This document shows positions 1 to 64,000 of a stretch of 64,000 nt of DNA, piece after piece; within the stretch, counting starts at the first letter, position 1, and every line of letters begins with the position of its first letter. Below the pieces are notes generated by a model. That model saw nothing but the letters and a program-made list of their open reading frames with translations, ran no database searches and had not been told where the DNA came from. The translations under genes and the position numbers were made by a program. The DNA is from an uncultured Acidobacteriota bacterium (lineage in GTDB: Bacteria; Acidobacteriota; Thermoanaerobaculia; Gp7-AA8): NCBI GenBank assembly GCA_963822445.1, contig CAWGHO010000001.1:640001-704000 (forward strand). The letters run 5' to 3'.

Positions 1-8
1 GGAGATCT

Positions 9-2863
<2,855 letters not shown>

Positions 2864-2866
<3 letters not shown>

Positions 2867-2949
2867 CGCGCGCCGCAAGGCGCGCGTCATCCTGAGCGCA
2901 GTCGAAGGATCCTCTGAATGGAACGGCGGCCGACTCGGCCGCCGTTTCC
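2864..2949. repeat. Intergenic palindrome cluster: GCAA-loop hairpin, REP-like GTCATCCTGAGCGCAGTCGAAGGATC, second hairpin (possible terminator)
   Basis: tgacgcgcgcc-gcaa-ggcgcgcgtca at 2864-2889; REP-like 26-mer at 2886-2911; ggaacggcggccga-ct-cggccgccgtttcc at 2920-2949. Confidence 0.55.
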
Positions 2950-2979
2950 GTTTATGAGACCATCGACGGAGCGAGCACC

Positions 2980-3408
2980 ATGAACGGAGAGGGCAACGAA
3001 CCGATCGTCGTACGGCTCGCATGGCCGTGGCGGCTCGTCGCACCCGCGTTGATCGCGGTCGCCGCTACCTATCCATTCCTTGTCCGTTACGTGGAGCTGC
3101 GAGCCCTCGATCGAGGGGACGTTCTCCCGGTTGTTGGCATTCTCGCGTTCGGCCTGGCGTATGCGTGGTACTGCTCGCACTCGGCCCGTATCGAAAAGAC
3201 GACCATTACCTTCAAGTCTTTCGGACGCACGCAAGTACTTCGCGACGACGACATTGCCTCGTTTGAGGTGACGAAATCGTGGGTGACCGCGACGGACCGC
3301 ACGGGTAGAAAACACCGGGTCAGTTCGTATGCACCAGGAAGCGCAGCACTCGCAAACCGTTTGAAGGCATCGGCCGTCGGGTCTAAGCTCTCGCCTCTCT
3401 CTCAGTGA
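2980..3408 (+). CDS. Hypothetical membrane protein (two TM helices plus a small, possibly PH-like, domain)
   Basis: 142-aa ORF with GGAG RBS and two hydrophobic segments. Confidence 0.55.
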   Translation: MNGEGNEPIVVRLAWPWRLVAPALIAVAATYPFLVRYVELRALDRGDVLPVVGILAFGLAYAWYCSHSARIEKTTITFKSFGRTQVLRDDDIASFEVTKSWVTATDRTGRKHRVSSYAPGSAALANRLKASAVGSKLSPLSQ

Positions 3409-3433
3409 CAACAGCATCCGGAGACGGCTAGCG

Positions 3434-5242
3434 ATGAAACGATCCCTGCTCTGTTTTCTTCTCCTCTCTTTCTCGTTGTTCCCTCTCGCCGCGCAGGAGG
3501 TGCCGTCCGAGGAGATCGACCTCGAGGAAGAGCACATCCGCAGCCGTAACGAACACGGCGACTCCCACGCCTCGGGCGGCAGGCCGGAGCTCGGCGAGGT
3601 CATGCTGGGCAACAGGACCGTGGCCACCACGCTCATCAAAGTCGGTCTCTCGTACTCCTTCACCTCGACCGGAGCCTTCTCCGAGTTCAGCACGCGCCAC
3701 CATCCCTTCGCGGAGATCACCCATACCGCCGGGACCGTGCATCTCCTCGACGGGGGGACCGGTAAGAAGATCATCGACCTCGAGCCGGCAACCCTCGTGC
3801 GCGTCACGCGGGACAGCAACGGGTATCAGGTGACCGTGGCCGGGGTGGCCATGGGCACGTACGCCGGACCGCTCTACTTCCGTCCGACCGATGCCACGAA
3901 TCAGTTCCGCATCGAGCACATCCGCCGCGTATTCAGCGGCACCAAGGTACCCAGCTATCGCGGAACGATCGAGCTCTCGCATGCTTCGGGAACCGAGGCG
4001 AACAAGTTCCATGTGGTGAACATCGTGGAGATCGAAGATTACGTGCCGGGTGTCGTGGCCAACGAGTCGATCGCGTCGTTTCACATGGAGGCGCTCAAGG
4101 CCCAGGCAGTCGCGGCGCGCGGCTACGCCATCGCCAACATCGGCCGCTTCCGCGCGACGTTCCCCTACGACATCGTCGACTCGAGCGCGTCGCAGGTTTA
4201 CCGCGGCGTGATCTCCGAACATGTCCGGGCCGTTCAGGCCAGCACGGAGACAGTCGGGCTGGTGGCGTCCCATCAGGGCACGATCATCGGCGCGCTGTAT
4301 TCGTCGTCGATGGGCGGGCACACCGATCACAACGAGTGGATCTTCAACATCCCCAGCAACCAGTGGCCGGGCACGAACGCGACTCCGTACCTGCGGGGCA
4401 TCTACGACGGCGACGCCGTACCGCCGCCTGACGTGACCACCGAGGACGGCTTGTCCGCGTTCTGGAAAGCGTCGCCGATGCCGACCGTCTACGACGACTG
4501 CGGGCGCGTGGGCAACCGCTTTTCACGCTGGCGAGTGGTGCTGACCGGGGCACAAATGCGGGCGCGGATCACGCCGGCGGTGCCGGCCGGAGTGAACATC
4601 ACCGACGTCGAGGTCACCCGCCGCATGACCTCGGGCCGCGCGGCGATCGTGAAGATCAGCCTTTCCAATGGCAACACCGTCGAAGTTCGCGGATGGGATC
4701 CACTGCGCAACTTTTTCCGTCCAGCAGTGACGACGCCGGCACTCTGCGGTACTACGACCATCCCCGCGGGCATGATCCTCAACAACCCCAGCGTGCTGGA
4801 TGTCACGAAGAACGCCGACGGCACCGTCAACAACGTGGTGGTATGGGGCGGCGGGTGGGGACACAACGTCGGCATGAGCCAGTACGGCGCCCAGGGTCGC
4901 GCGCGCTCCGGCCAGACCTTCCTGCAGATTCTGAAGGCCTACTACACGAGCGTCGACATCGGCAGCTACCCGATCGACATCGGCCGCGAGCCCGGCTCCG
5001 GTCCCCCGACGCTGCGCCACGAGTTCCAGGCGCCCAACGCGCAAGGCACGCTGTTCGTGCGCGACGCAACGATCTCGAAGCTGCGCGTGCACGTGAACGG
5101 GCTGTATGACATCTCCATCGACGACTTCCCCGGTGGCCAGGCGAGTATCGATCTCTCCCCGTTTCTCGTGCCCGGTCTCAACGTGGTCCAGTACAACGCG
5201 GTGGGGCACGGAACGGCGACGGTGACTGTCGTCGTCGACTGA
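3434..5242 (+). CDS. SpoIID/LytB-domain protein (lytic transglycosylase family), secreted
   Basis: Signal peptide; VNIVEIEDYVPGVVANE, EALKAQAVAARGY, SQVYRG and GGGWGHNVGMSQYGA are SpoIID signature motifs. Confidence 0.88.
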   Translation: MKRSLLCFLLLSFSLFPLAAQEVPSEEIDLEEEHIRSRNEHGDSHASGGRPELGEVMLGNRTVATTLIKVGLSYSFTSTGAFSEFSTRHHPFAEITHTAGTVHLLDGGTGKKIIDLEPATLVRVTRDSNGYQVTVAGVAMGTYAGPLYFRPTDATNQFRIEHIRRVFSGTKVPSYRGTIELSHASGTEANKFHVVNIVEIEDYVPGVVANESIASFHMEALKAQAVAARGYAIANIGRFRATFPYDIVDSSASQVYRGVISEHVRAVQASTETVGLVASHQGTIIGALYSSSMGGHTDHNEWIFNIPSNQWPGTNATPYLRGIYDGDAVPPPDVTTEDGLSAFWKASPMPTVYDDCGRVGNRFSRWRVVLTGAQMRARITPAVPAGVNITDVEVTRRMTSGRAAIVKISLSNGNTVEVRGWDPLRNFFRPAVTTPALCGTTTIPAGMILNNPSVLDVTKNADGTVNNVVVWGGGWGHNVGMSQYGAQGRARSGQTFLQILKAYYTSVDIGSYPIDIGREPGSGPPTLRHEFQAPNAQGTLFVRDATISKLRVHVNGLYDISIDDFPGGQASIDLSPFLVPGLNVVQYNAVGHGTATVTVVVD

Positions 5243-5262
5243 CGATCTCGTTCTCTGATTCG

Positions 5263-5288
5263 AAGCCCGGCCGCACGGCCGGGCTTTC
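5263..5288 (+). terminator. Putative intrinsic terminator
   Basis: aagcccggcc-gcac-ggccgggctt followed by t, 20 nt after the SpoIID-domain stop codon. Confidence 0.6.
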
Positions 5289-5315
5289 ATCAAGGACGCG
5301 GAAGGTTCGAGACCG

Positions 5316-5810
5316 ATGGGGAAATGGGCAGACGTAGCTTGCAACTGTTCGAATCGCGTGCAGCTGGCGTGTGGTCACCGCGGCGGACTCGCGATCGAGT
5401 TCTGGCCAGGGAACATCATTGCAGTCGGTTCCTACCTCGGCAGTGGGGGCGGTGCACTGCCGGTGTTCGCTGCGGTCGGCGATCCGATGAACTATGACAA
5501 CGATGACGAGCTTCACCTTGTCTCGCCCTTAGATGCTGAGTCGTGGCTGCGAGAGATTGAAGAAGTGCGGCAGGCGCTGGATGGTGGATCGAACCTGCCG
5601 CGCGAGCACGTCATCCGGTTGCTCTGTGGCTTTGCCGAGACCGAGCGGCGGCTCGAAACTCCCACATTTACGCCGTTCGAGATCCCCGACACTTCGTCAC
5701 CGGTGCACCTCGAGCTGGGAGCGACGAAAATCCGCGAAGCATTGGCCGACGCGGAAACACTTTGCCGCGCGAGCATCGCGACCGGAAATCCAATCAGGTT
5801 GCTCTGGTGA
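5316..5810 (+). CDS. Hypothetical protein
   Basis: 164-aa ORF with protein-like composition and an N-terminal CNC...C; no family recognised. Confidence 0.5.
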   Translation: MGKWADVACNCSNRVQLACGHRGGLAIEFWPGNIIAVGSYLGSGGGALPVFAAVGDPMNYDNDDELHLVSPLDAESWLREIEEVRQALDGGSNLPREHVIRLLCGFAETERRLETPTFTPFEIPDTSSPVHLELGATKIREALADAETLCRASIATGNPIRLLW

Positions 5811-5892
5811 GCCGGACCGGGCTTACAACAACAAGAAGCTTCGTTGCGCGAGCGAGTCATTCATGGCACTCTGCCCTTATTCCGAGGAGGCC

Positions 5893-6705
5893 ATGATGGC
5901 GGACCAGGACGACGCACTCGATCGTCTCAACCAACGGTTGGACGTCCTGTCGTTAAAGCTCGATCGTCAGACACTGCAGATGCAGGCGCCGCCTGCAGAG
6001 AAGAAGCAGGCGTGGTGGGTCACTGCGATTCAGTTTCTAGGATTACCCGCGGCCGTCGTCGCAATCGTGATGCAGACGGGCCAAACCGCGCAGATGTTCG
6101 AATCCAAGGAGAAAACGGCGGCCGAAGCGCGAAAAGTCGAAGCGGAGGCGGAGAAGATCCGGGTCGAGTCGGAGAAGTTGAGACTCGAGCTCAAAGAACA
6201 ACAGGCGAAACTTGCCAAAGAGAGTGTCTCCGGTGCTCAAGTCGACGCGACACTCAACAATATCCGCGCGACGTTGGCGTCACTGGACGAGATGGAGCGG
6301 CGCATCCGAAACGAGCGTGCCGAGTCGTTGCTGCGTAAGTTCATCATTCTGTGGGCTGCCGTTTGGGCCATTGGCCTCGTTTTCGACATCTTCACGCAAT
6401 TGTGGTCAATCCTGCTGAATTCAGTGACGGCATCGATCTTCATGAACCGGCGACACGATGGCGGCGAGCGCCACCAGCGTCTCGTCCGTCGGATAAGTAT
6501 TGTGCTGCCGGTCATGCATCAGATTCCGAGCCTGCTGCGATGGGCGGTGCAGTTGTCCGTGCTCATTACGCTGGTTGGACCTGTCTTTGACGGCGTCGCG
6601 CAATTGAATGGTGCTGACGTGACCTTCAGAGACGTCATTCGGAATGTGGCGACAGCGCAGTTCAGTACGGCGATTGGACAACTCGCCCGGGCGATGGGCG
6701 CGTAA
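5893..6705 (+). CDS. Hypothetical membrane protein with coiled coil
   Basis: GAGGAGG RBS before ATG 5893 (in frame with ORF 5533..6705); TM helix, EK-rich coiled coil, then further TM helices. Confidence 0.6.
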   Translation: MMADQDDALDRLNQRLDVLSLKLDRQTLQMQAPPAEKKQAWWVTAIQFLGLPAAVVAIVMQTGQTAQMFESKEKTAAEARKVEAEAEKIRVESEKLRLELKEQQAKLAKESVSGAQVDATLNNIRATLASLDEMERRIRNERAESLLRKFIILWAAVWAIGLVFDIFTQLWSILLNSVTASIFMNRRHDGGERHQRLVRRISIVLPVMHQIPSLLRWAVQLSVLITLVGPVFDGVAQLNGADVTFRDVIRNVATAQFSTAIGQLARAMGA

Positions 6706-6716
6706 ACGAACGCTCC

Positions 6717-7298
6717 TCACAGCGGAATCAGGAACGTCGCCCCCCACCCCAACGGCCAGTTCGCCGCACGGACGTAGATCCGCCAGGCCGGGACATGCGC
6801 GTTTTCGGTCGGCGGCAGTGAGAAGGAGAAGGGGATGCGGATCTGTCCTGAAGCGTCCTTGCGCACGCGCTCGGACGGCAGTTCCTGGCGAAGGGTCATC
6901 ACCACGTACTTCCCGCTCTGCCCCTCGAAAATGACGCGCACCGGTGCGCGAGGAACGCTCGACAGTTCCGTTTCGATCCAGCCTTCGAATGGCTTTCCGA
7001 AGATCAGCGGCGACTTCGCTTTGAGCGTCGCTTCGCCATAGCGGCGCTGCCACAGCAGAAACACCGCGGTGAGCGCGAGGAGCGACAGGATGAACGCGCC
7101 GACGAACAGTGACGCACCGCGCATGGACGGCTCGCTCATCGCGGCCATGACCAGAAAGGCGATGCCGGCGAAGAAGCCGATCTTGAAGAGGTTCACCGGC
7201 GTCGTGGTCCGCTCCTCGGGCACCCACAACCCGATCCCTTCGGCGCCTGGCGCCACTTCCCGGTCAAACAGCATCGCCAGATTATGAACGACGGTCAT
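6717..7298 (-). CDS. Hypothetical membrane protein (two TM helices plus beta-rich domain)
   Basis: 193-aa ORF with two hydrophobic helices; true start may be the ATG of MLFDRE near 7274. Confidence 0.55.
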   Translation of the reverse strand: MTVVHNLAMLFDREVAPGAEGIGLWVPEERTTTPVNLFKIGFFAGIAFLVMAAMSEPSMRGASLFVGAFILSLLALTAVFLLWQRRYGEATLKAKSPLIFGKPFEGWIETELSSVPRAPVRVIFEGQSGKYVVMTLRQELPSERVRKDASGQIRIPFSFSLPPTENAHVPAWRIYVRAANWPLGWGATFLIPL

Positions 7299-7337
7299 TG
7301 CAAATAATCCTCATCTCGGTCATGTTCCCCGCCACGA

Positions 7338-7955
7338 ATGCGCGTCCTCGTTCTCGATAGCGACCGCTGGCGTGAGATGGGGATCGCCCGGGTCCTCGAC
7401 GGGGAGCCCGGCCTCACGCCGGTGCTCGAGCGCGACCTCGGCGATCAGACCTGGTCGAAGTCGCGGGCCACGGTCGTGCTCGTATCGGACGACTCCGTCC
7501 GTCACGACGCCCGGCGCTCCATCCGCGCTCTGCGGCGCAAGTTCCCCCAGGCCAAGATCCTCGTGCACGGCCTGCAGGAAGATCCCGCGGCCATCGCCGA
7601 CTTCGTGGCCCAGGGAGCGGACGGCTACTTCACGCTCGACCTCGGCGAGGAGAAGCTGGTCAAGGCCATCCGGGTCGTAGCCGGTGGCGCGGTCTGGCTT
7701 CCCCAGAAAGCGGTCACCTCCATCGCTCAGCAGTTCCGATCGGGCGGCGGATCTTCAGCGCTCGACGCTTCCGACCAGGCGCTGCTGCACATGCTGGCCG
7801 AAGGGCTGTCGAACAAAGAAATGGCCGCGCAGCTCGGCATCGCCGAGATCACCGCGAAGACGCGACTGGCCAGGCTGTATCGCCGCTTCGGCGTGAACAG
7901 CCGCGTGCAGCTTCTCTCCTACGCCATCAAGCACGGCCTCGTGCGCCATCACTGA
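7338..7955 (+). CDS. NarL/LuxR family response regulator (atypical REC plus LuxR HTH)
   Basis: GADGYF...LVKAIRVVAGG and the C-terminal HTH LAEGLSNKEMAAQLGIAEITAKTRLARLYRRFGVNSRVQL. Confidence 0.88.
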   Translation: MRVLVLDSDRWREMGIARVLDGEPGLTPVLERDLGDQTWSKSRATVVLVSDDSVRHDARRSIRALRRKFPQAKILVHGLQEDPAAIADFVAQGADGYFTLDLGEEKLVKAIRVVAGGAVWLPQKAVTSIAQQFRSGGGSSALDASDQALLHMLAEGLSNKEMAAQLGIAEITAKTRLARLYRRFGVNSRVQLLSYAIKHGLVRHH

Positions 7956-8106
7956 CCTGCCCGAACGGGTGGGCGGCGCGATATCCGAACGACCACCATC
8001 CATATCCGTCTGCATCAGAAAATCTCGCGAGATCGGAAACTCCATTGCAAAGCCCCTCCCCCGCGACGCCGTACGCGCCGCAATTCTCTTGAGGAGGCTT
8101 TCCCTT

Positions 8107-8796
8107 ATGCAGCATCGATTTGCAGTTTTGGCAGGTGTGTGTGTGGTGATGATGGCGCTGACCGGATCCATCGCAGCACAGGACGCATTTCAGCTTCAGC
8201 CGTTCGAGTACGACCCGGACAACGCATGTGACGTGACCGCGCAGTGGCAGGACGGAGCGATCGTGCTCGCGAAAAACTGTCCGACCGCGACCAACGCCGC
8301 GGCGGGCATCGACATCGTCTCCGATCTCGAAGGGCAGGACGTCAGCAACCTCACCGAGTTGAACTTCGAGTATGAGAACGGCGGCCATTGCGGAGCGGGC
8401 GCGCCTCGCTTCAACGTCATCGTCGATGGCGCGATCTACTTCCTCGGCTGCACGGCCGGCACGCACACCGACCTCGGCAACGGCTGGACGCGCGTCGAGT
8501 TCACCGCGACTGATTTCGCCACGGCAGGCATTCCAGTAACCGGCACGCTCGAAGACCTGATGATCATCTTCGACGAAGGTACGGACACGCCCGTCGGCGG
8601 ATCGATCGGCACGGCCGGCACGGTCACGCTCGACAACATCAGCGTGAATGGCGATGTGGTCGGCGACTCGGTCAAACCAACGTCGAAGGATCAGTGCAAG
8701 AACGGCGGATGGATGACGTTCCAGGACCCCAGCTTCAAGAACCAGGGGCAGTGCGTCAGCTATGTGACCAGCAACCGCGGCGGCAAGCGCCGCTAA
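8107..8796 (+). CDS. Secreted hypothetical protein with C-terminal PTSKDQCKNGGW...FKNQGQCVS module
   Basis: GAGGAGG RBS at 8091; signal peptide MQHRFAVLAGVCVVMMALTGSIAAQ; short Cys-pair C-terminal module. Confidence 0.7.
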   Translation: MQHRFAVLAGVCVVMMALTGSIAAQDAFQLQPFEYDPDNACDVTAQWQDGAIVLAKNCPTATNAAAGIDIVSDLEGQDVSNLTELNFEYENGGHCGAGAPRFNVIVDGAIYFLGCTAGTHTDLGNGWTRVEFTATDFATAGIPVTGTLEDLMIIFDEGTDTPVGGSIGTAGTVTLDNISVNGDVVGDSVKPTSKDQCKNGGWMTFQDPSFKNQGQCVSYVTSNRGGKRR

Positions 8797-8802
8797 CGCA
8801 GC

Positions 8803-10563
8803 TCAAAGGGCGGCCGGAAGGCCGCCCTTTTCTCGTCCACACAACCACTCGTGCGTCAGCCCGAGGGCGAGGTTCCACACCACCCACCCCAGAATCGCCG
8901 GCGTCAGATGCAGCCATTCGTCATAGCCGACGACCAGGTGCACGGCGAGAGCGCAGGCGAAAGCGATGTTCCCGCCGGTCGCGAGTGCGATCCACAGCCA
9001 GCGAGCGCCGGCCCGGAAACCCCACTGCGCCGCGAGCCAGACGGCGATGCCGTTGGCGATGAGCATTCCGCCGAGGGTGGCGCGGTCGTGCGCGACGAGC
9101 GAGATCAGGCGGTCGTACGAGACGCGCAGCTCCGCGGCGGTCGTGCGCATGAACTCGAGATCGGTCCGCACGAACACGCTGGTGCAACCGATGATCGTGA
9201 TCACGAGACCGGCGCCGGTGAGGCCGATGCCGAGGAGGATGAAGAGGAGCTGGCCCCACTGGCCGCGGCGCCAGGCGGCGGTCTCGCGCCACTCGGCGGC
9301 GGGCGGCTGCGGCGGTGACGGCCGCAGGACGAGACACAGCAGCAGGAACTGCGTGAGGATCGCCGTCACGAAGGCGTGGAAGGGATCGAAGTAGCCGAAG
9401 CCGAGGAAGGTGAAGAACGTCAGGAATCCGACGGTTGCGGATGCGACGACCGTCACCTGCGCCCAATGCGCGCCGCGGCGGATGCCGTACCACCCCAACG
9501 CGGCGTAGAGGATGCCGATGCTCAACATCGTTCCCGCGAGCGAGACGCGGTCGTGGGCCATGAACGGAAGGAGACGCGGATTGAGCGACGCCATCTGCGC
9601 GCGCGTCAGACCACAGAGACTTTCGTCGTAAGGCAGGACGACGCGAGTCGAGGCGATGATCACGGCGAGGATGCCGCCGAAGATCATCCCGGCGCCCATC
9701 AGCGTGGCCCAGAACCACGAACTGCGCGCCGCGTCGAGCGTGAGCGGTTCCGCGGTCGCGGTTTCGCCGGTTCGCTCCGACAGCAACGCTTCGTTGCAAC
9801 GCTTGATCAATCCGGGACCGGAGCAGACCAGTCCCGCGTCGATGGAGACGATGTCCGCGCCCGCCTCGAGGAGTGATTTCACTTCGTGCGGCTCGGTTGC
9901 GCCGGAGGCGACGAGAATCGCGCCTGGCGGAAGTTGGGAGCGCATTTCGCGGACGGCGGCGGCATCCGCTTGCAACCACGCAATGCCGTTGACGAGAACC
10001 GGGCGCCGCGACGCGCCCGCATCTTCAGCATTCGACGGTTCGACGACGAACATCGCCGCGTGCTCTTCGAGGCGCTCGATGATCCTGCGCACCGCGGCGC
10101 CGTCTTGTGCCGCGATGCGAACGGCGATGGGCACCGCGCGATCGCGATGCGCGAGATTTCTCGCGACCTCGTCCACGCTCACGACGATCGGCTTCGCGGC
10201 CTCGACCGAGCGTCGACCGAGGTCGACGCGCCATCCCGGATCGGCGAGCGTTGCCTCCTCGGCGACCGGACCGATCTCGATCATCCCCACGCCGAATCGC
10301 GCGAAGGCCGCCAGCGCGTCACCGTGTGGATCGATCAGCGCGCCGAGCGCGATCGGACCCCGCAACTCGAGCGAGCCAGCGCGCGTGCGAAGCCGCGGAT
10401 CGGGTTGCATGTGCCCGAGAAAGTCGATCAGCTTCAGGCCGAACGGCAGCCGCGCGAGCGTCCGCAACGTGCCGGTTGCCAGCCGGCGCGAGCGCTCCGC
10501 GCCGGCGGCCAGCATCAGCGGACGCAAGACGGTGCGGTAGCTCCAGTCCGGCACGGCGACCAT
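8803..10563 (-). CDS. Dihydroorotate-dehydrogenase-like FMN barrel fused to a multi-TM C-terminal domain
   Basis: PDWSYRTVLRPLM N-terminus, FARFGVGMIEIGPV, ASGATEPHEVKSLLEAGADIV and SGPGLIKRCN resemble DHODH; about 7-8 TM helices follow, containing two HDR motifs. Confidence 0.65.
   Translation of the reverse strand: MVAVPDWSYRTVLRPLMLAAGAERSRRLATGTLRTLARLPFGLKLIDFLGHMQPDPRLRTRAGSLELRGPIALGALIDPHGDALAAFARFGVGMIEIGPVAEEATLADPGWRVDLGRRSVEAAKPIVVSVDEVARNLAHRDRAVPIAVRIAAQDGAAVRRIIERLEEHAAMFVVEPSNAEDAGASRRPVLVNGIAWLQADAAAVREMRSQLPPGAILVASGATEPHEVKSLLEAGADIVSIDAGLVCSGPGLIKRCNEALLSERTGETATAEPLTLDAARSSWFWATLMGAGMIFGGILAVIIASTRVVLPYDESLCGLTRAQMASLNPRLLPFMAHDRVSLAGTMLSIGILYAALGWYGIRRGAHWAQVTVVASATVGFLTFFTFLGFGYFDPFHAFVTAILTQFLLLCLVLRPSPPQPPAAEWRETAAWRRGQWGQLLFILLGIGLTGAGLVITIIGCTSVFVRTDLEFMRTTAAELRVSYDRLISLVAHDRATLGGMLIANGIAVWLAAQWGFRAGARWLWIALATGGNIAFACALAVHLVVGYDEWLHLTPAILGWVVWNLALGLTHEWLCGREKGGLPAAL
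8805..8831. terminator. Bidirectional intrinsic terminator
   Basis: aaagggcggcc-ggaa-ggccgcccttt between convergent genes. Confidence 0.7.
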
Positions 10564-10609
10564 CGTAAACGGTCCAGGACCATTACCTCATGGGGTTGAT
10601 AATGGCTCT

Positions 10610-12166
10610 ATGAAACGCGCTCGCATGCTGCTCGTCTTCATCCTTGCCGCAACCGCTCTGACGGCGAGCGCGCAGGAAGACCCGAAATTCAGCGCGCACT
10701 TGCCCGGCTGGTATCTTTCCGAGGGCGGACCCCAGGAGTTCTACATCGCCGCTTCCGGCTCCGTCAGAGCAACGACGGTCGTCTCGTGGTCCTGCAACTT
10801 CCCGGCGATCGGTTTCCAGAACAGCGGGTCGGTGACCTTTCACCGGGGTGACGGCGTCCAGCGCTTCAACGTCTACTTCCCCTGGGACGGCTGGTACCGC
10901 GACCCTCATGAGGGAACGATCTCGATTTCGTACACGCGCAACGGAAGCGTGGAGACCGAGACCACTTATCCCATTGCCTCTTACGCCTTCCCGTTTCTGA
11001 CGGTCGACGACCTCCGGGTCGTCGAAGGCGACGAAGAGCAGGCCGCCTCGCTGCGGTTCTCACGCCCGTCGCACGTACCCTGGCTGCTGAACATCTCTGC
11101 CGGCGACGAAACGGCGCACGAAGCATCCGACTTCAGCCTCACGGATCGCGAAGTCACCTTCGCCGCCGGCGCAACCACGTCGCAGGTGCGGTTCCGCGCA
11201 CCGAAAGACGGCGTTCCGGAGGGTGAGGAGACCTTCATCCTCAAAGCGGAGTCAGTCAGAAAGTTCGACTTCTACGACACTCCGTACCTCGCAGGGACGG
11301 GCACGATCACGATCGATGACTCGGAGATCACCGCACACGCCGACCCGTCGACGATCACGATTTTCAGTGGCGACCCGTTCGATGTGTCGGTCACGTTGAA
11401 CCGCCCGTTGAGCAGCTCGGAAACTGTAACGGCGTCGATCGAGACGAGCGACATCCAGGTCGTGAAGCCGCAGCTGGCCGCGGTGCCGTTACACCCCGGC
11501 AGCACGAGTTTCAGTGTGCCGCTCGAAACCGATCACGAAGGCGACGCAATCATCACCGTCTCGTTCCCCGAGGCCCTCGGCGTAGCTCCTGTGAACGTGC
11601 CCGTGCGCGTCTTCAGCGGCGAAGTGACCTTCGATCGCGTATCCGTCACGTTGCGGAAGACCGAACAAGCCAGCGTGGGAATGCGCATGACGCCGGCGCC
11701 ACCACAACCGGTTGTGGCGCCGATCCAGCTCTCGGGCCTCGGCGTCCTCAGACTCGACGACGCTCCGCCGATCGGCACCGACGGAGCGTCCATCGTCACC
11801 TTTACCGCCGTCGCCGCCGGACAGGCCGAGATTTACGCAATGAACCGAAGCGGCAATCCGGCCCTCCTGACCGTCAACGTCCTCGAGGCCGTGGCCGCAA
11901 AATCGCTCGCGCCGGCCGCCGGACCGACGGCCGGTGGCACCCCGGTCACGATCACCGGCACCGGCTTCGCCGGCGCCTGCCAGGTCGCATTCGACGACAT
12001 CGCCTCACCTTCCGTGACGGTCCTGAACGACACCACCATTCGCGCAATCGCGCCTGCACACCCCGCCGGGATCGCCGATGTGACAGTCACTTGCGACGGT
12101 CATGCGGGGACGCTCCCGGGATCGTTCACATTCACCAGCGCATCGCGCCGCCGCTCGGTGAGATGA
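10610..12166 (+). CDS. Secreted Calx-beta / IPT-TIG domain protein with C-terminal RRRSVR tail
   Basis: Signal peptide; VTFAAGATT...DGVPEGEETF (Calx-beta); PAAGPTAGGTPVTITGTGF (IPT/TIG). Confidence 0.8.
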   Translation: MKRARMLLVFILAATALTASAQEDPKFSAHLPGWYLSEGGPQEFYIAASGSVRATTVVSWSCNFPAIGFQNSGSVTFHRGDGVQRFNVYFPWDGWYRDPHEGTISISYTRNGSVETETTYPIASYAFPFLTVDDLRVVEGDEEQAASLRFSRPSHVPWLLNISAGDETAHEASDFSLTDREVTFAAGATTSQVRFRAPKDGVPEGEETFILKAESVRKFDFYDTPYLAGTGTITIDDSEITAHADPSTITIFSGDPFDVSVTLNRPLSSSETVTASIETSDIQVVKPQLAAVPLHPGSTSFSVPLETDHEGDAIITVSFPEALGVAPVNVPVRVFSGEVTFDRVSVTLRKTEQASVGMRMTPAPPQPVVAPIQLSGLGVLRLDDAPPIGTDGASIVTFTAVAAGQAEIYAMNRSGNPALLTVNVLEAVAAKSLAPAAGPTAGGTPVTITGTGFAGACQVAFDDIASPSVTVLNDTTIRAIAPAHPAGIADVTVTCDGHAGTLPGSFTFTSASRRRSVR

Positions 12167-12253
12167 GCGCCATTCATCCGGAAATCAGGTCGCCATCTCG
12201 CGCGGTCTCGGGTAAGGTCCGCCGTCCAGGAGAAATCCGGGAGGTAGAACGAC

Positions 12254-13153
12254 GTGCAGTTCCGAGACGCGGCGACCGCATTCATCCTCCACTGTGAATC
12301 GATCCGGAAGCTCTCGCCCCACACCATCCGCGCCTACGAGCTGGACCTCGCGCGTTTCTCCCACTTCCTAGGCAAGCGCGCAGCCGTCGTGGCCTGCGAC
12401 AAGACGAAGATCCACGACTACGTCCGCCATCTCTTCGACGCACGGGAGCTGAAGGAATCGAGCGTGAAGCGCCATCTGGCCACGCTCCGCTCGCTGTTCC
12501 GCTGGCTGGAGGAAGATGGCCATGGCATCGAAGACCCGTTCCGCGGCGCCAGGATCCGGATCCGCATGCCGAAGCGCCTTCCCCGAGTCATTGCCCGATC
12601 CGACCTCCGCCGCCTCCTCCTTCACGACCGCCCCCACACCTTCGCCGACCTCACCGCGTACGTCGCCACGGAGCTGCTCTTCGCCACCGGCATGCGTGTG
12701 AGCGAGCTGGCCACGTTGATCGACGCAGCGGTGGATGTGGATGACGGGACGATCACGATCATCGGCAAGGGCAACCGCCAGCGGCGGGTCTTCGTCCCCG
12801 ACGAGCTGAAGTCGCTCCTCCGCGATTACCGCATCGCCCGCGACCGGGCCTGCACATCCGCCGACACGTTCCTCGTCAACTCGCGTGGCGAGGCAGCGTC
12901 GCCGCAGATGATCCGCCGCCTAGTGCGCCTGCACGGCGAGCGAAGCTCGGTCCGCGACCGCGTCACCCCGCACATGTTCCGGCACTCCGTGGCGACGTAC
13001 CTGCTGGAGGAAGGCGTGGACATCCGCTACGTCCAACGCCTCCTCGGCCATCGCAGCATCTCCACGACCGAGATCTACACGCACGTTGCCGATGCGGCGT
13101 TGAAGGTGAAGGTTACGGAGAGGCATCCGCGGAGGGGGATTGTGGCGAGGTAG
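12254..13153 (+). CDS. Tyrosine recombinase, XerC/XerD-like
   Basis: N-terminal SAM-like LSPHTIRAY; catalytic motifs TGMRVSEL, GKGNRQR, HMFRHS and LLGHRSISTTEIY; GGGAGG RBS before GTG. Confidence 0.9.
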   Translation: MQFRDAATAFILHCESIRKLSPHTIRAYELDLARFSHFLGKRAAVVACDKTKIHDYVRHLFDARELKESSVKRHLATLRSLFRWLEEDGHGIEDPFRGARIRIRMPKRLPRVIARSDLRRLLLHDRPHTFADLTAYVATELLFATGMRVSELATLIDAAVDVDDGTITIIGKGNRQRRVFVPDELKSLLRDYRIARDRACTSADTFLVNSRGEAASPQMIRRLVRLHGERSSVRDRVTPHMFRHSVATYLLEEGVDIRYVQRLLGHRSISTTEIYTHVADAALKVKVTERHPRRGIVAR

Positions 13154-13202
13154 GTGAGAAAACTCACACCGCCGCTTCCCCGCCCCACCCCATACTCCCC
13201 CG

Positions 13203-15026
13203 ATGCCGTATCGCCTGCTTTCTCTCTCTTTATTGCTCGTTCTCGCGTTCAACTCCATCGCCGCCACACGCGGCGGACCGATTCCCGTGCCGCTGCCGCT
13301 GTTTCCGCAGAACAACTGGTGGAACATCGACGTCTCCAATGCGCCGACGGTCGCCAGCCCCAACTACAACGCCCTCGGCGGCACCAATCAACAGTTGCAT
13401 CCCGACTTCGGCGGCGACGCCGGCGGCGGCTACGTCTACGGCATCCCCTTCGTTCAGGTCGACGGCTCCCAGCCGAAGCTCGAGGTCGATTTCGTGGAGT
13501 CCCCCGAAGAGAGCGACGGCGTTGGTCAGGCCTTCTACCCAGTGCCCGCTGAAGCGATCACCATGAACGGCTGGATCGAGGGGGGCCTCCCCGGGAACAT
13601 CGACGACCGCGACGAGGGCGATCGCCATCTGATCATCGTCGACACCACCAACAACGATCTCTACGAGCTGTATGACGTCTTCTACAACGGCACGAACTGG
13701 GAAGCGGGATCGGGCGCGTTCTTCGACATGGACACGAACAACCGGCGCCCCGAGACCTGGACGTCAGCGGATGCAGCGGGCTTGGCCATCCTGCCCGGGC
13801 TCGTGCGCTACGACGAGGTGTACGGGCCCGATGAGATCCGCCACGCCTTCCGCTTCACGACCAATGGGAGCAATGGCCACGTCTTCCCCGCGTCGCATAC
13901 CGCGGGCTCGAACCCGGACCGCTTCCCGATGGGGACGCGGCTACGGCTCAAGGCCTCCAAAGACATCTCCGGCTACCCGGCGGAGATGCAGAAGATTTTC
14001 AGGGCCATGAAGAAATACGGCCTGATCCTCGCCGACAACGGCACTCACATGTACATCACCGGTGAATACGATCCGCGTTGGGACAACGACATCCTCAACC
14101 CGGCGTTCCATTCGCTGAAGGCCGGAGACTTCGAAGTAATCCAGCTCGGCTGGCATCCGACGGTCTCGCTCGTCCTGACCCTGCCGCAGAACATGGGCGC
14201 GGGCGACGCCGCCACGGCAACGCTCACCGCGTACGGCTCCGACTTCAACGTCGCCACGGGCTACACCGGCACGGTTCACTTCACGAGCACCGACGGCTCG
14301 GCGACGCTGCCGCTCGATTACACCTTCACGCCCGGCGACAACGGGACGCACACCTTCCCCGCCGGTTTCATCCTGCGCACGGCCGGCAGCCAGATCGTGA
14401 CCGTGACCGACAACGCCAACCCGACCATCACCGGCACCGACGGCGTGACCGTCGGTCCGCCCACGCCAACCGGACTTGCGGCGAATGCCGTCTCGACGAC
14501 GCAGGTCAATCTGTCGTGGAGCCCTTCGACCGGCGCGACGCAGTATGAGATCTCCCGCGCTTCCGCGACTTCGGCCTACGCGCCGCTGACCATGACGGCG
14601 TCCACGACGTTCTCCGACACGACCGCAACCGCCGGCGCTACGTTCGTCTACAAGGTTCGCGCGCTCGACGCGTCCTCACGACCGTCGCCGTTCAGCGCAC
14701 CCGATGCCGCGACCACGATTCTCTTCACCGAGGATCCGGTCGTAGCCGCAACGACCACCGTCAAAGCCGTTCATCTGACCGAGCTCCGCACCGCCGCGAA
14801 CGCCATGCGCGCCGCCGCCGGCCTCGGCGCCGCCGCGTTCATCGACCCGAGCCTGAGCGGCATCGCCATCAAAGCAGTTCATCTTCAGGAACTGCGCACG
14901 GCGATCGAGGCGGCACGCGCGTCCCTCGGACTGACGGCGAGCACGTTCACCGACCCGACGTTGACCGCCGGCTCGACGATCGTGAAAGCGGCTCACGTCC
15001 AGGAGCTGCGCACCGCCGTGAAGTAG
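13203..15026 (+). CDS. Secreted protein with Ig/FN3 domains and a triple KAxHxxELRTA C-terminal repeat
   Basis: Signal peptide; conserved-looking core WTSADAAGLAILPGLVRYDEV...IRHAFRFT; FN3 segment PTGLAANAVSTTQVNLSW. Confidence 0.75.
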   Translation: MPYRLLSLSLLLVLAFNSIAATRGGPIPVPLPLFPQNNWWNIDVSNAPTVASPNYNALGGTNQQLHPDFGGDAGGGYVYGIPFVQVDGSQPKLEVDFVESPEESDGVGQAFYPVPAEAITMNGWIEGGLPGNIDDRDEGDRHLIIVDTTNNDLYELYDVFYNGTNWEAGSGAFFDMDTNNRRPETWTSADAAGLAILPGLVRYDEVYGPDEIRHAFRFTTNGSNGHVFPASHTAGSNPDRFPMGTRLRLKASKDISGYPAEMQKIFRAMKKYGLILADNGTHMYITGEYDPRWDNDILNPAFHSLKAGDFEVIQLGWHPTVSLVLTLPQNMGAGDAATATLTAYGSDFNVATGYTGTVHFTSTDGSATLPLDYTFTPGDNGTHTFPAGFILRTAGSQIVTVTDNANPTITGTDGVTVGPPTPTGLAANAVSTTQVNLSWSPSTGATQYEISRASATSAYAPLTMTASTTFSDTTATAGATFVYKVRALDASSRPSPFSAPDAATTILFTEDPVVAATTTVKAVHLTELRTAANAMRAAAGLGAAAFIDPSLSGIAIKAVHLQELRTAIEAARASLGLTASTFTDPTLTAGSTIVKAAHVQELRTAVK

Positions 15027-15035
15027 CCTTACCGG

Positions 15036-16070
15036 ATGATCTTCCGCGTACTCACTTTCGCTGCGCTCCTCCTCGCCGGTGTACCGGCGGCATTTGCGTC
15101 GCCGGCACGGCAACAGTTACCCGTTCTCGACATGCACCTGCACGCGGAGCCAATCGAGACTTACGGTCCGCCGCCGGTCGGGATCTGCGCGCCGTACACG
15201 ACCTGGCCGAGGTACGACCCCTCCGAGGCGGAAGGCGCCTACGCGATGCGCTTCGTCAAAGGGCCTCCCTGCGAGAAGCCGCTCTGGTCGCCGACGACCG
15301 ATGACGCATTCATGAAGGACACCCTCGCCGCACTCGAACGTCGAAACGTATGGGCCGTGACGAGCGGCAAACTCGACGTCGTCACGCGCTGGCGCCGGAG
15401 CTCGAACCGCATCATCCCCGCCCTCGGCTTCTCCATCCCCGAGGCGGACGAGACGATGAGTGTCGAGGCCGTGCGGGAGCTGATCAGAACGAAACGGATC
15501 TCGGTCTTTGGTGAAGTCACGAACCAGTACTTCGGCATCGCTCCCGACGATCCCCGCTTCGAGTCCTATCTGGCGCTGCTCGAAGAACTGGATGTTCCGC
15601 TCGCGATCCACGTCGGTCCCGGCCCTCCCGGTTCCCCTCTCCTCGCGCCGGTTTTTCGGAATTACACCGCGGCCGCGCACGACCCGCGCACGCTCGAGCC
15701 CATCCTGCGGAAGCATCCCCGCCTGCGCGTCTACGCGATGCACGCCGGCTGGCCGATGATCGACGAGATGATCGCCATGCTCTACGTGTACCCGCAGCTC
15801 TACGTCGACGTGGCCATCCTCGCGTACGCCTTCCCGCCGGCCGAGTTCTATCGCTATATCGACCGCCTGGTGACCGCGGGCTTCGGGAAACGGATCATGT
15901 ACGGCTCGGATCAGATGGTCTGGCCGCAGGCGATCGAGATCTCGATCCGCCGGATCGAGGACGCGCCCACGCTGACCTCCGAGCAGAAGCGGGACATCCT
16001 GTACAACAACGCCGCGCGTTTCCTGCGGCTTTCGCAAGAGGAGATCGCGCGCCATCACGGAAGCGATTGA
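15036..16070 (+). CDS. Amidohydrolase family protein (Amidohydro_2-like), secreted
   Basis: DMHLH metal motif, AIHVG, MHAGWP and RIMYGSDQMVWP. Confidence 0.85.
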   Translation: MIFRVLTFAALLLAGVPAAFASPARQQLPVLDMHLHAEPIETYGPPPVGICAPYTTWPRYDPSEAEGAYAMRFVKGPPCEKPLWSPTTDDAFMKDTLAALERRNVWAVTSGKLDVVTRWRRSSNRIIPALGFSIPEADETMSVEAVRELIRTKRISVFGEVTNQYFGIAPDDPRFESYLALLEELDVPLAIHVGPGPPGSPLLAPVFRNYTAAAHDPRTLEPILRKHPRLRVYAMHAGWPMIDEMIAMLYVYPQLYVDVAILAYAFPPAEFYRYIDRLVTAGFGKRIMYGSDQMVWPQAIEISIRRIEDAPTLTSEQKRDILYNNAARFLRLSQEEIARHHGSD

Positions 16071-16096
16071 TGCCTCCTGTGCTATGAAGCGCGGTC

Positions 16097-17875
16097 ATGC
16101 AACTGACGGCGCTGCTCATCTCCGCCACGCTCTCCGCGCAGACCGCGATCCTGCCTCCCGCGCCTGAATACAAAGGCGCGAGCCGCGCGTTGATCGTCCC
16201 CGCCGGCGATCCCTGGATCACGCCCGCCGAGACGACGCAGCTCAAGACCACACCGCGATACGACGAGACCGTCGCCTATCTGCGCAAGCTCGTCGCCGCC
16301 GCGCCGCAGTTGCGGATGGTCTCCATCGGCAAGAGTGAGGAAGGCCGCGATCTCTGGATGGTCATCGCCTCGAAAGAGCGCGCCTTCACGCCTGACGCGC
16401 TGCGGCGCACGGGAAAACCGATCCTGTTCGCCCAGGCAGGCATTCACGCCGGCGAGATCGACGGCAAGGACGCGGGACTGATGCTCCTGCGCGACATGAC
16501 CGTCCGCGGCACGAAGCGCGAGCTGCTCGACGGCGCGAACTTTCTCTTCGTCCCCATCTACAACGCCGACGGTCACGAGCGCTTCACCCGCTTCACGCGC
16601 ATCAATCAACGCGGCCCCGAGGAAGGCGGCTGGCGGACCAGCGCGCGCAATCTCAATCTCAACCGGGACTACGTGAAGGCGGATCTGTCGGAAACGCGGG
16701 CGATGATCCGCGCGCTGCGCGAGTGGCAACCCGACGTGTACGTCGACCTGCACGTCACCGACGGCGCGGACTATCAATACGACGTCACCTACGGATGGAA
16801 CTCTCGCGCGGGATGGTCGCCGGCCATCGCCGAATGGCTCGATACGACGTTCCGCGCGCCCGTCGATCGAGGACTGGCCGAAGCGGGACACATTCCGGGG
16901 CCGCTCATCTTCACCGACGATCCGCTGGTCAGCGGGATCAGTAACGGTCAATCCGATCCGCGCCTGTCGAACGGGTACGGCGACGCGCGTCATCTGCCGA
17001 CCGTCCTCGTCGAAAACCACTCCCTCAAGCCCTACGACCAGCGCGTCCTCGGCATGTACGTCTTCCTCGAGCACACGCTGCGCACGCTCGCGCGCAATGC
17101 CGCATCGTTGCGTCAGGCCGTCGCAGCCGATCGCGCGCGACGCGCGGCCACCGTGCCGCTGGCCTGGGGCGTCGGTGCAGGACAAACCGCGACGATCGAG
17201 CTCAAAGGAATCGAGGTGCGCCGCGCTCTCTCGCCGATCAGTGGCGATGTGCGCCTGGAGTGGACCGGCAAACCGGTGACCGCACGCGCGCCGTATCGCG
17301 AAGCGAATGAAGTCACTGTCAGCGCTGCGCGCCCCGTTGCCTACTGGATTCCCGCGGCATGGAGCAACGTCATCTCGATGCTCGATCTGCACGGCGTTCA
17401 GTACGAGCGCACCACCTCACCGCGCGAAGTCGACGTGACCATGGACCGCTTCTCCGACCCGAAGTTCGGTCCGCTGCAATTCGAAGGACACGTGCGCGTC
17501 ACCGCCACCGCGAAGCCGGAGAGCCGTCGCGAGCGTTTCCCGGCCGGATCCGTGCGCGTGCCGACCGACCAGCCCCTGGGCACACTCGCCGTGATCATGC
17601 TCGAGCCGGCGTCGCCCGATTCGCTGTTCCAGTGGGGCTGGTTCCACTCCATCCTCAGCCCGACCGAATACGTCGAGGGCTACATCATGGAACCGATGGC
17701 CGAGCGGATGCTGGCCGAGGATCCGAAGCTCGCCGAGGAGTTCCGGAAGAAGGTGGAAAGCGACGCGGAGTTCCGCGGCAGCAGCCGGGCGCGATTGCAG
17801 TGGCTGTATCAGCGCACGCCGTTTTACGACGAGCGGGCCAGGTTGTATCCGGTGGGACGCGAGCTCGCGCGCTAA
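16097..17875 (+). CDS. M14 family zinc carboxypeptidase
   Basis: IGKSEEGR, GIHAGEIDG (HxxE), NADGHER, NLNRD and DLHVT. Confidence 0.88.
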   Translation: MQLTALLISATLSAQTAILPPAPEYKGASRALIVPAGDPWITPAETTQLKTTPRYDETVAYLRKLVAAAPQLRMVSIGKSEEGRDLWMVIASKERAFTPDALRRTGKPILFAQAGIHAGEIDGKDAGLMLLRDMTVRGTKRELLDGANFLFVPIYNADGHERFTRFTRINQRGPEEGGWRTSARNLNLNRDYVKADLSETRAMIRALREWQPDVYVDLHVTDGADYQYDVTYGWNSRAGWSPAIAEWLDTTFRAPVDRGLAEAGHIPGPLIFTDDPLVSGISNGQSDPRLSNGYGDARHLPTVLVENHSLKPYDQRVLGMYVFLEHTLRTLARNAASLRQAVAADRARRAATVPLAWGVGAGQTATIELKGIEVRRALSPISGDVRLEWTGKPVTARAPYREANEVTVSAARPVAYWIPAAWSNVISMLDLHGVQYERTTSPREVDVTMDRFSDPKFGPLQFEGHVRVTATAKPESRRERFPAGSVRVPTDQPLGTLAVIMLEPASPDSLFQWGWFHSILSPTEYVEGYIMEPMAERMLAEDPKLAEEFRKKVESDAEFRGSSRARLQWLYQRTPFYDERARLYPVGRELAR

Positions 17876-17907
17876 AGCAGGCAGAGCTGTTGCAGAATGC
17901 GCGACTC

Positions 17908-19092
17908 ATGACCAAAAGCACCCTCGTTGTTCTTCTGCTCGCGGCCACAACCACCTTCGCGCAGGGCACCGACCCCCTCCGCAACGTCTCCGGCACCACC
18001 TCCAACCCCGGCGAGGTGCAGCCGTGGGTCACCAGCGACTCCGGCGGCTGGACGTTCTTCCACGGACTGACCGCGCACGTCACGCACGTGAACGAGAGCG
18101 GGCCGGTAGAGCCGCGCAACGAATTCTTCTCGACGAACTGGTTCGCGGGCGGCCTGCACCGCAACTTCGGCGATCGCGGCTTCGCTCTTGTCCGCGGCCG
18201 CATCTCCCTGGAGCCGTACACGATTGCCGACAACGAAGGCTATCCGCAGATGCTTCAGTACGTTTCCGCGGAGGCCGGCGGCGATCCGTTGATCGACCGG
18301 ATGCGGCCGCACGATCTCATCGGCGAGGCCGCGCTGCATGTCGGATGGCGCCCGAGCACATCCACGCTCCTTCATCTGTACGTCGGCGCCGTCGGCGACC
18401 CGGCTTTCGGGCCCGCTCCGTTTGCGTTGCGATCGTCAGGAGCCGATCTGCCCGAGGCGCCTTTCGCTTACGAGCTGCAGGAGACGGTTCATGACTCCAC
18501 GAGCGTCGTAACGGCGGGCTTCAACTCGAAATGGATCAGCGTCGAGGCCAGCGTGTTTCATGACGCGGTCACGTTCGGCGATCACACGGAGATCGACAGC
18601 GGCGGCATCGATTCGAATTCGATCCGGGTGACGTTCAATCCGGTCCGCAACTTCTCCGTGCAGGTCTCCCGAGCCGACCTCGGCGAAGAAGCCAGTGAGC
18701 GCGAGATCACCAACGCCTCGGTCTCCTTCGGCAATGAAAACGTGGCCGTCACCGCGCTCTGGACGCGCCGCGATGACATCTTCCGCGTCGTCGAGCAGAC
18801 CGGTTATGGATTCGAGATCGCACTGCGCGGCGACCGCAACACCTTCACCGGCCGCGCGGAATGGGTCGATCGCCCGCTCGGCTTTCCCGACTCCACGAAT
18901 GCCACCGCCACGGAGCAGACCACGCACTTCGCCGTCGGCTACATCTTCGACTTCCTCCGCAGCCCGCGCCTCCGCGCCGGCGCCGGCGTCGCCGCCGACT
19001 ACCACACCCAATCACACGAGCTGCCCACGCGCTACGGCCACAAACCGCAGGCGATCTTCGCGTTCGTGAGGGTGAGGAGCGGGAGGATGTAA
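17908..19092 (+). CDS. Putative outer-membrane beta-barrel protein
   Basis: Signal peptide MTKSTLVVLLLAATTTFAQ; alternating amphipathic strands ending IFAFVRVR; start is in frame with ORF 17359..19092. Confidence 0.6.
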   Translation: MTKSTLVVLLLAATTTFAQGTDPLRNVSGTTSNPGEVQPWVTSDSGGWTFFHGLTAHVTHVNESGPVEPRNEFFSTNWFAGGLHRNFGDRGFALVRGRISLEPYTIADNEGYPQMLQYVSAEAGGDPLIDRMRPHDLIGEAALHVGWRPSTSTLLHLYVGAVGDPAFGPAPFALRSSGADLPEAPFAYELQETVHDSTSVVTAGFNSKWISVEASVFHDAVTFGDHTEIDSGGIDSNSIRVTFNPVRNFSVQVSRADLGEEASEREITNASVSFGNENVAVTALWTRRDDIFRVVEQTGYGFEIALRGDRNTFTGRAEWVDRPLGFPDSTNATATEQTTHFAVGYIFDFLRSPRLRAGAGVAADYHTQSHELPTRYGHKPQAIFAFVRVRSGRM

Positions 19093-19093
19093 C

Positions 19094-19185
19094 GTTTCGA
19101 GGTTTCGGGGTTACGAGGTTACGGGGTTATGAAGAGGTGTCTTCCGCAACTACCTCGTAACCCCGCAACCCAGTAACCTCGTAAC
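19094..19185. repeat. Inverted pair of octamer tandem arrays (GTTACGAG/GTTACGGG ... CCTCGTAA), copy 1
   Basis: Left arm gtttcgag gtttcggg gttacgag gttacggg gttatgaa; right arm cctcgtaa ccccgcaa cccagtaa cctcgtaac; fills the gap between convergent stop codons. Confidence 0.85.
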
Positions 19186-19866
19186 TACTCTCCCAGCTTC
19201 TGCTTCAACTCCATGAGCGCGTCACTCAACGAAGCCACCTGCTCTTCGAGCCGCGACACCCGCGCGGAGAGCGGTTCGCCGGTGCGGACTTCCGGCTCAG
19301 GCGCTGTTGGCGCGGCGTTTTCGACGATCGCGCCGCCGACTGTATGCGCCCAGCGCTCTTCCTTCTGACCGGGACGCCGCGGGAGCTGGCGCACGAGCGG
19401 CTCGCTGTGCGCGGCCATGTCGCGCAAGGCGTCTTCCGACTTCGGCGACGCTCTCGAATGAATGGAGGCGATCGCTGCGGCCGCGCATCTCGCCGGCGGT
19501 TTGCGGTCCGCGGAGGAACAGCAACGTGAGCAGCGCTTTCTCCGGCCGTTTGAGATGCCACACCGCGTCGAGGTTGTGATCGAAGCGCACCGCGCGGCCG
19601 CCCATTACCCGCCACACCATCTTCTCGTCCTGCAGGCGATCGAGGGCGCGCTGAATCTCATCCTCGGCCAGCTCCATCACCGGCTCGCGATTCGACTTCT
19701 GATTCGCCGCGGCCACCAGCGCGTTCAGCGTCAGCGGGTAGTACTCCGGCGTGGAGAGCTGCTTTTCCATGAGCGATCCGAGGACGCGGATCTCGACCGG
19801 ATCGAGAGTGCGGGGGACGCGCGGGCGCTGCTTCGAATCGGTGTCGAGGGTGGGGATGAACGTCAT
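19185..19866 (-). CDS. yceH: YceH/UPF0502 (DUF480) family protein, one frameshift near 19437
   Basis: EIRVLGSLMEKQLSTPEYYPLTLNALVAAANQKSNREPVM, LLFLRGPQTAGE and PGQKEERWAH; removing one G restores SVAEVEDALRDM. Confidence 0.85.
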
Positions 19867-21020
19867 GCCGCGGATTCTAACTGCACCGCGAAAACAGGCT
19901 CGCGGGCCACGCGGGCCTGGCCGAAGTAGTTGTCCGCGCGCAACGCCACCTTGCGGGCCAGGGCCATGAAGGTGGTCATCTTTCCGCCGAAGACGTTGAT
20001 CAGATTTCCACGGCGGACGACGCGGAAGTCGCGGCCGATCGCGGACGGATTCGACGCTCTGCCGACCAGCGGCCGCACTCCGGCGAACGTGCCGGCGACC
20101 TCGCCGCGCGAGATGGGCTCCTTCATGTAGCGGTTGAAGCGCGCGAGCAGATATTCGATCTCCTCCTCGCTCGCATGCACGCCGTCGAGCGGCTCCTTCT
20201 GCACGACCTCGGTCGTCCCCACCAGCGTCGTCCCTTTCCATGGCAGAACGAAGAAAACGCGACGGTCGGAGGTCGACTGCAGCAACAGGCCCGCCTCGCT
20301 GATCCGCCGCGTCAGCACGAGATGCGATCCGCGAACGAGGGAGAGGACGTACGAGGCTTTGATCGCGTTCGCGGCGAGGAGCTCGGTCATCCACGGCCCG
20401 GCCGCGTTGACGACGAGGTCAAATCGCGTCTCGTCGCCATGCTCGGTCCTGACGATCCAGTCCTCGCCGTCGCGGCGCAGGTACTCGACTTTTGTACGCT
20501 CGCGCACAGTCGCTCCGTCGCGGATGGCCGAGGCGATGACGGTGCGGGTCAGGGCGAAGTCGTCGACCTGTGCGTCCCAGTACGAGAAGCCGCCGCGCAG
20601 CCCTTCGGTCTTCAGCGGCGCGAGCTGGGCGAGTTCTTGCAAATTCAGAGAACGATGCCGAGCGATGTTTGCGCGTCCCGCAAGCGAGTCGTAGAGCAGC
20701 AGGCCGGCTTTGATCGCCGCTCGGCTGCGAGGACTGTCGGCGTAAACCGGCAGCAGGATCTCGATCGGCTTGACCAGCTTCGGGAGATGTTCGAGCAGCC
20801 AGTCACGCTCGCGCAGCGACTCCCGGACGAGCGTGAGATGCATGCGCTCGAGATAGCGCAGCCCGCCGTGGATCATTTTCGTGGTCGCCGAGGAGGTCTG
20901 CGCGCCGCAGATTCCTTTGTCGAAGAGGACGACCTCGTATCCGCGCCGCACCAGCTCCCACGCGCAGCCCGCTCCGTTGATGCCCCCGCCGACGACGGCG
21001 ATCCGGTTTTTTGTAGTCAT
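19863..21020 (-). CDS. glpD: FAD-dependent glycerol-3-phosphate dehydrogenase
   Basis: VVGGGINGAG, TSSATTKMIHGGLRYLE, VNAAGPW, RGSHLV, GVRPL and GGKMTT. Confidence 0.88.
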   Translation of the reverse strand: MTTKNRIAVVGGGINGAGCAWELVRRGYEVVLFDKGICGAQTSSATTKMIHGGLRYLERMHLTLVRESLRERDWLLEHLPKLVKPIEILLPVYADSPRSRAAIKAGLLLYDSLAGRANIARHRSLNLQELAQLAPLKTEGLRGGFSYWDAQVDDFALTRTVIASAIRDGATVRERTKVEYLRRDGEDWIVRTEHGDETRFDLVVNAAGPWMTELLAANAIKASYVLSLVRGSHLVLTRRISEAGLLLQSTSDRRVFFVLPWKGTTLVGTTEVVQKEPLDGVHASEEEIEYLLARFNRYMKEPISRGEVAGTFAGVRPLVGRASNPSAIGRDFRVVRRGNLINVFGGKMTTFMALARKVALRADNYFGQARVAREPVFAVQLESAA

Positions 21021-21088
21021 TGCGCTTGTGATTTCAGTCACAGGTGGCAGGCGCTGCCTTGGCAAATCGCGTGCAATTACTCATCCAT

Positions 21089-22297
21089 ATGACGAGCTTA
21101 CCGTCACCGTTTACGCCACGAATCGTGGCAGATGAGGAGCCCGGAGGCGACCTGGCGGTCATGCTCACCGGGGGTGGCGCGCGCGCCGCGTACCAGGTCG
21201 GGCTGATCAAAGGGATCGCCCGGCACTTCCCCCGCCTCCGCTTTCAGATCGTGACCGGCGTGTCCGCAGGCGCGATCAACGCCGTCTACCTGGCCGCGAA
21301 ACATGGAACCCTCGGCCAGAAAGCGGAACAGCTCGATCGGATGTGGTGCGAGCTCAGTTGCGACTCGATCTACGAGTTCCAGTGGAAAGCGTTCCTGCCT
21401 TTCCGCTCGGCGCTGGCTTCCATTTCCCCGCGAAGAAACCGCTGGGCCGCGTCGAAACCGCATGCGCTCGTCGACACGACTCCCCTGCGCGATCTGCTCT
21501 GCCGGATTCTCAATGTTCCGCCCGGACGGCCGGTGCCGGGAATCGAGGAAAACATCCGCTCCGGCGACCTCACCGCGCTCGCGCTCATGACCATCGACTA
21601 CTCGACCGGCCAGACCGTTCGCTGGGTTCAGGGCCGCAATTTCGATGCGCACGAAGCGCCGAACCGTCGCACGGCCGCGACGAAGTTCACGATCGAGCAC
21701 GTGCTTGCCTCGGCCGCACTTCCCTTTGTTTTTCCAGCGGTGAACATCAACGGCGAATGGCATGGTGACGGCGGCATCCGCCTGGCCGCGCCGCTTTCGT
21801 CCGCGGTACACCTGGGCGCGCGGCGCATCATCGCCATGTCCACCGGCTATCAACCCACGGCGGAGGAAGCAGCAACCCGCGAGATTTCGGGTTATCCGCC
21901 GGCGGCGCAGATCCTCAATCAGCTCGTGAACGCGATCTTCCTCGATGCCATCGACGAGGACGTCATTCGCATGGAGCGGATGAACGAGATGATCCGCAAG
22001 CTCCACCCCGAGGAGCGCGACGGGCTTAAGCCGATCGACCTGCTCGTGCTGCGGCCCTCGGTAGACCTCGGCAAGCTGGCCGGCGATTACGAGCACCTCC
22101 TCCCGAGGAAGATCAAGCTGCTGGTCCGCTCCCTCGGCGCGAAGGAAACGGAATCGCCCGACTTCATCTCCCTGCTCATGTTCGAGCCGGAGTACACCCG
22201 CCGGATCATCGAGATCGGCCAGGCCGACGTCGAGGCGCGCCTTCCCGAGATCCGCGAGTTTCTCGGTGAGGAGCGGATGCTGGCCGAGGCGAGGTAG
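21089..22297 (+). CDS. Patatin-like phospholipase
   Basis: LTGGGARAAYQVG, GVSAG (GxSxG) and DGG motifs. Confidence 0.9.
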   Translation: MTSLPSPFTPRIVADEEPGGDLAVMLTGGGARAAYQVGLIKGIARHFPRLRFQIVTGVSAGAINAVYLAAKHGTLGQKAEQLDRMWCELSCDSIYEFQWKAFLPFRSALASISPRRNRWAASKPHALVDTTPLRDLLCRILNVPPGRPVPGIEENIRSGDLTALALMTIDYSTGQTVRWVQGRNFDAHEAPNRRTAATKFTIEHVLASAALPFVFPAVNINGEWHGDGGIRLAAPLSSAVHLGARRIIAMSTGYQPTAEEAATREISGYPPAAQILNQLVNAIFLDAIDEDVIRMERMNEMIRKLHPEERDGLKPIDLLVLRPSVDLGKLAGDYEHLLPRKIKLLVRSLGAKETESPDFISLLMFEPEYTRRIIEIGQADVEARLPEIREFLGEERMLAEAR

Positions 22298-22380
22298 TTA
22301 CGGGGTTACGAGGTTTCGTGGTTCCGAGGTGGCTGCTCAACGGACAACCCCGCAACTTCGTAACCCCGTAACCTCGTAAC
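22297..22380. repeat. Inverted pair of octamer tandem arrays, copy 2
   Basis: gttacggg gttacgag gtttcgtg gttccgag ... caaccccg caacttcg taaccccg taacctcg taac; starts at the last base of the patatin stop codon. Confidence 0.85.
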
Positions 22381-22408
22381 ACGCCATGCCATAATCCCCC
22401 GACCGAAA

Positions 22409-23539
22409 ATGGCAATTCTTCACCTGGAGCTGCTCGGAGATTTCCGTCTGCGTTCCGACTCCGGCACGCTGGTGAGCATCTCCGCGAAAAAGTCGCAGGC
22501 GATGCTCGCCTACCTCGCCGTGAAGCCGGCTCAACTCGTCTCGCGCGACAAGATGGCCAGCCTCCTCTGGAGCAGCACCGCCTCCGAGCAGGCCCGGCAG
22601 AGTCTGCGGCAAACGCTGTCGACGCTTCGGAAAGAGCTCGCCGCGATCTCACCGAAGAAAATTCTCATCGAGGAAGGCGACTTCCTCTCTCTCGATCCTT
22701 CGCTGGTCTACGTCGACGTCGCCGAGTTCGAAACGCTGACAGCGGTCGGAACGCCGGAAGCGCTCGATCCCGCGACGCGGATCTACGCCGGTGATTTCCT
22801 CGAGGGCTTCGAGCTCGACGAGGAGAAGTTCGATCAGTGGGTCCTGGCCGAGCGCGACCGCCTGCATCGCCTTTCGTTGCGCGCGCACGCATCGCTCGTC
22901 GAGCAATTCACCCGCGCCGGCGCGATCGACGAGGCCATTGCCACCGCCCAGCGCTCGCTGCGAATCGATCCGCTGCAGGAGTCGATGCACCGCTGCCTGA
23001 TGCGGCTCTACCTGCAGACTGGCGACACCACGAACGCGCTGCAGCAGTACGACGCCTGCACGAAGGTGCTCAAGCGCGAGCTGGCGGTCGAGCCGGATGG
23101 CGAGACCAAAGCGCTCTACACCGAGATCGCCAACGCCCGGAAGCGGCGGACGACGACTGCCGAGGAGACGGCGCGGGACGTTCGGAAGAGCGTGCTCGTG
23201 GTCGAAGACAACGTGCTCAATCGCGAGCTCGCCAACGCGCTCCTCAAGACCGCGGGTTACAACGTCCTTTTGGCCAAGGACGGCGCGGAAGCGCTGATGC
23301 TCATCGGCCGCGAGCATGTCGACCTGATGCTGCTCGACGTCGACCTTCCCTTCATCGACGGCCACAGCGTTCTCGAGGCGCTCAATGAGAAGGGGCTGCA
23401 GGTTCCGACGATCTTCATCTCCGGTCTGCCAGGCGAGGAACCGGAAGTGCGCGCGTTCGAGATCGGCGCGGCGGACTTCATCCGCAAGCCGGTGAAGAAC
23501 TCGGTGCTGCTCGCGCGCGTGGCTAAGGTGTTGAAGTAG
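22409..23539 (+). CDS. SARP-like regulator: wHTH plus BTAD plus C-terminal receiver domain
   Basis: LELLGDFRL, ARQSLRQTLSTLRK, YAGDFLEG and IDPLQESMHRCLMRLY (BTAD); VLVVEDN...LLDVDLP...FIRKP (REC). Confidence 0.88.
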   Translation: MAILHLELLGDFRLRSDSGTLVSISAKKSQAMLAYLAVKPAQLVSRDKMASLLWSSTASEQARQSLRQTLSTLRKELAAISPKKILIEEGDFLSLDPSLVYVDVAEFETLTAVGTPEALDPATRIYAGDFLEGFELDEEKFDQWVLAERDRLHRLSLRAHASLVEQFTRAGAIDEAIATAQRSLRIDPLQESMHRCLMRLYLQTGDTTNALQQYDACTKVLKRELAVEPDGETKALYTEIANARKRRTTTAEETARDVRKSVLVVEDNVLNRELANALLKTAGYNVLLAKDGAEALMLIGREHVDLMLLDVDLPFIDGHSVLEALNEKGLQVPTIFISGLPGEEPEVRAFEIGAADFIRKPVKNSVLLARVAKVLK

Positions 23540-24761
23540 CGCTGCACGTTAACGCGCTACCTTCACGCCACGTGCAACTGGCCTGGCTCTTCCCCATCGT
23601 GTCGCGGATGTCGAATGTCCACGTACCGTCCGTCTGCGTCGCGGCGACCCATCCGAACTGATCGTGGGCGAAGAAGTTCGCGACGTCCCGTCCGCCGATC
23701 GGACCTTTCGGCGGTGCGCTGGCTTTGTCGAGCTCCGTTCCACCATTGCCGATCACGAGTTGAGGAATGCGGTTGTCGGTGAAGGAGAGCATCTCCAGGA
23801 GGTGCATGTGACCGGTGAGCATCAACGCGGGATTGGGAGCATTCGCGCCGGCCTGATTCCAGGCCGTCCACATCACCGCAGTCTCGCCACCGTAACTGCC
23901 GAACGCCCAGATGGGATGGTGCAGCATCATCCACGCGCCAGCGGCCTTGTTCGCGTAGAGACTGAGCTGGTTGGCGACGATGTCCACCTGCGTCGGATCG
24001 ACCATGTAGTCCGAGACTCCCGCGCTGTCGATCACGATGAATCGCATTTCGCCAACAGTCACCGCGTACGGCGGCGTGTACTCGAGATTCGACTTGCACA
24101 TGCGCTTGTCTTCGTACAGGTAAGGCCGCGGATCGAGAAACCGGAACCACCCCTCGGCCGCGCGATCGCAGCTCTCGTGGTTTCCGCGGACCATCACCCA
24201 CGGCGCGTTGGGCAGAAGCTTCGCCGCCGGCTTGAACCAGTCCGCGTTCCAGCGGCTCCAGTCGTAGCTCGACGGAACCCACTTGCCGCCGGACATGACC
24301 GCCTCGCGGTAGTAGTAATCGCCGACGTTGAGAATCAGATCGGGATCCCATTCTGCGATCGAATTCGTGACCGCTTCGAACGGCCAGGCCTTCGGATCGT
24401 TGCAGTCCTGGATGGACGCCTTTCCGTTGCTGACTTTGCGACGGCAACCCGTGTCGCCGAGGATGGCGATTTTCGCGGTGCGGCCGAGCTTGGCGACGGG
24501 CAGCGGGTGATCGCCGATCGACGCGGAGGCCGCGGTCGTGGGAACGGCTGCCTCGCAGGACGTGACGCGGTAATTCTTCCCGGGAAGGTTGCGGACGCGC
24601 ATCCGTTCGCGGCGGCCGTCGATGGTGATGTGCGGGCAATCGCCGGACGTGACGATGGTCCGCGCGGTCGGACCATCGGGTCCGTAGGTGAGCCACACCG
24701 GATCAGCCGCACGCAGGTTTAGCGACAGGAGCGCAAGGGCAGCCAGTATCGAGTTACGCAT
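23523..24761 (-). CDS. Calcineurin-like metallophosphoesterase, secreted
   Basis: GDTG, VGDYYY, RGNHE, HHP and GHMH motifs; signal peptide MRNSILAALALLSLNLRAA. Confidence 0.88.
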   Translation of the reverse strand: MRNSILAALALLSLNLRAADPVWLTYGPDGPTARTIVTSGDCPHITIDGRRERMRVRNLPGKNYRVTSCEAAVPTTAASASIGDHPLPVAKLGRTAKIAILGDTGCRRKVSNGKASIQDCNDPKAWPFEAVTNSIAEWDPDLILNVGDYYYREAVMSGGKWVPSSYDWSRWNADWFKPAAKLLPNAPWVMVRGNHESCDRAAEGWFRFLDPRPYLYEDKRMCKSNLEYTPPYAVTVGEMRFIVIDSAGVSDYMVDPTQVDIVANQLSLYANKAAGAWMMLHHPIWAFGSYGGETAVMWTAWNQAGANAPNPALMLTGHMHLLEMLSFTDNRIPQLVIGNGGTELDKASAPPKGPIGGRDVANFFAHDQFGWVAATQTDGTWTFDIRDTMGKSQASCTWREGSALTCSATSTP

Positions 24762-24829
24762 AGGTGGATGCGGGGAGCTTAGCACGGCTGCGCTTGCCAC
24801 GATTCCGCCACACTCTTAGATTGAAAGCC

Positions 24830-25159
24830 ATGAACCGCATCCTTGTTGTCGAGGACAACCCCACAGTCGCCCGCGCCATCGAGGAAAAGTATGTGTGCGA
24901 TTACGCGACCGACGGCTGGGACGCGATCGAGAAGCTCGAGACCGGCGACTACGCTGCCATCGTGATCGACGCCGACGTCCCCAACCAGAGCGGCTACGGC
25001 GTCCTCACCTATCTGCGTGAGGAAGTCGGCGACGACGTCGGCAACGTGATCTTCCTGACCAGCTCCGGCCACGAAGCGGTCCGCCGGAAATTCGGCGCGG
25101 CCCTGCACGTGGTGGACAAAGCGGACGCGCTCGCGGAAGTCACCCGCATCCTCGGCTGA
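24830..25159 (+). CDS. Single-domain response regulator (REC)
   Basis: ILVVEDN, ATDGWDAIEKL, IVIDADVP and FLTS. Confidence 0.75.
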   Translation: MNRILVVEDNPTVARAIEEKYVCDYATDGWDAIEKLETGDYAAIVIDADVPNQSGYGVLTYLREEVGDDVGNVIFLTSSGHEAVRRKFGAALHVVDKADALAEVTRILG

Positions 25160-25162
25160 TCC

Positions 25163-25621
25163 TCACAACCACCGCCGCACCCGCCGTTTGTACTCGAGAT
25201 ACTCGTCGGGGAAGATCTCCGCGATCGTTCGTTCCTCCCAGCTGACCACGACGCGATCGAGCACGATCCACAAACCCACCGCGGCCAGCACGAACCAGAG
25301 CGCGTTCGCCGCGAGCGCAATCGCCAGCATCATCAGCAGCAAGGACAGATAAAGCGGATTGCGCGTCCGGCTGAAGACGCTGCCGGTCACGAGACTCCTC
25401 GGCCGCTGGCCCGGCTCGACAGGCGTCCGATGGCGCCTCATCTCGATGAGCGCGGCCGCGGCGATCGTCACCGCGACCGCCGCGACGACGATTCCGGCGC
25501 CCATCCCCCACCAGAACGACGGCATTCCGAGAGCTAACGGGAAGCGCGCCTGCAGCACCGCCGCGGCGGTGGCTGCGAGCAGGAAGAGCACCGGCGGAAG
25601 CCGAAGAGCACGTGCGAGCAC
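25163..25621 (-). CDS. Isoprenylcysteine carboxyl methyltransferase (ICMT/PEMT) family protein
   Basis: LVTGSVFSRTRNPLYL, EERT...FPDEYLEYKRRVRRWL. Confidence 0.88.
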   Translation of the reverse strand: MLARALRLPPVLFLLAATAAAVLQARFPLALGMPSFWWGMGAGIVVAAVAVTIAAAALIEMRRHRTPVEPGQRPRSLVTGSVFSRTRNPLYLSLLLMMLAIALAANALWFVLAAVGLWIVLDRVVVSWEERTIAEIFPDEYLEYKRRVRRWL

Positions 25622-25667
25622 GCCGTCAGTTTAGTGCTGGCATCCCCGGTGAATTGACCCACGGCAC

Positions 25668-26072
25668 ATGGAACAAAGCAGTCGTGCCGAAGTGCAGCAG
25701 TTTCTGGATCGCATGGGCCGCGCGGTCACGACCGGCGACGGCCGCACCGTCGCCACAATGTGGGACACCCCCGCCCTCGTCCTCGGCGACGAACGGGTCA
25801 TGGCCGTCAGCGCCGCGCAGGAGATCGAGCAATTCTTCGGTGGAGCGAAAGAGCAGTACAACGCGAAGGGCATCACCGATACACGCGCGGAGATCGTGAG
25901 CCTTGACTGGCCGACGAAGCGGATCGCCGTCGTGCAAGTGCGTTGGCCTTACCTCGACGCGAAGGGGTCGGTGCGAGGCGAGGAAACGTCGACGTACACG
26001 CTCCGACGCGATGAGAGCGGCGATCTCAAGTTGCGCGTAGCCTTGATGCACGGCGCCGCGGGCGGCGCATGA
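25668..26072 (+). CDS. NTF2-like (DUF4440/SnoaL-like) protein
   Basis: 134 aa with an NTF2-type helix-then-strand pattern (GDGRTVATMW...TYTLRRDESGDLKL). Confidence 0.6.
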   Translation: MEQSSRAEVQQFLDRMGRAVTTGDGRTVATMWDTPALVLGDERVMAVSAAQEIEQFFGGAKEQYNAKGITDTRAEIVSLDWPTKRIAVVQVRWPYLDAKGSVRGEETSTYTLRRDESGDLKLRVALMHGAAGGA

Positions 26073-26875
26073 CCTTCGATCACACGACGGAGCAGTACTT
26101 CCGATTCCTCGACGCACTGGAGCAGGCGGTCATCGCCACGGACGCCGCGGGCGTCATTCTTCGCTGGAGCCCGGCCGCGGAGAAGCTCTACGGATGGCCG
26201 GCCGGTCAGGTCATCGGCCGCAACGTCCTCGAGATCACGCCGATGGAGCTCTCCCGGTCGCAGGGCGCGGAGATCATGTTGACCCTTGCCGGCGGCGAGG
26301 TGTGGTCGGGCGAGTTTCAGGTACGGAACCGCAAGGGAAAGACATTCGCCGCGAGCGTCACCGACGTTCCCTTGATCGGTACGAGCGGCGCGGTGGCCGG
26401 CGTGATCGGCGTCTCCGCGGCTTCGCGCGCGCCGACGAAAGTCAGACCTCTGCTGCGGCGATTCGCGGCGGCCTGCGAAGCGATCTGGCCGAAAAAGATC
26501 GCCTTCGACATCTCCATTCCGGCCGCGGCGAGCGTGAGCGCAACCGAGCCGCACATGACCCAGCTTCTGGCCCTGCTGCTGCTCCTCCATGCGGAGGCAC
26601 TCGACCTGGGCGGGAAGGTGAAGGTGCTCGCCGGCGGCGCCGAGCACTCGCCGTTCGCCGATTTCGGACTGGCGATCACCTCCTCGGCGCTCTACATCCG
26701 CATCGACCGGGCCGATGCGTCGCCGACGTACTCGGTGCTCCGCAGCCTCCCGGTCACATCCGAGCCGACGAAGTACGTTTCCGCGCTGGTGCGCACGGTG
26801 GGAGGAATGCTCGTAGCCGGCGCGTCGCAGGAGCGGCCGAGCGCGATGCACCTGGTCCTCCCGCTGAAACCGTGA
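26069..26875 (+). CDS. PAS-domain protein with degenerate C-terminal domain
   Basis: AVIATDAAGVILRWSPAAEKLYGW...WSGEFQVRNRKG is a PAS/PAC signature; ATGA overlap with the upstream gene. Confidence 0.75.
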   Translation: MTFDHTTEQYFRFLDALEQAVIATDAAGVILRWSPAAEKLYGWPAGQVIGRNVLEITPMELSRSQGAEIMLTLAGGEVWSGEFQVRNRKGKTFAASVTDVPLIGTSGAVAGVIGVSAASRAPTKVRPLLRRFAAACEAIWPKKIAFDISIPAAASVSATEPHMTQLLALLLLLHAEALDLGGKVKVLAGGAEHSPFADFGLAITSSALYIRIDRADASPTYSVLRSLPVTSEPTKYVSALVRTVGGMLVAGASQERPSAMHLVLPLKP

Positions 26876-28279
26876 CTATCGGCCGGCCGGCGCGGACGCC
26901 ATCGCGCTCCACACCTCGAGGATCGCCGCCGCGCTGCGCTCGATGTCCGCTTCAGTGGTTGCCCAGTTCGAGACGGACACGCGCATGGCCGCCTTGCCCT
27001 GCCAGGTCGTTCCGCCGAGCCAGCACGTTCCCTCGTTCTGAACGCCGGTGACGACCGCGCGCGTGAGCTCGTCATCGTCGCCGAAGCGAACCAGCACCTG
27101 ATTGAGGACGACGTCGTTGAGGATCTCGACGCCCGGCGCGGTGCGAAGCGAATCGGCCATCTGCGCCGCGAGGATTGAACAGCGATCGATCAGCTCTTCC
27201 ACGCCGCGCGTGCCGAGGTTGCGCAGCGCGGCGTAAACCGGAATGCCGCGGGCGCGGCGCGAAAACTCGGGGACCCAATCGACGGCGTCGCGCTCGACGC
27301 CGCTGGTCTGGACGAGATACGCGGCGGTCGACGTCATCGACGCGCGGTGGTCGATGGCGTGCCTGACGATGGCAACGCCGCAGTCGTAAGGCACGTTCAG
27401 CCACTTGTGCGCGTCCGTCGCCCAGGAATCCGCGAGCTCGATCCCGTCCGCGAGATGCGCGAACCGCTTGCTCGCTCTTGCCCACAGTCCGAACGCTCCA
27501 TCCACATGCAGCCAGGCGTTGTGCTCCTTCGCGATCTCGCCGATCTCGCGAAGCGGATCGAACGCGCCGGTGTTCACGTTGCCGGCCTGCGCGCAGATGA
27601 TGGTCGGGCCGCTGAGGTTATCGAGCAGACGGCGCAGACGGTCGGCGCGCATGCGACCCTGATCGTCGGTCTCGACGCGCAGCAGATGCCGCGTGCCGAA
27701 GCCGAGGTAGCGCATCGCCACGTCGATGGTCACGTGCGATTCCGCGCTGGCGACGAGGTTGATCCGCGGCGCGCCGATCAACCCTTCTTCTTCCACGTCC
27801 CAGCCGATCCGGCGCAGCATGCCGTGACGTGCCGCCGCCAGGGCCGTGAAGTTCGCCATCTGGCATCCGGTGACGAATCCGAGGCCGGAGTCGCGGGGGA
27901 GATCGAAGAGGTCGAGGAGATATTCGCGGGCGACGTCTTCGATGACGGAGCTCAACGGCGAAGTCGCGTAGATGCCGGGGTTCTGGTCCCACGTGCTGAC
28001 CAGCCAGTCCGTGGCCAGGGAGACCGGGAGACTGCCGCCGATCACGAAGCCGAAGAAGCGCGGTCCGGCGCAGGCGAGCGCACCGCGATCGGCCTGCGAC
28101 GCGACCGCGTCGAGAACCGCTGCCGCTTCCTCACCATCGCGGCTGAGAGGCACACGCAGCGCGGACAGGAGCTCGGCGCGAGTGGTGCGCGCGCCGACGT
28201 GACGCTCGGGAAGCGCGCGGAGAAACTCGAAGGCGTGGTCGCGAGCCCGATTCAGCAGCGGCTCGTCAGTGATGTTCAT
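26876..28279 (-). CDS. PLP-dependent group II (aromatic amino acid/glutamate-type) decarboxylase
   Basis: PRFFGFVIGG, AGNVNTGAFD, WLHVDGAFG and DSWATDAHKWLNVPYDCG (PLP lysine). Confidence 0.9.
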   Translation of the reverse strand: MNITDEPLLNRARDHAFEFLRALPERHVGARTTRAELLSALRVPLSRDGEEAAAVLDAVASQADRGALACAGPRFFGFVIGGSLPVSLATDWLVSTWDQNPGIYATSPLSSVIEDVAREYLLDLFDLPRDSGLGFVTGCQMANFTALAAARHGMLRRIGWDVEEEGLIGAPRINLVASAESHVTIDVAMRYLGFGTRHLLRVETDDQGRMRADRLRRLLDNLSGPTIICAQAGNVNTGAFDPLREIGEIAKEHNAWLHVDGAFGLWARASKRFAHLADGIELADSWATDAHKWLNVPYDCGVAIVRHAIDHRASMTSTAAYLVQTSGVERDAVDWVPEFSRRARGIPVYAALRNLGTRGVEELIDRCSILAAQMADSLRTAPGVEILNDVVLNQVLVRFGDDDELTRAVVTGVQNEGTCWLGGTTWQGKAAMRVSVSNWATTEADIERSAAAILEVWSAMASAPAGR

Positions 28280-28331
28280 GGCTCGGAACATAGTGATACA
28301 CTCCTGTACCGTCAAGTATGACATAAACGCT

Positions 28332-29666
28332 ATGACAATCTGGTCACCGCGGCTATCCGAATCCGATGCGCCGATCTATCGCCGCATCGCGGATGCCCTC
28401 GAGCGGGACGTGCGCACGGGCATGCTGGTCGGCGGCAGTCAGCTTCCCACCCATCGCCAGCTCGCACGCACGTTGGAGATCACGCCGGTCACCGTGACCA
28501 GAGCGTATGCCGAAGCGGCGCGGCGGGGGTTGATCGAGTCGTCGACGGGACGGGGGACGTTCGTCAGGCCCGCCCGCATCACCCAGGCGCCGTCGACCGA
28601 CATCGATCTGGCCACGAACACGGTCATCGTTCCGCTCCCCTACCCGACGAGACATGTACTCGAGCGCGCCGCCGATTCGCTCGTGCATTCATCGTACGCT
28701 ACCGGTCCCGGCAGCGAGCGCCATCGCGCCGCGGGTGCGGCATGGATCGGCAGGCGCACCGATCCCTCGCGCGTGCTCGTCACCGCCGGAACGCAACACG
28801 CGCTCTTGCTCGCCCTCTCCGCCACGGCACGCGCCGGCGAAACGATCCTCTGCGAATCGGTGACCTACCACGGCGCGAAAGCAGCCGCCGCCCTCCTCGG
28901 CATCCGCCTCGAAGGCGTGGCCATGGATCGTCACGGAGTCCTTCCCGACGCGCTGGAGAAAGCTGCGCGCGGCAAAGCCTCGAAAGTGCTGTACACGATC
29001 CCATCGCTGCAGAATCCGACCGGTTCGGTGATGCCGGAGAAACGCCGCCGCGACATCGCCGCCGTCGCCGAAAAGCACGGGCTCACGATCATCGAGGACG
29101 ACGTCTGCGGCTTCCTCCTCGAACAAACACCGCCTCCGATCGCCGCGTTCGCCCCCGACCGCACGATCTTCATCACCGGTCTGGGCAAGGCCATCGCCCC
29201 GGGGCTGCGCGTCGGTTACTTCACCGCCTCGGAACCGCTGATCGCAGCGCGCGCAGACCACGCTCGCCGCGAGCATCCTCTTCGCCTCGCCCGTCCTCGC
29301 CGAGCTGGCGGCGACGTGGATCGAGGACGGAACGGCGATGCGCATCGTCGCGCAGAAGCGTTCCGAGGTCGTGATGCGCAACGCGCTGCGCGAAGGATCC
29401 TTGGCAACCGCACCGGCGCGAGCGATCCCCGCTCGTCGCATCTTTGGATCGAGCTGGCCAAGCGGTGGAATCCCGATGCCTTCGCGGACGAGGCCCGTCG
29501 CCGCCGGATGCGCGTCGCCAGCGCCAGTTCGTTCGCGGTGACCGGCGAGATCCCTCGCGCGATCCGCTTGAGCATCGGCGCGCCGGCATCGGTTGCCGAG
29601 CTCGAAAACGGACTGCACATCCTCAGCGGCATCGAGGAGCAGCGCCGCGCGGAGCCGGTGGTATGA
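28332..29666 (+). CDS. MocR/GabR family regulator (GntR HTH plus aminotransferase domain); compensated frameshift at about 29245-29395
   Basis: LPTHRQLARTL...VTRAYAE, QNPTG, IIEDD and KAIAPGLRVGY; the alternative frame (MRIVAQKRSEV) reads better across the interval. Confidence 0.88.
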   Translation: MTIWSPRLSESDAPIYRRIADALERDVRTGMLVGGSQLPTHRQLARTLEITPVTVTRAYAEAARRGLIESSTGRGTFVRPARITQAPSTDIDLATNTVIVPLPYPTRHVLERAADSLVHSSYATGPGSERHRAAGAAWIGRRTDPSRVLVTAGTQHALLLALSATARAGETILCESVTYHGAKAAAALLGIRLEGVAMDRHGVLPDALEKAARGKASKVLYTIPSLQNPTGSVMPEKRRRDIAAVAEKHGLTIIEDDVCGFLLEQTPPPIAAFAPDRTIFITGLGKAIAPGLRVGYFTASEPLIAARADHARREHPLRLARPRRAGGDVDRGRNGDAHRRAEAFRGRDAQRAARRILGNRTGASDPRSSHLWIELAKRWNPDAFADEARRRRMRVASASSFAVTGEIPRAIRLSIGAPASVAELENGLHILSGIEEQRRAEPVV

Positions 29667-30091
29667 CGGTCGAGGTCAGCACCGACAAAGCGCGGCTGGA
29701 CTTCGAGACGATCTACCGCTTTCTCAGCGAGGATTCGTACTGGGCGAAGGGCATCGCCCGCGACGTGGTCGAGCGCTCGATCGAGAACGCTGTCTGTTTC
29801 GGAGCGTACGACGGCGCGAAGCAGGTCGGGTTCGCGCGGGTCATCACCGATTTCGCGACCTTCGCGTACGTCGGCGACGTCTTCGTCCTCCCTTCGCACC
29901 GCGGCCAGGGCGTTTCGAAGGCGATCATGGCCGCGATCCGCGAGCATCCGAAGCTTCAGCGGCTGCGGCGATGGCATCTCGTGACGCACGACGCGCAGGG
30001 CTTGTACGCGCAGTTCGGCTTTCGGGAGCTGCGCTATCCGGAGCGGCATATGGAGAGCGTAACGCCGTATTCGACGGTGTCATCGGGATGA
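29663..30091 (+). CDS. GNAT family N-acetyltransferase
   Basis: QVGFARVITDFATFAYVGDVFVLPSHRGQG; ATGA overlap with the MocR gene. Confidence 0.9.
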   Translation: MTVEVSTDKARLDFETIYRFLSEDSYWAKGIARDVVERSIENAVCFGAYDGAKQVGFARVITDFATFAYVGDVFVLPSHRGQGVSKAIMAAIREHPKLQRLRRWHLVTHDAQGLYAQFGFRELRYPERHMESVTPYSTVSSG

Positions 30092-31615
30092 CGCCAGCAG
30101 ATTCGCCAGAGTCGCCTTCAGCGTCTCCACCGGAACCGGCTTCCTGAGAATCTCGTCGGGCGGCAGCTCACCGCGAGGCTCTTCGTCGTTCGCGCGCATG
30201 AGCAGGACCACGCGGATGTGCGCGGTTTTCTCCTGCGACTTGAGAAGCTGGCAAAGCTCGCGGCCATCCATCTTGGGCATGCTCGTCTCGGCGATGACCA
30301 CCTCGGGCTGCCGGACGATCGCAACCCGCAGCGCCTCCAGTCCATCGGCCGCGGTCACGACCTCGTAGCCGGCGCGCTCGAGACTCGCGCCGGCCGTTGC
30401 GCGGATGTCCGCGTCCGGATGGACGATCATCACCCGCGGACGTACGGGCTGCGGCGCGACGGCCGCGCGAAGGCGATCGATCTCCGCCTGCGCCGCCGCG
30501 CGCGTTTCCGCGAGGAGCGTTTCCGCATCGCGCAGCTTGACGGCCTCCTCCTCATACTTCCGCTGCAGCGTGGTGAGCTTCACCCCGACCGCCCGGAGCT
30601 CCGCCTTCGCCTCTTCCTTTTCGCTGAGGGCCTGGCCCAGGTCGGCCTCGTGGTCGGACGCGAGATGAGTGACGATGGTCTGCAGCTTCTTGTCGAACTC
30701 GCGCGCCTCTTCCTCCAGCGTTTCCGCCCGCTGACGTTCCGCCGCGGCATCCGCGGCGGCCTGTCGCTGCAACGTCCGCGTCTCGCTGAGCGCGCGCCGA
30801 AGCTCCTCGACCTCGCTGACCGGCGTCGCCGCGGCGACAGCCTTCTCCAGCTCGGCGATGCGCGCGCGCAGGGCGGTGGCGTCGCGCTGCAGGCGCTCGC
30901 TCTCGTGCACGGACAGCTCGAGCTCCGCGAGCCGTCCCGCCATCGTCGCCGACTCTTCCCGAGCCTCGGCCAGCAGCCGCTCCGCATCCGCGCGCAGGCC
31001 GCGTTCGCGATCCGCGCGTGCCCGGCCTTCTTCGGCGATCTTCAACGCCCAGTCGCGATCGTTCTCGAACTGGCGGATGCGCGCTTCCATGGCCTCGAGC
31101 TCCGCGGAATGGCTGCGAGTGCGATCGGCGAGGTCGACTTCGCGTCCGCGCGATGCGTTCAGATCGGCGATCGCCGTCCGCAGCTCGTTCCGCAACTCGT
31201 CGATCGCCGCCAGGACCTCGGCGTTATCGGTCACGTGAGCGACCGCCGACGTTTCCAGCAGCGGAGGCATCACCGGAAAGACCGGCTCGCGCTTGCGCTG
31301 ACTCACGCGCACGAAGCCGCGAATGACGGCGCCGGCGACGGCCACGCCCAATCCCGCCGCGGCCGGGATGATGATTGCGCTCGACAACGCGTCCGCCCGC
31401 GGCATGAACAGCAGTGCGTAAAACGCGATGGAGAGAATGCCCGCGGCGATGCCCAGGAGGATGCTGTCCATTAGGGCGACCAGGGCGACGGCGGCCAGGT
31501 AGAGGTAGAGCGGCTCGTAACGCGGCACCGCGGACGCGATGACGTCATTCAGGCCGGTGACGATGATGACGATCGCCGCCGCTCTCAGCGTGATCAGGAT
31601 GCCGCGGTTCTGCAT
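30080..31615 (-). CDS. Membrane protein: DUF4118-like TM domain, long coiled coil and atypical receiver domain
   Basis: Four N-terminal TM helices (LYLYLAAVAL), E/R/A-rich coil, then AADGLEAL...MPKMDG...LRKPV. Confidence 0.8.
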   Translation of the reverse strand: MQNRGILITLRAAAIVIIVTGLNDVIASAVPRYEPLYLYLAAVALVALMDSILLGIAAGILSIAFYALLFMPRADALSSAIIIPAAAGLGVAVAGAVIRGFVRVSQRKREPVFPVMPPLLETSAVAHVTDNAEVLAAIDELRNELRTAIADLNASRGREVDLADRTRSHSAELEAMEARIRQFENDRDWALKIAEEGRARADRERGLRADAERLLAEAREESATMAGRLAELELSVHESERLQRDATALRARIAELEKAVAAATPVSEVEELRRALSETRTLQRQAAADAAAERQRAETLEEEAREFDKKLQTIVTHLASDHEADLGQALSEKEEAKAELRAVGVKLTTLQRKYEEEAVKLRDAETLLAETRAAAQAEIDRLRAAVAPQPVRPRVMIVHPDADIRATAGASLERAGYEVVTAADGLEALRVAIVRQPEVVIAETSMPKMDGRELCQLLKSQEKTAHIRVVLLMRANDEEPRGELPPDEILRKPVPVETLKATLANLLASSR

Positions 31616-31682
31616 TCGGGAACGCGTCGATGATACGCGTTCGGGAGGACGGGGCAGATGCCCGTCCTCCCACGGATGCGGA

Positions 31683-34600
31683 TCAGTTGACGGTTACGGT
31701 GGCGGTATTGCTGTTCACGACCGAGGTCGTGCAGGTCGAGCTGCTGACGCGGACCCAGTAGCGGTACGTGCCCTTCTTCGAGTGCTGAATGGTGAGCGTG
31801 CTGTTGGTCGCGCCGGCGATGGGAGAGGACGTATCGCCGGAGAAGCCGTTGTACCACTGGTATTGCAGCGTCGGCGTGCCCGTGGCAACGACCGACAGCG
31901 TGCGCGGCGAGTTGCGCGGCATGGTGACGTTTGCCGGCTGCGTGCTGATAGCAGTCGCCGGATTCGCGGCGACGGTATGCGTCGCGCTCTGACGCGCGCA
32001 GCCGCTGGCGTTGGTCACGGTGATGTAGTAGTTGCCGGCCTGGGTGACGTTCAGCGTCGGCCCGTTCGTGCCGTTGTTCCAGACGTACGACGCATAGCCG
32101 GCCGGTGCGGTGAGAGTGATGGACGAGTTGGGGCAGATCGACGTCGGTCCGCTCACGACCGGCGCGGCGGGCAACGGGTTCACGGTGACCGTCGTGTCGG
32201 CGCTCGTGGACGTGCAACCGTTCGCGTCGGTGACGGTCACGCGATACACGCCGGACGTCGTGACGACGATCGACTGATCGTCCTCGCCGTTGTTCCAGAG
32301 GTACGAGTAACCGGCGGGCGCGCTCAGCGTGACCGAGCCACCCTGGCAGAACGACAGCGCGCCGCTCGCGGTCACCGTCGGCGTGGCTGGCGGCGTGTTC
32401 ACGGTGACGACCGTGTCCGGGCTCGTGGCCGTGCAGCCGTTCGCGTCGGTGATGGTGACGCGATACGGGCCGGAATTCGTGACGACGATCGACTGATCGT
32501 CCTCGCCGTTGTTCCAGAGATACGAGTAACCGGCGGGCGCGCTCAGCGTGACCGAGCCGCCCTGGCAGAACGAAAGCGCGCCGCTCGCGGTGACCGTCGG
32601 CGTGGCCGGCGGCGTATTCACGGTGACGACCGTGTCGGCGCTCGTGGCCGTGCAGCCATTCGCGTCGGTGATGGTGACGCGATACGGACCGGAATTCGTG
32701 ACGACGATCGATTGATCGTCCTCGCCGTTGTTCCAGAGGTACGAGTAACCGGCGGGCGCGGTCAGCGTGACCGAGCCGCCCTGGCAGAACGTGAGCGCGC
32801 CGCTCGCGGTGACCGTCGGCGTGGCCGGCGGCGTGTTCACCGTGACGACCGTGTCGGCGCTCGTGGCCGTGCAGCCATTCGCGTCGGTGATGGTCACGCG
32901 ATACGGGCCGGAATTGGTGACGACGATCGACTGATCGTCCTCGCCGTTGTTCCAGAGATACGAGTAACCGGCGGGTGCGGTCAGCGTGACCGAGCCGCCC
33001 TGACAGAAGGATAGAGCGCCGCTCGCGGTGACCGTCGGCGTGGCCGGCGGCGTGTTCACGGTGACGACCGTGTCCGCGCTGGTCCTGCTGCAGCCGTTGG
33101 CGTCCGTGACCGTGACGCGATACGTGCCGGACGTCGTCACGTTGATCGACGGACCGGTCTCGCCGTTGTTCCAGACATACGAGTAACCGGCAGGTGCGGT
33201 CAGCGTGACCGAGCCGCCCTGGCAGAAGGAGAGGTCGCCGCTCGCGGTGATCGTCGCCGGCGGCAGCGCATTCACCGTCACCGTCTTCGTGCTCGCCGCC
33301 GAGCATCCCGGATTGGTTACGGTGACGGTCAGTGTGACCGCGCCGAGGCCGGAGGGGGTGAAGAAGACTTCGCGATTGCTGGGGAAGCTGATCGTGCCGC
33401 CGGTGATCGACCAGGCATAGGTCGCGTTCGTACCGGCATCGGCAACGCTCGCCGTTCCCGATCCGCCTTCGCAGACGGCGTCAGGCGCGGTGATGCTCGC
33501 GTCGATCGCGCTCTGGACGGTGTAGCTGATGGCGTTGCTGTTGGTCTCGCAGCCGAGGGCGTCGATGACTTTGAGGTAGACGAAGCCGGAGGTCGAGGGC
33601 GTGTAGGTGAACTGCGCCGAACTCCCGCCGGCGATCGCCGTGTACGTGTTGTCGTACCACTGATAGGTGTAACCCGAGCCGCCGGTGGCGGACCCGTCGA
33701 GACTGATCGCGCCGCCCGGGCAGACCGACGTGCGATCGGCCGTGGCCGTTGCGGTGATCTGGCGAGCTTCGACGGTTACAGGGTCCGACGTGACCGTGCA
33801 CCCGTCGCTGTACGTCGCGGTGACGTAGTACGTGCCGGTCTGCCAGGCAGCGAACGATGCGCCCTGCGCGCCGTTGTTCCACTGGAACGAGGTCGCGCCG
33901 TCCGCCGAAGCGGTGAGCGTGACGCTCGATCCGTCGCAGAACGTCGTCGGACCGCTCGCGCTCACCGTGACCTCGCGCTGCGTGACGGCGACCGGATTCG
34001 ACGCCGTGTACGTGCAGCCGTTGTTGCTGGTGATGACCGAGTACGAATCGGGGGTGCTGACGGTGATCGACTGCGTGGTGGCGCCGTTCGACCACTGCCA
34101 GGCGTCGCCGCCGTTCGCGGTCAGGGTCACGCTGCCGTTCGCGCAGAGATTCGTCGAGCCGGTGACGGTGATCGTCGAGACGCCGGTGGTGACGACCACG
34201 GCATCGGACGGAACGGATTCGCAGAAGCGATTGCTGACGCGCACCGAGTACGAGCCCGGCTCGGTGACGGTGATCGACTGCGTCGTCGCGCCGTTCGACC
34301 AGGTCCACGAATCCGCCGCCGATGCGGTCAGGGTCACGCTGCCGCCCGCCGGGCAAAGCTGCGTCGACGACGCGGTGACCGTCGGCTTCGCAGGATACGC
34401 AGTGAAGATGAGCGTGACCGCGGAGGTCGTGCTGCAACCGTTCGCGTCGGTCATGGTCAGGGTGTACGTGCCCGAAGTGGTCACGTAGTTGACCGGCGTT
34501 CCGTTATTGGACCAGGAGTAGGTGTTGGCCTGATTGAGCACGGTCGGGATCAGGGCGATCGTCGGATTGCCGCAGATCTCGTAGGTGTCGCCGTTCTGCT

Positions 34601-37600
34601 GGACGATGCCGCCGCTGCCGGTCTCGCTGTACGACGTGCGCACTTCGATGTCGACGACGGGAGTCGGATCGACCGTGACCACGACCGGATCGCTCGTCTG
34701 CGAGCAGCCGTACTGGTCGGTGATCTGGACCGTGTACGAGCCCGACTCGCTCACGACGATCGACTGCGCCTGCGACTGGTTCGACCAGAGGTAGGTGTAG
34801 CCGGGTTGTGCGGTCAGGGTGACCGAGCCGCCCTGGCAGAAGCGCGTGGCCCCGCTGAAGGCCACATTGCGATTGAGGTTCGAGACGTCGACGCTGCCGC
34901 TGGAGCTCTTCGAGCAGCCGTTCAGCGAGACGTCGAGGGTGTAGTCGACGCGGTAGGAATCGAACTGGGTCTGGATGACGATCGTGCGCGTGCCCTGTCC
35001 GGAGAGAACCGGCGCACCGACGATGTTCCAGTTGTACGTCGCGCCGGCCCGATCCTCGGACGCGGTGAGAGTCAGCGTGTCGTTCTCGCAGATCCGCGAC
35101 GGATGCGGCTCGACCGCGGCGGTCGGGACCGGATTAACGGTGACGACCTTCGTCGAATTCGAGTAGCAGGAATTCGGGCGATAGACGAGCGCGGTCAGCG
35201 TGACGCTGGTCGAGCCGGCGAACGGCTCGAAGACGATCTCGCGCTCGTAGGCCGACCATCCGGCCTTGACCTGTCCGCCCTGAAGCGTCCAGACGTAGCT
35301 CGCGTCCGCGCCTCCATCCGGAACAGAGGCCATGACCGCGGTGCCCGCGCACATGGAGTCGGGCGAGGTGATGGTCGTATCGGGCGGCGCGACGAGCGGC
35401 ACGGTGACCGAGACTTCGCGCATGCAGCCTGCGGTGGTGAATGCCTGCACGGTGATGGTCACGGGACCGTTGCCGTCAGGGAGAACCTGGCCGCTGGTCG
35501 TGTTGTTGATTCCAGTCTCGCCGTTGATGACCGTCCAGTTGTAACCGGTGAAGCCGCTGCCGTTGACGGTGACCGTGAACTGCGCGTTCGTACATGCGTC
35601 CGCGGGTGCGGTCAGCGTGGGAGCGATCACGTTCTCGTACGGGATCGTGACCGACGCGGGTGCGGCGACGCAGCCGAAGCTGTCCGTGCCGCTGAAATTC
35701 AGCGTGACCGCGCCGCTGCCGTTCGCGGTGAAGGTGACGTCGGTGCCGTTGAACGAAGTCTGACCGTTGCTGAACGTGCCGTTGGTGATTGTCCACGCGG
35801 CCGTGGCCCACGATCCGCCGCCGGACGGCGGGACGGCGCTGGCCGTGGCCGGATCGGTCGCGCAGATTGCGCTCGGCGCGTTGATGGCCGCTGGCGCGAT
35901 CGTGCGGATGGCGACCGTGCGCGTGCTTTCCGCGGTCCAGCAGCCCGCGACCGTGTTGCCGGTAGCGGTGAGCGTCACCGGGCCGGTTCCGTCGGCCTGG
36001 AAGGTGATGGCCATCCCCTCCGGATCGACGTTCTGCAAGGTGCCGTTGGTGATCGACCAGGAGACATAGGTGAATGGATCGGGGGAGATCTGGGTGATCG
36101 ACGCCGATGCGTTCTGGCCGGGGCAGACATTCGACGGCGCGTTGATCGCGGGCGGATCGACGACACGCAACGCGATTTCTTTCGTTGCGACCACGCTGGT
36201 GCAACCGGTGGCATCGCTGACGGTCGCGGTGAGCGTGACCGGACCGTTGCCATTCGCGCGGAAGCCCACGGGATTGCCCATCGTGCTGTCCGTGCCGCCG
36301 CCCATCGGCGAGGCCAGCTCGCCGTTGGTGATGGTCCACCAGACGGAAACCCACTCGCCCTCAGCCGGCGGATCGACGGACGCCGTACTCGGCTCTCCGT
36401 AGCAGATGTTTGCCGGCGCGTTGATGACCGGAGCGGGAAGGTACGTGATGGGAACCGTCGCGCTGGCGACGGTGGTCGTGCACCCCGAGGCGTTCGTGGC
36501 GGAAGCCTGGAGGACTACTGGCTCACCGCCGGTGGTGATGAACTCGACAGTCTCACCGGTCGTGTTCGGGCTCGTGAAGAAGCCGTTGGTGATGGTCCAC
36601 TGAACCTGGGACCACGATCCTTCGGCCGGCGGTGCAACCGATGCGGTCGCGGGGACGTTCGGGCAGACGCCTTCCGGCGCGCTGATGACGGGCGGCTCGA
36701 CCGTGGCGATGGAGACGGTCACGGTGCCCATCGGCGAGTAGCAGCCCTGACTGTCCTGCCCGCCCGCGCTCAACACCACCGGCTCGGTACCCGTGGCAAC
36801 GAACGTCACTCCGTTCCCGCTCGCGCTGGTGGTCTGGTTCCCGAGATAGTCGGTGAAGTAACCGTTCTGGATCGACCAGTACACCATCGACCAGCTGCCT
36901 TCCGCGGGCGGCAGCACCGCCGCGTACTGCGAAGTGTTCGGGCAGACGCTCGCCGGAACGCTGAAGGAGGGGGCCGGGATCGTGCGGATGTCAACGCTGC
37001 GCGTTCCCATCGGCGAGTAGCAGCCCTGATCGTCCTGAGCTCCGACGCTCAGCATCACCGGCCCGGCGCCATTGGCAACGAACATCACTCCGTTCCCGAT
37101 GCTGCTGGTGGTCTGGTTCCCGAGGTAGTCGGTGAAGTAGCCGTTCTGGATCGACCAGTACACCATCGACCAGGTGCCTTCCGCGGGCGGCAGCACCGCC
37201 GCGTACTGCGAAGTGTGCGGGCAGACCTGGACCGGCGCTTCGATCACCGGCGCTGGAATCGTGCGGATCTCGACGCTGCGCGTTCCCATCGGCGAGTAGC
37301 AGCCCTGATCGTCCTGAGCTCCGACGCTCAGCATCACCGGCCCGGCGCCATTGGCAACGAACATCACTCCGTTCCCGATGCTGCTGGTGGTCTGGTTCCC
37401 GAGGTAGTCGGTGAAGTAACCGTTCTGGATCGACCAGTACACCATCGACCAGGTGCCTTCCGCGGGCGGCAGCACCGACGCGTACTGGCTCGTGTGCGGG
37501 CAGACCTGAACCGGCGCTTCGATCGCCGGAGCGGGAATCGTGCGGATCTCGACGGTGCGCGTTCCCATCGGCGAGTAGCAGCCCTGGTCGTCCTGCGCTC

Positions 37601-39029
37601 CGATGCTCAACGTCACCGGACCGCTGCCGTTGGCGACGAACATGACGCTGGTGCCGGTCGCGCTGGTGGTCTGCTGCCCCAGGTAGTCGGTGAAGTAGCC
37701 GTTCTGGATCGACCAGTACACCATCGACCAGCTGCCTTCCGCGGGCGGTTGCACCGATGCGTACTGACTTGTGTGCGGGCAGACCTGCGCGGGGGCGTCG
37801 ATGACCGGCGCGGCGATCGTGCGCATCTCGACGGTGCGCGTTCCCATCGGCGAGTAGCAGCCCTGGTCGTCCATGGCGCTCACGCTCAACGTCACCGGCC
37901 CGTAGCCGTTGGCGACGAACATGGCATTCGGGCCGGATGCGTTTGGCTGCGGCCCCCACTCAGTGACGAAGTGACCGTTCTGGATGGACCAGTACACGAG
38001 AGCCCACTCGCCTTCCGCGGGCGGTTGCAGCGACGCGTACTGACTGGTGTGCGGGCAAACCTCTGCTGGAGCGTCGATGACCGGCGCTGGAAGCTGGCGA
38101 AGCTCGACCTGCGCTGTCCCTGTCTGCGGATCGCAGCCCTCGGTGTCAGTTCCCTGTGCGTAGAGCGTGACCGGGCCATAGCCGTTCGCGAAGAAGGTGA
38201 CCGTCTCGCCGATCGTGGAAGACGTCGTGTAACCCCATTGGTCCCGGAACGATCCGTTGGTGATGCTCCAATAAACGGTCGACCACGATCCGACGCTCGG
38301 CGGCGCAACGCTGGCCGTGTTGTCATCATTCGGGCAGACCTGTGATGGCGCAGTGATCACCGGCGCCGTTCCCTCGCGGATCCCCACGGTCGTAAATGCC
38401 GGAGGCAGCGGACAACCGCTGCTGTGCTGCGTCGTGACCTCGAGCTCGACCGGCGCCGAGCCGGTTGCGCGGAACTCCACCGTTTCGCCGTATGCAAACA
38501 GACGCCAGGGTCCGCCCGGCTCGCGCAGTTGTCCGTGGCTTATCCTCCACTCGACTGACGTCCAGGTACCTGCCGCGGGCGGCGCGACGCTGGCCGGCGA
38601 CACGCTGTGGGCACAGACTTCCGGCGCGACCACGACCACCGGCGGACCGCTCAGCACGGGGATCTGCTCTGACGCTTGCGGCGTCAGGCATCCGAACTGG
38701 TCGGTTGCCTGAGCGGTGAGCGTCACCGGCCCGCTGCCGTCGGCATTGAAGGTGATGTATGGAGGGCCCGTCACGGTGGAAGCCGGATTGCCATTCGCAT
38801 CGAGCAGGTGACCACCCGTCATCGACCAGGTCGTGCTCATCCATTGGCCGCCGCTGGTCGGCGGCTGCAACGACGCCCCCGCGGCGTACGTGCCACAAAG
38901 CAGATCCGGCGCGTCGATGACCGCCGAACAGGTCTGCGCCTCGAGCATCGTGGGCGCTGCAACCAGAAGAAGGAGCGCGAGGAAAAGCCGCGCGAAAGTG
39001 GCTACCCGAGGCGTGCGAGGGACGGACAT
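31683..39029 (-). CDS. Giant secreted Ig-like repeat surface protein (putative adhesin), 2448 aa
   Basis: GGAG RBS, signal peptide, more than 20 Thr/Ser-rich Ig-like repeats with paired Cys, and a C-terminal Ig domain (YQWY...GATNSTLTI). Confidence 0.88.
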   Translation of the reverse strand: MSVPRTPRVATFARLFLALLLLVAAPTMLEAQTCSAVIDAPDLLCGTYAAGASLQPPTSGGQWMSTTWSMTGGHLLDANGNPASTVTGPPYITFNADGSGPVTLTAQATDQFGCLTPQASEQIPVLSGPPVVVVAPEVCAHSVSPASVAPPAAGTWTSVEWRISHGQLREPGGPWRLFAYGETVEFRATGSAPVELEVTTQHSSGCPLPPAFTTVGIREGTAPVITAPSQVCPNDDNTASVAPPSVGSWSTVYWSITNGSFRDQWGYTTSSTIGETVTFFANGYGPVTLYAQGTDTEGCDPQTGTAQVELRQLPAPVIDAPAEVCPHTSQYASLQPPAEGEWALVYWSIQNGHFVTEWGPQPNASGPNAMFVANGYGPVTLSVSAMDDQGCYSPMGTRTVEMRTIAAPVIDAPAQVCPHTSQYASVQPPAEGSWSMVYWSIQNGYFTDYLGQQTTSATGTSVMFVANGSGPVTLSIGAQDDQGCYSPMGTRTVEIRTIPAPAIEAPVQVCPHTSQYASVLPPAEGTWSMVYWSIQNGYFTDYLGNQTTSSIGNGVMFVANGAGPVMLSVGAQDDQGCYSPMGTRSVEIRTIPAPVIEAPVQVCPHTSQYAAVLPPAEGTWSMVYWSIQNGYFTDYLGNQTTSSIGNGVMFVANGAGPVMLSVGAQDDQGCYSPMGTRSVDIRTIPAPSFSVPASVCPNTSQYAAVLPPAEGSWSMVYWSIQNGYFTDYLGNQTTSASGNGVTFVATGTEPVVLSAGGQDSQGCYSPMGTVTVSIATVEPPVISAPEGVCPNVPATASVAPPAEGSWSQVQWTITNGFFTSPNTTGETVEFITTGGEPVVLQASATNASGCTTTVASATVPITYLPAPVINAPANICYGEPSTASVDPPAEGEWVSVWWTITNGELASPMGGGTDSTMGNPVGFRANGNGPVTLTATVSDATGCTSVVATKEIALRVVDPPAINAPSNVCPGQNASASITQISPDPFTYVSWSITNGTLQNVDPEGMAITFQADGTGPVTLTATGNTVAGCWTAESTRTVAIRTIAPAAINAPSAICATDPATASAVPPSGGGSWATAAWTITNGTFSNGQTSFNGTDVTFTANGSGAVTLNFSGTDSFGCVAAPASVTIPYENVIAPTLTAPADACTNAQFTVTVNGSGFTGYNWTVINGETGINNTTSGQVLPDGNGPVTITVQAFTTAGCMREVSVTVPLVAPPDTTITSPDSMCAGTAVMASVPDGGADASYVWTLQGGQVKAGWSAYEREIVFEPFAGSTSVTLTALVYRPNSCYSNSTKVVTVNPVPTAAVEPHPSRICENDTLTLTASEDRAGATYNWNIVGAPVLSGQGTRTIVIQTQFDSYRVDYTLDVSLNGCSKSSSGSVDVSNLNRNVAFSGATRFCQGGSVTLTAQPGYTYLWSNQSQAQSIVVSESGSYTVQITDQYGCSQTSDPVVVTVDPTPVVDIEVRTSYSETGSGGIVQQNGDTYEICGNPTIALIPTVLNQANTYSWSNNGTPVNYVTTSGTYTLTMTDANGCSTTSAVTLIFTAYPAKPTVTASSTQLCPAGGSVTLTASAADSWTWSNGATTQSITVTEPGSYSVRVSNRFCESVPSDAVVVTTGVSTITVTGSTNLCANGSVTLTANGGDAWQWSNGATTQSITVSTPDSYSVITSNNGCTYTASNPVAVTQREVTVSASGPTTFCDGSSVTLTASADGATSFQWNNGAQGASFAAWQTGTYYVTATYSDGCTVTSDPVTVEARQITATATADRTSVCPGGAISLDGSATGGSGYTYQWYDNTYTAIAGGSSAQFTYTPSTSGFVYLKVIDALGCETNSNAISYTVQSAIDASITAPDAVCEGGSGTASVADAGTNATYAWSITGGTISFPSNREVFFTPSGLGAVTLTVTVTNPGCSAASTKTVTVNALPPATITASGDLSFCQGGSVTLTAPAGYSYVWNNGETGPSINVTTSGTYRVTVTDANGCSRTSADTVVTVNTPPATPTVTASGALSFCQGGSVTLTAPAGYSYLWNNGEDDQSIVVTNSGPYRVTITDANGCTATSADTVVTVNTPPATPTVTASGALTFCQGGSVTLTAPAGYSYLWNNGEDDQSIVVTNSGPYRVTITDANGCTATSADTVVTVNTPPATPTVTASGALSFCQGGSVTLSAPAGYSYLWNNGEDDQSIVVTNSGPYRVTITDANGCTATSPDTVVTVNTPPATPTVTASGALSFCQGGSVTLSAPAGYSYLWNNGEDDQSIVVTTSGVYRVTVTDANGCTSTSADTTVTVNPLPAAPVVSGPTSICPNSSITLTAPAGYASYVWNNGTNGPTLNVTQAGNYYITVTNASGCARQSATHTVAANPATAISTQPANVTMPRNSPRTLSVVATGTPTLQYQWYNGFSGDTSSPIAGATNSTLTIQHSKKGTYRYWVRVSSSTCTTSVVNSNTATVTVN
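32180..33275. repeat. Five tandem 219-bp (73-aa) near-identical coding repeats
   Basis: Anchor cctg(g/a)cagaa recurs at 32342, 32561, 32780, 32999 and 33218. Confidence 0.9.
36690..38100. repeat. About five tandem 279-bp (93-aa) coding repeats
   Basis: Anchor ccgttctgga recurs at 36862, 37141, 37420, 37699 and 37975 (last spacing 276). Confidence 0.88.
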
Positions 39030-39242
39030 GAGATCTCCGTAAAGCTTCCGCGCTCTCCGGCGCGGGAGCGGATTTGCGTGACGAATTTGCCTGCGTGTTG
39101 CGGGGTTGTTTTGGGGCTGAAGCTAACCGTTGAGGATCGGTGAACACTAGCCGAAAGCCAGCGCTACCGCAAGGATGGAATTCCGGCCGACCGGCCGGTT
39201 TAGGCCCGGAATCTTTGTCCTTTCAATTCGTTACGAAGGCCC

Positions 39243-40389
39243 GTGACGACCAGACAGTCCCGCGAGATCCGCATCGGCAATGTCCGCATCGGCGGCACGA
39301 ATCCGATCGCGGTCCAGTCCATGACCGCCACCCGCACGCAGGACATCCCGGCGACCATTCGCCAGGTGGAACTGCTCGAGGCCGCCGGCGCGGACGTGAT
39401 CCGCATCGCCGTCGACAATCCGAAGGACGTGACCGCCCTGGCCGAGATCCGCGCGGCCCGTCCGAACGCCAACCTCTCCATCGATCTTCAGGAGAACTAC
39501 CGGCTCGCCGAGAAGGTCGCGCCGTTCGTCCAGAAGCTCCGCTACAACCCCGGCCACCTCTACCACATCGAGCGCGACAAGCCGGTGCGCGACAAGGTGA
39601 AGTACCTCGTCGACGTCGCCCGCCAGCACGACTGCGCGATGCGCATCGGCGTGAATGCCGGGTCGGTCGATCCGGACAAGCTGGCGAAGTACGACAAGGC
39701 CGATTCGATCACGCCGATGCTGGAGTCCGCGCTCGAACACTGCGCGATGCTCGATGAGATCGGCTTCGATCAGTACTGCGTTTCGATCAAGGACTCCGAT
39801 CCGAACAAGGTCATCGACGCGAACATCCGCTTCGCCGGGCTCCGCCCCGACGTCCCGCTGCACCTCGGCGTGACCGAAGCAGGCATGCCGCCGGACGGGA
39901 TCATCAAGACCCGCATCGCCTTCGAACAGCTCATCACCCGCGGCATCGGCGACACCATCCGGGTCTCCCTCACCCTGCCCTTCGAAAAGAAGGGCGAGGA
40001 GGTCGACCGTCGGGCGCCAGATCCTCGACGACATCGCCGCGGGGCGCTTCCGCTCGGTCCCCCGCTTCGAGCACAAGGGCATGAACATCATCAGCTGCCC
40101 GTCCTGCTCGCGCGTGGAGAACGAGGCCTTCATCGATCTCGCCCAGAACGTGAAAGTAATGACCGAGTACGCGAAGGAGCACGACATCACCATCGCCGTG
40201 ATGGGCTGCCGCGTGAACGGCCCCGGCGAGACCGACGACGCCGACCTCGGCATGTGGTGCGCGCCGACCTACGTGAACCTGAAGAAGGGTGAGCAGTCGC
40301 TCGGCCACTACACCTACGACGAGATTCTCGGCAGGCTTCGCGCTGAGTTGGATAAGCTGATCGACGAACGGGCCCACGCAACCGCATGA
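39243..40389 (+). CDS. ispG: (E)-4-hydroxy-3-methylbut-2-enyl-diphosphate synthase, +1 frameshift near 40005
   Basis: [25 protein letters not shown] and [11 protein letters not shown], then CPSCSR and [10 protein letters not shown] in the next frame; deleting one G gives EEVTVGRQIL. Confidence 0.92.
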
Positions 40390-40880
40390 AACGAATCCAT
40401 TACCTGCTCATAACCGCCGCGATCATCATTCTCGACATCTGGACGAAGGCGCTGGTCCTCCGGCGCATCGACCTGCATGAAGCCATTCCGGTCATCCCGA
40501 ACTTCTTCCAGCTGGTCCACGTGCGCAATACCGGCGCGGCGTTCGGAATCGGCGCGAATGCAGCGTCGAAGATCGTGCCGCTGCTGCTCAACATCGGGGC
40601 GCTGGCGGTGTTCGGAGTGGTGGTCGTGTACGCGCTCCGCTCGTCAGTCACGGACCGCGTCCTCCAGACCGGCCTCCACCTGATCCTTGGCGGCGCGGTC
40701 GGCAACCTCCTCGATCGTTTCCGCTTCGGCTACGTCGTCGATTTCCTCGACGTGTACATCGGCCGCCATCACTGGCCGGCGTTCAACGTCGCCGATTCCG
40801 CGATCTGCATCGGCATTGCCCTGCTTTTCTTCGACATGAAGAAGAAGCCGGAGAGCGAGACGGAAACGGCAACAGCTTAG
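40386..40880 (+). CDS. lspA: Lipoprotein signal peptidase II
   Basis: [22 protein letters not shown] and WPAFNVAD; ATGA overlap with ispG. Confidence 0.95.
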
Positions 40881-41530
40881 ACCGCGATCTCTTTCACGTC
40901 GCCAATCTTCAGCCGCGGCCCGGTCATCTCCTGAACCTGTTCCGGCGTGACCCCCGGCGCGACTTCGATGAGCTCCAGGCCGTCGCTGGTTACGTCGATC
41001 ACCGCGTAGTCGGTGATGATGCGATTCACCACCTGCACTCCGGTGAGGGGCAGATTGCACTGCTCGAGGATCTTCTTCTCCCCCTTCTTGGTGACGTGCT
41101 CCATGGTGACGATCAACCGCCGCGCGCCGGCCACGAGGTCCATCGCCCCGCCCATGCCCTTGACCATCGCGCCCGGCACCATCCAGTTGGCGATGTCCCC
41201 CTTCGCCGAGACCTGCATCGCCCCGAGAATCGACAGATCGACTTTCCCGCCACGGATCATCCCGAAGGAATCCGCGCTCGAGAAAAACGACGCGCCGGCC
41301 AGCGTGGTCACAGTCTGCTTCCCGGCATTGATGAGATCCGGATCGACCTCTTCCTCGCGCGGAAACGGTCCGAGCCCAAGGATGCCGTTCTCGGACTGAA
41401 GGATGACTTCCATACCTTCAGGGATGTTGTTCGCCACCAGCGTCGGCATGCCGATGCCAAGGTTGACGTAGTACCCGTCGCGAAGCTCGCGTGCGGCGCG
41501 GCGGATGATTTGCTCTCTCGTTAATGGCAC
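40877..41530 (-). CDS. scoB: 3-oxoacid CoA-transferase subunit B
   Basis: [15 protein letters not shown] (catalytic Glu) and GMGGAMDL. Confidence 0.93.
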
Positions 41531-41550
41531 GTTCTTGCCTCTTGGCGTGA

Positions 41551-41583
41551 AGTCGTTAGTCGTTAGTGGTTAGTCGTTAGTAG
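41551..41583. repeat. Heptamer tandem array (AGTCGTT)n, left flank of the four-helix-bundle gene
   Basis: agtcgttagtcgttagtggttagtcgttagtag; contains the stop codon of the four-helix-bundle gene. Confidence 0.9.
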
Positions 41584-41950
41584 GTTTGCGCGGTGCGCGA
41601 TGTTCGGTTGATTGCATCAAACCGTTGATGATTCGGCCGACCTCGTCGGCGCGAGCGGTCGCCGCCCGTATGGCAGCCGGCTCGGCCATCTTCAGTCGCG
41701 TTGCGAGAATCAACTGTGTTTGCAACTCGTGGAGAGAGCCTCGCGCCTGCGCGAGAAAGTGCTGTGTGTCCTTGTTTGTCTGCCTTCCATAGCCTTCCGC
41801 GATGTTAGACGGTATCGACACCGCGCTACGCCGCAATTGAGCCGTCAACCCGTACCTCTCGTCGGCGGGAAAGTCGCGCGTAACCGCGTAAATCTCCTCG
41901 ACGAGATCCATCGCTTTCTGCCAGGCGATCAAATCGCGAAACGAGTCCAT
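41570..41950 (-). CDS. Four helix bundle protein (23S rRNA IVP / Avd-like family)
   Basis: FRDLIAWQKAM, FPADERYGLTAQLRRSAVSIPSNIAEG and ARGSLHEL. Confidence 0.93.
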   Translation of the reverse strand: MDSFRDLIAWQKAMDLVEEIYAVTRDFPADERYGLTAQLRRSAVSIPSNIAEGYGRQTNKDTQHFLAQARGSLHELQTQLILATRLKMAEPAAIRAATARADEVGRIINGLMQSTEHRAPRKPTND

Positions 41951-41953
41951 CGT

Positions 41954-41990
41954 CCTACTAACGACTAACGACTAGCCACTAACGACTAAC
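41954..41990. repeat. Heptamer tandem array (ACTAACG)n, right flank, inverted relative to 41551-41583
   Basis: cctactaacgactaacgactagccactaacgactaac; contains the scoA stop codon. Confidence 0.9.
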
Positions 41991-42671
41991 CGTCCTCTGC
42001 TCAATCCTCTTCACCCGCTCCGCCACAATCATCCGATGCACAAAGATCCCCGGCGTGTGGATGCAATCGGGATCGAGCGCGCCGGGCTCCACGAGCTCTT
42101 CGACTTCTGCGATGCAGACCCTTCCCGCCGTGGCGGCCATGGGATTGAAGTTGCGGGCGCTCTTGCGGTAGACGAGATTGCCGAGGCGGTCGCCGCGCCA
42201 GGCGGCGACGAGGGAGAAGTCGCCGACGATGCCGCGCTCCATCACGTACTGGCGGCCGTCGAACTCGCGGGTCTCCTTCCCTTCCGCGACCACCGTGCCG
42301 ACGCCGGCCGGTGTATAGAACGCCGGGATGCCCGCCCCGCCGGCGCGCATGCGCTCGGCCAGCGTTCCCTGCGGCGCAAACTCCACCTCCAGCTCGCCGG
42401 CGAGGAACTGCCGCTCGAACTCCGCGTTCTCGCCGACGTACGACGAGACCATCTTGCGGATCTGGCGCGTCTGCAGGAGCAGGCCCAGTCCCCAGTCATC
42501 GACGCCGGCGTTGTTGGAGACGCAGGTCAGGCCCTTCACGCCCTTCTTCACCAGCGCGTTGATCAAATTTTCGGGGATGCCGCAGAGGCCGAAACCGCCG
42601 ACGACGAGGGTGGAGTTGTCGCCGATGTCGTGAATCGCTTCATCGGCCGAGGCGATGACTTTGTTGATCAT
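41979..42671 (-). CDS. scoA: 3-oxoacid CoA-transferase subunit A
   Basis: [33 protein letters not shown] and HTPGIFV; start MINKV at 42671. Confidence 0.93.
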
Positions 42672-44038
42672 TCGGCGCGAGACGATATACCAACCGTCTT
42701 CTCCAGCCACGCCACGGCCCGCTCCGGATGCGGTTTCGTGTCGTTCATCATCAGCCGTTCGCGCGTGAGGATCTGGCAGTTCTTGATCGCCCGCTGTTCC
42801 GCCGTCGAGAATCGGCCGTCCACGGCCTCGGTGCGCGGGAAGCAGGCATTGCGGCGGAGGAAGATCTCGATCGCCATGCGCTCGAGCGCGGTCGTCGATT
42901 CCGCGCCGTCGCGGCGGATCGATTCCAGTGCGGCCGGCGCGATCTGAATCCCGCGCGGCGGGCTCGCCGCGAGCGCGTCCGCGATCCGTTGCGCGCGGGT
43001 GGGCGGCGGCGGCTCCGGTTCGGGTTCGGAAGCGGCGGTCGTCGTCTCCGCCACGGCCGCCGTCTGTGTGGGTTCCGGCGCACTGAGGCCCTTGCGGATC
43101 TCGTTCACGTTGAACGCGATCCACGCCAGCAGCACGATGATCACGACGTCCCGGGCCAGGCGCCAGATCAGTTCGGGTTGCGGAAAAGGGCTTTTCGACG
43201 GGGTCGGTTGCTTTCGCATCTCACTGATCTCCGGTGACGGACGATGCCGGGCTCGGGGCGCGACCGCTCGCGGGCGCGAGCGCCTCTGGCGAAGGGCGAC
43301 GGCCATCTTCCACCCCTCGAGAACGTCGCCGGCCGAGGTGTCGACCATCGACTCGATCTCGGACGGCACGTCCTCCTCCAACTCGGGCGGCGCGGCATTG
43401 GTCAGGATGTATTGGTACCCCGCGCCATTGAACCGGTTCGGCTGCAATTGCGCGATCTCCGGGTCGACGGGACCCAGCAGGTAAAGCCATGGAAGCACGT
43501 CAAGCGTGCCGCGGCTGACCTCCAGCTCGATCGGACGGTCGCCGGGACCGGACGTGCGATAGGCGCGCGCAAGGTGCACCTTCAGGAACGTGCGAAACCG
43601 GTCGTCATGAAGACGGGTCGTCTCGAGGTCGTCGAAGACATCGCGTCCGACCAACCGGGAGGCGTTCTTGTTGGCCCGGTCGAGCAAGTCCGGCAGGCGC
43701 TTCGAATCCGGGAGCTCCGCCCACAGCAGTGGAAGCGTGAGCGGCGGGACGGGCCGATCGGTCCAGACACCCCACAGCTTCCACGCGCCGTAACGCTTCG
43801 CCGAGTCATTGACGACCCAGCCCATCGCGCCGATCACGCGGCCGCCGCCGCCGCTGAACTGATACAGAAAGGGTCCGCCCGCGCCATCGGGCAATCGGGA
43901 CAGCGCGGCGCCGAGGGGCTCGAAGAAGTCGAGGTATTCGCGCAGAGTGACGACCTGGCCGGCGTCATCGACGTAGTCGCCGCGGAGCTCGCGAAACAGC
44001 GGCGTTCCGTTCGCGCGTGCGTCGGCGTCAGGAAGCAT
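42668..44038 (-). CDS. Single-pass membrane protein: cytoplasmic N-domain (possibly GAP1-like), TM helix, C-terminal peptidoglycan-binding-like motif
   Basis: [16 protein letters not shown], a Pro/Glu linker, then [18 protein letters not shown] resembling PG_binding_1 (VDGxFGxxTxxAVxxFQ); overlaps both neighbours. Confidence 0.6.
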
Positions 44039-45344
44039 GTCGCCTCAGGATCTCCAGCAGGAGAAGGTCGCCCCACACCGGCAATCCGTCATCGCCATCG
44101 CGGGCCGCATTCTCCTCGGCGGCGCCCGGCAGGAACTCGATCCCGCACGGAAGCACCGGGAACTGAGGCTCCGCACCGGCTCGCATGGCCTCGCGGATCA
44201 TGGCCGAAAAGTCGCCGCGTCCGGCACCGTCCCATGCCGCGAACAGCGCCGCCGCGAGCCGCATGCACTGCTTCACAAGCGTTTCTCCCACGCCTCCCTT
44301 GAAGAAATAGTAGAGCTCCACCTTGCCGGTCTTGAACCTGGCGTGAAGCGACGTGTAAGCAATCATCATCCGGTACAGCAACCAGGTGAGACTCTCCAGC
44401 AGCTCGAGACGCCCGCTCCAGTTGCGCGTGTCCTGCACCAGACGCTCGATGTCGGATGCGGCGGCGACGAAGCTGCTGTCGATCACATCATCCGCGCCCG
44501 CGACCACGCGGCGAGCCAGCGCCAGCGCGGTCTCGCTGCTTTCGAGAAATTTGAACAGCGCCTGCTCGTCCCGGAGCTGCGCGACGTCGAGGTGCGTCCA
44601 GATGACGCCCTGCCAGGTGCGGCGCGAGTCCGGCCGGTTCGTCAGGTGAGCCGTGAGCTGACCGATGTTCTGGCGCGACAGAGTCGGATCGAACGGCACC
44701 ACGAACATCACCAGGAGCTCCGCGAACGCCATCGACCGGAGGTTGTTGAGGATGTCCAGCACGCGCATGTACTTGTCGGGCGTCGTCGAGCGCTGGTGGA
44801 AGACCTCGCCCTTCACGTCGACGCCCGCGACATCGATGCGATGCCGCCCGAAGGTGAGATCCATCCCGTGCAGAAGGACGGGGACGGCGGTGCGGGGATC
44901 GGGATTGGCGATCGTGTACGGCTCGACGAAGCGGTATGGATCGCGGCTGATCAACGTCGTCGGTTCGGCGACGAGGTACTTCTTCGAGGCCGGATTGAAC
45001 AGGCACTTGAGCCAGGTCGTTTTTCCCGCGGCCGGCAGGCCCGCGGTGATGAGAAGGACCCTCGACTTGGTGTCGCTCAGGAATTGCGGCGGGATCAGAG
45101 ACGAGCACTTGCTGCAGCGGCGGTGCGGGCTCGGCACCGCCGAGCGCTCGAAGGTGGGCTGATCCCATTCCAGGCGCGGCTCGTTGAGCGCAACCGCGGC
45201 GGTGGGCGGCAGGCCGCGGTGCTGTTTCCAGTGCGGACCGACCTGCTGATTCCAGGTGTCGGCCCGTCCGACGGGGACGGGATAGAAGCCGTCCCCTCCG
45301 CAGATCGGACAGATCTGCGCCGTTTTTCTTCCGAAGAGACTCAT
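44028..45344 (-). CDS. Zn-ribbon plus TRAFAC-class GTPase (DO-GTPase2-like)
   Basis: CPIC...CSKC, Walker A GLPAAGKTT, Walker B DVKGE and G4-like WTHLD. Confidence 0.7.
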   Translation of the reverse strand: MSLFGRKTAQICPICGGDGFYPVPVGRADTWNQQVGPHWKQHRGLPPTAAVALNEPRLEWDQPTFERSAVPSPHRRCSKCSSLIPPQFLSDTKSRVLLITAGLPAAGKTTWLKCLFNPASKKYLVAEPTTLISRDPYRFVEPYTIANPDPRTAVPVLLHGMDLTFGRHRIDVAGVDVKGEVFHQRSTTPDKYMRVLDILNNLRSMAFAELLVMFVVPFDPTLSRQNIGQLTAHLTNRPDSRRTWQGVIWTHLDVAQLRDEQALFKFLESSETALALARRVVAGADDVIDSSFVAAASDIERLVQDTRNWSGRLELLESLTWLLYRMMIAYTSLHARFKTGKVELYYFFKGGVGETLVKQCMRLAAALFAAWDGAGRGDFSAMIREAMRAGAEPQFPVLPCGIEFLPGAAEENAARDGDDGLPVWGDLLLLEILRRHAS

Positions 45345-48300
45345 GGTTCCATCAGCCGCAACAGCTCTGCCATGTGATTGTCGATGAATCGCCCGAGTTG
45401 TTCGGTCGCGAATCCTTCCGAGGACCGTTCCGCCACGAACGACAACGTGAGCGCGTTCTTTGCCCGTCCGTCGTCATCGCGGGCAATGATCACCATCAGT
45501 ATCCGCGACGTGGGCCGCTCCGGGTCGATGGTCGCGAGCGTCCCGGTCTTGGCATACACGTCATAGCGGTTTCGCAGCGGCTGCACGCGCGAGCGGATCC
45601 TGATGGCCGTCCCATCCTCGAGCACGCGCCACAGTCCGCGATCGAGTTTCGCCGCCGCCGCGGCCGCCTCTTTGTCGAACGCCGCGGTGCGCGACGCGAG
45701 CGGTTTCGCCGCAGATACCGGGACGATGTGCGCGACGACCGGCTTTCGAATCGCCCATGACGAAAACGCCGCCGCCGCACCGACGTTCGACCAGCGGCTG
45801 GACGCGCCGCCGAGGAGCACGGCGATGAGCTCGCGGGTCCGCGTAATGCGATTCAGGCTCAAATCGACAGCCTCGGGACTCACCACGGCGAGCGGCTCGA
45901 GCGCGTTGCTCGTGCCGAGGTCGTCGGATTCGTCGCCCGACCAGAAGGAAAGGTGACGGCGTCGCAGGTCGCCGTCCGCCGATGGCGCGCCTGTCCTAAC
46001 GCCGAACAGATCGCGCATCAGCGCCGCGACACGCTGTTCGTGGAGGTTCGCGACCTGCAGCGGCTTGTCGCGGGTGTGTCCCGTCGAGTCGGCGAGCGCG
46101 GGATAACGGTTCCAGGGAGTCGCGCTGGCGGTCAGCGATTCGCGATCGCTTCCCGCAGGCCCGCGGCCATCGTCGCCGATTCGATTGCCCTCGCCGCGCG
46201 CGAACCCGAGAAAGCCGAGGCGTGTGTGATAGCGGTTGTCGGAGGCGGCGAGGTACGTGCTGAAGTCGATCCAGCGAGCGCGTGGCGACACCTGCCAGCC
46301 CTTCCCGATTTCCGCGCCGAACAGCTCCTGTTCGTAACAGCGTTTCTTGACGACGCGGTCGCATGGGCCGTTCCGCGTCCACAGCAAGTCGTCGAGTCGC
46401 GGATGCACGATCAGCGCGGCCGTCGCCCAGAACGGCTTTGCGGCCGAGCCGATCTCGATCGCCGCGAGGTTATGGTCGACCGCATGCCGCGACGCGAGCG
46501 GCCGCGGCGTGGTCGCGCTGAGCCAGGAGAACGGCGGATCGCGCTCGATCCACGAGCGGCCGCCCGCGGTGACCGTGCGTGAGCTCCAGTCATCCCGGTC
46601 CGCCGCGCGCGGCCAGGAGCTCATCGCCAGCACCTCGCCCGTCGTTCCTCGAAGAATCGTCATCGCCACGCGCGGCGGCAGCGGCGCCGATGCCCCTTCC
46701 GCGATCAGTTTGCTGAAGCCTTCCCTCCCCGCCCCGTCCACAGTTGCCTGCGTGATCCGCTGCAGATCGGCATCGAGAGTGAGCTCGCTGATCCGCGGCT
46801 CGCGATGGACGCGGAGCAGCGCATCACCCGCGTGTCCCATCCATCCGAGGCCGAGGCGGCGCGCCTCACGCGTGGTCGCGTAGAACCACCGTCCCATCAC
46901 CCAGGCCCGTCCGAGGATTCGAACCGGGCCCTGGCCTCCCCGGATCGACACCGGCGGCAGTTCCTCCTCGCTACGCTCTTCGGCGAACGAGTGAACGATG
47001 TTGTAGTCGGGATTCCCCGTGACTTCGTACGCGATCTCCGCCGCGCCCTCGGCATCCTCTTCGACGCGGCGGATGGCGAAGACGCTCGGCCGCGTGCGCG
47101 CACCGCGATCGATCTCCCGCCGCCAAAGCTCGAACATCCGCGTGTAGTACTCCTCGGGATGCGTGAGGCCGTTGAAGAAGTCGGCCGGCAGCGACTCGCG
47201 GCCACCGTCCATCCGCAGCGCCACCGGAAGTGAGTTGAAGCGGAGCACTTCCGCCTCGAGCAGCGTCGCGCCGCCGGGGCGATCGGTGCAGTCTTCGCCG
47301 TTGCAGTAGCGGATCAGCTTCTTCGCCTCGTCGAAGCGAAGTGTCCCCGCGTCGCGGAGCTCGTCCACGCGGCGCAACAGGCGCGACCAGGTCAGGACGT
47401 CGAACTCGTTCGAGCGGACCGCGCGAATCGAGCCGCGCACGACGAGCACGGTCACGAGGAGAGCCGGGAGCAGCGCCAGCGCGGCATACTCGCGCTTGCC
47501 CAACCTGATCGCGAGTGGAATGGCGAGCGCGAACGCGAGCCAGGCGAAATCGTTCGTTGCCAGCGCGACGATTGCTCCGAGAAGGACGATCGCCGCGAGA
47601 ATGCCGCGCCGCATCAATCGCCGTCGCCGGTGCACGAAATCGGGATCGAAGATGGTCGTGCGCGTGACCGCGGTCTCCGGGAGCATCTCCACCGAATCGG
47701 CGCGAAGGCCGGACGACCAGAGCAGGGCCTGACACATCAGCCCGAGCAGAAGCGCCCAGCGGAGCGCGTCGGAGTTCGACGCAGTGGCCAGCAGCGGCAG
47801 ATTCCGTCCGCTGAACCACAGTTGGGAGACGTTCATCGCCGCATGCACGACTGCCTCGCCGAAAAATGCAGCGGCGATGGCGATCGCCAGGAGGTCGCCG
47901 ATTCGAAGCCGCGAGCGGCGCATCAGCAACAGAACGGCCGGCACGGCGAAGATCGCCAGGAGGAACAGCCCGCCGAAGATCCCATGCTCGGCGGAGATGA
48001 AGAAGGAGTAGACGCTGTCGTACTGGATCGTGTCCTGGCGGATGAACGATTGCGACGCGGGCGCGCGATTGAATCCAAGGCCGTCCCACCCGCCCTTCCG
48101 CACCATGGCCATGTGCTCCCACGCGTGCACGAGGGCATTGCGTACGCTGCCGGCGGTGACCGCCTTCGCGTCGCCTTGCGACGGCGCCTCGAGATCGAGC
48201 AGCCATTCCTGCGCCGCCGAGCCGTACTTCATCACCTCGACGCGGCTGAGAATGTGCTCGGTCATCCCCGGCGCGATCGCATATCCGCCGAGAAGGGCCT

Positions 48301-50620
48301 GGTAGGCGATGGCCACGCCGATCACCAGCACCGCCAGCAATGTGGCCGCGACCCGGAACGCAGGCGTGAGCAGAAGCAGCAATGCCAGCGGGAACCAGAA
48401 CGCGAGCACGGCGTAGATCGAGCCGAAGTCGCCGAGCATGCCGATCATCAGCGCGACCGGAGCAAACACCAGCGCGATGACGGCAGTGATCGAGTCGCCG
48501 TGGGTCGGCTCTGCCTGCGCGGAGCCGTCGCCGTCGAGGACCTGCAGTGCGTCCTCCGTTGCCGCGAGCGGCCGCGCCAGCAGGAGAAGTGCAGGAATCC
48601 CCACCATCCAGAACGGGGCGACGATCTGACGCACGTACTCCGGCGCGATGCGCGCGAGCACCAGCACGACCACCGTGCCGGCCAACCAGATCAGAACCAG
48701 TGGTCTTACTGCCGGCGCACGCAGCGCGGTCGTAACCCGCAGGACGGGTCGCGGCACATGACGCAGCCACTTGTGTGTGGATCGCGGCTGGGACAAGGTA
48801 TCGGCCAGCGTTCGCCAGAAGGTCCGGCCGGCTTCGAAGGTCACGCGATACGGAAGCTGCCAGATGATCGAGAGCGCGCGCAGGACCGTTCCGCCGAACG
48901 CCGCCGCGATCGCAAGCGCCGCCACGACGTAGACCACGAGCAGGAGTCGATCGAAGGGCGACGGCCGGAAAAGCTCCACCAGATTCGGCAGGACCTGCCG
49001 CGGCATGAGCACGAATTCGGCGATCGAGCCTGCCACCAACGCTACGGCGACGCCCGCGGTCACAGCCGCGCTGTGCCGTTCGAATTCGACTCCGGGCCGG
49101 TGATGCAGCCAAAGTCGGATGGCGAGGGTGATGAAGCCGGGCACGATCACCAGCGCCGCGAGCGTGCCGGCCAGCCCTTTGGCAGTCACCTCGTCGATCG
49201 CCGCCGGCGTGAGCAGATAGCGGACGGCGAGCAGCACGCGGATCAACAACACGGTCCAAACGGCGGCGATCACGCCGCCGATGCACCAGAGGTCGCGCAG
49301 CCGGAGGCGATGCATGCGGCCGAAGGCGATCGAAGCGACAAAGCCGGCGAGGATCAGCCACGCCAGTCCGAGCGCGAGCAGCAGCGCGCGCGGCGTCGGC
49401 AGGTCGCGGATGACGGTGATCGTGAGCAGCAGCCCGCGCGCGCGCGCCAGATTCGGCATGAGCAACGGCACGCGGATGCTGGAGAGAGCGCGGTTCGGCT
49501 CGAAGGCGGCGCCGAGCACCCCTTTGGTCCGGACAAAGCGCGGCGCGTCAGGGCCGGCCCGCGGCGTGAGATCGGCGCCGTCGCGAAACCGCGGCAGCCC
49601 GCCTTCAGAAAGCCGCAGCGCCGCGTCGTGCCGGAACTCCGCGGCTCCATGACCGAGCGGGAGAAGAAAGGTGTTCGCGCCGGCGGCGGGCTCGCGCCCG
49701 AACGAGAGCGTGCTCGCGTTCTCCGTGAATGGCGGGAGCGAGGTCGTGCGCGTCCACGGCGGATCGAACGAGAGACGCGGCCGGCCGCCTTCATCCCTCA
49801 GGCGCATGACCAGCCGGCGGCGCGGCCAGAGCACTTCGACGACCGCCGGCTTTCCGTCGCGCAGCGTAACCGGAAGCTCGCGCCACGATTCATCATCCGT
49901 AAGCAATCGCACTTCGTTCTTGTGAGGCCGAAGCACGCGGATCGACGCCGCCCACTCCTCGAGCGCACGCACGTTCGCGAGGTCGAGCTTTCCCTCGCGC
50001 CGCAAATCGTTCAACCGCGACTGGAGCAGCGAGTCGAGCGACCGGGCGCGCGTCGCATGCACTTCAGGCGGATTCATGATGACCATCGGCTCGGCCACCG
50101 GCGTGCGGCTGATGATCAGTTTCCGCCGCCGCAGGAATCCTTTGCGCCGCAGCTCGAGGGAGAACTTGCCGGCCTGCTTCGCGCCGCCGCCGAGGGTGAC
50201 CACGTCGCCGTTCGCGTACGCGCCGTCGACGCGTACGAGCGCCGTTCCGCCACGCGTCCGCAGCCGAAACCCACCACCGCCCGCCCGTTCCACGCGCACC
50301 TCGGGACGGAAACTGCCATTCGGCCAGCCGATGACCGCCGAGTGCTCCGCACCACCGATGGCGATGGTTCCCGACTCAGGGTCGGCGCTTTCGGCAGCGG
50401 TCCATGCGATCTGTGTCGACCGCGGCCACTCGGCCACCGACACCAGCGGCCAGAGCGTGAATGGCACCGCCGCGAGCGTCGCGACGAGAATCACGACGAA
50501 AGGCGCGATGTGACGACGGTTACCGAGCGACGGAAGGGCCTCTTCCCGATGCCGCAGTTCGAGCACCCACGCGATGCACACGTACCCCACGAGGCACAGC
50601 GCCAGCATCGGAATGGTCAT
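45341..50620 (-). CDS. Giant fusion: FHA-like domain, FtsW/RodA (SEDS)-like polytopic domain and class-B-like PBP transpeptidase, 1759 aa
   Basis: SEDS-like GDFGS, GGWDGLG, YDSVYSFFISAEHG and GRNLPLLAT; transpeptidase LTLDADLQ, TGEVLAM, SxxK (GSAAK ~46435-46450), SxN (SDN ~46240) and KTG (~45545). Confidence 0.8.
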   Translation of the reverse strand: MTIPMLALCLVGYVCIAWVLELRHREEALPSLGNRRHIAPFVVILVATLAAVPFTLWPLVSVAEWPRSTQIAWTAAESADPESGTIAIGGAEHSAVIGWPNGSFRPEVRVERAGGGGFRLRTRGGTALVRVDGAYANGDVVTLGGGAKQAGKFSLELRRKGFLRRRKLIISRTPVAEPMVIMNPPEVHATRARSLDSLLQSRLNDLRREGKLDLANVRALEEWAASIRVLRPHKNEVRLLTDDESWRELPVTLRDGKPAVVEVLWPRRRLVMRLRDEGGRPRLSFDPPWTRTTSLPPFTENASTLSFGREPAAGANTFLLPLGHGAAEFRHDAALRLSEGGLPRFRDGADLTPRAGPDAPRFVRTKGVLGAAFEPNRALSSIRVPLLMPNLARARGLLLTITVIRDLPTPRALLLALGLAWLILAGFVASIAFGRMHRLRLRDLWCIGGVIAAVWTVLLIRVLLAVRYLLTPAAIDEVTAKGLAGTLAALVIVPGFITLAIRLWLHHRPGVEFERHSAAVTAGVAVALVAGSIAEFVLMPRQVLPNLVELFRPSPFDRLLLVVYVVAALAIAAAFGGTVLRALSIIWQLPYRVTFEAGRTFWRTLADTLSQPRSTHKWLRHVPRPVLRVTTALRAPAVRPLVLIWLAGTVVVLVLARIAPEYVRQIVAPFWMVGIPALLLLARPLAATEDALQVLDGDGSAQAEPTHGDSITAVIALVFAPVALMIGMLGDFGSIYAVLAFWFPLALLLLLTPAFRVAATLLAVLVIGVAIAYQALLGGYAIAPGMTEHILSRVEVMKYGSAAQEWLLDLEAPSQGDAKAVTAGSVRNALVHAWEHMAMVRKGGWDGLGFNRAPASQSFIRQDTIQYDSVYSFFISAEHGIFGGLFLLAIFAVPAVLLLMRRSRLRIGDLLAIAIAAAFFGEAVVHAAMNVSQLWFSGRNLPLLATASNSDALRWALLLGLMCQALLWSSGLRADSVEMLPETAVTRTTIFDPDFVHRRRRLMRRGILAAIVLLGAIVALATNDFAWLAFALAIPLAIRLGKREYAALALLPALLVTVLVVRGSIRAVRSNEFDVLTWSRLLRRVDELRDAGTLRFDEAKKLIRYCNGEDCTDRPGGATLLEAEVLRFNSLPVALRMDGGRESLPADFFNGLTHPEEYYTRMFELWRREIDRGARTRPSVFAIRRVEEDAEGAAEIAYEVTGNPDYNIVHSFAEERSEEELPPVSIRGGQGPVRILGRAWVMGRWFYATTREARRLGLGWMGHAGDALLRVHREPRISELTLDADLQRITQATVDGAGREGFSKLIAEGASAPLPPRVAMTILRGTTGEVLAMSSWPRAADRDDWSSRTVTAGGRSWIERDPPFSWLSATTPRPLASRHAVDHNLAAIEIGSAAKPFWATAALIVHPRLDDLLWTRNGPCDRVVKKRCYEQELFGAEIGKGWQVSPRARWIDFSTYLAASDNRYHTRLGFLGFARGEGNRIGDDGRGPAGSDRESLTASATPWNRYPALADSTGHTRDKPLQVANLHEQRVAALMRDLFGVRTGAPSADGDLRRRHLSFWSGDESDDLGTSNALEPLAVVSPEAVDLSLNRITRTRELIAVLLGGASSRWSNVGAAAAFSSWAIRKPVVAHIVPVSAAKPLASRTAAFDKEAAAAAAKLDRGLWRVLEDGTAIRIRSRVQPLRNRYDVYAKTGTLATIDPERPTSRILMVIIARDDDGRAKNALTLSFVAERSSEGFATEQLGRFIDNHMAELLRLMEP

Positions 50621-50720
50621 GCGTACATCTGGCGCTTACACGCTCCCTGCCATCAGACGTTCTTACGGACAGCAGGTAAAACGGTTTGAGCTGAGGATCG
50701 CCGCGCTCGTCACGCGCTGG

Positions 50721-51185
50721 TCATTTGCCTTCGCGGAGCAGTACCCGCGCATCATCGAGCGTGTTGTCGATGGCTTCCTGACTGCGCACGAGGTCCGTCG
50801 ATGGAGGCGAACCATTGCGCACGGACGCGTCGAGCTCGCCGACCAGGTTGCGCAGATCGCGCATCGCTCCCTGCGTCTTCAGGCACGACTCGTTTTCACA
50901 CGTACACGCCGAATCAGCCTCGGAAATCCGCTGGTCGATGTCGGTCTTGAACCTGCTCCAGGCTTCGATGTCGTACGGCGGGTTCACGAAGCGCCCCAGA
51001 CCGTTGCCCCAGGCATTCGACGCAGCCGTTGCGCGGCCGACGCAGGAGTCGTCCGCGCGCGAATCAATGCTCGTCGCGGCGGACTTCGTGCTCAGGCGGC
51101 CCTTGATCCGCGGCGCGAGCTCCTTCCAGCCAAAGACGAGCAAGGCCAGGATGACCACCCACTTCACCAGCTTCCCAATTTCCAT
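50721..51185 (-). CDS. Membrane-anchored hypothetical protein with four Cys
   Basis: MEIGKLVKWVVILALLVFGW anchor; helical domain with SC...ACTCENESC. Confidence 0.65.
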   Translation of the reverse strand: MEIGKLVKWVVILALLVFGWKELAPRIKGRLSTKSAATSIDSRADDSCVGRATAASNAWGNGLGRFVNPPYDIEAWSRFKTDIDQRISEADSACTCENESCLKTQGAMRDLRNLVGELDASVRNGSPPSTDLVRSQEAIDNTLDDARVLLREGK

Positions 51186-51521
51186 GGCAATGAGTATGCG
51201 CGCGATCCTGACCGCCGGCCACTCCGCCACGGCCCGAGGACGAACGGAATCGCCTTGACGCCTTTCCAGACGGGTAGTCCGTACGCCGTCGGATCGATTG
51301 CAGAAAAGCAAGAATTTAGAAAGGAGGCAAAAACTCACCCCTTTTCCCAGTTTGTGAGGCGTGAGCTCGCATGACGAAGGCGTTGATCTGTTCTCGCGTC
51401 GCGAGTTGAAGTGAGTGTTCTTGCTCGAAGCAAGTGATGTGGCCGTAGCCTTAAAGTCAAAATCCCGGAGACGCCTTCGTGTTTGGTGTCGGGATGCCGG
51501 AAGTGTAGCTCCTCGGCGGAC

Positions 51522-51577
51522 TTTTCTTGGTTTCGGCTACGCCGAGGTAGGGAAATTGCCCGCCGATGCACCCCTAC
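51522..51577 (+). promoter_or_regulatory. Conserved leader element, copy 1 (palindrome TCGGC-TAC-GCCGA plus bulged hairpin)
   Basis: ttttcttggtttcggctacgccgaggtaggg matches 54853-54883 at 30 of 31 nt; ends 55 nt before ATG 51607. Confidence 0.7.
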
Positions 51578-51606
51578 ACAGGGGGATACCTCTGCGAGAG
51601 GTACGC

Positions 51607-52452
51607 ATGACGCAGACTCACCACGTCGTTCAGGTTCTCGGTGCCGCGCACGGACGCAAGACGCTGGCACATTGGAATACGGGTTCGGCATCGCGCCTGA
51701 TTGTCTTCGTTCACGGTTTTGGCGGGAAGCCTGACACCACTTGGCCGGATTTCCCCACGCTCCTCCGGCAGAAGGCGGGCCCTCCGCCCTTCGACTACGT
51801 CTTCTTTGGCTACGATGGGTTGCGCAAGCAAGCCACGAACAGCGGGAAGCAGTTTCTTGGATTCCTGGACCACTTTCTCGGTGACCCGGCGGCACTCGTC
51901 AACGCGACGATTCCGTCCCTCGAGAAGCGTAAATCGTTCACCTACGACCGCGTCGTGATCGCCGCGCATTCGCTCGGGGCGGTGGTCACGCGACGGGCGT
52001 TGCTCGATGCGCATGCCCTGCATGCGGCGGGGAAACTCATGCCCTGGCTGCCGACTGTGCGTCTGGTCTTCTTTGCGCCGGCGCACACTGGCGCATACGC
52101 CGCGGGGCTCGTCACCGAAGCACTCACCGATCAACCGTGGTACCTCGCGAAGCTGGCTGGGTATTACGCTCGTTTCCAGAGCCCGCTCCTCGCAGACCTC
52201 AAGGAAGGCTCGCAAGTGTTGCGCGCCCTTGCCGATGACACGGCCAAGATCACCGACCACGTGATGCCCCCACCGCACTATGTGCGCGCACGTGTCCTCC
52301 TCGCGGGGGACGAGATTGTCGTGAACAACACGCGCTTCGGGGTCGACCCGGTGGTGCCGCCGCAAGACGTGCTTCCCTCCAGCCACACCGGAGTCTGCAA
52401 GCCACGACGCATCGACCACGCCGCACTACGGGCCGTCTGGAACGAGCTATGA
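51607..52452 (+). CDS. Alpha/beta hydrolase, PGAP1/DUF676/SesB-like lipase, cytoplasmic
   Basis: IVFVHGFGG oxyanion loop, AHSLG nucleophile elbow, PAHTGA, GDEIV (acid) and SHTGVCKP (His); no signal peptide. Confidence 0.8.
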   Translation: MTQTHHVVQVLGAAHGRKTLAHWNTGSASRLIVFVHGFGGKPDTTWPDFPTLLRQKAGPPPFDYVFFGYDGLRKQATNSGKQFLGFLDHFLGDPAALVNATIPSLEKRKSFTYDRVVIAAHSLGAVVTRRALLDAHALHAAGKLMPWLPTVRLVFFAPAHTGAYAAGLVTEALTDQPWYLAKLAGYYARFQSPLLADLKEGSQVLRALADDTAKITDHVMPPPHYVRARVLLAGDEIVVNNTRFGVDPVVPPQDVLPSSHTGVCKPRRIDHAALRAVWNEL

Positions 52453-54485
52453 CGATCAAGGACGACAACCTCCGGGCGATCGATCACCACTACCTGACCG
52501 CTCGCGAACGCAGGGCTCAGCGGTTCCTAGCCACGGCCAGTCCAACGGCGCGGGCGCGAACGTTGGAGAGTCACCTCCTGCGCGAGCCGAGTCAGAGGGC
52601 GCAAGGTCTGCGAGACGATGTCGACTGCCTTCTCCGCTACTACAGCGTGCTCGAGCTGGCTTCCATCACCGGAGCGATTCCTGAGCTTCCCATTGCGACG
52701 CGCGAGATCGCACTCCGGAACCTCAACGATGAGTACCTCCGCCGGTACTATGAGCGGTATTACCCGCAACTGCTGCCCCAGCTTCTCCGTGCGCGTGTCA
52801 GTGGCGACAAGGTTCTCGGGGTTGACGAGGATTGCACAGAAGACTTTCTGCGGTTTGTGACGCTCGATGCGTCGCGCGACGACGACGACCTTGAGACGTT
52901 CCTGGGGTTTTTGGACGATTACGCGTACGTGATCGATGAGGAGACCCATGACCTGAGCAGCGTGGTGCGCACGATTGCGCACCCCAAGCGCTTCCTCGCT
53001 GCCCTGAGCGTCGACGACGAGGACCGGACGCCAACCGATGAGGGGGTGGTGGGCTTCCTCAGGTTTCTCTCGTTCTCTCGCGACCTCGAGCACCTCCTTC
53101 GCCAGGTCGACAGTCCCTTGGTTCGATCCTGCATCTGGCACTACTACGGGTACTGGTATCAGGAATTGGGCGGGCAAGTGCTTGGTGCACTGCTGACAGG
53201 CATCCACATCCTGGGCGGGTATGTTCCACGATCCGCCACAAACGCAGCGGAAGAGAGGGCGCTCGCGCGCACGCATGCAGATATGGCCGCTGCCGCAGCC
53301 TCGCTCCAGCGACTCACGTCGAGCGTGTACCGCGTGCACTTGGAAGAGGAGATCGATGGCGTTCTGTACCTCCGCATCATGGAGGACGCAGACGCAGGGT
53401 CCGCAGAGGCTCGAGCAGAGCCCGCGGAAGCGAACGAGAGAGCCCAAGCACAGAAGGTCCCCGTCGCCGAGCGGGAGAAGGTCTACAACGAGTTCAAGGA
53501 CAAGATGGGCGAGCTCGAACATGGTTACGTCAAGCGCTTGGAACGCGGCGACATGATCGTCGACCTCAACGGCAAAACCGAAGGGATCATCCCGCGGCAC
53601 CATCAGTCGCGCGCCGAGCGCTACTCGCAGGGCGACCCCATCAAGGCCGTCATCGTCGACGTGCACATGCAGGCGAAGGGACCGCAGGTCGTGCTTTCGC
53701 GCACCGATCCGCGCCTGCTCATTAAGCTGTTCGAAATGGAAGTTCCGGAGATCTACGACGGCACGGTGGTCATCAAGGGCGCGGTGCGCGAGCCGGGTGA
53801 GCGCGCGAAGATCGCGGTCATGTCCCGCGAGCGCGACATCGATCCGGTCGGCGCCTGCGTGGGCAAGAAGGGCTCGCGCGTGCAGTCCATCATCCGCGAG
53901 TTGGGCGGCGAGAAGATCGACATCATCCCCTGGCACGAAGACATCGTGAACTACGCGCAGACCGCGCTCGCTCCGGCGAAGATCAACCGCGTCTCGGTGA
54001 CCAGCGACGAGCAGGCGGACCGTCCGCACCTCGACGTCATCGTCGACAACGATCAGCTCTCGCCGGCCATCGGCAAGCGCGGCCTGAACGTGCGTCTGGC
54101 GGCGGAACTGATCGGCGCGAAGATCGCCATCAAGTCCGAGGAAGAAGTTAAGGGCGAGGTCGCCGACGCGCTCGCGGCCATGCTGCAGGAAGCTATGGCG
54201 GAGTCCCGCTCGCAGACCACCGTGGGCGAGATCGAGAACATGCCGAATGAGTGGGCGCAGCTCCTCGAGGACGCCGGCTACGACGACCTCGACTCGCTCA
54301 TCAACGCCTCCGTGGAAGATCTGATCACCATCGAAGGCGTGGACGAAGACATGGCCGTGCAGATGATCGAGCGGGCCCGCAAGCACGAGCAGGTCGAAGA
54401 GACCGGGCTCGACGAGGAGACTGAAGACACCGCCGAAGCAGCCAGCGAGCAATTCGAGGAGCAAGAAGTCGACAACGAGGCATAA
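52449..54485 (+). CDS. Unknown helical domain (~330 aa) fused to N-terminally truncated NusA (S1-KH1-KH2 plus acidic/HhH tail)
   Basis: From ~53451: QKV..AEREKVYNEF, PQVVLSRT, LFEMEVPEIYDG, REPGERAKIAV, DPVGACVG.KGSRVQ, GEKIDII and AIGKRG.NVRLA; continuous 678-aa ORF; ATGA overlap with the hydrolase. Confidence 0.88.
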   Translation: MTIKDDNLRAIDHHYLTARERRAQRFLATASPTARARTLESHLLREPSQRAQGLRDDVDCLLRYYSVLELASITGAIPELPIATREIALRNLNDEYLRRYYERYYPQLLPQLLRARVSGDKVLGVDEDCTEDFLRFVTLDASRDDDDLETFLGFLDDYAYVIDEETHDLSSVVRTIAHPKRFLAALSVDDEDRTPTDEGVVGFLRFLSFSRDLEHLLRQVDSPLVRSCIWHYYGYWYQELGGQVLGALLTGIHILGGYVPRSATNAAEERALARTHADMAAAAASLQRLTSSVYRVHLEEEIDGVLYLRIMEDADAGSAEARAEPAEANERAQAQKVPVAEREKVYNEFKDKMGELEHGYVKRLERGDMIVDLNGKTEGIIPRHHQSRAERYSQGDPIKAVIVDVHMQAKGPQVVLSRTDPRLLIKLFEMEVPEIYDGTVVIKGAVREPGERAKIAVMSRERDIDPVGACVGKKGSRVQSIIRELGGEKIDIIPWHEDIVNYAQTALAPAKINRVSVTSDEQADRPHLDVIVDNDQLSPAIGKRGLNVRLAAELIGAKIAIKSEEEVKGEVADALAAMLQEAMAESRSQTTVGEIENMPNEWAQLLEDAGYDDLDSLINASVEDLITIEGVDEDMAVQMIERARKHEQVEETGLDEETEDTAEAASEQFEEQEVDNEA

Positions 54486-54852
54486 GGACGAAGGTCGCAT
54501 TCTCCGGTTGGAACGAAGTCGGTTCAACGATCCGTGCATCTCGCCTCGCACGCCTGGATCGATGCTCCTGGAAACACACGGTTGTTCACCCTCGCCTTTC
54601 AGCATCGGGAGTGCTGACGCGAGATCTACAAGAGCCTGAATCGGTGCCGGACGAACGCAGGCGTTCGAAAGGCGACAGAGTACTTTGAAGCCCTCTTCGC
54701 AAGGCGTGGCGAGACTGCTTTTCCTGAACGGATCGCGACGGTCGTCGAGGCGAGCGTCGCAGAGGTGATCGATATCCGGGCGCACGGGGCGGTGCTGCTG
54801 TCACCCAGGAGAAGTTGTTAGTCAAGGATCTCCGGTCGCGCGTTCGTTCGTA

Positions 54853-54908
54853 TTTTGTTGGTTTCGGCTACGCCGAGGTAGGGGAAAAGTGTTCGTCAGA
54901 CACTCCTA
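54853..54908 (+). promoter_or_regulatory. Conserved leader element, copy 2
   Basis: ttttgttggtttcggctacgccgaggtaggg, ending 54 nt before ATG 54937; followed by TAGG..AGTGT/ACACT-CCTA hairpin. Confidence 0.7.
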
Positions 54909-54936
54909 GAACGTAATCGTCCGAAAGAGGTGACCG

Positions 54937-56658
54937 ATGCAGGCCGACCGCACACGTGTGTTGACGATCGTCGCGCAGGATCCGCTGTTCACGTATCCCG
55001 AGGGTCATCCCAAGGAAGGGCGCATCGTCACGGCGCGCATTCGCGTGCCGGCGGAGACACTGGCGGCCGGTCCGCGCGGGTACCGCGTTCACTGCATCGA
55101 CTACGACGCCACGACGAACACCTACTACAACACCAATCTGCCGGACGACGACCGCTTCGACGATCCCGACGACAAGACCATCCTCGGCGATCCGAGCTTT
55201 CACTGCCAGAACGTCTACGCCCTGGTCATGCACACGCTGGCGCGCTTCGAGTTTGCCTTGGGCCGCCGCGTGAGCTGGGGCTTCTACGGCCATCAGCTCA
55301 AGGTGGCGCCGCACGCGTTCGCGGAAGCCAACGCCTTCTACTCCGAAGAAGACCACTCCCTGCTCTTCGGTTACTTCCTTCCCGAAGGGGCGAAACGCCC
55401 GATCTTCACTTCCCTGTCGCACGACGTCGTCGTTCACGAGACCACCCACGCACTGCTCGACGGCCTCCGCACGCGCTACACCGATCCGTCGTCCCCCGAT
55501 CAGGCGGCGTTCCACGAGGGGTTCTCGGACGTCATCGCCCTGCTCTCCGTCTTCTCCTTGCGCGAGGTGCCGGAACTGCTGATCTCGCGGCCGGAGCTCA
55601 AGATCAACAAGCTCAAGGGCGATCTCATCCCGACCGCGCTCCTCACACCGGAGAACCTCCGCCTCGGCATCGGCGGACTCGCGGAAGAAGTGGGCAAGGG
55701 TCTCCTCGGCGTGCGCGCGAACGCGCTTCGCGAGTCGCTTGCCCTGGATCCAGAAACGACCGACATCAACGACTCCGAATTCAATGAACCGCATCGCCGC
55801 GGAGAGGTGTTCGTCGCCGCGATCATGAACGCGTTCATCGAGCTCTGGAGCCACGAGATCGGACGGATCGGCGCGCGCTGGTCGGACAAGGTCGATCGCA
55901 GCAAGGTCGTCGAGGAAGGGGCGCGGCTCGCCGACGTGATGCTCACCTCAGCCATCCGCGCACTCGACTACACCCCGCCGGTGGACCTCGAGTTTTCCGA
56001 CTACTTGAGCGCGTTTCTCACAGCCGATTCAGAGATCCGCACGGATGACCGGATGAATCTGCGCGGAATCGTCAGGAAGAGCTTCGAAGCGTACGGAATC
56101 AAGCCAATCGCCAAAGACGGGGTCTGGGACCACGCGGACAAAGGGCCGCAGACTCTCCGCTATGACCGCACCCATTTCGAGCCGATGCAGAGCGATCCCG
56201 ACGAGGTGTTTCACTGGGTCTGGGAGAACCGCCAGCAGGACTACCTCGGTCTCCTCGACGATGGTTACACCCGTATCCTCTCGGTCAGGCCGTGCACGCG
56301 TGTCGGTCCGGACGGGTTCCTCCTCCGCGAAACGGTCTCCGAGTATCTGCAGGTCCTGAAGATCCGGGCGGGCGACCTGCCCAAGTTCGGGCTGACGAAG
56401 CCCGAGACGATGCCCGGCGAGCAGGAGATTTACCTTTACGGGGGCGGCGCGCTGATCTTCGACGAGTACGGCCGCCTCAAGTACCACGTGTACAACCCGC
56501 TGCACGGCAAGAAGCAGATCGGCCGCGTCGACTACCTGTGGAAGCACGGCTACTACCGCGCCGATCGCTCGCAGCTCGCATTCGCCGGGATGCACCGGAT
56601 GCGCGTGATCGGTGGATTGGCTTTCGGCGAAGCGTCGGACTTGCAGGAGGTGTGGTGA
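54937..56658 (+). CDS. Cytoplasmic M4/M36-like (gluzincin) zinc metalloprotease
   Basis: ANAFYS, DVVVHETTHALLDG (HExxH), AFHEGFSD (third ligand) and EPHRRG; no signal peptide. Confidence 0.82.
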   Translation: MQADRTRVLTIVAQDPLFTYPEGHPKEGRIVTARIRVPAETLAAGPRGYRVHCIDYDATTNTYYNTNLPDDDRFDDPDDKTILGDPSFHCQNVYALVMHTLARFEFALGRRVSWGFYGHQLKVAPHAFAEANAFYSEEDHSLLFGYFLPEGAKRPIFTSLSHDVVVHETTHALLDGLRTRYTDPSSPDQAAFHEGFSDVIALLSVFSLREVPELLISRPELKINKLKGDLIPTALLTPENLRLGIGGLAEEVGKGLLGVRANALRESLALDPETTDINDSEFNEPHRRGEVFVAAIMNAFIELWSHEIGRIGARWSDKVDRSKVVEEGARLADVMLTSAIRALDYTPPVDLEFSDYLSAFLTADSEIRTDDRMNLRGIVRKSFEAYGIKPIAKDGVWDHADKGPQTLRYDRTHFEPMQSDPDEVFHWVWENRQQDYLGLLDDGYTRILSVRPCTRVGPDGFLLRETVSEYLQVLKIRAGDLPKFGLTKPETMPGEQEIYLYGGGALIFDEYGRLKYHVYNPLHGKKQIGRVDYLWKHGYYRADRSQLAFAGMHRMRVIGGLAFGEASDLQEVW

Positions 56659-58120
56659 TGGCGAAACCAACCGCTCTCGACATCCGCGCGTACAACATCG
56701 GCTTCGGAGACTGTTTCCTGCTCACCTTCCGGTACGGCGCGAAGGATCAGCGGCACATGCTCATCGACTTCGGGACGACCCGGAAGCCCGATGACGCCGA
56801 AAAGGATCACGAGCTGCAGATCGCGAAGGACATCGCCGGTGTCACCAGCAACAAGCTCGACGTGGTGGTGGCCACGCACCGGCACAAGGTCACATCAGCG
56901 GTTTCCGGACCCGGAAGAAGCCGGGCGACGACGAGGAGCCGGGCGACGTGATCCGCGAGTGCGCGAAAGACGCCGTGGTGATCATGCCCTGGACCGAGGA
57001 CCCCGAAGCCAAGACGGGCGCAACCGGTCCGAGGAAAAAATCGTTCGTCGACCAGCTCACATCGATGCACTCCTTCGCCGCGTCCGTGGTGCGGGAGATC
57101 GATCAGGACGTGGAAGACAAACTGCTGGCCGACGCGGACATCAACGACCCGACCGAGATCGCCGCCAGCACAGGGCCGAAGCACCGCATGCATCGCGAGG
57201 AGAGCGATGACTCCGAAGGCGGGAACTGGTTCTCGACGAAGACCCTGCGCAAACGAATCGCCTTCATCGGCGAAGACGCGATCAGCAACGTCTCGGCCGT
57301 TCGCAACCTCGTCACCATGAGCAAGAAGGAGAAGCGCCACTACGTCACCTACGACTACAAGCTCGACCTGCGCGCCGCTCTCCCGGGCGTGAAAGTGAGA
57401 GTCCTCGGTCCGCCGAGCGTCGACCAGTGGGAAAACGTGCAGAACCAGAAGGCCAGGAACAAGGATGAGTACTGGCACCTGCAGGAGGACTTCTGGCGGC
57501 GCCTCGCGCTCAGCTCGAACCTCGGCGTCAGCGACGGACGGGCCAAGCCGCTCTTCCCGCGCGCTCCCCAATGCGAGCCGGAAGAGCGCTGTTCGCACCG
57601 GAAAGCCTGCTCGCAGATCCCGCGCGCCAGCGAGTGGTTCGTGCGGCGGCTGCGCGGCGTGCGGGCCAAGCAACTCATGCAGCTCGTGCTGTCGATGGAC
57701 AGCGCCATGAACAACACCAGCGTCATCCTGCTCATCGAGGTCGGCGGCAAGAAGCTGTTGTTCCCTGGCGACGCGCAGTGGGAGAACTGGGAGTACGCGC
57801 TGGTCGGCGACGAGAAGAAAGCCGCGGCCAACCTGAAAGAGCTCGCCGACGTCGACGTCTACAAAGTCGGGCACCACGGCAGTCTCAACGCCACGCCGAA
57901 GAAGCTCTGGAACAACTTCTCCAAGCGGAGCGACAAGCCGAACGCAAAAGGCCGAATGCTCTCGATCATCTCGACGAAAAAAGGCGTGCACGCGCACTCG
58001 CCGCAGACCGCGGTTCCGCGGTCGACGCTGGTCCGCGAGCTGAAGTCGGAGACGAACTACCGCAGCACGGAGCCGGTCAAGCCGAAGGAGCTTTGCCTGG
58101 TGGAGACGATCGACTTATGA
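56658..58120 (+). CDS. MBL-fold (ComEC/Rec2-like) metallo-hydrolase, one-base deletion at ~56890
   Basis: YNIGFGDCFLL and MLIDFG; restoring one A gives THRHKDHISGF (HxHxDH); then NNTSVI, LFPGDAQ and YKVGHHGS; TGATG coupling to the protease. Confidence 0.82.
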
Positions 58121-58121
58121 C

Positions 58122-59247
58122 CTAGTGCGTGTGCGCATGGTCGTGGGCGTGATCGTGATGATGTTCATCCGCGCCGTGGGTGTGGCCGGCCATGCCGCTC
58201 TCCACCTGTTCGACGACCTGCCGGGCCAGCTCGCGGAACGCCTGAGCGGCCGGTGAGGCGGGATCGGCGACGACGATCGGCTCGCCGGTATCGCCACCTA
58301 CGACGACCTTCGGATCGATCGGAACCTCGCCCAGGAACGGCACGCCGAGCATCTCCGCGGTCTTGCGCCCTCCGCCGTGTCCGAAGATCTCCTCCCGCTC
58401 ACCGCAGTGGCGGCAGATGTAGTAGCTCATGTTCTCGACGATGCCGAGGATGGGCACGTTGACCTTGCGGAACATGGCCAGACCCTTCCGCGCGTCGATG
58501 AGGGCGACGTCCTGCGGCGTCGTCACGACGACCGCGCCGGTCAAGCCGGCTTTCTGCGTCAGCGTGAGCTGCGCGTCGCCGGTGCCTGGCGGCAGGTCGA
58601 TGATCATGAAGTCGAGCGTGCCCCACTTCACATCGGTCAGAAACTGGTCGATGCGCCTTCATCACCATCGGTCCACGCCAGATCACCGGCGTGTCGGGAT
58701 CGGTGATCAGTCCGAGAGACATCGTCTTGATGCCGTGGCGTTCCATCGGGACGATCTTCTCGTCGTGCTCGTCGATCTGCGGACGGCCTTCGATGCCGAG
58801 CATCATCTGCTGCGACGGTCCGTAGATGTCCGCGTCGAGCAGGCCCACGGAATGCCCGAGCGCGCGAATCGCCAGCGCGAGATTCGTCGAGACCGTCGAC
58901 TTCCCCACACCTCCTTTTCCCGAGGCAACGGCGATGCGGTATTTCACGCCACCGAGGGCTTGCGTGGGAGGAGCGGCGCCCTGCGGAAGCTGCGCGCCGC
59001 CGCGCGGACCGACCTCGAGATTCAGGCGAACGTCGCTGACGCCTTCGAGAGCGCGTACCGCTGCTTCGGTCTCGCGGGCGATCTGCTCGCCCACCGCGGG
59101 ATTCTCGGTCTGGAAGTGAACGGTGAGCGAGACCGTCGAGCCCTCGACGCGCACGTCGCGGACGAAGCCGAAGGAGACGATGTCCCGGGAGAGTCCCGGA
59201 AACTTAACTTTCTTGAGTGCTTCGAGTACCTGTTCCTGCGTCGGCAT
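58122..59247 (-). CDS. mrp: Mrp/ApbC (NBP35) Fe-S carrier ATPase, frameshift near 58653, His-rich tail
   Basis: [37 protein letters not shown] and [11 protein letters not shown]. Confidence 0.92.
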
Positions 59248-59998
59248 GCGGCTTCTCCTCCTGCAACCACCGTTCGTACGAGTCGCGGATGATCGGGATG
59301 GCCTCGTCAGAGGAGCCGACAACCTTGATCACGTCAAAGTCGGGAGCGCTGACCAGACCGCGCTCGAGCATCGTGCCGTGCAGCCAGTCGATCAGACCGG
59401 GCCACATTGTACCGACCAGAATCAGAGGATGCTGCTTCATGTGCTTGACCTGCAGAAGCTGCCAGACCATGAAGAGCTCGAGGGCCGTGCCGATGCCGCC
59501 GGGCATGACGATGAAGGCCGAGGAGAGGCGGATGAAGTGATGGAGCCGGGAGAAGAAGGTGCGATGACGGAACACCTTGTCGACGAACGGGTTAGCGGTC
59601 TCCTCGGTCGGCAGATGAATGGCCAGGCCGAACGAAAACGCCTTGCCCGTCTCCCCTTTTCCTTCCATCGCTCCCTGGTTCGCCGCTTCCATGAGTCCGG
59701 GGCCGCCGCCGGTGACGATGTCGACGCCCATCTTCGCCAGGTCGTGGCTCAGCTTCTTGACCTCTTCGTAGATCGGGTCGCCGAGGCGGATGCGGGAGCT
59801 GCCGAAAATCGAGACGCGGTAATGCTCGACCCGCTCGGGCTGGATCTGGTCGAGATCGTTGATCGTCTCCCAGAGCTGGTAGATGGCCCGGTCGAGGATG
59901 TACGTCGGGTCCGCGGTCGGCCGCTTCTTCGAAGCCTGGATGTTGCGCAGTTCCTCGAGCTCGGGCGTGGTCGTCTTACGGTCGTCTGAGTCAGCCAT
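59204..59998 (-). CDS. LOG family protein (nucleotide phosphoribohydrolase / lysine-decarboxylase-like)
   Basis: [20 protein letters not shown] and PGGIGTALE. Confidence 0.88.
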
Positions 59999-60011
59999 GG
60001 CGCGCCAGATA

Positions 60012-60044
60012 CTACTAACGACTAACCACTAACGACTAACGACT
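60012..60044. repeat. Solo heptamer array, exact reverse complement of 41551-41583
   Basis: ctactaacgactaaccactaacgactaacgact (33 of 33 nt); contains the SPOR gene stop codon. Confidence 0.9.
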
Positions 60045-60656
60045 CGTGATCCAGACCTCTTTCGAAAACTCGCGCAGCTTCGGCTCGGCGGCTCGGGCTT
60101 CCTGCTCGGTCGGGAACTTGACCCGCACGCGATACACGGGACCCTTTTCCGTCGCCGCACCGCGCTCCACGTACGCCGCGCTGAATCCCCCGTCGATCAG
60201 CTTCGCCGCGAAGGTCTCCGCGGTCTTCTGATCGCTGGTCGAGAGCAACTGGGCGTAATGCGGAACGGTCGATGTCGCCGGCGCGGGCTGTTCGGCCACC
60301 GGCGCGGCCTCGATGACTGTCGTTGTCGGCGCCGGTTCTTCCGTCAGCGGCACGACCGGTGCGGTGTCGGTGGGCGGCGCGGGCTCCTCGGCCTCTTCCT
60401 TCGCGAAATCGTCGGCTTCGACGCCGAGCTCCACGATCTGCCCCTGGTTTTTCTTCGGGATCAGCGCGGCCTCGGTCACGACCGGCGTCTCCTTCTGGAC
60501 CACGAGACGCTCGTCGGTCTGCCCTTTTCCGAGCATCAGGCCGAACGCGAAGGACGCGGCGAGCGACAGGAGCAGGAGCACGAAGGCCACGAAGGCCTGC
60601 CCCGCGGTGAGTGAAATCTCGTAATGCGACTGATCGTCGTGGTGCTGTTCGTCCAT
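60036..60656 (-). CDS. SPOR-domain cell division protein
   Basis: Single TM, Pro/Glu linker, then HYAQL...YRVRV SPOR pattern; GGAGG RBS about 10 nt upstream. Confidence 0.8.
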   Translation of the reverse strand: MDEQHHDDQSHYEISLTAGQAFVAFVLLLLSLAASFAFGLMLGKGQTDERLVVQKETPVVTEAALIPKKNQGQIVELGVEADDFAKEEAEEPAPPTDTAPVVPLTEEPAPTTTVIEAAPVAEQPAPATSTVPHYAQLLSTSDQKTAETFAAKLIDGGFSAAYVERGAATEKGPVYRVRVKFPTEQEARAAEPKLREFSKEVWITSR

Positions 60657-60678
60657 CTGACCCATCCTCCCCGGAACA

Positions 60679-61344
60679 TCACCTCGCGGGCGGCGCCGCG
60701 GCGTTCCAGTTTGTGTGATAAACGACGCCGTTGTCAAAGTAGACAGCCGACGCCCCTCCGTCCGCTTTCGGGTAAATCCACACGGAATAGACCCGGTTTT
60801 TCTGCACGACCTGCTTGATCCAGTCCTCGCGCGGCGATCCGACGAGGGTCTGCACATCTCCCTCTTTCATCCCCTGCTTCACGTTGGCGAACGCGGCCAT
60901 CGACACGTACCGCCGCTGTTCGGCGTGCGTGATGCGCTGCTGGGCGTCGAGGTTCGCCGGATCGATCTCCAGGGCCACGCGATAGAGCTCGATGGCCCGG
61001 TCGTAGCGGGAGAGGACGTTCATGTACTGATCGCCGACGAGGATTTTCTCGACGGCGAGGAGCTTGGCGGCGCGCGGATCGCCCGTGCGCTGCAGATACG
61101 CGTCGGCCTTGGCGATGAACGCGTTGTAGGGGATCTCGATCTTCTTCAGGTTGTCGAGGGCCAGCTCGATCTGCTCCTTGCGCGGCATCGACGCCGCCGG
61201 CTGCCGCTGGGCGTTCCGAAGTGTCTGAATCCACTGGTAATCGGCGGTCAGAAGGACCCACTCCCGATCGTTGGGCTGCGTGGGTGGTCCCGCGGGCGCG
61301 CAGGCGATTGTGAGCAGGGTGATGGCGAGGAGGGCGTTCCGCAT
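60679..61344 (-). CDS. Lipoprotein with TPR and BamE/SmpA-like domain
   Basis: Lipobox LTIAC; TPR YDRAIELYRVALEIDP; VKQGMKEGDVQTLVGSP...WIY...VYFDNGVV. Confidence 0.75.
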   Translation of the reverse strand: MRNALLAITLLTIACAPAGPPTQPNDREWVLLTADYQWIQTLRNAQRQPAASMPRKEQIELALDNLKKIEIPYNAFIAKADAYLQRTGDPRAAKLLAVEKILVGDQYMNVLSRYDRAIELYRVALEIDPANLDAQQRITHAEQRRYVSMAAFANVKQGMKEGDVQTLVGSPREDWIKQVVQKNRVYSVWIYPKADGGASAVYFDNGVVYHTNWNAAAPPAR

Positions 61345-61354
61345 GCGGTGGCAG

Positions 61355-61891
61355 TTATTTTACACAACGGATCATGCGCAGACATTCCAGCCTCACGCCG
61401 TCCGGGAGCTCGATCTCGGTGCGTTCGAGCGGCTCGTAACCGCATGCGGAGTAAAGCGGAACGCCGGGAAGGGTGGCCATCAACTCGCAGGTGCGGAAGC
61501 CCGCCTGCCTCGCCTGCTCCTCGGCGCGATCGACGATCATCCGGCCAATGCCGCGGCGGGCATGGGCGGGTTCGACGAACATCGCCCGGATGCGCGCCGG
61601 CTCGGTCGCGGGATCTAGCCAGCCGTCGATGGAGGCCTGCCCCGCCGTGCCGGTGAAGAGCTTCCTCCGCTTGCTCCATCCGCCGCAGGCCACGATCTCG
61701 CCGGCTTCTTCGACCACGAAGTACGTACCGTCTTCGACGATCTCGGGATCGGCGATGGCGATGTAGCGGACCGCGCTGGCGATCTGGTTCGCGTCGTAGA
61801 ACTTCGATCCGAGGGCGGCCATGGAGGCTCGCATGACCCGCTCGATCGCTGGCAGGTCAGCCAGCGTGGCCGCGCGGATCGAAAGCGTCAC
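61355..61891 (-). CDS. GNAT family N-acetyltransferase
   Basis: ARIRAMFVEPAHARRGIG and ATLPGVPLYSACGY; GTGA overlap with the upstream gene. Confidence 0.88.
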   Translation of the reverse strand: MTLSIRAATLADLPAIERVMRASMAALGSKFYDANQIASAVRYIAIADPEIVEDGTYFVVEEAGEIVACGGWSKRRKLFTGTAGQASIDGWLDPATEPARIRAMFVEPAHARRGIGRMIVDRAEEQARQAGFRTCELMATLPGVPLYSACGYEPLERTEIELPDGVRLECLRMIRCVK

Positions 61892-62997
61892 GGCTTCAGC
61901 GAATCCGCCAGCTTCGAAACCTCGGCCTCGAGCGGGCTGCCGGCGAACTCCGACCGGATCTCGTAAATCCACCCGAACAGCAGCTCGTTGAGCAGACTCT
62001 TCACGATCGCGGTGTGATCGCGCGACCCGGAGGCGTAGAGATTGTTCAGAAGCTGATCGAAGTCGAGGCGGCCTTCGTTCACGAAATTCATCCCCGACAG
62101 ATGGGGCATGAGCTGCGGCGAGAGATGCAGGATCACGCGGTCGTTGAAGTCGTAGACGTGGTCGCCGATCTTCTGGAAGACCAGCGCGAAGATCCCCTGG
62201 AAGACGCCGTTGTAGCTCTCGACCATCCCTTCCAGCTCGTACTCGCTCTCCTCCGCGGCACGCTTCTCGTCGACTTCCGCCGCCTGCGCGTCCTGGATCA
62301 GGTTCACCGCGAGCAGGCCCCAGATCGTGCGGAAGGTCTGGAAATCGGAAAGGTAGCTGCGCGAGCAGAGCTGTTCGACGGACTGCGGATCGTCGAGGAG
62401 GTTGATGACGTGCGTCTCGTCATCGGTGAGCTCGAGCTGGAACGTGCGCGTGTCGACGTTCGGAACGGTCTCGAGCATGCGGTCCGGCCGCCCGACGCCG
62501 CGGGTGATGAGCGACCAGTAATCGATGGCACGCACGCCGTCGAGAATGAGTCTCTCCGTCGGCAGCGGCAGACTGATCACATCCTCGGGAAACTCGGAGA
62601 TGAACTGGATGGTGTAGCTACCCGTGCGATAGCGCATGGCGTTGAGCACGATCGCGCTGGCCTGCCGCTCGAGTGCGCGGGTCAGGTCTTCGGGCTTGAG
62701 GTATCCCATCTCAACGAGCGTTCCGCCGATGCGGCGCGCGATGACCACGCGATCCATGGCCTGGTTGTATTGCTGGATGTTGATCTCGCCGGATCGCAGA
62801 AGCGTCTCGGCGAGGCCGACGTCGGGATCGGTGCTGGTCGCGGAGACGATGCGGCCTTCGTGAAAGTAGATGACGTCGTTGCGCCCGATGGCATCGAGCT
62901 CCACGATGGCCGTCTCGCTGCTGCGGACGATCGAGCGGAAGAGATCGGGCACCGTGGTCTCGGCGAGCGTGCCTTGTATGGAGAGGTCGTCCGACAT
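61888..62997 (-). CDS. DUF4388 (PATAN-like) domain protein
   Basis: IQGTLAETTVPDLF, IYFHEGRIVSA and RIGGTLVEMGYL. Confidence 0.8.
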   Translation of the reverse strand: MSDDLSIQGTLAETTVPDLFRSIVRSSETAIVELDAIGRNDVIYFHEGRIVSATSTDPDVGLAETLLRSGEINIQQYNQAMDRVVIARRIGGTLVEMGYLKPEDLTRALERQASAIVLNAMRYRTGSYTIQFISEFPEDVISLPLPTERLILDGVRAIDYWSLITRGVGRPDRMLETVPNVDTRTFQLELTDDETHVINLLDDPQSVEQLCSRSYLSDFQTFRTIWGLLAVNLIQDAQAAEVDEKRAAEESEYELEGMVESYNGVFQGIFALVFQKIGDHVYDFNDRVILHLSPQLMPHLSGMNFVNEGRLDFDQLLNNLYASGSRDHTAIVKSLLNELLFGWIYEIRSEFAGSPLEAEVSKLADSLKP

Positions 62998-63015
62998 GGC
63001 GCGCACATTCTAAGT

Positions 63016-63104
63016 TGGAGTGCGGCGGCTCTGCCGCCGCTTTGGCAACGCGCGGAGCGCGCCTTCGGCGCGTCGGAAAGCGGCGGCAGAGCCGCCGCAC
63101 TCCA
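63016..63104. repeat. REP-like element: two inverted copies of a GC-rich palindrome
   Basis: tggagtgcggcggctctgccgccgcttt ... aaagcggcggcagagccgccgcactcca, a perfect 28-bp inverted repeat. Confidence 0.85.
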
Positions 63105-63911
63105 TCACGACGCGGGGTTCGGTGGCGCAAGCTTGCCCAGCTCCGGCGCATGCAACCGCGGCCCCTCGTACCCGCGCACCGGTCCGAAGTGCTGCCCTTC
63201 CTCCCACGCCGCCCGCGCCGCGGCGATCTCCTCGGGCGTCCGCGCGACGAAGTTCCACCACATCAGAATCGGCTCCGGGAACGGCGCGCCGCCGATCAGC
63301 AGCACACGTGACGAAGGTTCGAGCTCGATCGACGTCCGCCCGGGCTCGAGGTAGTAGAGCGTGTTGTTCCCGAGATCGAAGACACCGTGCTCGAACCGCG
63401 GATCGACCGGGAGCTCCATCCGGTCGTGCCCTTCGATGTCCGCGCCGAGGATGTCCGGTCCGCCGACGAAGGTCTGCACGACGGCGCCGCGAGGCTCGTC
63501 CCGCGGCACCTCCGGCACATGCTCGAACGAAGGCGCGACATTCCGCTCGGCATCGCGAAGCGCGATCCAGAGCTGCACGCCATTCAACGTCCCGCGATTC
63601 TCACGCGGCGTCTCCTCGGCATGAGCGATCCCGCTGCCCGAGGTCATCAGGTTCACACCGCCGGGGCGGACCATGGCTTCGGATCCGAGGCTGTCGCGAT
63701 GGAGGACTTCGCCTTCGATGAGCCAGGACACGGTCTGCAATCCGATGTGCGGATGCGGCGCGACGTCCATCGGCTTCGAGTCGGTGAAGGAGATCGGACC
63801 GTAGCGATCGAGAAAACACCACGGCCCGATCATCCGCCGCGCACGCCGCGGCAACGCTCGCCAGACGGTCATCGGTCCAAGCTGCGTCTCGCGTGCGCGA
63901 TGGCTTTCCAT
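63105..63911 (-). CDS. Pirin family protein
   Basis: IGPWCFLD, PHPHIGLQTV, HRDSLG, GIAHAE, QLW and WWNFV. Confidence 0.92.
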   Translation of the reverse strand: MESHRARETQLGPMTVWRALPRRARRMIGPWCFLDRYGPISFTDSKPMDVAPHPHIGLQTVSWLIEGEVLHRDSLGSEAMVRPGGVNLMTSGSGIAHAEETPRENRGTLNGVQLWIALRDAERNVAPSFEHVPEVPRDEPRGAVVQTFVGGPDILGADIEGHDRMELPVDPRFEHGVFDLGNNTLYYLEPGRTSIELEPSSRVLLIGGAPFPEPILMWWNFVARTPEEIAAARAAWEEGQHFGPVRGYEGPRLHAPELGKLAPPNPAS

Positions 63912-63938
63912 GGACCGGATTGTGCTCCATTACGCCGC

Positions 63939-64000
63939 ATGATTTCTTCCGAAGCACTCGACGTCCTGTTCCGCAAAGCGCGCACGCACGGCTACTGGCT
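63939..64000 (+). CDS. 5' end of a probable nitroreductase / malonic semialdehyde reductase (RutE-like), truncated by the window edge
   Basis: Manual translation MISSEALDVLFRKARTHGYW resembles the RutE/YcdI N-terminus (LF..ARTH..W). Confidence 0.6.
   Translation, partial: MISSEALDVLFRKARTHGYW

Follow-up and report, generated by a model that had tools for sequence, protein, structure and literature searches.

The two copies of a 31-nt repeat in the window (the 64,000-nucleotide stretch of an uncultured Acidobacteriota genome analysed here) are each the junction of the left end of an insertion sequence (first 24 nt) with its target (last 7 nt, GGTAGGG). We consider it probable that these ends lie in the -35 boxes of promoters of an extracytoplasmic function (ECF) sigma factor, that insertion rebuilds the promoter, that the enzyme is a Rep_trans-like nickase, and that target choice consists, most likely, in the reading of a short word. 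The results suggest that the transposon targets a single class of host promoters, which it restores as it inserts. The repeats (51522-51552 and 54853-54883) are indeed identical at 30 of 31 nt and spaced by 3331 bp, as first described. The distances of 55 and 54 nt given to the downstream ATGs had been counted to the A; 54 and 53 nt lie between the repeats and the ATGs at 51607 and 54937. The palindrome TCGGC-TAC-GCCGA is present in both (51533-51545 and 54864-54876). The 6.0-Mb genome contains the shared 26-mer in two exact and four near copies (≤3 mismatches), and a 23-nt pattern matched 34 sites in 15 of 61 genomes when its reversed control matched none, so the repeat is not due to chance. 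REP repeats, which form many dispersed copies irrespective of orientation and had been named as the finding that would speak against a specific role, are ruled out: there are four copies in 6.0 Mb, in a single orientation relative to the two-box motif described below. The features of the region are the following.

51273-51550, minus strand: non-autonomous (MITE-like) insertion-sequence copy that retains both termini and measures 273 bp from core to core.
51273-51277, plus strand: right junction core GGTAG (CTACC on the transposase strand).
51274-51311, minus strand: right end of the element, with two short hairpins, located behind the transposase stop codon in full copies.
51312-51521, no strand: internal segment (about 210 nt) of the non-autonomous copy, with no transposase homology.
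51522-51545, minus strand: left end of the element, with its terminal hairpin at 51533-51545; in full copies it precedes the transposase ATG by about 45 nt.
51546-51574, plus strand: two-box motif 1, probable ECF promoter, with -35 box GGTAGGGA (51546-51553) and -10 box CACCCC (51569-51574).
51607-52452, plus strand: gene for an alpha/beta-hydrolase downstream of motif 1, with a Pfam Abhydrolase_6 match (E 2.4e-5) that narrowly misses the cut-off.
52449-54485, plus strand: uncharacterised N-terminal domain fused to a second NusA S1-KH-KH-C-terminal part.
54826-54881, minus strand: remnant (about 55 nt) of the left end of an element of the autonomous type, with its hairpin at 54864-54876.
54877-54906, plus strand: two-box motif 2, probable ECF promoter, with -35 box GGTAGGGG and -10 box CACTCC.
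54937-56658, plus strand: probable metalloprotease gene behind motif 2 (HExxH motif read from the sequence).
56658-58120, plus strand: MBL-fold hydrolase gene in two pieces, with a frame change near 56890.

The autonomous element is about 1.65 kb long and has a hairpin at each end, a single gene for a protein of about 510 aa, and the same short core at both junctions. Terminal inverted repeats are absent, and the left and right ends are unrelated except for the core. Its layout is read from three full-length copies in congeners, in which the repeat motif precedes the ATG by about 45 nt and the sequence of 51274-51311 follows the stop codon. This second terminus had been overlooked in the preliminary description. 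We found 33 distinct left ends: 3 belong to full-length copies, 5 run off the contig within transposase DNA, 15 retain 71-974 nt of element, 6 are non-autonomous copies of the type seen in the window, and 4 are short relics. The readable right junctions of full elements have GGACTAC followed by C in 18 of 18 cases. A homologous left end, CCTAACCCGGC-NNN-GCCGGAACCAAA, is present in other phyla, and eight genomes of other groups hold 2-5 identical copies each, with homologous ends and different flanks. Multiple copies with precise ends in different surroundings identify the element as an insertion sequence. In one genome (G023) with three left ends, near-identical copies diverge directly after GGTAGGG. 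At one locus (L165), three elements stand head to tail, joined by a single core, and a non-autonomous copy is stacked with a full element; the joints are between different copies and so show stacking, not a circle.

The copy at 51273-51550 has both termini of its autonomous partner, no transposase, and relatives at unrelated sites, which makes it MITE-like. Its two ends match full-length elements (L033, L045, L046 and L047), and as a whole it is 82-83% identical to copies in two genomes (two in G012, one in G028). The right-end pattern occurs at 12 sites in 8 of 35 genomes, that of 51274-51311 being the only one found in this genome, and the internal segment occurs in 5 of 35. Folds of four sequences of this segment had two-sided changes at 3 of 80 and 1 of 62 pairs, which are too few to show a structure. 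The second copy (54826-54881) aligns locally with a full element (L172) over 55 nt and keeps neither transposase nor right end. No transposase gene of the family was found in this genome. The 273-bp copy may define a minimal substrate. A comparison of 75 flanks with this genome gave no two-flank join, i.e., no exact empty allele. The closest candidates for a filled/empty pair are inexact: the related operon of another genome (G014) has a different upstream context, and a second pair (G017/G000) differs by about 150 nt. One DNA sequencing run (share 0.06), with contigs from other organisms, showed no joint across the element, and no viral contig contained the left-end pattern. The truncation points of decayed copies have no common motif by eye, and therefore do not fix which end is the origin.

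The target is part of a two-box motif, GGTAGGGA-N17/18-CTCC, of which this genome has 43 strict copies. There are 8-63 copies in 33 of 34 congeners and 0-6 in controls; the window has 2 when 0.01 are expected. The mononucleotide-shuffle control was uninformative for loose patterns, and we used a positional test instead: of 168 GGTAGGGR sites, 49 have CTCC at offset 25 or 26, for an expectation of 0.75 per offset. A strict ATG with a Shine-Dalgarno sequence follows 28 of 58 motifs, compared with 5 of 58 on the opposite strand, 7 of 174 boxes lacking the -10 box, and 4.8% of random intergenic sites. Homology between the window and the element-free operon of G014 starts exactly at the core (51546), the GGTAG of motif 1 doubling as left junction core. 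Likewise, the genes for 53%-identical homologs of the protease in three genomes (G013, G024 and G029) are preceded by the motif at a distance of 64-104 nt, with no element end. Orthologous operons thus keep the motif without the element. Of the suggestion that the whole repeat is a shared promoter or operator, what stands is its 3' part, where GGTAGGG is the -35 box of this genus-wide motif.

In one clade of the family, harboured by this bacterial genus, the core is CTACC and the insertion site is 5'-GGTAGGG(A)-3'. Elements ending in CTAC form a single branch (SH-aLRT 100) in a tree made by a quick method, with no bootstrap, from 60 of 106 proteins. The left ends found through the protein are followed by GGTAGGG in 14 of 14 cases and by the -10 box in 10 of 14; those found through the motif have a -10 box in 32 of 33, and the flanks of distant relatives have CTCC at that position in 2 of 102. 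The most likely explanation is that the transposase itself reads the 7-8-nt box and that selection against insertions in genes adds to the bias for promoters. It is possible, though unlikely, that the element is instead guided to true promoters, either by reading both boxes or by an ECF holoenzyme or opened promoter DNA that recruits the transposase. The 32 of 33 motif-found ends with a -10 box exceed the 81% (44/54) of intergenic GGTAGGGA sites of this genome that have one (p about 0.01) and the 59% of intergenic GGTAGGG sites (p 6e-7), and the change from CTAA to CTAC ends falls on the branch living in the genus with this regulon. These backgrounds, however, come from one genome and a home-made gene finder, the sites of related genomes are not independent, and the 10 of 14 protein-found ends are compatible with word recognition and selection. 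A count of 9 of 12 is no excess (p 0.83) given the background of 44/54, and 4 of the 14 protein-found ends have no -10 box.

The element would insert within the -35 box of a motif that stands before dozens of operons per genome, and its own end would resupply GGTAG, so that the promoter would be rebuilt and the operon would keep its control. Such a landing site would be safe, self-repairing and reusable, leading to head-to-tail stacks. The nickase would cut at the core beside the terminal hairpin, one strand would be moved by a rolling-circle or peel-and-paste route, and the transposase would also mobilise non-autonomous copies in trans. Other elements are known to insert at a conserved feature of the host where damage is limited: Tn7 (attTn7), IS1111 (attC), and the yeast elements Ty3 and Tf1 (promoters). 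Unlike in these systems, the feature would here be the -35 box of a promoter class of an alternative sigma factor, and it would be rebuilt by the end of the element. Our literature search for an insertion sequence that targets and rebuilds such a box found no paper. A clade that lands in this box and restores it would be a form of safe-site insertion, and adds a target rule to a very widespread family. The contrast between elements with CTAA ends and a 4-5-nt target and those with CTAC ends and a 7-8-nt target makes it testable whether the end programs the target, which bears on the mechanism and on the use of these elements as tools.

The transposase (about 510 aa) matches no Pfam family (its sole match is HTH_Crp_2, E 0.053), no NCBIfam and no PHROG family. 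It has at least 7,513 homologs, annotated as 'hypothetical' or 'MarR regulator'; a search in phages gave no match, and the Atlas search returned unnamed clusters only. Five residues are invariant in 135 sequences: D20, E244, Y318, R326, and E328. No histidine is invariant in this set and no Pfam model of an IS91 transposase is matched, which speaks against the HUH and two-tyrosine motifs of the IS91 family. Motifs of the Rep_trans type are conserved (Y318-D-K320, R326-x-E328, D20 and D248), motif I being without the R of RxD. In the structure model, Y318 sits in strand 313-320, the comparison with the TBP fold gives Z 9.2 (rmsd 3.7, 179 aligned residues), and the winged helix Z 9.8. The best Foldseek matches, to RepSTK1 (4cij), are weak (E 2e-4, TM 0.19-0.34, rmsd about 12 Å). 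Winged-helix proteins dominate the top 50 of the VIA lists, from which 4cij is absent, and the sequence search against solved structures returned the winged helix only, with no match to a solved Rep_trans protein. The model and these motifs point to a Rep_trans-like tyrosine nickase (Y318, with acidic D20, D248, and E328) followed by a C-terminal winged helix, and suggest rolling-circle chemistry.

Several known systems resemble this protein and its element in part. It shares with Rep_trans (PF02486) and MOBT proteins, of which RepSTK1 (4cij) and RepDE (4cwc/4cwe) are the best Foldseek matches, the YxK and RxE motifs on strands, conserved acidic residues, and a hairpin beside the presumed nick, as far as these are described in the parts of the sources consulted (PMC5714925, PMC6499999). 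It departs from them in the absence of a Pfam match, the weak structural scores, the motif I without R, and the additional C-terminal winged helix, and in forming multi-copy insertion sequences, with no match in phages and 11 plasmid records. The sections consulted on Rep-Arvir (ORF19 of the archaeal virus SNJ2) describe a TBP-like, Rep_trans-related nickase with a MarR-like winged helix and a hairpin origin (PMC13107129). This likeness is by description only, and Rep-Arvir is a replication initiator of archaeal viruses and plasmids, not a transposase. IS91 and ISCR elements, in the portion of the review used here, also lack inverted repeats, have asymmetric ends and one tyrosine-type initiator-like protein, and may read through into neighbouring DNA (PMC5714925). 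The IS91 TnpA is there an HUH enzyme with a two-tyrosine motif, whereas in our protein no pair of histidines is invariant and the model shows a TBP-like sheet plus a winged helix. Our literature search for a Rep_trans-type transposase found no description of this element family. Peel-and-paste elements of the IS200/IS605 type share with ours subterminal hairpins, a fixed core of 4-5 nt, the lack of inverted repeats, and non-autonomous derivatives. Their TnpA is an HUH Y1 enzyme of about 150 aa, and the protein of our element is a non-HUH protein of about 510 aa.

An element with these same ends and targets may use another chemistry, e.g., a staggered double-strand cut with a short target duplication, which we regard as improbable. 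The low TM-scores to RepSTK1 and RepDE, the lack of a sequence match to a solved Rep_trans protein, and the presence of CTA or CTACC at both junctions are in its favour. The YxK and RxE motifs on beta strands, with three conserved acidic residues, nevertheless fit the description of Rep_trans in the consulted parts of two sources (PMC5714925, PMC6499999). In distant relatives, the fourth base is A in 98 of 102 left junctions and varies at the right one (A in 78 of 93), which disfavours a duplication of ≥4 bp. A target duplication of 2-5 bp and a shared core give the same junction pattern and cannot be told apart by it, which counts against our main explanation.

The repeats had also been proposed to be recombination sites. 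This is right in so far as they are transposon ends, but we have no indication that the 3.3 kb between them form an exchangeable cassette. A related scenario, quite unlikely in our view, is that 51273-54881 is a composite unit in which copying from the right end, by read-through past the first left end as far as the second, carried along the hydrolase-NusA operon, as in IS91/ISCR. A single right end precedes two left ends of like orientation, the core is precisely where homology with the G014 operon sets in, and terminator read-through is described for rolling-circle transposons in the part of the review consulted (PMC5714925). Two independent insertions into two promoters explain this layout equally well, however, and copy 2 is of the autonomous type whereas copy 1 is of the non-autonomous type. 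Furthermore, we found no relative with the left-flank gene beside the protease operon (the motif lies within 400 nt at none of 17 loci). We offer only as a speculation, on balance doubtful, that a clade of bacterial transposons with a Rep_trans-like, non-HUH tyrosine transposase retuned its end and target to the -35 box of a host ECF regulon, rebuilds the promoter, is steered by the promoter or the holoenzyme, and by read-through between ends shuffles promoter-operon modules within the regulon.

The two-box motif, with -35 GGTAGGGA and -10 CACTCC, is probably the promoter of a conserved ECF sigma factor whose gene lies on contig C1 (C1:959975-960487), an assignment made from sequence. Orthologs of this sigma factor (69-90%) occur in the same 33 congeners and in G036, and its own locus has the motif in 19 of 21 cases, in kin genomes that are not independent. 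The two members of the bacterial family with 1-2 motifs (genomes G015 and G035) have only 40% and 46% matches to it. The boxes have fixed spacing, lie upstream of genes and in line with them, and co-occur with a single ECF family both across genomes and at the level of loci. A second ECF family (C3:1254426) fits less well, being in 31 of 34 congeners and absent from G021 (14 motifs) and G034 (26 motifs). Proximity to sigma genes in general gave no signal, with 2 of 36 motifs within 5 kb of any such gene (2.2 expected), on a regular-expression list that missed the longer spacer, and a sigma-70 scan found 0 promoters. That the motif is a transcription-factor operator or another signal is very unlikely: 30 of 58 motifs have no strict ATG with Shine-Dalgarno within 110 nt, but the motif is asymmetric and strand-specific, with a fixed 17/18-nt gap, it follows one ECF family, and its CTCC ending is as in the -10 box predicted for ECF54 in the part of the supplement covered (PMC7826278). 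The ECF54 promoters are given there as GTATCAG and CTCC, and the group as 100% Actinobacteria. Within that material, further likenesses to ECF54 are a -35 box beginning with GTA and sigma genes near TPR proteins and peptidases (PMC7826278). By the same description, the putative -35 box, GGTAGGGA, and the host, a member of Thermoanaerobaculia, speak against a place of our sigma factor in ECF54 (PMC7826278). The string 'GTAGG' had 0 matches in the portion of the supplement searched, and the literature search for an ECF regulon with this promoter, which included that portion (PMC7826278), gave no relevant description. A candidate sigma factor with a putative regulon of 20-60 operons in an uncultured Acidobacteriota genus is a by-product of this work.

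A structured leader RNA (nut/put-like or a riboswitch) tied to the NusA fusion is an extremely improbable reading of the repeat: the first hairpin shows two-sided changes from TA to CG in its first pair (TA 22, CG 8, TG 3 among 33 left ends, hence also G-T pairs), but it recurs across phyla as the conserved terminus of a multi-copy element, orthologous operons lack it, and neither copy has an Rfam match (three sub-threshold matches in 50500-55500, none at either repeat). Those element-free leaders contradict a covarying structure in the transcript. Both copies allow the second hairpin to be drawn, as had been proposed, but it is not a conserved structure. Its mean folding z-score against spacer shuffles is +0.32 over 33 distinct flanks, none of which is below -2, and the compensatory change read into it has no counterpart in structural selection. 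Only 15 of the 33 flanks contain CCTA, and the MFE fold of copy 2 in the spacer-shuffle test leaves the TAGG/CCTA stem unused. This 'second hairpin' is the complementarity of the -35 and -10 boxes. Transcription from that promoter would start downstream of both hairpins, and a leader RNA is therefore unsupported.

The connection of the repeat with NusA looks incidental. The related G014 operon has the same motif and N-terminal domain, no element end, and another C-terminal domain, which argues against the association in the preliminary description. The Atlas search with the N-terminal domain gave no match, and the metalloprotease product had none in Pfam or NCBIfam. The MBL-fold hydrolase gene has weak matches to Avs1a and ComEC, below the cut-off, and the NusA-like part (53451-54418) is 87% identical to the native nusA (contig C3).

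The two 31-nt repeats of the preliminary description are present in the window as claimed (30 of 31 positions identical, 3331 bp apart), one ahead of the hydrolase-NusA operon and the other ahead of the protease-MBL operon. Their 5' part is a transposon end and their 3' part is its insertion target. The feature is real: a non-autonomous copy of an insertion sequence and a relic end, both situated within the -35 box of what is probably a class of ECF promoters. The data show the ends, the target word, the clade, and how the motif is distributed; that the motif works as a promoter, which sigma factor reads it, and by what chemistry the element moves are inferred. The suggestion of a shared promoter or operator holds for the 3' part, a probable ECF promoter box, and not for the 5' part. 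Our literature search found no published description of the insertion-sequence family, nor of the ECF promoter class or of insertion sequences targeting such promoters. The features are:

51273-51550, non-autonomous copy of the element
51522-51552, first repeat
52449-54485, gene with a second NusA part
54853-54883, second repeat
56658-58120, MBL-fold gene in two pieces owing to a frame change near 56890 (possibly a pseudogene, or an error in the sequencing)
58122-59322, minus strand, gene for a Mrp/NUBPL ParA-type ATPase, apparently in two frames as well

The 26-mer shared by the repeats has four copies with at most three mismatches in the 6.0-Mb genome: two in the window, one on contig C2 (2189832), and one on contig C3 (335334). 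Of 61 genomes, 15 contained a 23-nt pattern, at 34 sites in total and always in the window's genus, and its reversed control matched none; homolog titles label the group Thermoanaerobaculia. In congeners, the motif mostly lies about 45 nt ahead of the ATG of a gene on the opposite strand, which reads away from it. The three full copies encode proteins of 508-513 aa, and the DNA behind their stop codon matches 51274-51311. The segment 51273-51550 is therefore a non-autonomous copy, with both ends around some 210 nt of other DNA. It is 82-83% identical to copies in G012 (two) and G028, and partial copies occur in G024, G006, and G003. At the second repeat, all that is left of an autonomous-type element is some 55 nt of its left end. 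No transposase gene was found in the window's genome (94.7% complete). The 33 distinct left ends comprise 3 of full length, 5 whose contig ends inside the element, 15 retaining 71-974 nt, 6 of non-autonomous type, and 4 short relics. Full elements of the near clade measure 1,639-1,657 bp and lack inverted repeats; GGACTAC is followed by C at all 18 readable right junctions. One locus (L165:1-2000) has three elements head to tail (non-autonomous, full, and decayed), with a single CTAC core per joint. In other groups, 8 genomes carry 2-5 identical copies each in different flanks, a count that leaves out two further pairs, one with shared flanks and one spanning two genomes. Their left end, CCTAACCCGGC-NNN-GCCGGAACCAAA, is homologous to the reverse complement of the motif, and their right end is in ACTA. 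A decayed non-autonomous copy (L305, G024:C6:229074-229330) lies inside a two-box motif, with the left-end hairpin unit three times and no right end.

Flanks past GGTAGG differ even among near-identical copies of one genome, yet they retain GA(A/T) and, beyond a spacer that varies, (G/T)CACTCC. Element-free sites of this two-box type are numerous in the window's genome: of its 168 GGTAGGGR sites, 49 have CTCC at an offset of 25 or 26 (0.75 expected per offset). A slightly wider rule gave 58 sites, 50 of them intergenic. A strict ATG with a Shine-Dalgarno sequence follows 28 of the 58, versus 5 on the opposite strand, 7 of 174 GGTAGGG sites that lack the second box, and 4.8% of intergenic positions taken at random. 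By eye, the genes behind the 58 motifs include patatin-like, MBL-fold, peptidase, kinase, and cyclase-like ones and numerous unknown proteins that look secreted. The strict pattern occurs 43 times in this genome, 8-63 times in all but one of the 34 congeners, 39 times in G036, once in G015, twice in G035, 7 times in G037, and 0-4 times in the remaining 23 genomes (control patterns, 0-6). The motif also occurs in genomes with no element end or transposase detected, among them G005, G016, G026, and G031. The 33 congeners with the pattern, and G036 too, have an ortholog (69-90% identical) of the ECF sigma factor at C1:959975-960487, and G015 and G035 gave matches of just 40% and 46%. The unpublished genomes G002, G025, and G042 are counted in these tallies, and we base no claim on them alone. 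In 19 of 21 sigma loci fetched, the motif lies behind the adjacent TPR-like gene and ahead of a short secreted-peptide-like ORF; of the remaining two, one is ended by a contig edge and one is the G015 paralog. The predicted ECF54 promoter given in the supplement of PMC7826278 likewise ends in CTCC, as does the second box here. The two-box motif is very probably an ECF promoter, and its reader is probably this sigma factor or close paralogs. The order of ECF sigma, TPR-like protein, two-box motif, and 60-75-aa ORF is conserved (G000:C1:958317-960487, i.e. L277:3300-5500, and L308-L326). The ORF begins with what resembles a signal peptide and is rich in proline at its end (..D.P.PP.P), and the locus looks like a peptide-signalling circuit.

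The -10 box is present in 32 of the 33 ends found by the motif, which include the genome's own four copies and were searched with GGTAGG fixed and nothing beyond. Of 23 loci found by protein at 74% identity or more, 19 had a left end, and 12 ends were left after setting aside 3 that repeat genus loci, 1 duplicate, 1 joint of a stack, and 2 whose flanks a contig end cut short. Nine of these have the box (7 CTCC, 2 CACC); two extra ends from the genus search, one with and one without it, bring the total to 10/14, and GGTAGGG is present in 14/14. Among distant relatives, CTCC occupies that place in 2 of 102 flanks, and the conserved part is C-CTA(A) alone. CTAC-ended elements form a single branch (SH-aLRT 100; quick method, 60 of 106 proteins), and the sister branch retains CTAA. 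Some orthologous leaders are free of the element: the hydrolase operon of G014 matches the window at 87%, beginning exactly at 51546; of four protease homologs (53% identity), three carry the motif without an element end, and the fourth has no motif within the 400 nt examined. GGTAG is also the sequence of the element's own end, so that the -35 box stays intact upon insertion. The element may be guided to its sites by the promoter complex: the larger end set exceeds the -10-box background of GGTAGGGA sites (p about 0.01, with kin genomes not independent). However, 44 of 54 intergenic GGTAGGGA sites in the window's genome have a -10 box, so the unbiased end set shows no excess (p 0.83). The targeting is most simply explained by recognition of a 7-8-nt word together with selection.

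A composite unit (51273-54881) is possible, as its one right end and two left ends are collinear, but a pair of separate insertions accounts for this equally well and no relative examined supported such a unit. The preliminary description found a nut/put-like antitermination site suggestive next to the NusA fusion. The NusA part of 52449-54485 is an additional copy with 87% identity to the native nusA (C3:436712-437679), and an ortholog of its N-terminal domain is fused in G014 to a different C-terminal domain; NusA therefore fails to explain the repeat. In this second NusA, an unknown domain of about 325 aa, found in 2 of 35 genomes, replaces the N-terminal domain, and changes include GMKG to GKKG and SLAIG to SPAIG. 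Of the two hairpins, the first does covary (first pair TA 22, CG 8, TG 3), as would be expected of the hairpin of a DNA end. The second shows no selection and is a partial complementarity between AGG of the -35 box and CCT of the -10 box. A structured leader RNA is not supported: the second hairpin has no folding excess (spacer mean z +0.32, 0 of 33 below -2; +0.08 at the genome's 58 sites), Rfam gave no match at either repeat, and transcription would start downstream of both hairpins.

The transposase has at least 7,513 homologs among 8,000 candidates scored, and its family has 6,719 representatives at 50% clustering, named 'hypothetical' or 'MarR'. Profiles of Pfam, NCBIfam, and PHROG gave no fitting family, only a weak HTH. 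Across 135 sequences, D20, E244, Y318, R326, and E328 are invariant, and D248 and K320 nearly so. The structure model (pLDDT 95) has RepSTK1 (4cij) as its best Foldseek match, a weak one (E 2e-4, TM 0.19-0.34). With VIA-align, residues 1-387 matched TBP (Z 9.2, rmsd 3.7, 179 aligned) and residues 386-508 winged-helix proteins (Z up to 9.8). According to PMC5714925 and PMC6499999, Rep_trans proteins have the motifs YxKxxE and W/LxRxE plus three acidic residues, and their tyrosine sits on a strand. In archaeal Rep-Arvir initiators, as described in PMC13107129, a MarR-like winged helix is joined to a Rep_trans-like domain, and these proteins act on a hairpin. A rolling-circle-type tyrosine transposase is therefore fairly likely. 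A distant subfamily of the family in the genus (L049, L050, L052; 31-35% identity) has other ends, and its loci lack the two-box motif.

Two short relic ends, one in the window and one on contig C2, break off close to the same word, GTTGTTAG (window 54815-54822 and G000:C2 near 2189810), which resembles the core of an attC site; the window itself showed no complete attC. Contig C2 (2118113-2225400) encodes an integron integrase (TIGR02249, over cut-off), followed by about 20 attC-like repeats, an array that encloses the relic end at 2189832 and several two-box motifs. In G023 (L083), the right end of an element adjoins an attC-like repeat.

Follow-up and report, generated by a model that had tools for sequence, protein, structure and literature searches.

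A hydrolase operon carrying a fused second copy of NusA is a candidate decoy-type defence module in an Acidobacteriota bacterium

Why would a bacterium keep a second piece of NusA, fused behind an unrelated helical protein and coupled to a hydrolase gene? The question is raised by a two-gene operon of an uncultured Acidobacteriota bacterium, found in a 64,000-nucleotide stretch of DNA that we refer to as the window. The host is a soil bacterium. An earlier note on this DNA had read the operon as a lipase-like effector controlled by a NusA decoy. The open reading frames are 51415/51607..52452 (+) for gene 1 and 52449..54485 (+) for gene 2, and they overlap by ATGA, with the ATG of gene 2 (52449-52451) lying over the TGA of gene 1 (52450-52452). 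Alignment with seven homologues places the start of gene 1 at ATG 51607 (MTQTHH...), and GAGAGG stands 7 nt 5′ of it. The operon and its overlap, the 678-aa second frame with an N-terminal half that resembles nothing familiar, and the lack of rimP and infB beside it were all described in the earlier note, and each is borne out here; the fused NusA follows the hydrolase and is itself followed by an unrelated gene. The features are as follows.

51522..51555, +, 34-nt promoter-like motif, copy 1, ending 52 nt 5′ of the hydrolase ATG
51607..52452, +, gene 1, 281-aa alpha/beta hydrolase, proposed effector (sub-cut-off Pfam matches, triad, fold)
52449..53387, +, gene 2 N-domain, residues 1-313, conserved and all-helical, proposed adaptor or regulator (AF2 model, family search)
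53388..53450, +, Ala/Glu-rich linker, residues 314-334 (homology limits, low pLDDT at the model end)
53451..54395, +, NusA-derived part, residues 335-649, equivalent to canonical residues ~157-471 (TIGR01953, Pfam, alignment with canonical NusA)
53505-53687, +, S1 of the NusA part (Pfam)
53793-53996, +, KH1 of the NusA part (Pfam)
54045-54131, +, KH2 of the NusA part (Pfam)
54258-54383, +, HhH of the NusA part (Pfam)
54396..54485, +, acidic C-terminal tail, residues 650-678, and stop codon (translation)
54853..54886, +, 34-nt promoter-like motif, copy 2, ending 51 nt 5′ of the ATG of the next module (54937)

Gene 1 matches Abhydrolase_6 just under the Pfam cut-off (E 2.4e-05, 25.6 bits; cut-off 26.3) and DUF676 (PF05057) below it as well (E 0.0016, 18.4 bits; cut-off 20.3); Pfam returned no PGAP1 (PF07819) match. 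The only match among PDB sequences was the phospholipase PlaB (E 0.0015 over 44 residues). The sequence holds a nucleophile elbow of the form Sm-x-Ser-x-Sm with a conserved acid and histidine (pLDDT is below 50 at residues 228-257). The Ser-Asp-His set that had looked intact in this one sequence proved invariant: S122 (in AHSLGA), D247 and H260, together with CKP at 264-266, are unchanged in seven hydrolase sequences and in an eight-locus alignment. The structure model, with a pLDDT of only 63.9, matched 50 esterases and lipases over most of its length (VIA Z 14.6-12.3) and gave 346 Foldseek matches at E<=0.001, cutinases among them at E 4e-6; neither Foldseek nor VIA returned an EDS1-specific match. 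By its predicted fold, gene 1 is thus a generic alpha/beta hydrolase, and the PGAP1/SesB kinship suggested earlier rests on the sub-cut-off DUF676 match.

Residues 1-325 of gene 2 have no match in Pfam, NCBIfam or PADLOC. The AF2 model of this N-domain is confident (pLDDT 87.1, pTM 0.82) and contains 18 helices. Foldseek found nothing in the PDB at E<=0.001, a PDB sequence profile gave chance-level matches only (E>=0.13), and the ESM Atlas yielded no usable match. A family search recovered 596 representatives at E<=0.001, and the 313-aa helical domain is a previously undescribed one. In VIA the top matches of residues 1-120 were EP domains (7xey_B, Z 8.7; 8zf0_C, Z 8.1; 4nfu_A, Z 6.6), values that fall in the common range of this tool for helical models, at 4-9% identity and with 112 of 325 residues aligned; a wide VIA search barely covered residues 121-325. 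The domain is always N-terminal, with no N-terminal extension of more than 60 aa in any of 159 family proteins. The same hydrolase lies directly 5′ of the N-domain gene in eight of the nine loci with upstream DNA (7/8 when the window is excluded), as the earlier note's reading implied, and the linkage holds down to ~30% N-domain identity. A pattern scan of genome contigs returned one locus, so that route finds close relatives only. Modelling of the two proteins as a complex gave a score of 0.02 (mark 0.32), which speaks neither for nor against binding.

The remainder of gene 2 is NusA. Residues 332-565 match TIGR01953 at 2.6e-83 (279.9 bits; cut-off 253.4), and because the match spans only positions 110-339 of the 340 in the model, the NusA N-terminal domain, which binds RNA polymerase (RNAP), is absent; Pfam likewise did not find NusA_N (PF08529). 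S1 (353-413) and KH_5 (449-516) score above their Pfam cut-offs, KH_NusA_C (533-561) below and HHH_5 (604-645) just below. DNA homology to nusA begins at nt 53451, where the earlier note had put the start of the NusA part, and homology to the operon of a relative, G014, stops at 53426. The canonical rimP-nusA lies on another contig of the same genome (contig 3), so the fused NusA is a second, diverged copy. The two are 87% identical in amino acids without a gap (dS 0.50, dN/dS about 0.14-0.16) and differ at 14% of bases. Both KH GxxG motifs are kept, 17 of the changes affect positions that do not vary among 21 canonical NusAs of the genus, and the acidic tail is longer in canonical NusA. Among the altered residues listed in the earlier note, GKKG for GMKG, QLSPAIG for QLSLAIG and KIAIK for KIDIK do set the fused copy apart from the genome's own NusA; GLNV does not, because the canonical copy also reads GLNV. 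The impression that the NusA half is host-like in codon use and the N-half less so agrees with GC3 values of 0.87 and 0.75, against 0.90 for the canonical copy.

Where did the fused copies come from? Monophyly of the fused NusAs was rejected (p-AU 0.0004 and 0.0002). The copy in genome G444 is sister to that genome's own canonical nusA (support 96/83, 94% identity, dS 0.20), and the window's copy nests among canonical NusAs of the genus, in a tree whose only class-level genomes are G038 and G039 and from which G002, being unpublished, and G009, with its internal stop, were left out. The fused NusA thus appears to have been re-captured from, or homogenised with, the resident gene. Fused copies evolve ~1.7-fold faster than canonical ones (omega ~0.14 versus a median of 0.084 in 210 canonical pairs), rates that indicate purifying selection. 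Absence of the N-terminal domain is not general among the fusions. Three relatives keep NusA_N: P0012, L007 and P0162 carry nearly full-length NusA, and L013 carries the C-terminal HhH domain only. Two candidates were set aside: P0020, which had seemed to have a tail of NusA_N only, is a fragment of the 869-aa P0162, and a second NusA piece in G018 is canonical nusA-infB at a contig end rather than a fusion.

NusA is one of many tails. Counting as a tail any C-terminal extension of >=60 aa, we found tails in at least 31 of 159 family members (~1/5). They comprise NusA (3), KH+S1 (4), S1 (2), Response_reg (2, one with GerE), and one each of RNA_pol_A_CTD, Cpn10, Sigma54_activat, bactofilin, caspase, LRR, AAA+RyR (P0139, a distant member) and an HC2-like domain below cut-off; 12 have no Pfam match, and many examples are metagenomic singletons. 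Caspase tails occur in two family members (P0022 and L012), and beyond the 31, P0077 carries a Sigma70_r4 tail. The KH-S1 tails have their best match in the PNPase C terminus of this genome. Among N-domains 80-86% identical to that of the window, the tail may be NTD-less NusA (the window), near-full NusA (P0012, L007) or an unrelated 275-aa domain (P0013, G014). The expectation of swappable C-terminal domains was therefore met by the family, and many of them are copies of host machinery. That all tails are housekeeping copies was rejected: the G014 tail copies a patchy accessory protein of ~240 aa, and since neither this tail nor the caspase, LRR and AAA+RyR tails are host baits, the word 'decoy' cannot cover every tail. 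Most recognisable tails bind nucleic acid, so a nucleic-acid sensor fits as well as a bait, and most members have no tail, so the core must function without one.

The module has an accessory distribution. Three of 61 relatives and three of 401 genomes of the phylum were found to have it, and it sits in a 7.5-kb variable stretch whose flanks are conserved in the genus. In L007 a Phage_integrase gene (tyrosine recombinase, 3e-34) adjoins the operon; among ~10 loci only two flanking recombinases were seen, including one weak match, and genes for NACHT or FGE-sulfatase proteins lie near the module in related contexts. The window's 7.5-kb island contains no other mobile-element genes. The two 34-nt motif copies form a direct repeat (D3, 94% identical), and two further copies in the genome each lie ~45-52 nt 5′ of a start codon, a placement that suggests a promoter-like function. 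A neighbouring HExxH-motif ORF belongs to another module, which has an upstream motif of its own. Rfam matched nothing in 50500-51800, and 49000-59000 contains no tRNA. Pfam found no protease domain in the operon, and Pfam and NCBIfam no NTPase domain in genes 1 and 2. No known defence gene is fused to the operon or lies within it, and PADLOC-DB 2.0.0 (2023) has no family at E<=0.01 for either gene.

Our preferred explanation, to which we give roughly even chances, is a defence module, most probably of the abortive-infection anti-phage type, in which an adaptor with a host-derived bait or sensor controls a hydrolase effector. The cytoplasmic Ser-Asp-His alpha/beta hydrolase would be the effector, paired with the helical domain as adaptor or regulator, and the host-like NusA domain (S1-KH1-KH2-HhH) would serve as bait or nucleic-acid sensor. 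A factor of the invader whose usual target is the real NusA would bind or modify the bait, and this engagement would alter the adaptor and unleash the hydrolase. The defence role, the bait role, the binding of adaptor to hydrolase and the hydrolase substrate are inferred. Several observations favour the explanation: the hydrolase-adaptor core is conserved and its triad invariant; the N-domain is constant and the C terminus variable, even between near relatives; the bait tracks the resident gene, as the G444 sister pair and the non-monophyly of the fused copies indicate, and the copies stay under purifying selection with their GxxG motifs kept; the context is accessory and mobile, being patchy, set in a variable island and next to an integrase in L007; and alpha/beta-hydrolase effectors have precedent as latent toxins in defence modules, as reported in PMC12642450. 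Against it stand the empty PADLOC 2023 search, the lack of any known defence gene in the operon, the scarcity of flanking recombinases, the metagenomic singletons among the tails, the tails that copy no housekeeping protein, the many members with no tail and a phage partner that is as yet hypothetical. Of the decoy-defence interpretation in the earlier note, the second NusA copy, the hydrolase linkage and the swappable tails hold up, and the term 'decoy' fails for some tails.

A different use of the same domains would be targeting: the C-terminal domain (NusA, PNPase KH-S1, alpha-CTD, sigma-70 region 4 or GroES) may dock the adaptor and hydrolase on RNAP, nascent RNA or the chaperonin, where the enzyme would act on a substrate within the docked complex as a conflict effector or regulator. 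Most identifiable tails do bind RNAP, RNA, DNA or GroEL, three relatives retain the RNAP-binding NusA_N, and the GxxG motifs persist in copies under purifying selection. We nevertheless consider docking unlikely, as the window copy lacks the RNAP-binding domain and L013 has the HhH domain only, the receiver, LRR, AAA+RyR and caspase tails are built for sensing or signalling rather than docking, and an esterase/lipase-like enzyme would have no obvious substrate on RNAP.

Receiver, LuxR-type and sigma-54-activator domains, which some tails contain, are common components of signalling, and together with the many tail-less members and the lack of a PADLOC match they would suit an accessory regulator outside defence. 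This would be an esterase/lipase under stress or signal control, with various regulatory domains fused to its helical partner as inputs; the NusA copy would tie the enzyme to transcription or RNA status. This we regard as rather improbable: the module is patchy within one genus and confined to a variable island, tails differ between relatives with 80-86% identical N-domains, caspase and AAA+RyR tails exist, integrase and NACHT-type genes are neighbours, and the fused NusA seems to have been re-captured or homogenised with the resident gene.

The tyrosine recombinase in L007, the variable island with its patchy presence and the close resemblance of fused copies to the host protein are also what would be expected if a mobile element manipulated its host for its own benefit through dominant-negative mimics, such as an NTD-less NusA titrating NusA partners. 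There is only a slim chance of this, given that tblastn with P0001 matched none of 50,697 phage and 72,556 plasmid records, the window's island holds no other element genes and the strictly conserved hydrolase partner would be left unexplained.

In public data the best read run contained 0.11 of sampled words, and no RNA run was among those listed; contigs of four public runs cover the locus from 53444 onward only, and their loose ends at 53451 continue into canonical nusA, so these runs contain the nusA of relatives and not the fusion. A chimeric assembly or decaying pseudogene, which the absence of the junction from every public run would favour, is scarcely credible against a 678-codon frame intact on a 1.58-Mb contig, a dN/dS of 0.14-0.16, N-domain-NusA fusions in independent assemblies (P0012, L007, P0162, L013) and 14% base divergence, because of which the fused copy is not a mis-joined read of canonical nusA.

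Returning to the defence module, we advance a broader proposal tentatively and with some doubt: that bacteria have integrated-decoy sensors, in which the helical adaptor of a widespread family, partnered with a lipase-like effector, repeatedly captures, and keeps in step with, fragments of phage-hijacked host proteins as baits (NusA, PNPase KH-S1, RNAP alpha-CTD, sigma-70 region 4, GroES). If true, this would be the first prokaryotic immune family to sense infection via built-in copies of host targets, a mode that, to our knowledge, is so far known from plant NLRs. The tail catalogue would then amount to a ready-made list of the host hubs that phages attack, usable in poorly studied phyla, and the N-domain a new adaptor fold coupling diverse sensors to an alpha/beta-hydrolase effector. 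Even without a defence role, two points are both uncommon and well supported: a conserved two-gene module has repeatedly gained pieces of essential genes, and purifying selection acts on a second, retained nusA copy.

How does this module compare with known systems? In plant NLRs with integrated decoys, such as RRS1-WRKY and RGA5-HMA, the immune protein incorporates a copy of a host domain that pathogens target. Here too the fused domain duplicates a stand-alone host protein, stays close to the real target and varies between close relatives; by contrast, this protein lacks a STAND NTPase, be it NB-ARC, NACHT or another, the fused part is carried by a new helical domain whose hydrolase partner has its own gene, host copies are only part of the tails, and pathogen binding is hypothetical. 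PMC12642450 describes alpha/beta hydrolases as latent death effectors in protease-licensed prokaryotic defence modules. These modules likewise set an alpha/beta hydrolase beside a partner with diverse sensor domains, and the caspase tails noted above are a further likeness; our operon differs in having no protease and a non-enzymatic-looking helical domain as its constant partner, with the hydrolases compared by their description there. In PMC12169576, bNACHT25 with DnaJ is reported as guard-type sensing by a bacterial NLR-related protein: host housekeeping machinery would be the infection read-out in both cases, the NACHT protein monitoring the real host protein there and a built-in duplicate standing in for it here. 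The architecture as a whole is not described in the papers searched, supplementary family lists (PMC12642450, defence-prediction papers) apart. Canonical NusA shares the S1-KH1-KH2 core, the HhH and both GxxG motifs at 87% identity, whereas the fused copy lacks the NTD, lies outside rimP-nusA-infB and follows 334 unrelated residues. EDS1, PAD4 and SAG101 also combine a lipase-like alpha/beta hydrolase with an all-helical part, the EP domain, in one chain rather than two genes, and in our operon the triad is conserved. The modelled resemblance of the N-domain to EP domains is a lead only; the lipase-like enzyme and its helical partner could be functionally analogous to the EDS1-type modules of plants and, conceivably, distantly related to them.

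The operon lies in a genome of 6.0 Mb, three contigs and 64% GC (G000; the window is C1:640001-704000), and its two genes are joined by an ATGA overlap.

51607-52452, forward strand: gene 1, alpha/beta hydrolase, 281 aa
52449-54485, forward strand: gene 2, helical N-terminal domain (N-domain), linker and NusA-derived part, 678 aa

Gene 1 matched the Pfam models Abhydrolase_6 and DUF676, both below threshold, and its structural model adopted a generic esterase/lipase/cutinase-type alpha/beta hydrolase fold (Z up to 14.6; the model is mediocre, with a pLDDT of 63.9). The phospholipase PlaB was its only sequence match in the PDB (E 0.0015 over 44 residues). The active-site set S122 (in AHSLGA), D247 and H260, together with a CKP motif, was invariant among the hydrolase homologues that we compared. 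The hydrolase is a constant partner of the N-domain: nine of the 11 loci with an N-domain gene had enough upstream DNA to test, and a gene 1 homologue was found directly upstream in eight of these (E 1e-31 to 1e-195), including locus L009 from an unpublished genome. At the one exception among the nine, L016, the N-domain gene is truncated at 242 aa.

Residues 1-325 of gene 2 had no match in Pfam, NCBIfam or PADLOC. The N-domain defines a large unannotated family: a profile built from nine sequences recovered 596 representatives (clusters at 50% identity) at E<=0.001 and 245 at 1e-30. Family members are mostly 300-340 aa long with the domain at the N terminus, and none of 159 has an N-terminal extension of more than 60 aa. 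The AF2 model of the domain was confident and all-helical (pLDDT 87.1, pTM 0.82). Foldseek returned no match to this model in the PDB, and a sequence-profile search for a solved relative found none. For residues 1-120, the EP domains of plant PAD4/EDS1 topped the VIA search (Z 8.7, 8.1 and 6.6); we treat this resemblance as a lead only, because such Z-scores are within the range common for helical models in VIA.

We compared the C-terminal part of gene 2 with the canonical NusA of the same genome, which is encoded by a rimP (155 aa)-nusA (520 aa) pair on contig 3. This comparison identifies the NusA half as an additional, diverged copy: its residues 326-649 correspond to canonical residues 148-471 with no gap in the alignment, and the two are 87% identical at the amino-acid level and 85.7% at the nucleotide level (dS 0.50, dN 0.08, dN/dS 0.16). 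Residues 332-565 matched the NusA model TIGR01953 (2.6e-83) at model positions 110-339 only, and the RNA polymerase-binding N-terminal domain is therefore missing; a helix-hairpin-helix (HhH) domain and then an acidic tail follow this match. GC3 reaches 0.87 in the NusA half and is lower in the N-terminal half (0.75) and the hydrolase gene (0.76). The NusA part is under purifying selection, with a median omega of 0.14 for fused versus canonical copies and 0.084 when canonical copies of the genus are paired with each other (210 pairs; 315-codon core). At 254 sites that are invariant in 21 canonical NusAs, the fused copy in the window carries 17 substitutions, including M295K in the GxxG loop of KH1, L361P and D382A; both KH GxxG motifs are retained. 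The earlier note had also listed GLNV for GQNV as an altered motif, which is no change, as the canonical NusA of this genome reads GLNV too.

In a NusA-core tree of 26 rows, the fused copies do not form a single group. The fused copy in the relative G444 is sister to the canonical nusA of that same genome (support 96/83, identity 94%, dS 0.20), and the copy in the window nests among the canonical copies of its genus on a branch of 0.14 versus a median of 0.034. The copy in the family protein P0012 sits on a branch of 0.5. Monophyly of the fused copies was rejected (p-AU 0.0004 with three rows and 0.0002 with two), and thus either nusA was captured repeatedly or the resident nusA has recurrently overwritten the fused copies by gene conversion. 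The NusA part follows the resident gene.

At least 31 of the 159 family members, many of them single metagenomic sequences, have a C-terminal extension (tail) of 60 aa or more behind the N-domain, which we typed using Pfam and tblastn against G000.

Tail types among the 31 family members
NusA: 3 (one of them, P0020, represents part of the 869-aa P0162)
KH and S1: 4 (best match, the C terminus of PNPase)
S1 only: 2
RNA polymerase alpha-CTD: 1
GroES (Cpn10): 1
Sigma-54 activator AAA+: 1
Receiver: 2 (one with a LuxR-type HTH, GerE)
Bactofilin: 1
Caspase: 1
LRR: 1
AAA+RyR: 1
HC2-like: 1 (match below cut-off)
Without Pfam match: 12

Outside this set, P0077 has a sigma-70 region 4 tail and the metagenome locus L012 a further caspase tail. 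The tail at a second metagenome locus, L013, comprises NusA residues 374-471 (66% identity), that is, the HhH domain only, and this C-terminal domain is therefore common to all five NusA fusions (the window, P0012, L007, P0162 and L013). Three different tails occur behind N-domains that are 80-86% identical to that of the window: NusA without its N-terminal domain in the window itself, nearly complete NusA, set off by a linker of about 80 aa, in P0012 and at locus L007, and an unrelated 275-aa domain in P0013 of the relative G014. The domain in G014 (L005 655-1479, reverse strand) is copied from a family of stand-alone proteins of about 240 aa (L054-L058), which start with MPYKVQFVGLVCF, end in ...NTGCC and were not matched by Pfam; 18 of 35 genomes of the genus contain the family, with up to four copies in one. 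The C terminus is thus exchangeable, and the tails are often parts of the host machinery; the tail in G014 speaks against a pure 'host housekeeping' rule.

The module is patchily distributed. We found the N-domain in three of 61 relatives (two of 23 genera) and, in a phylum-wide sample of 401 genomes, in three. Window positions 44036-50620 and 58122-62000 are conserved in the genus, yet other genomes carry them at other locations; the intervening 7.5 kb is variable and holds a 205-aa ORF, the hydrolase operon and a separate pair of an HExxH ORF and an MBL-fold gene. At L007, a Phage_integrase gene (3e-34) adjoins the operon. Two repeated elements lie upstream of the hydrolase gene.

34-40-nt motif, four copies in G000: window 51522-51555 and 54853-54886; C3:335333-335370; C2:2189827-2189866
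280-bp element upstream of the hydrolase gene: window 51273-51554; L049 3001-3281; L050 2444-2724; L051 3001-3284

The motif contains TTGGTTTCGGCTACGCCGAGGTAGGG, and each of the four copies lies about 45-52 nt before a start codon; a 34-nt version stands 51-52 nt upstream of the ATG of both the hydrolase operon and the HExxH/MBL pair. The motif may serve accessory modules as a common promoter or operator. The 280-bp element had no Rfam match, and its copies are 82-84% identical in two genomes of the same genus. In G012 it directly precedes another lipase gene, of LCAT/PGAP1-like type, downstream of which lies a gene for a 1153-aa NACHT and FGE-sulfatase protein; the other two copies precede unrelated genes. 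The 630-aa product of the gene downstream of the full-length NusA fusion at L007 (8763-10658, reverse strand) ends in an FGE-sulfatase domain, as does the NACHT protein of L049.

Several neighbouring genes were noted in the window.

31683-39029, reverse strand: 2448-aa ORF
45341-50620, reverse strand: 1759-aa ORF, genus-conserved, left flank of the variable island, no Pfam match at E<=0.001
54937-58120: accessory pair immediately downstream of the operon
58122-58631, reverse strand: 169-aa ORF, matching only positions 108-245 of 246 of the ParA/NUBPL (Mrp-like) model

The first gene of the pair, a 573-aa ORF, contains an HExxH motif (HETTH) and was not matched by Pfam; the second (about 56650-58120) is an MBL-fold gene with weak matches to Avs1a, LmuA and PDC-M48B-like proteins. 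The latter is split over two frames (...ATHRHK in one, HISGF... in another) near 56885, inside the HxHxDH motif region, and is either a frameshifted pseudogene or the product of a sequencing error. In arrangement, the pair resembles the protease and MBL effector modules described in PMC12642450. One or both of its genes, in part, recur at about 66-77% DNA identity elsewhere in four relatives (G029, G024, G013 and G021), for which the matches listed include none to the hydrolase operon. As the ParA/NUBPL match is partial, this gene, which borders the island on the right, may be truncated, or its start may have been placed wrongly.

The evidence best supports a reading in which the two genes form a conflict module: the hydrolase would act as effector, the helical protein as adaptor and the C-terminal domain, where there is one, as sensor, which in G000 would be a bait copied from NusA. 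The adaptor would bind and restrain the hydrolase until an invader factor engages the bait, and the hydrolase would then kill or arrest the cell. In E. coli NusA, lambda N binds a C-terminal acidic-repeat HhH domain, T4 AsiA binds sigma-70 region 4, T4 Alt and ModA modify the RNA polymerase alpha-CTD, and several phages depend on or replace GroES; because of these precedents, the tails resemble a catalogue of phage targets. The main rival, which fits the present evidence as well, holds that the tails are docking or nucleic-acid-sensing domains and not decoys.

Neither operon protein was matched by PADLOC 2023, no Pfam or NCBIfam model covers the N-domain, and we found no description of its family or of NusA-type baits in antiphage systems in full-text literature (main texts). 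Among these texts, the nearest printed precedent is the protease-licensed alpha/beta-hydrolase effectors of PMC12642450.
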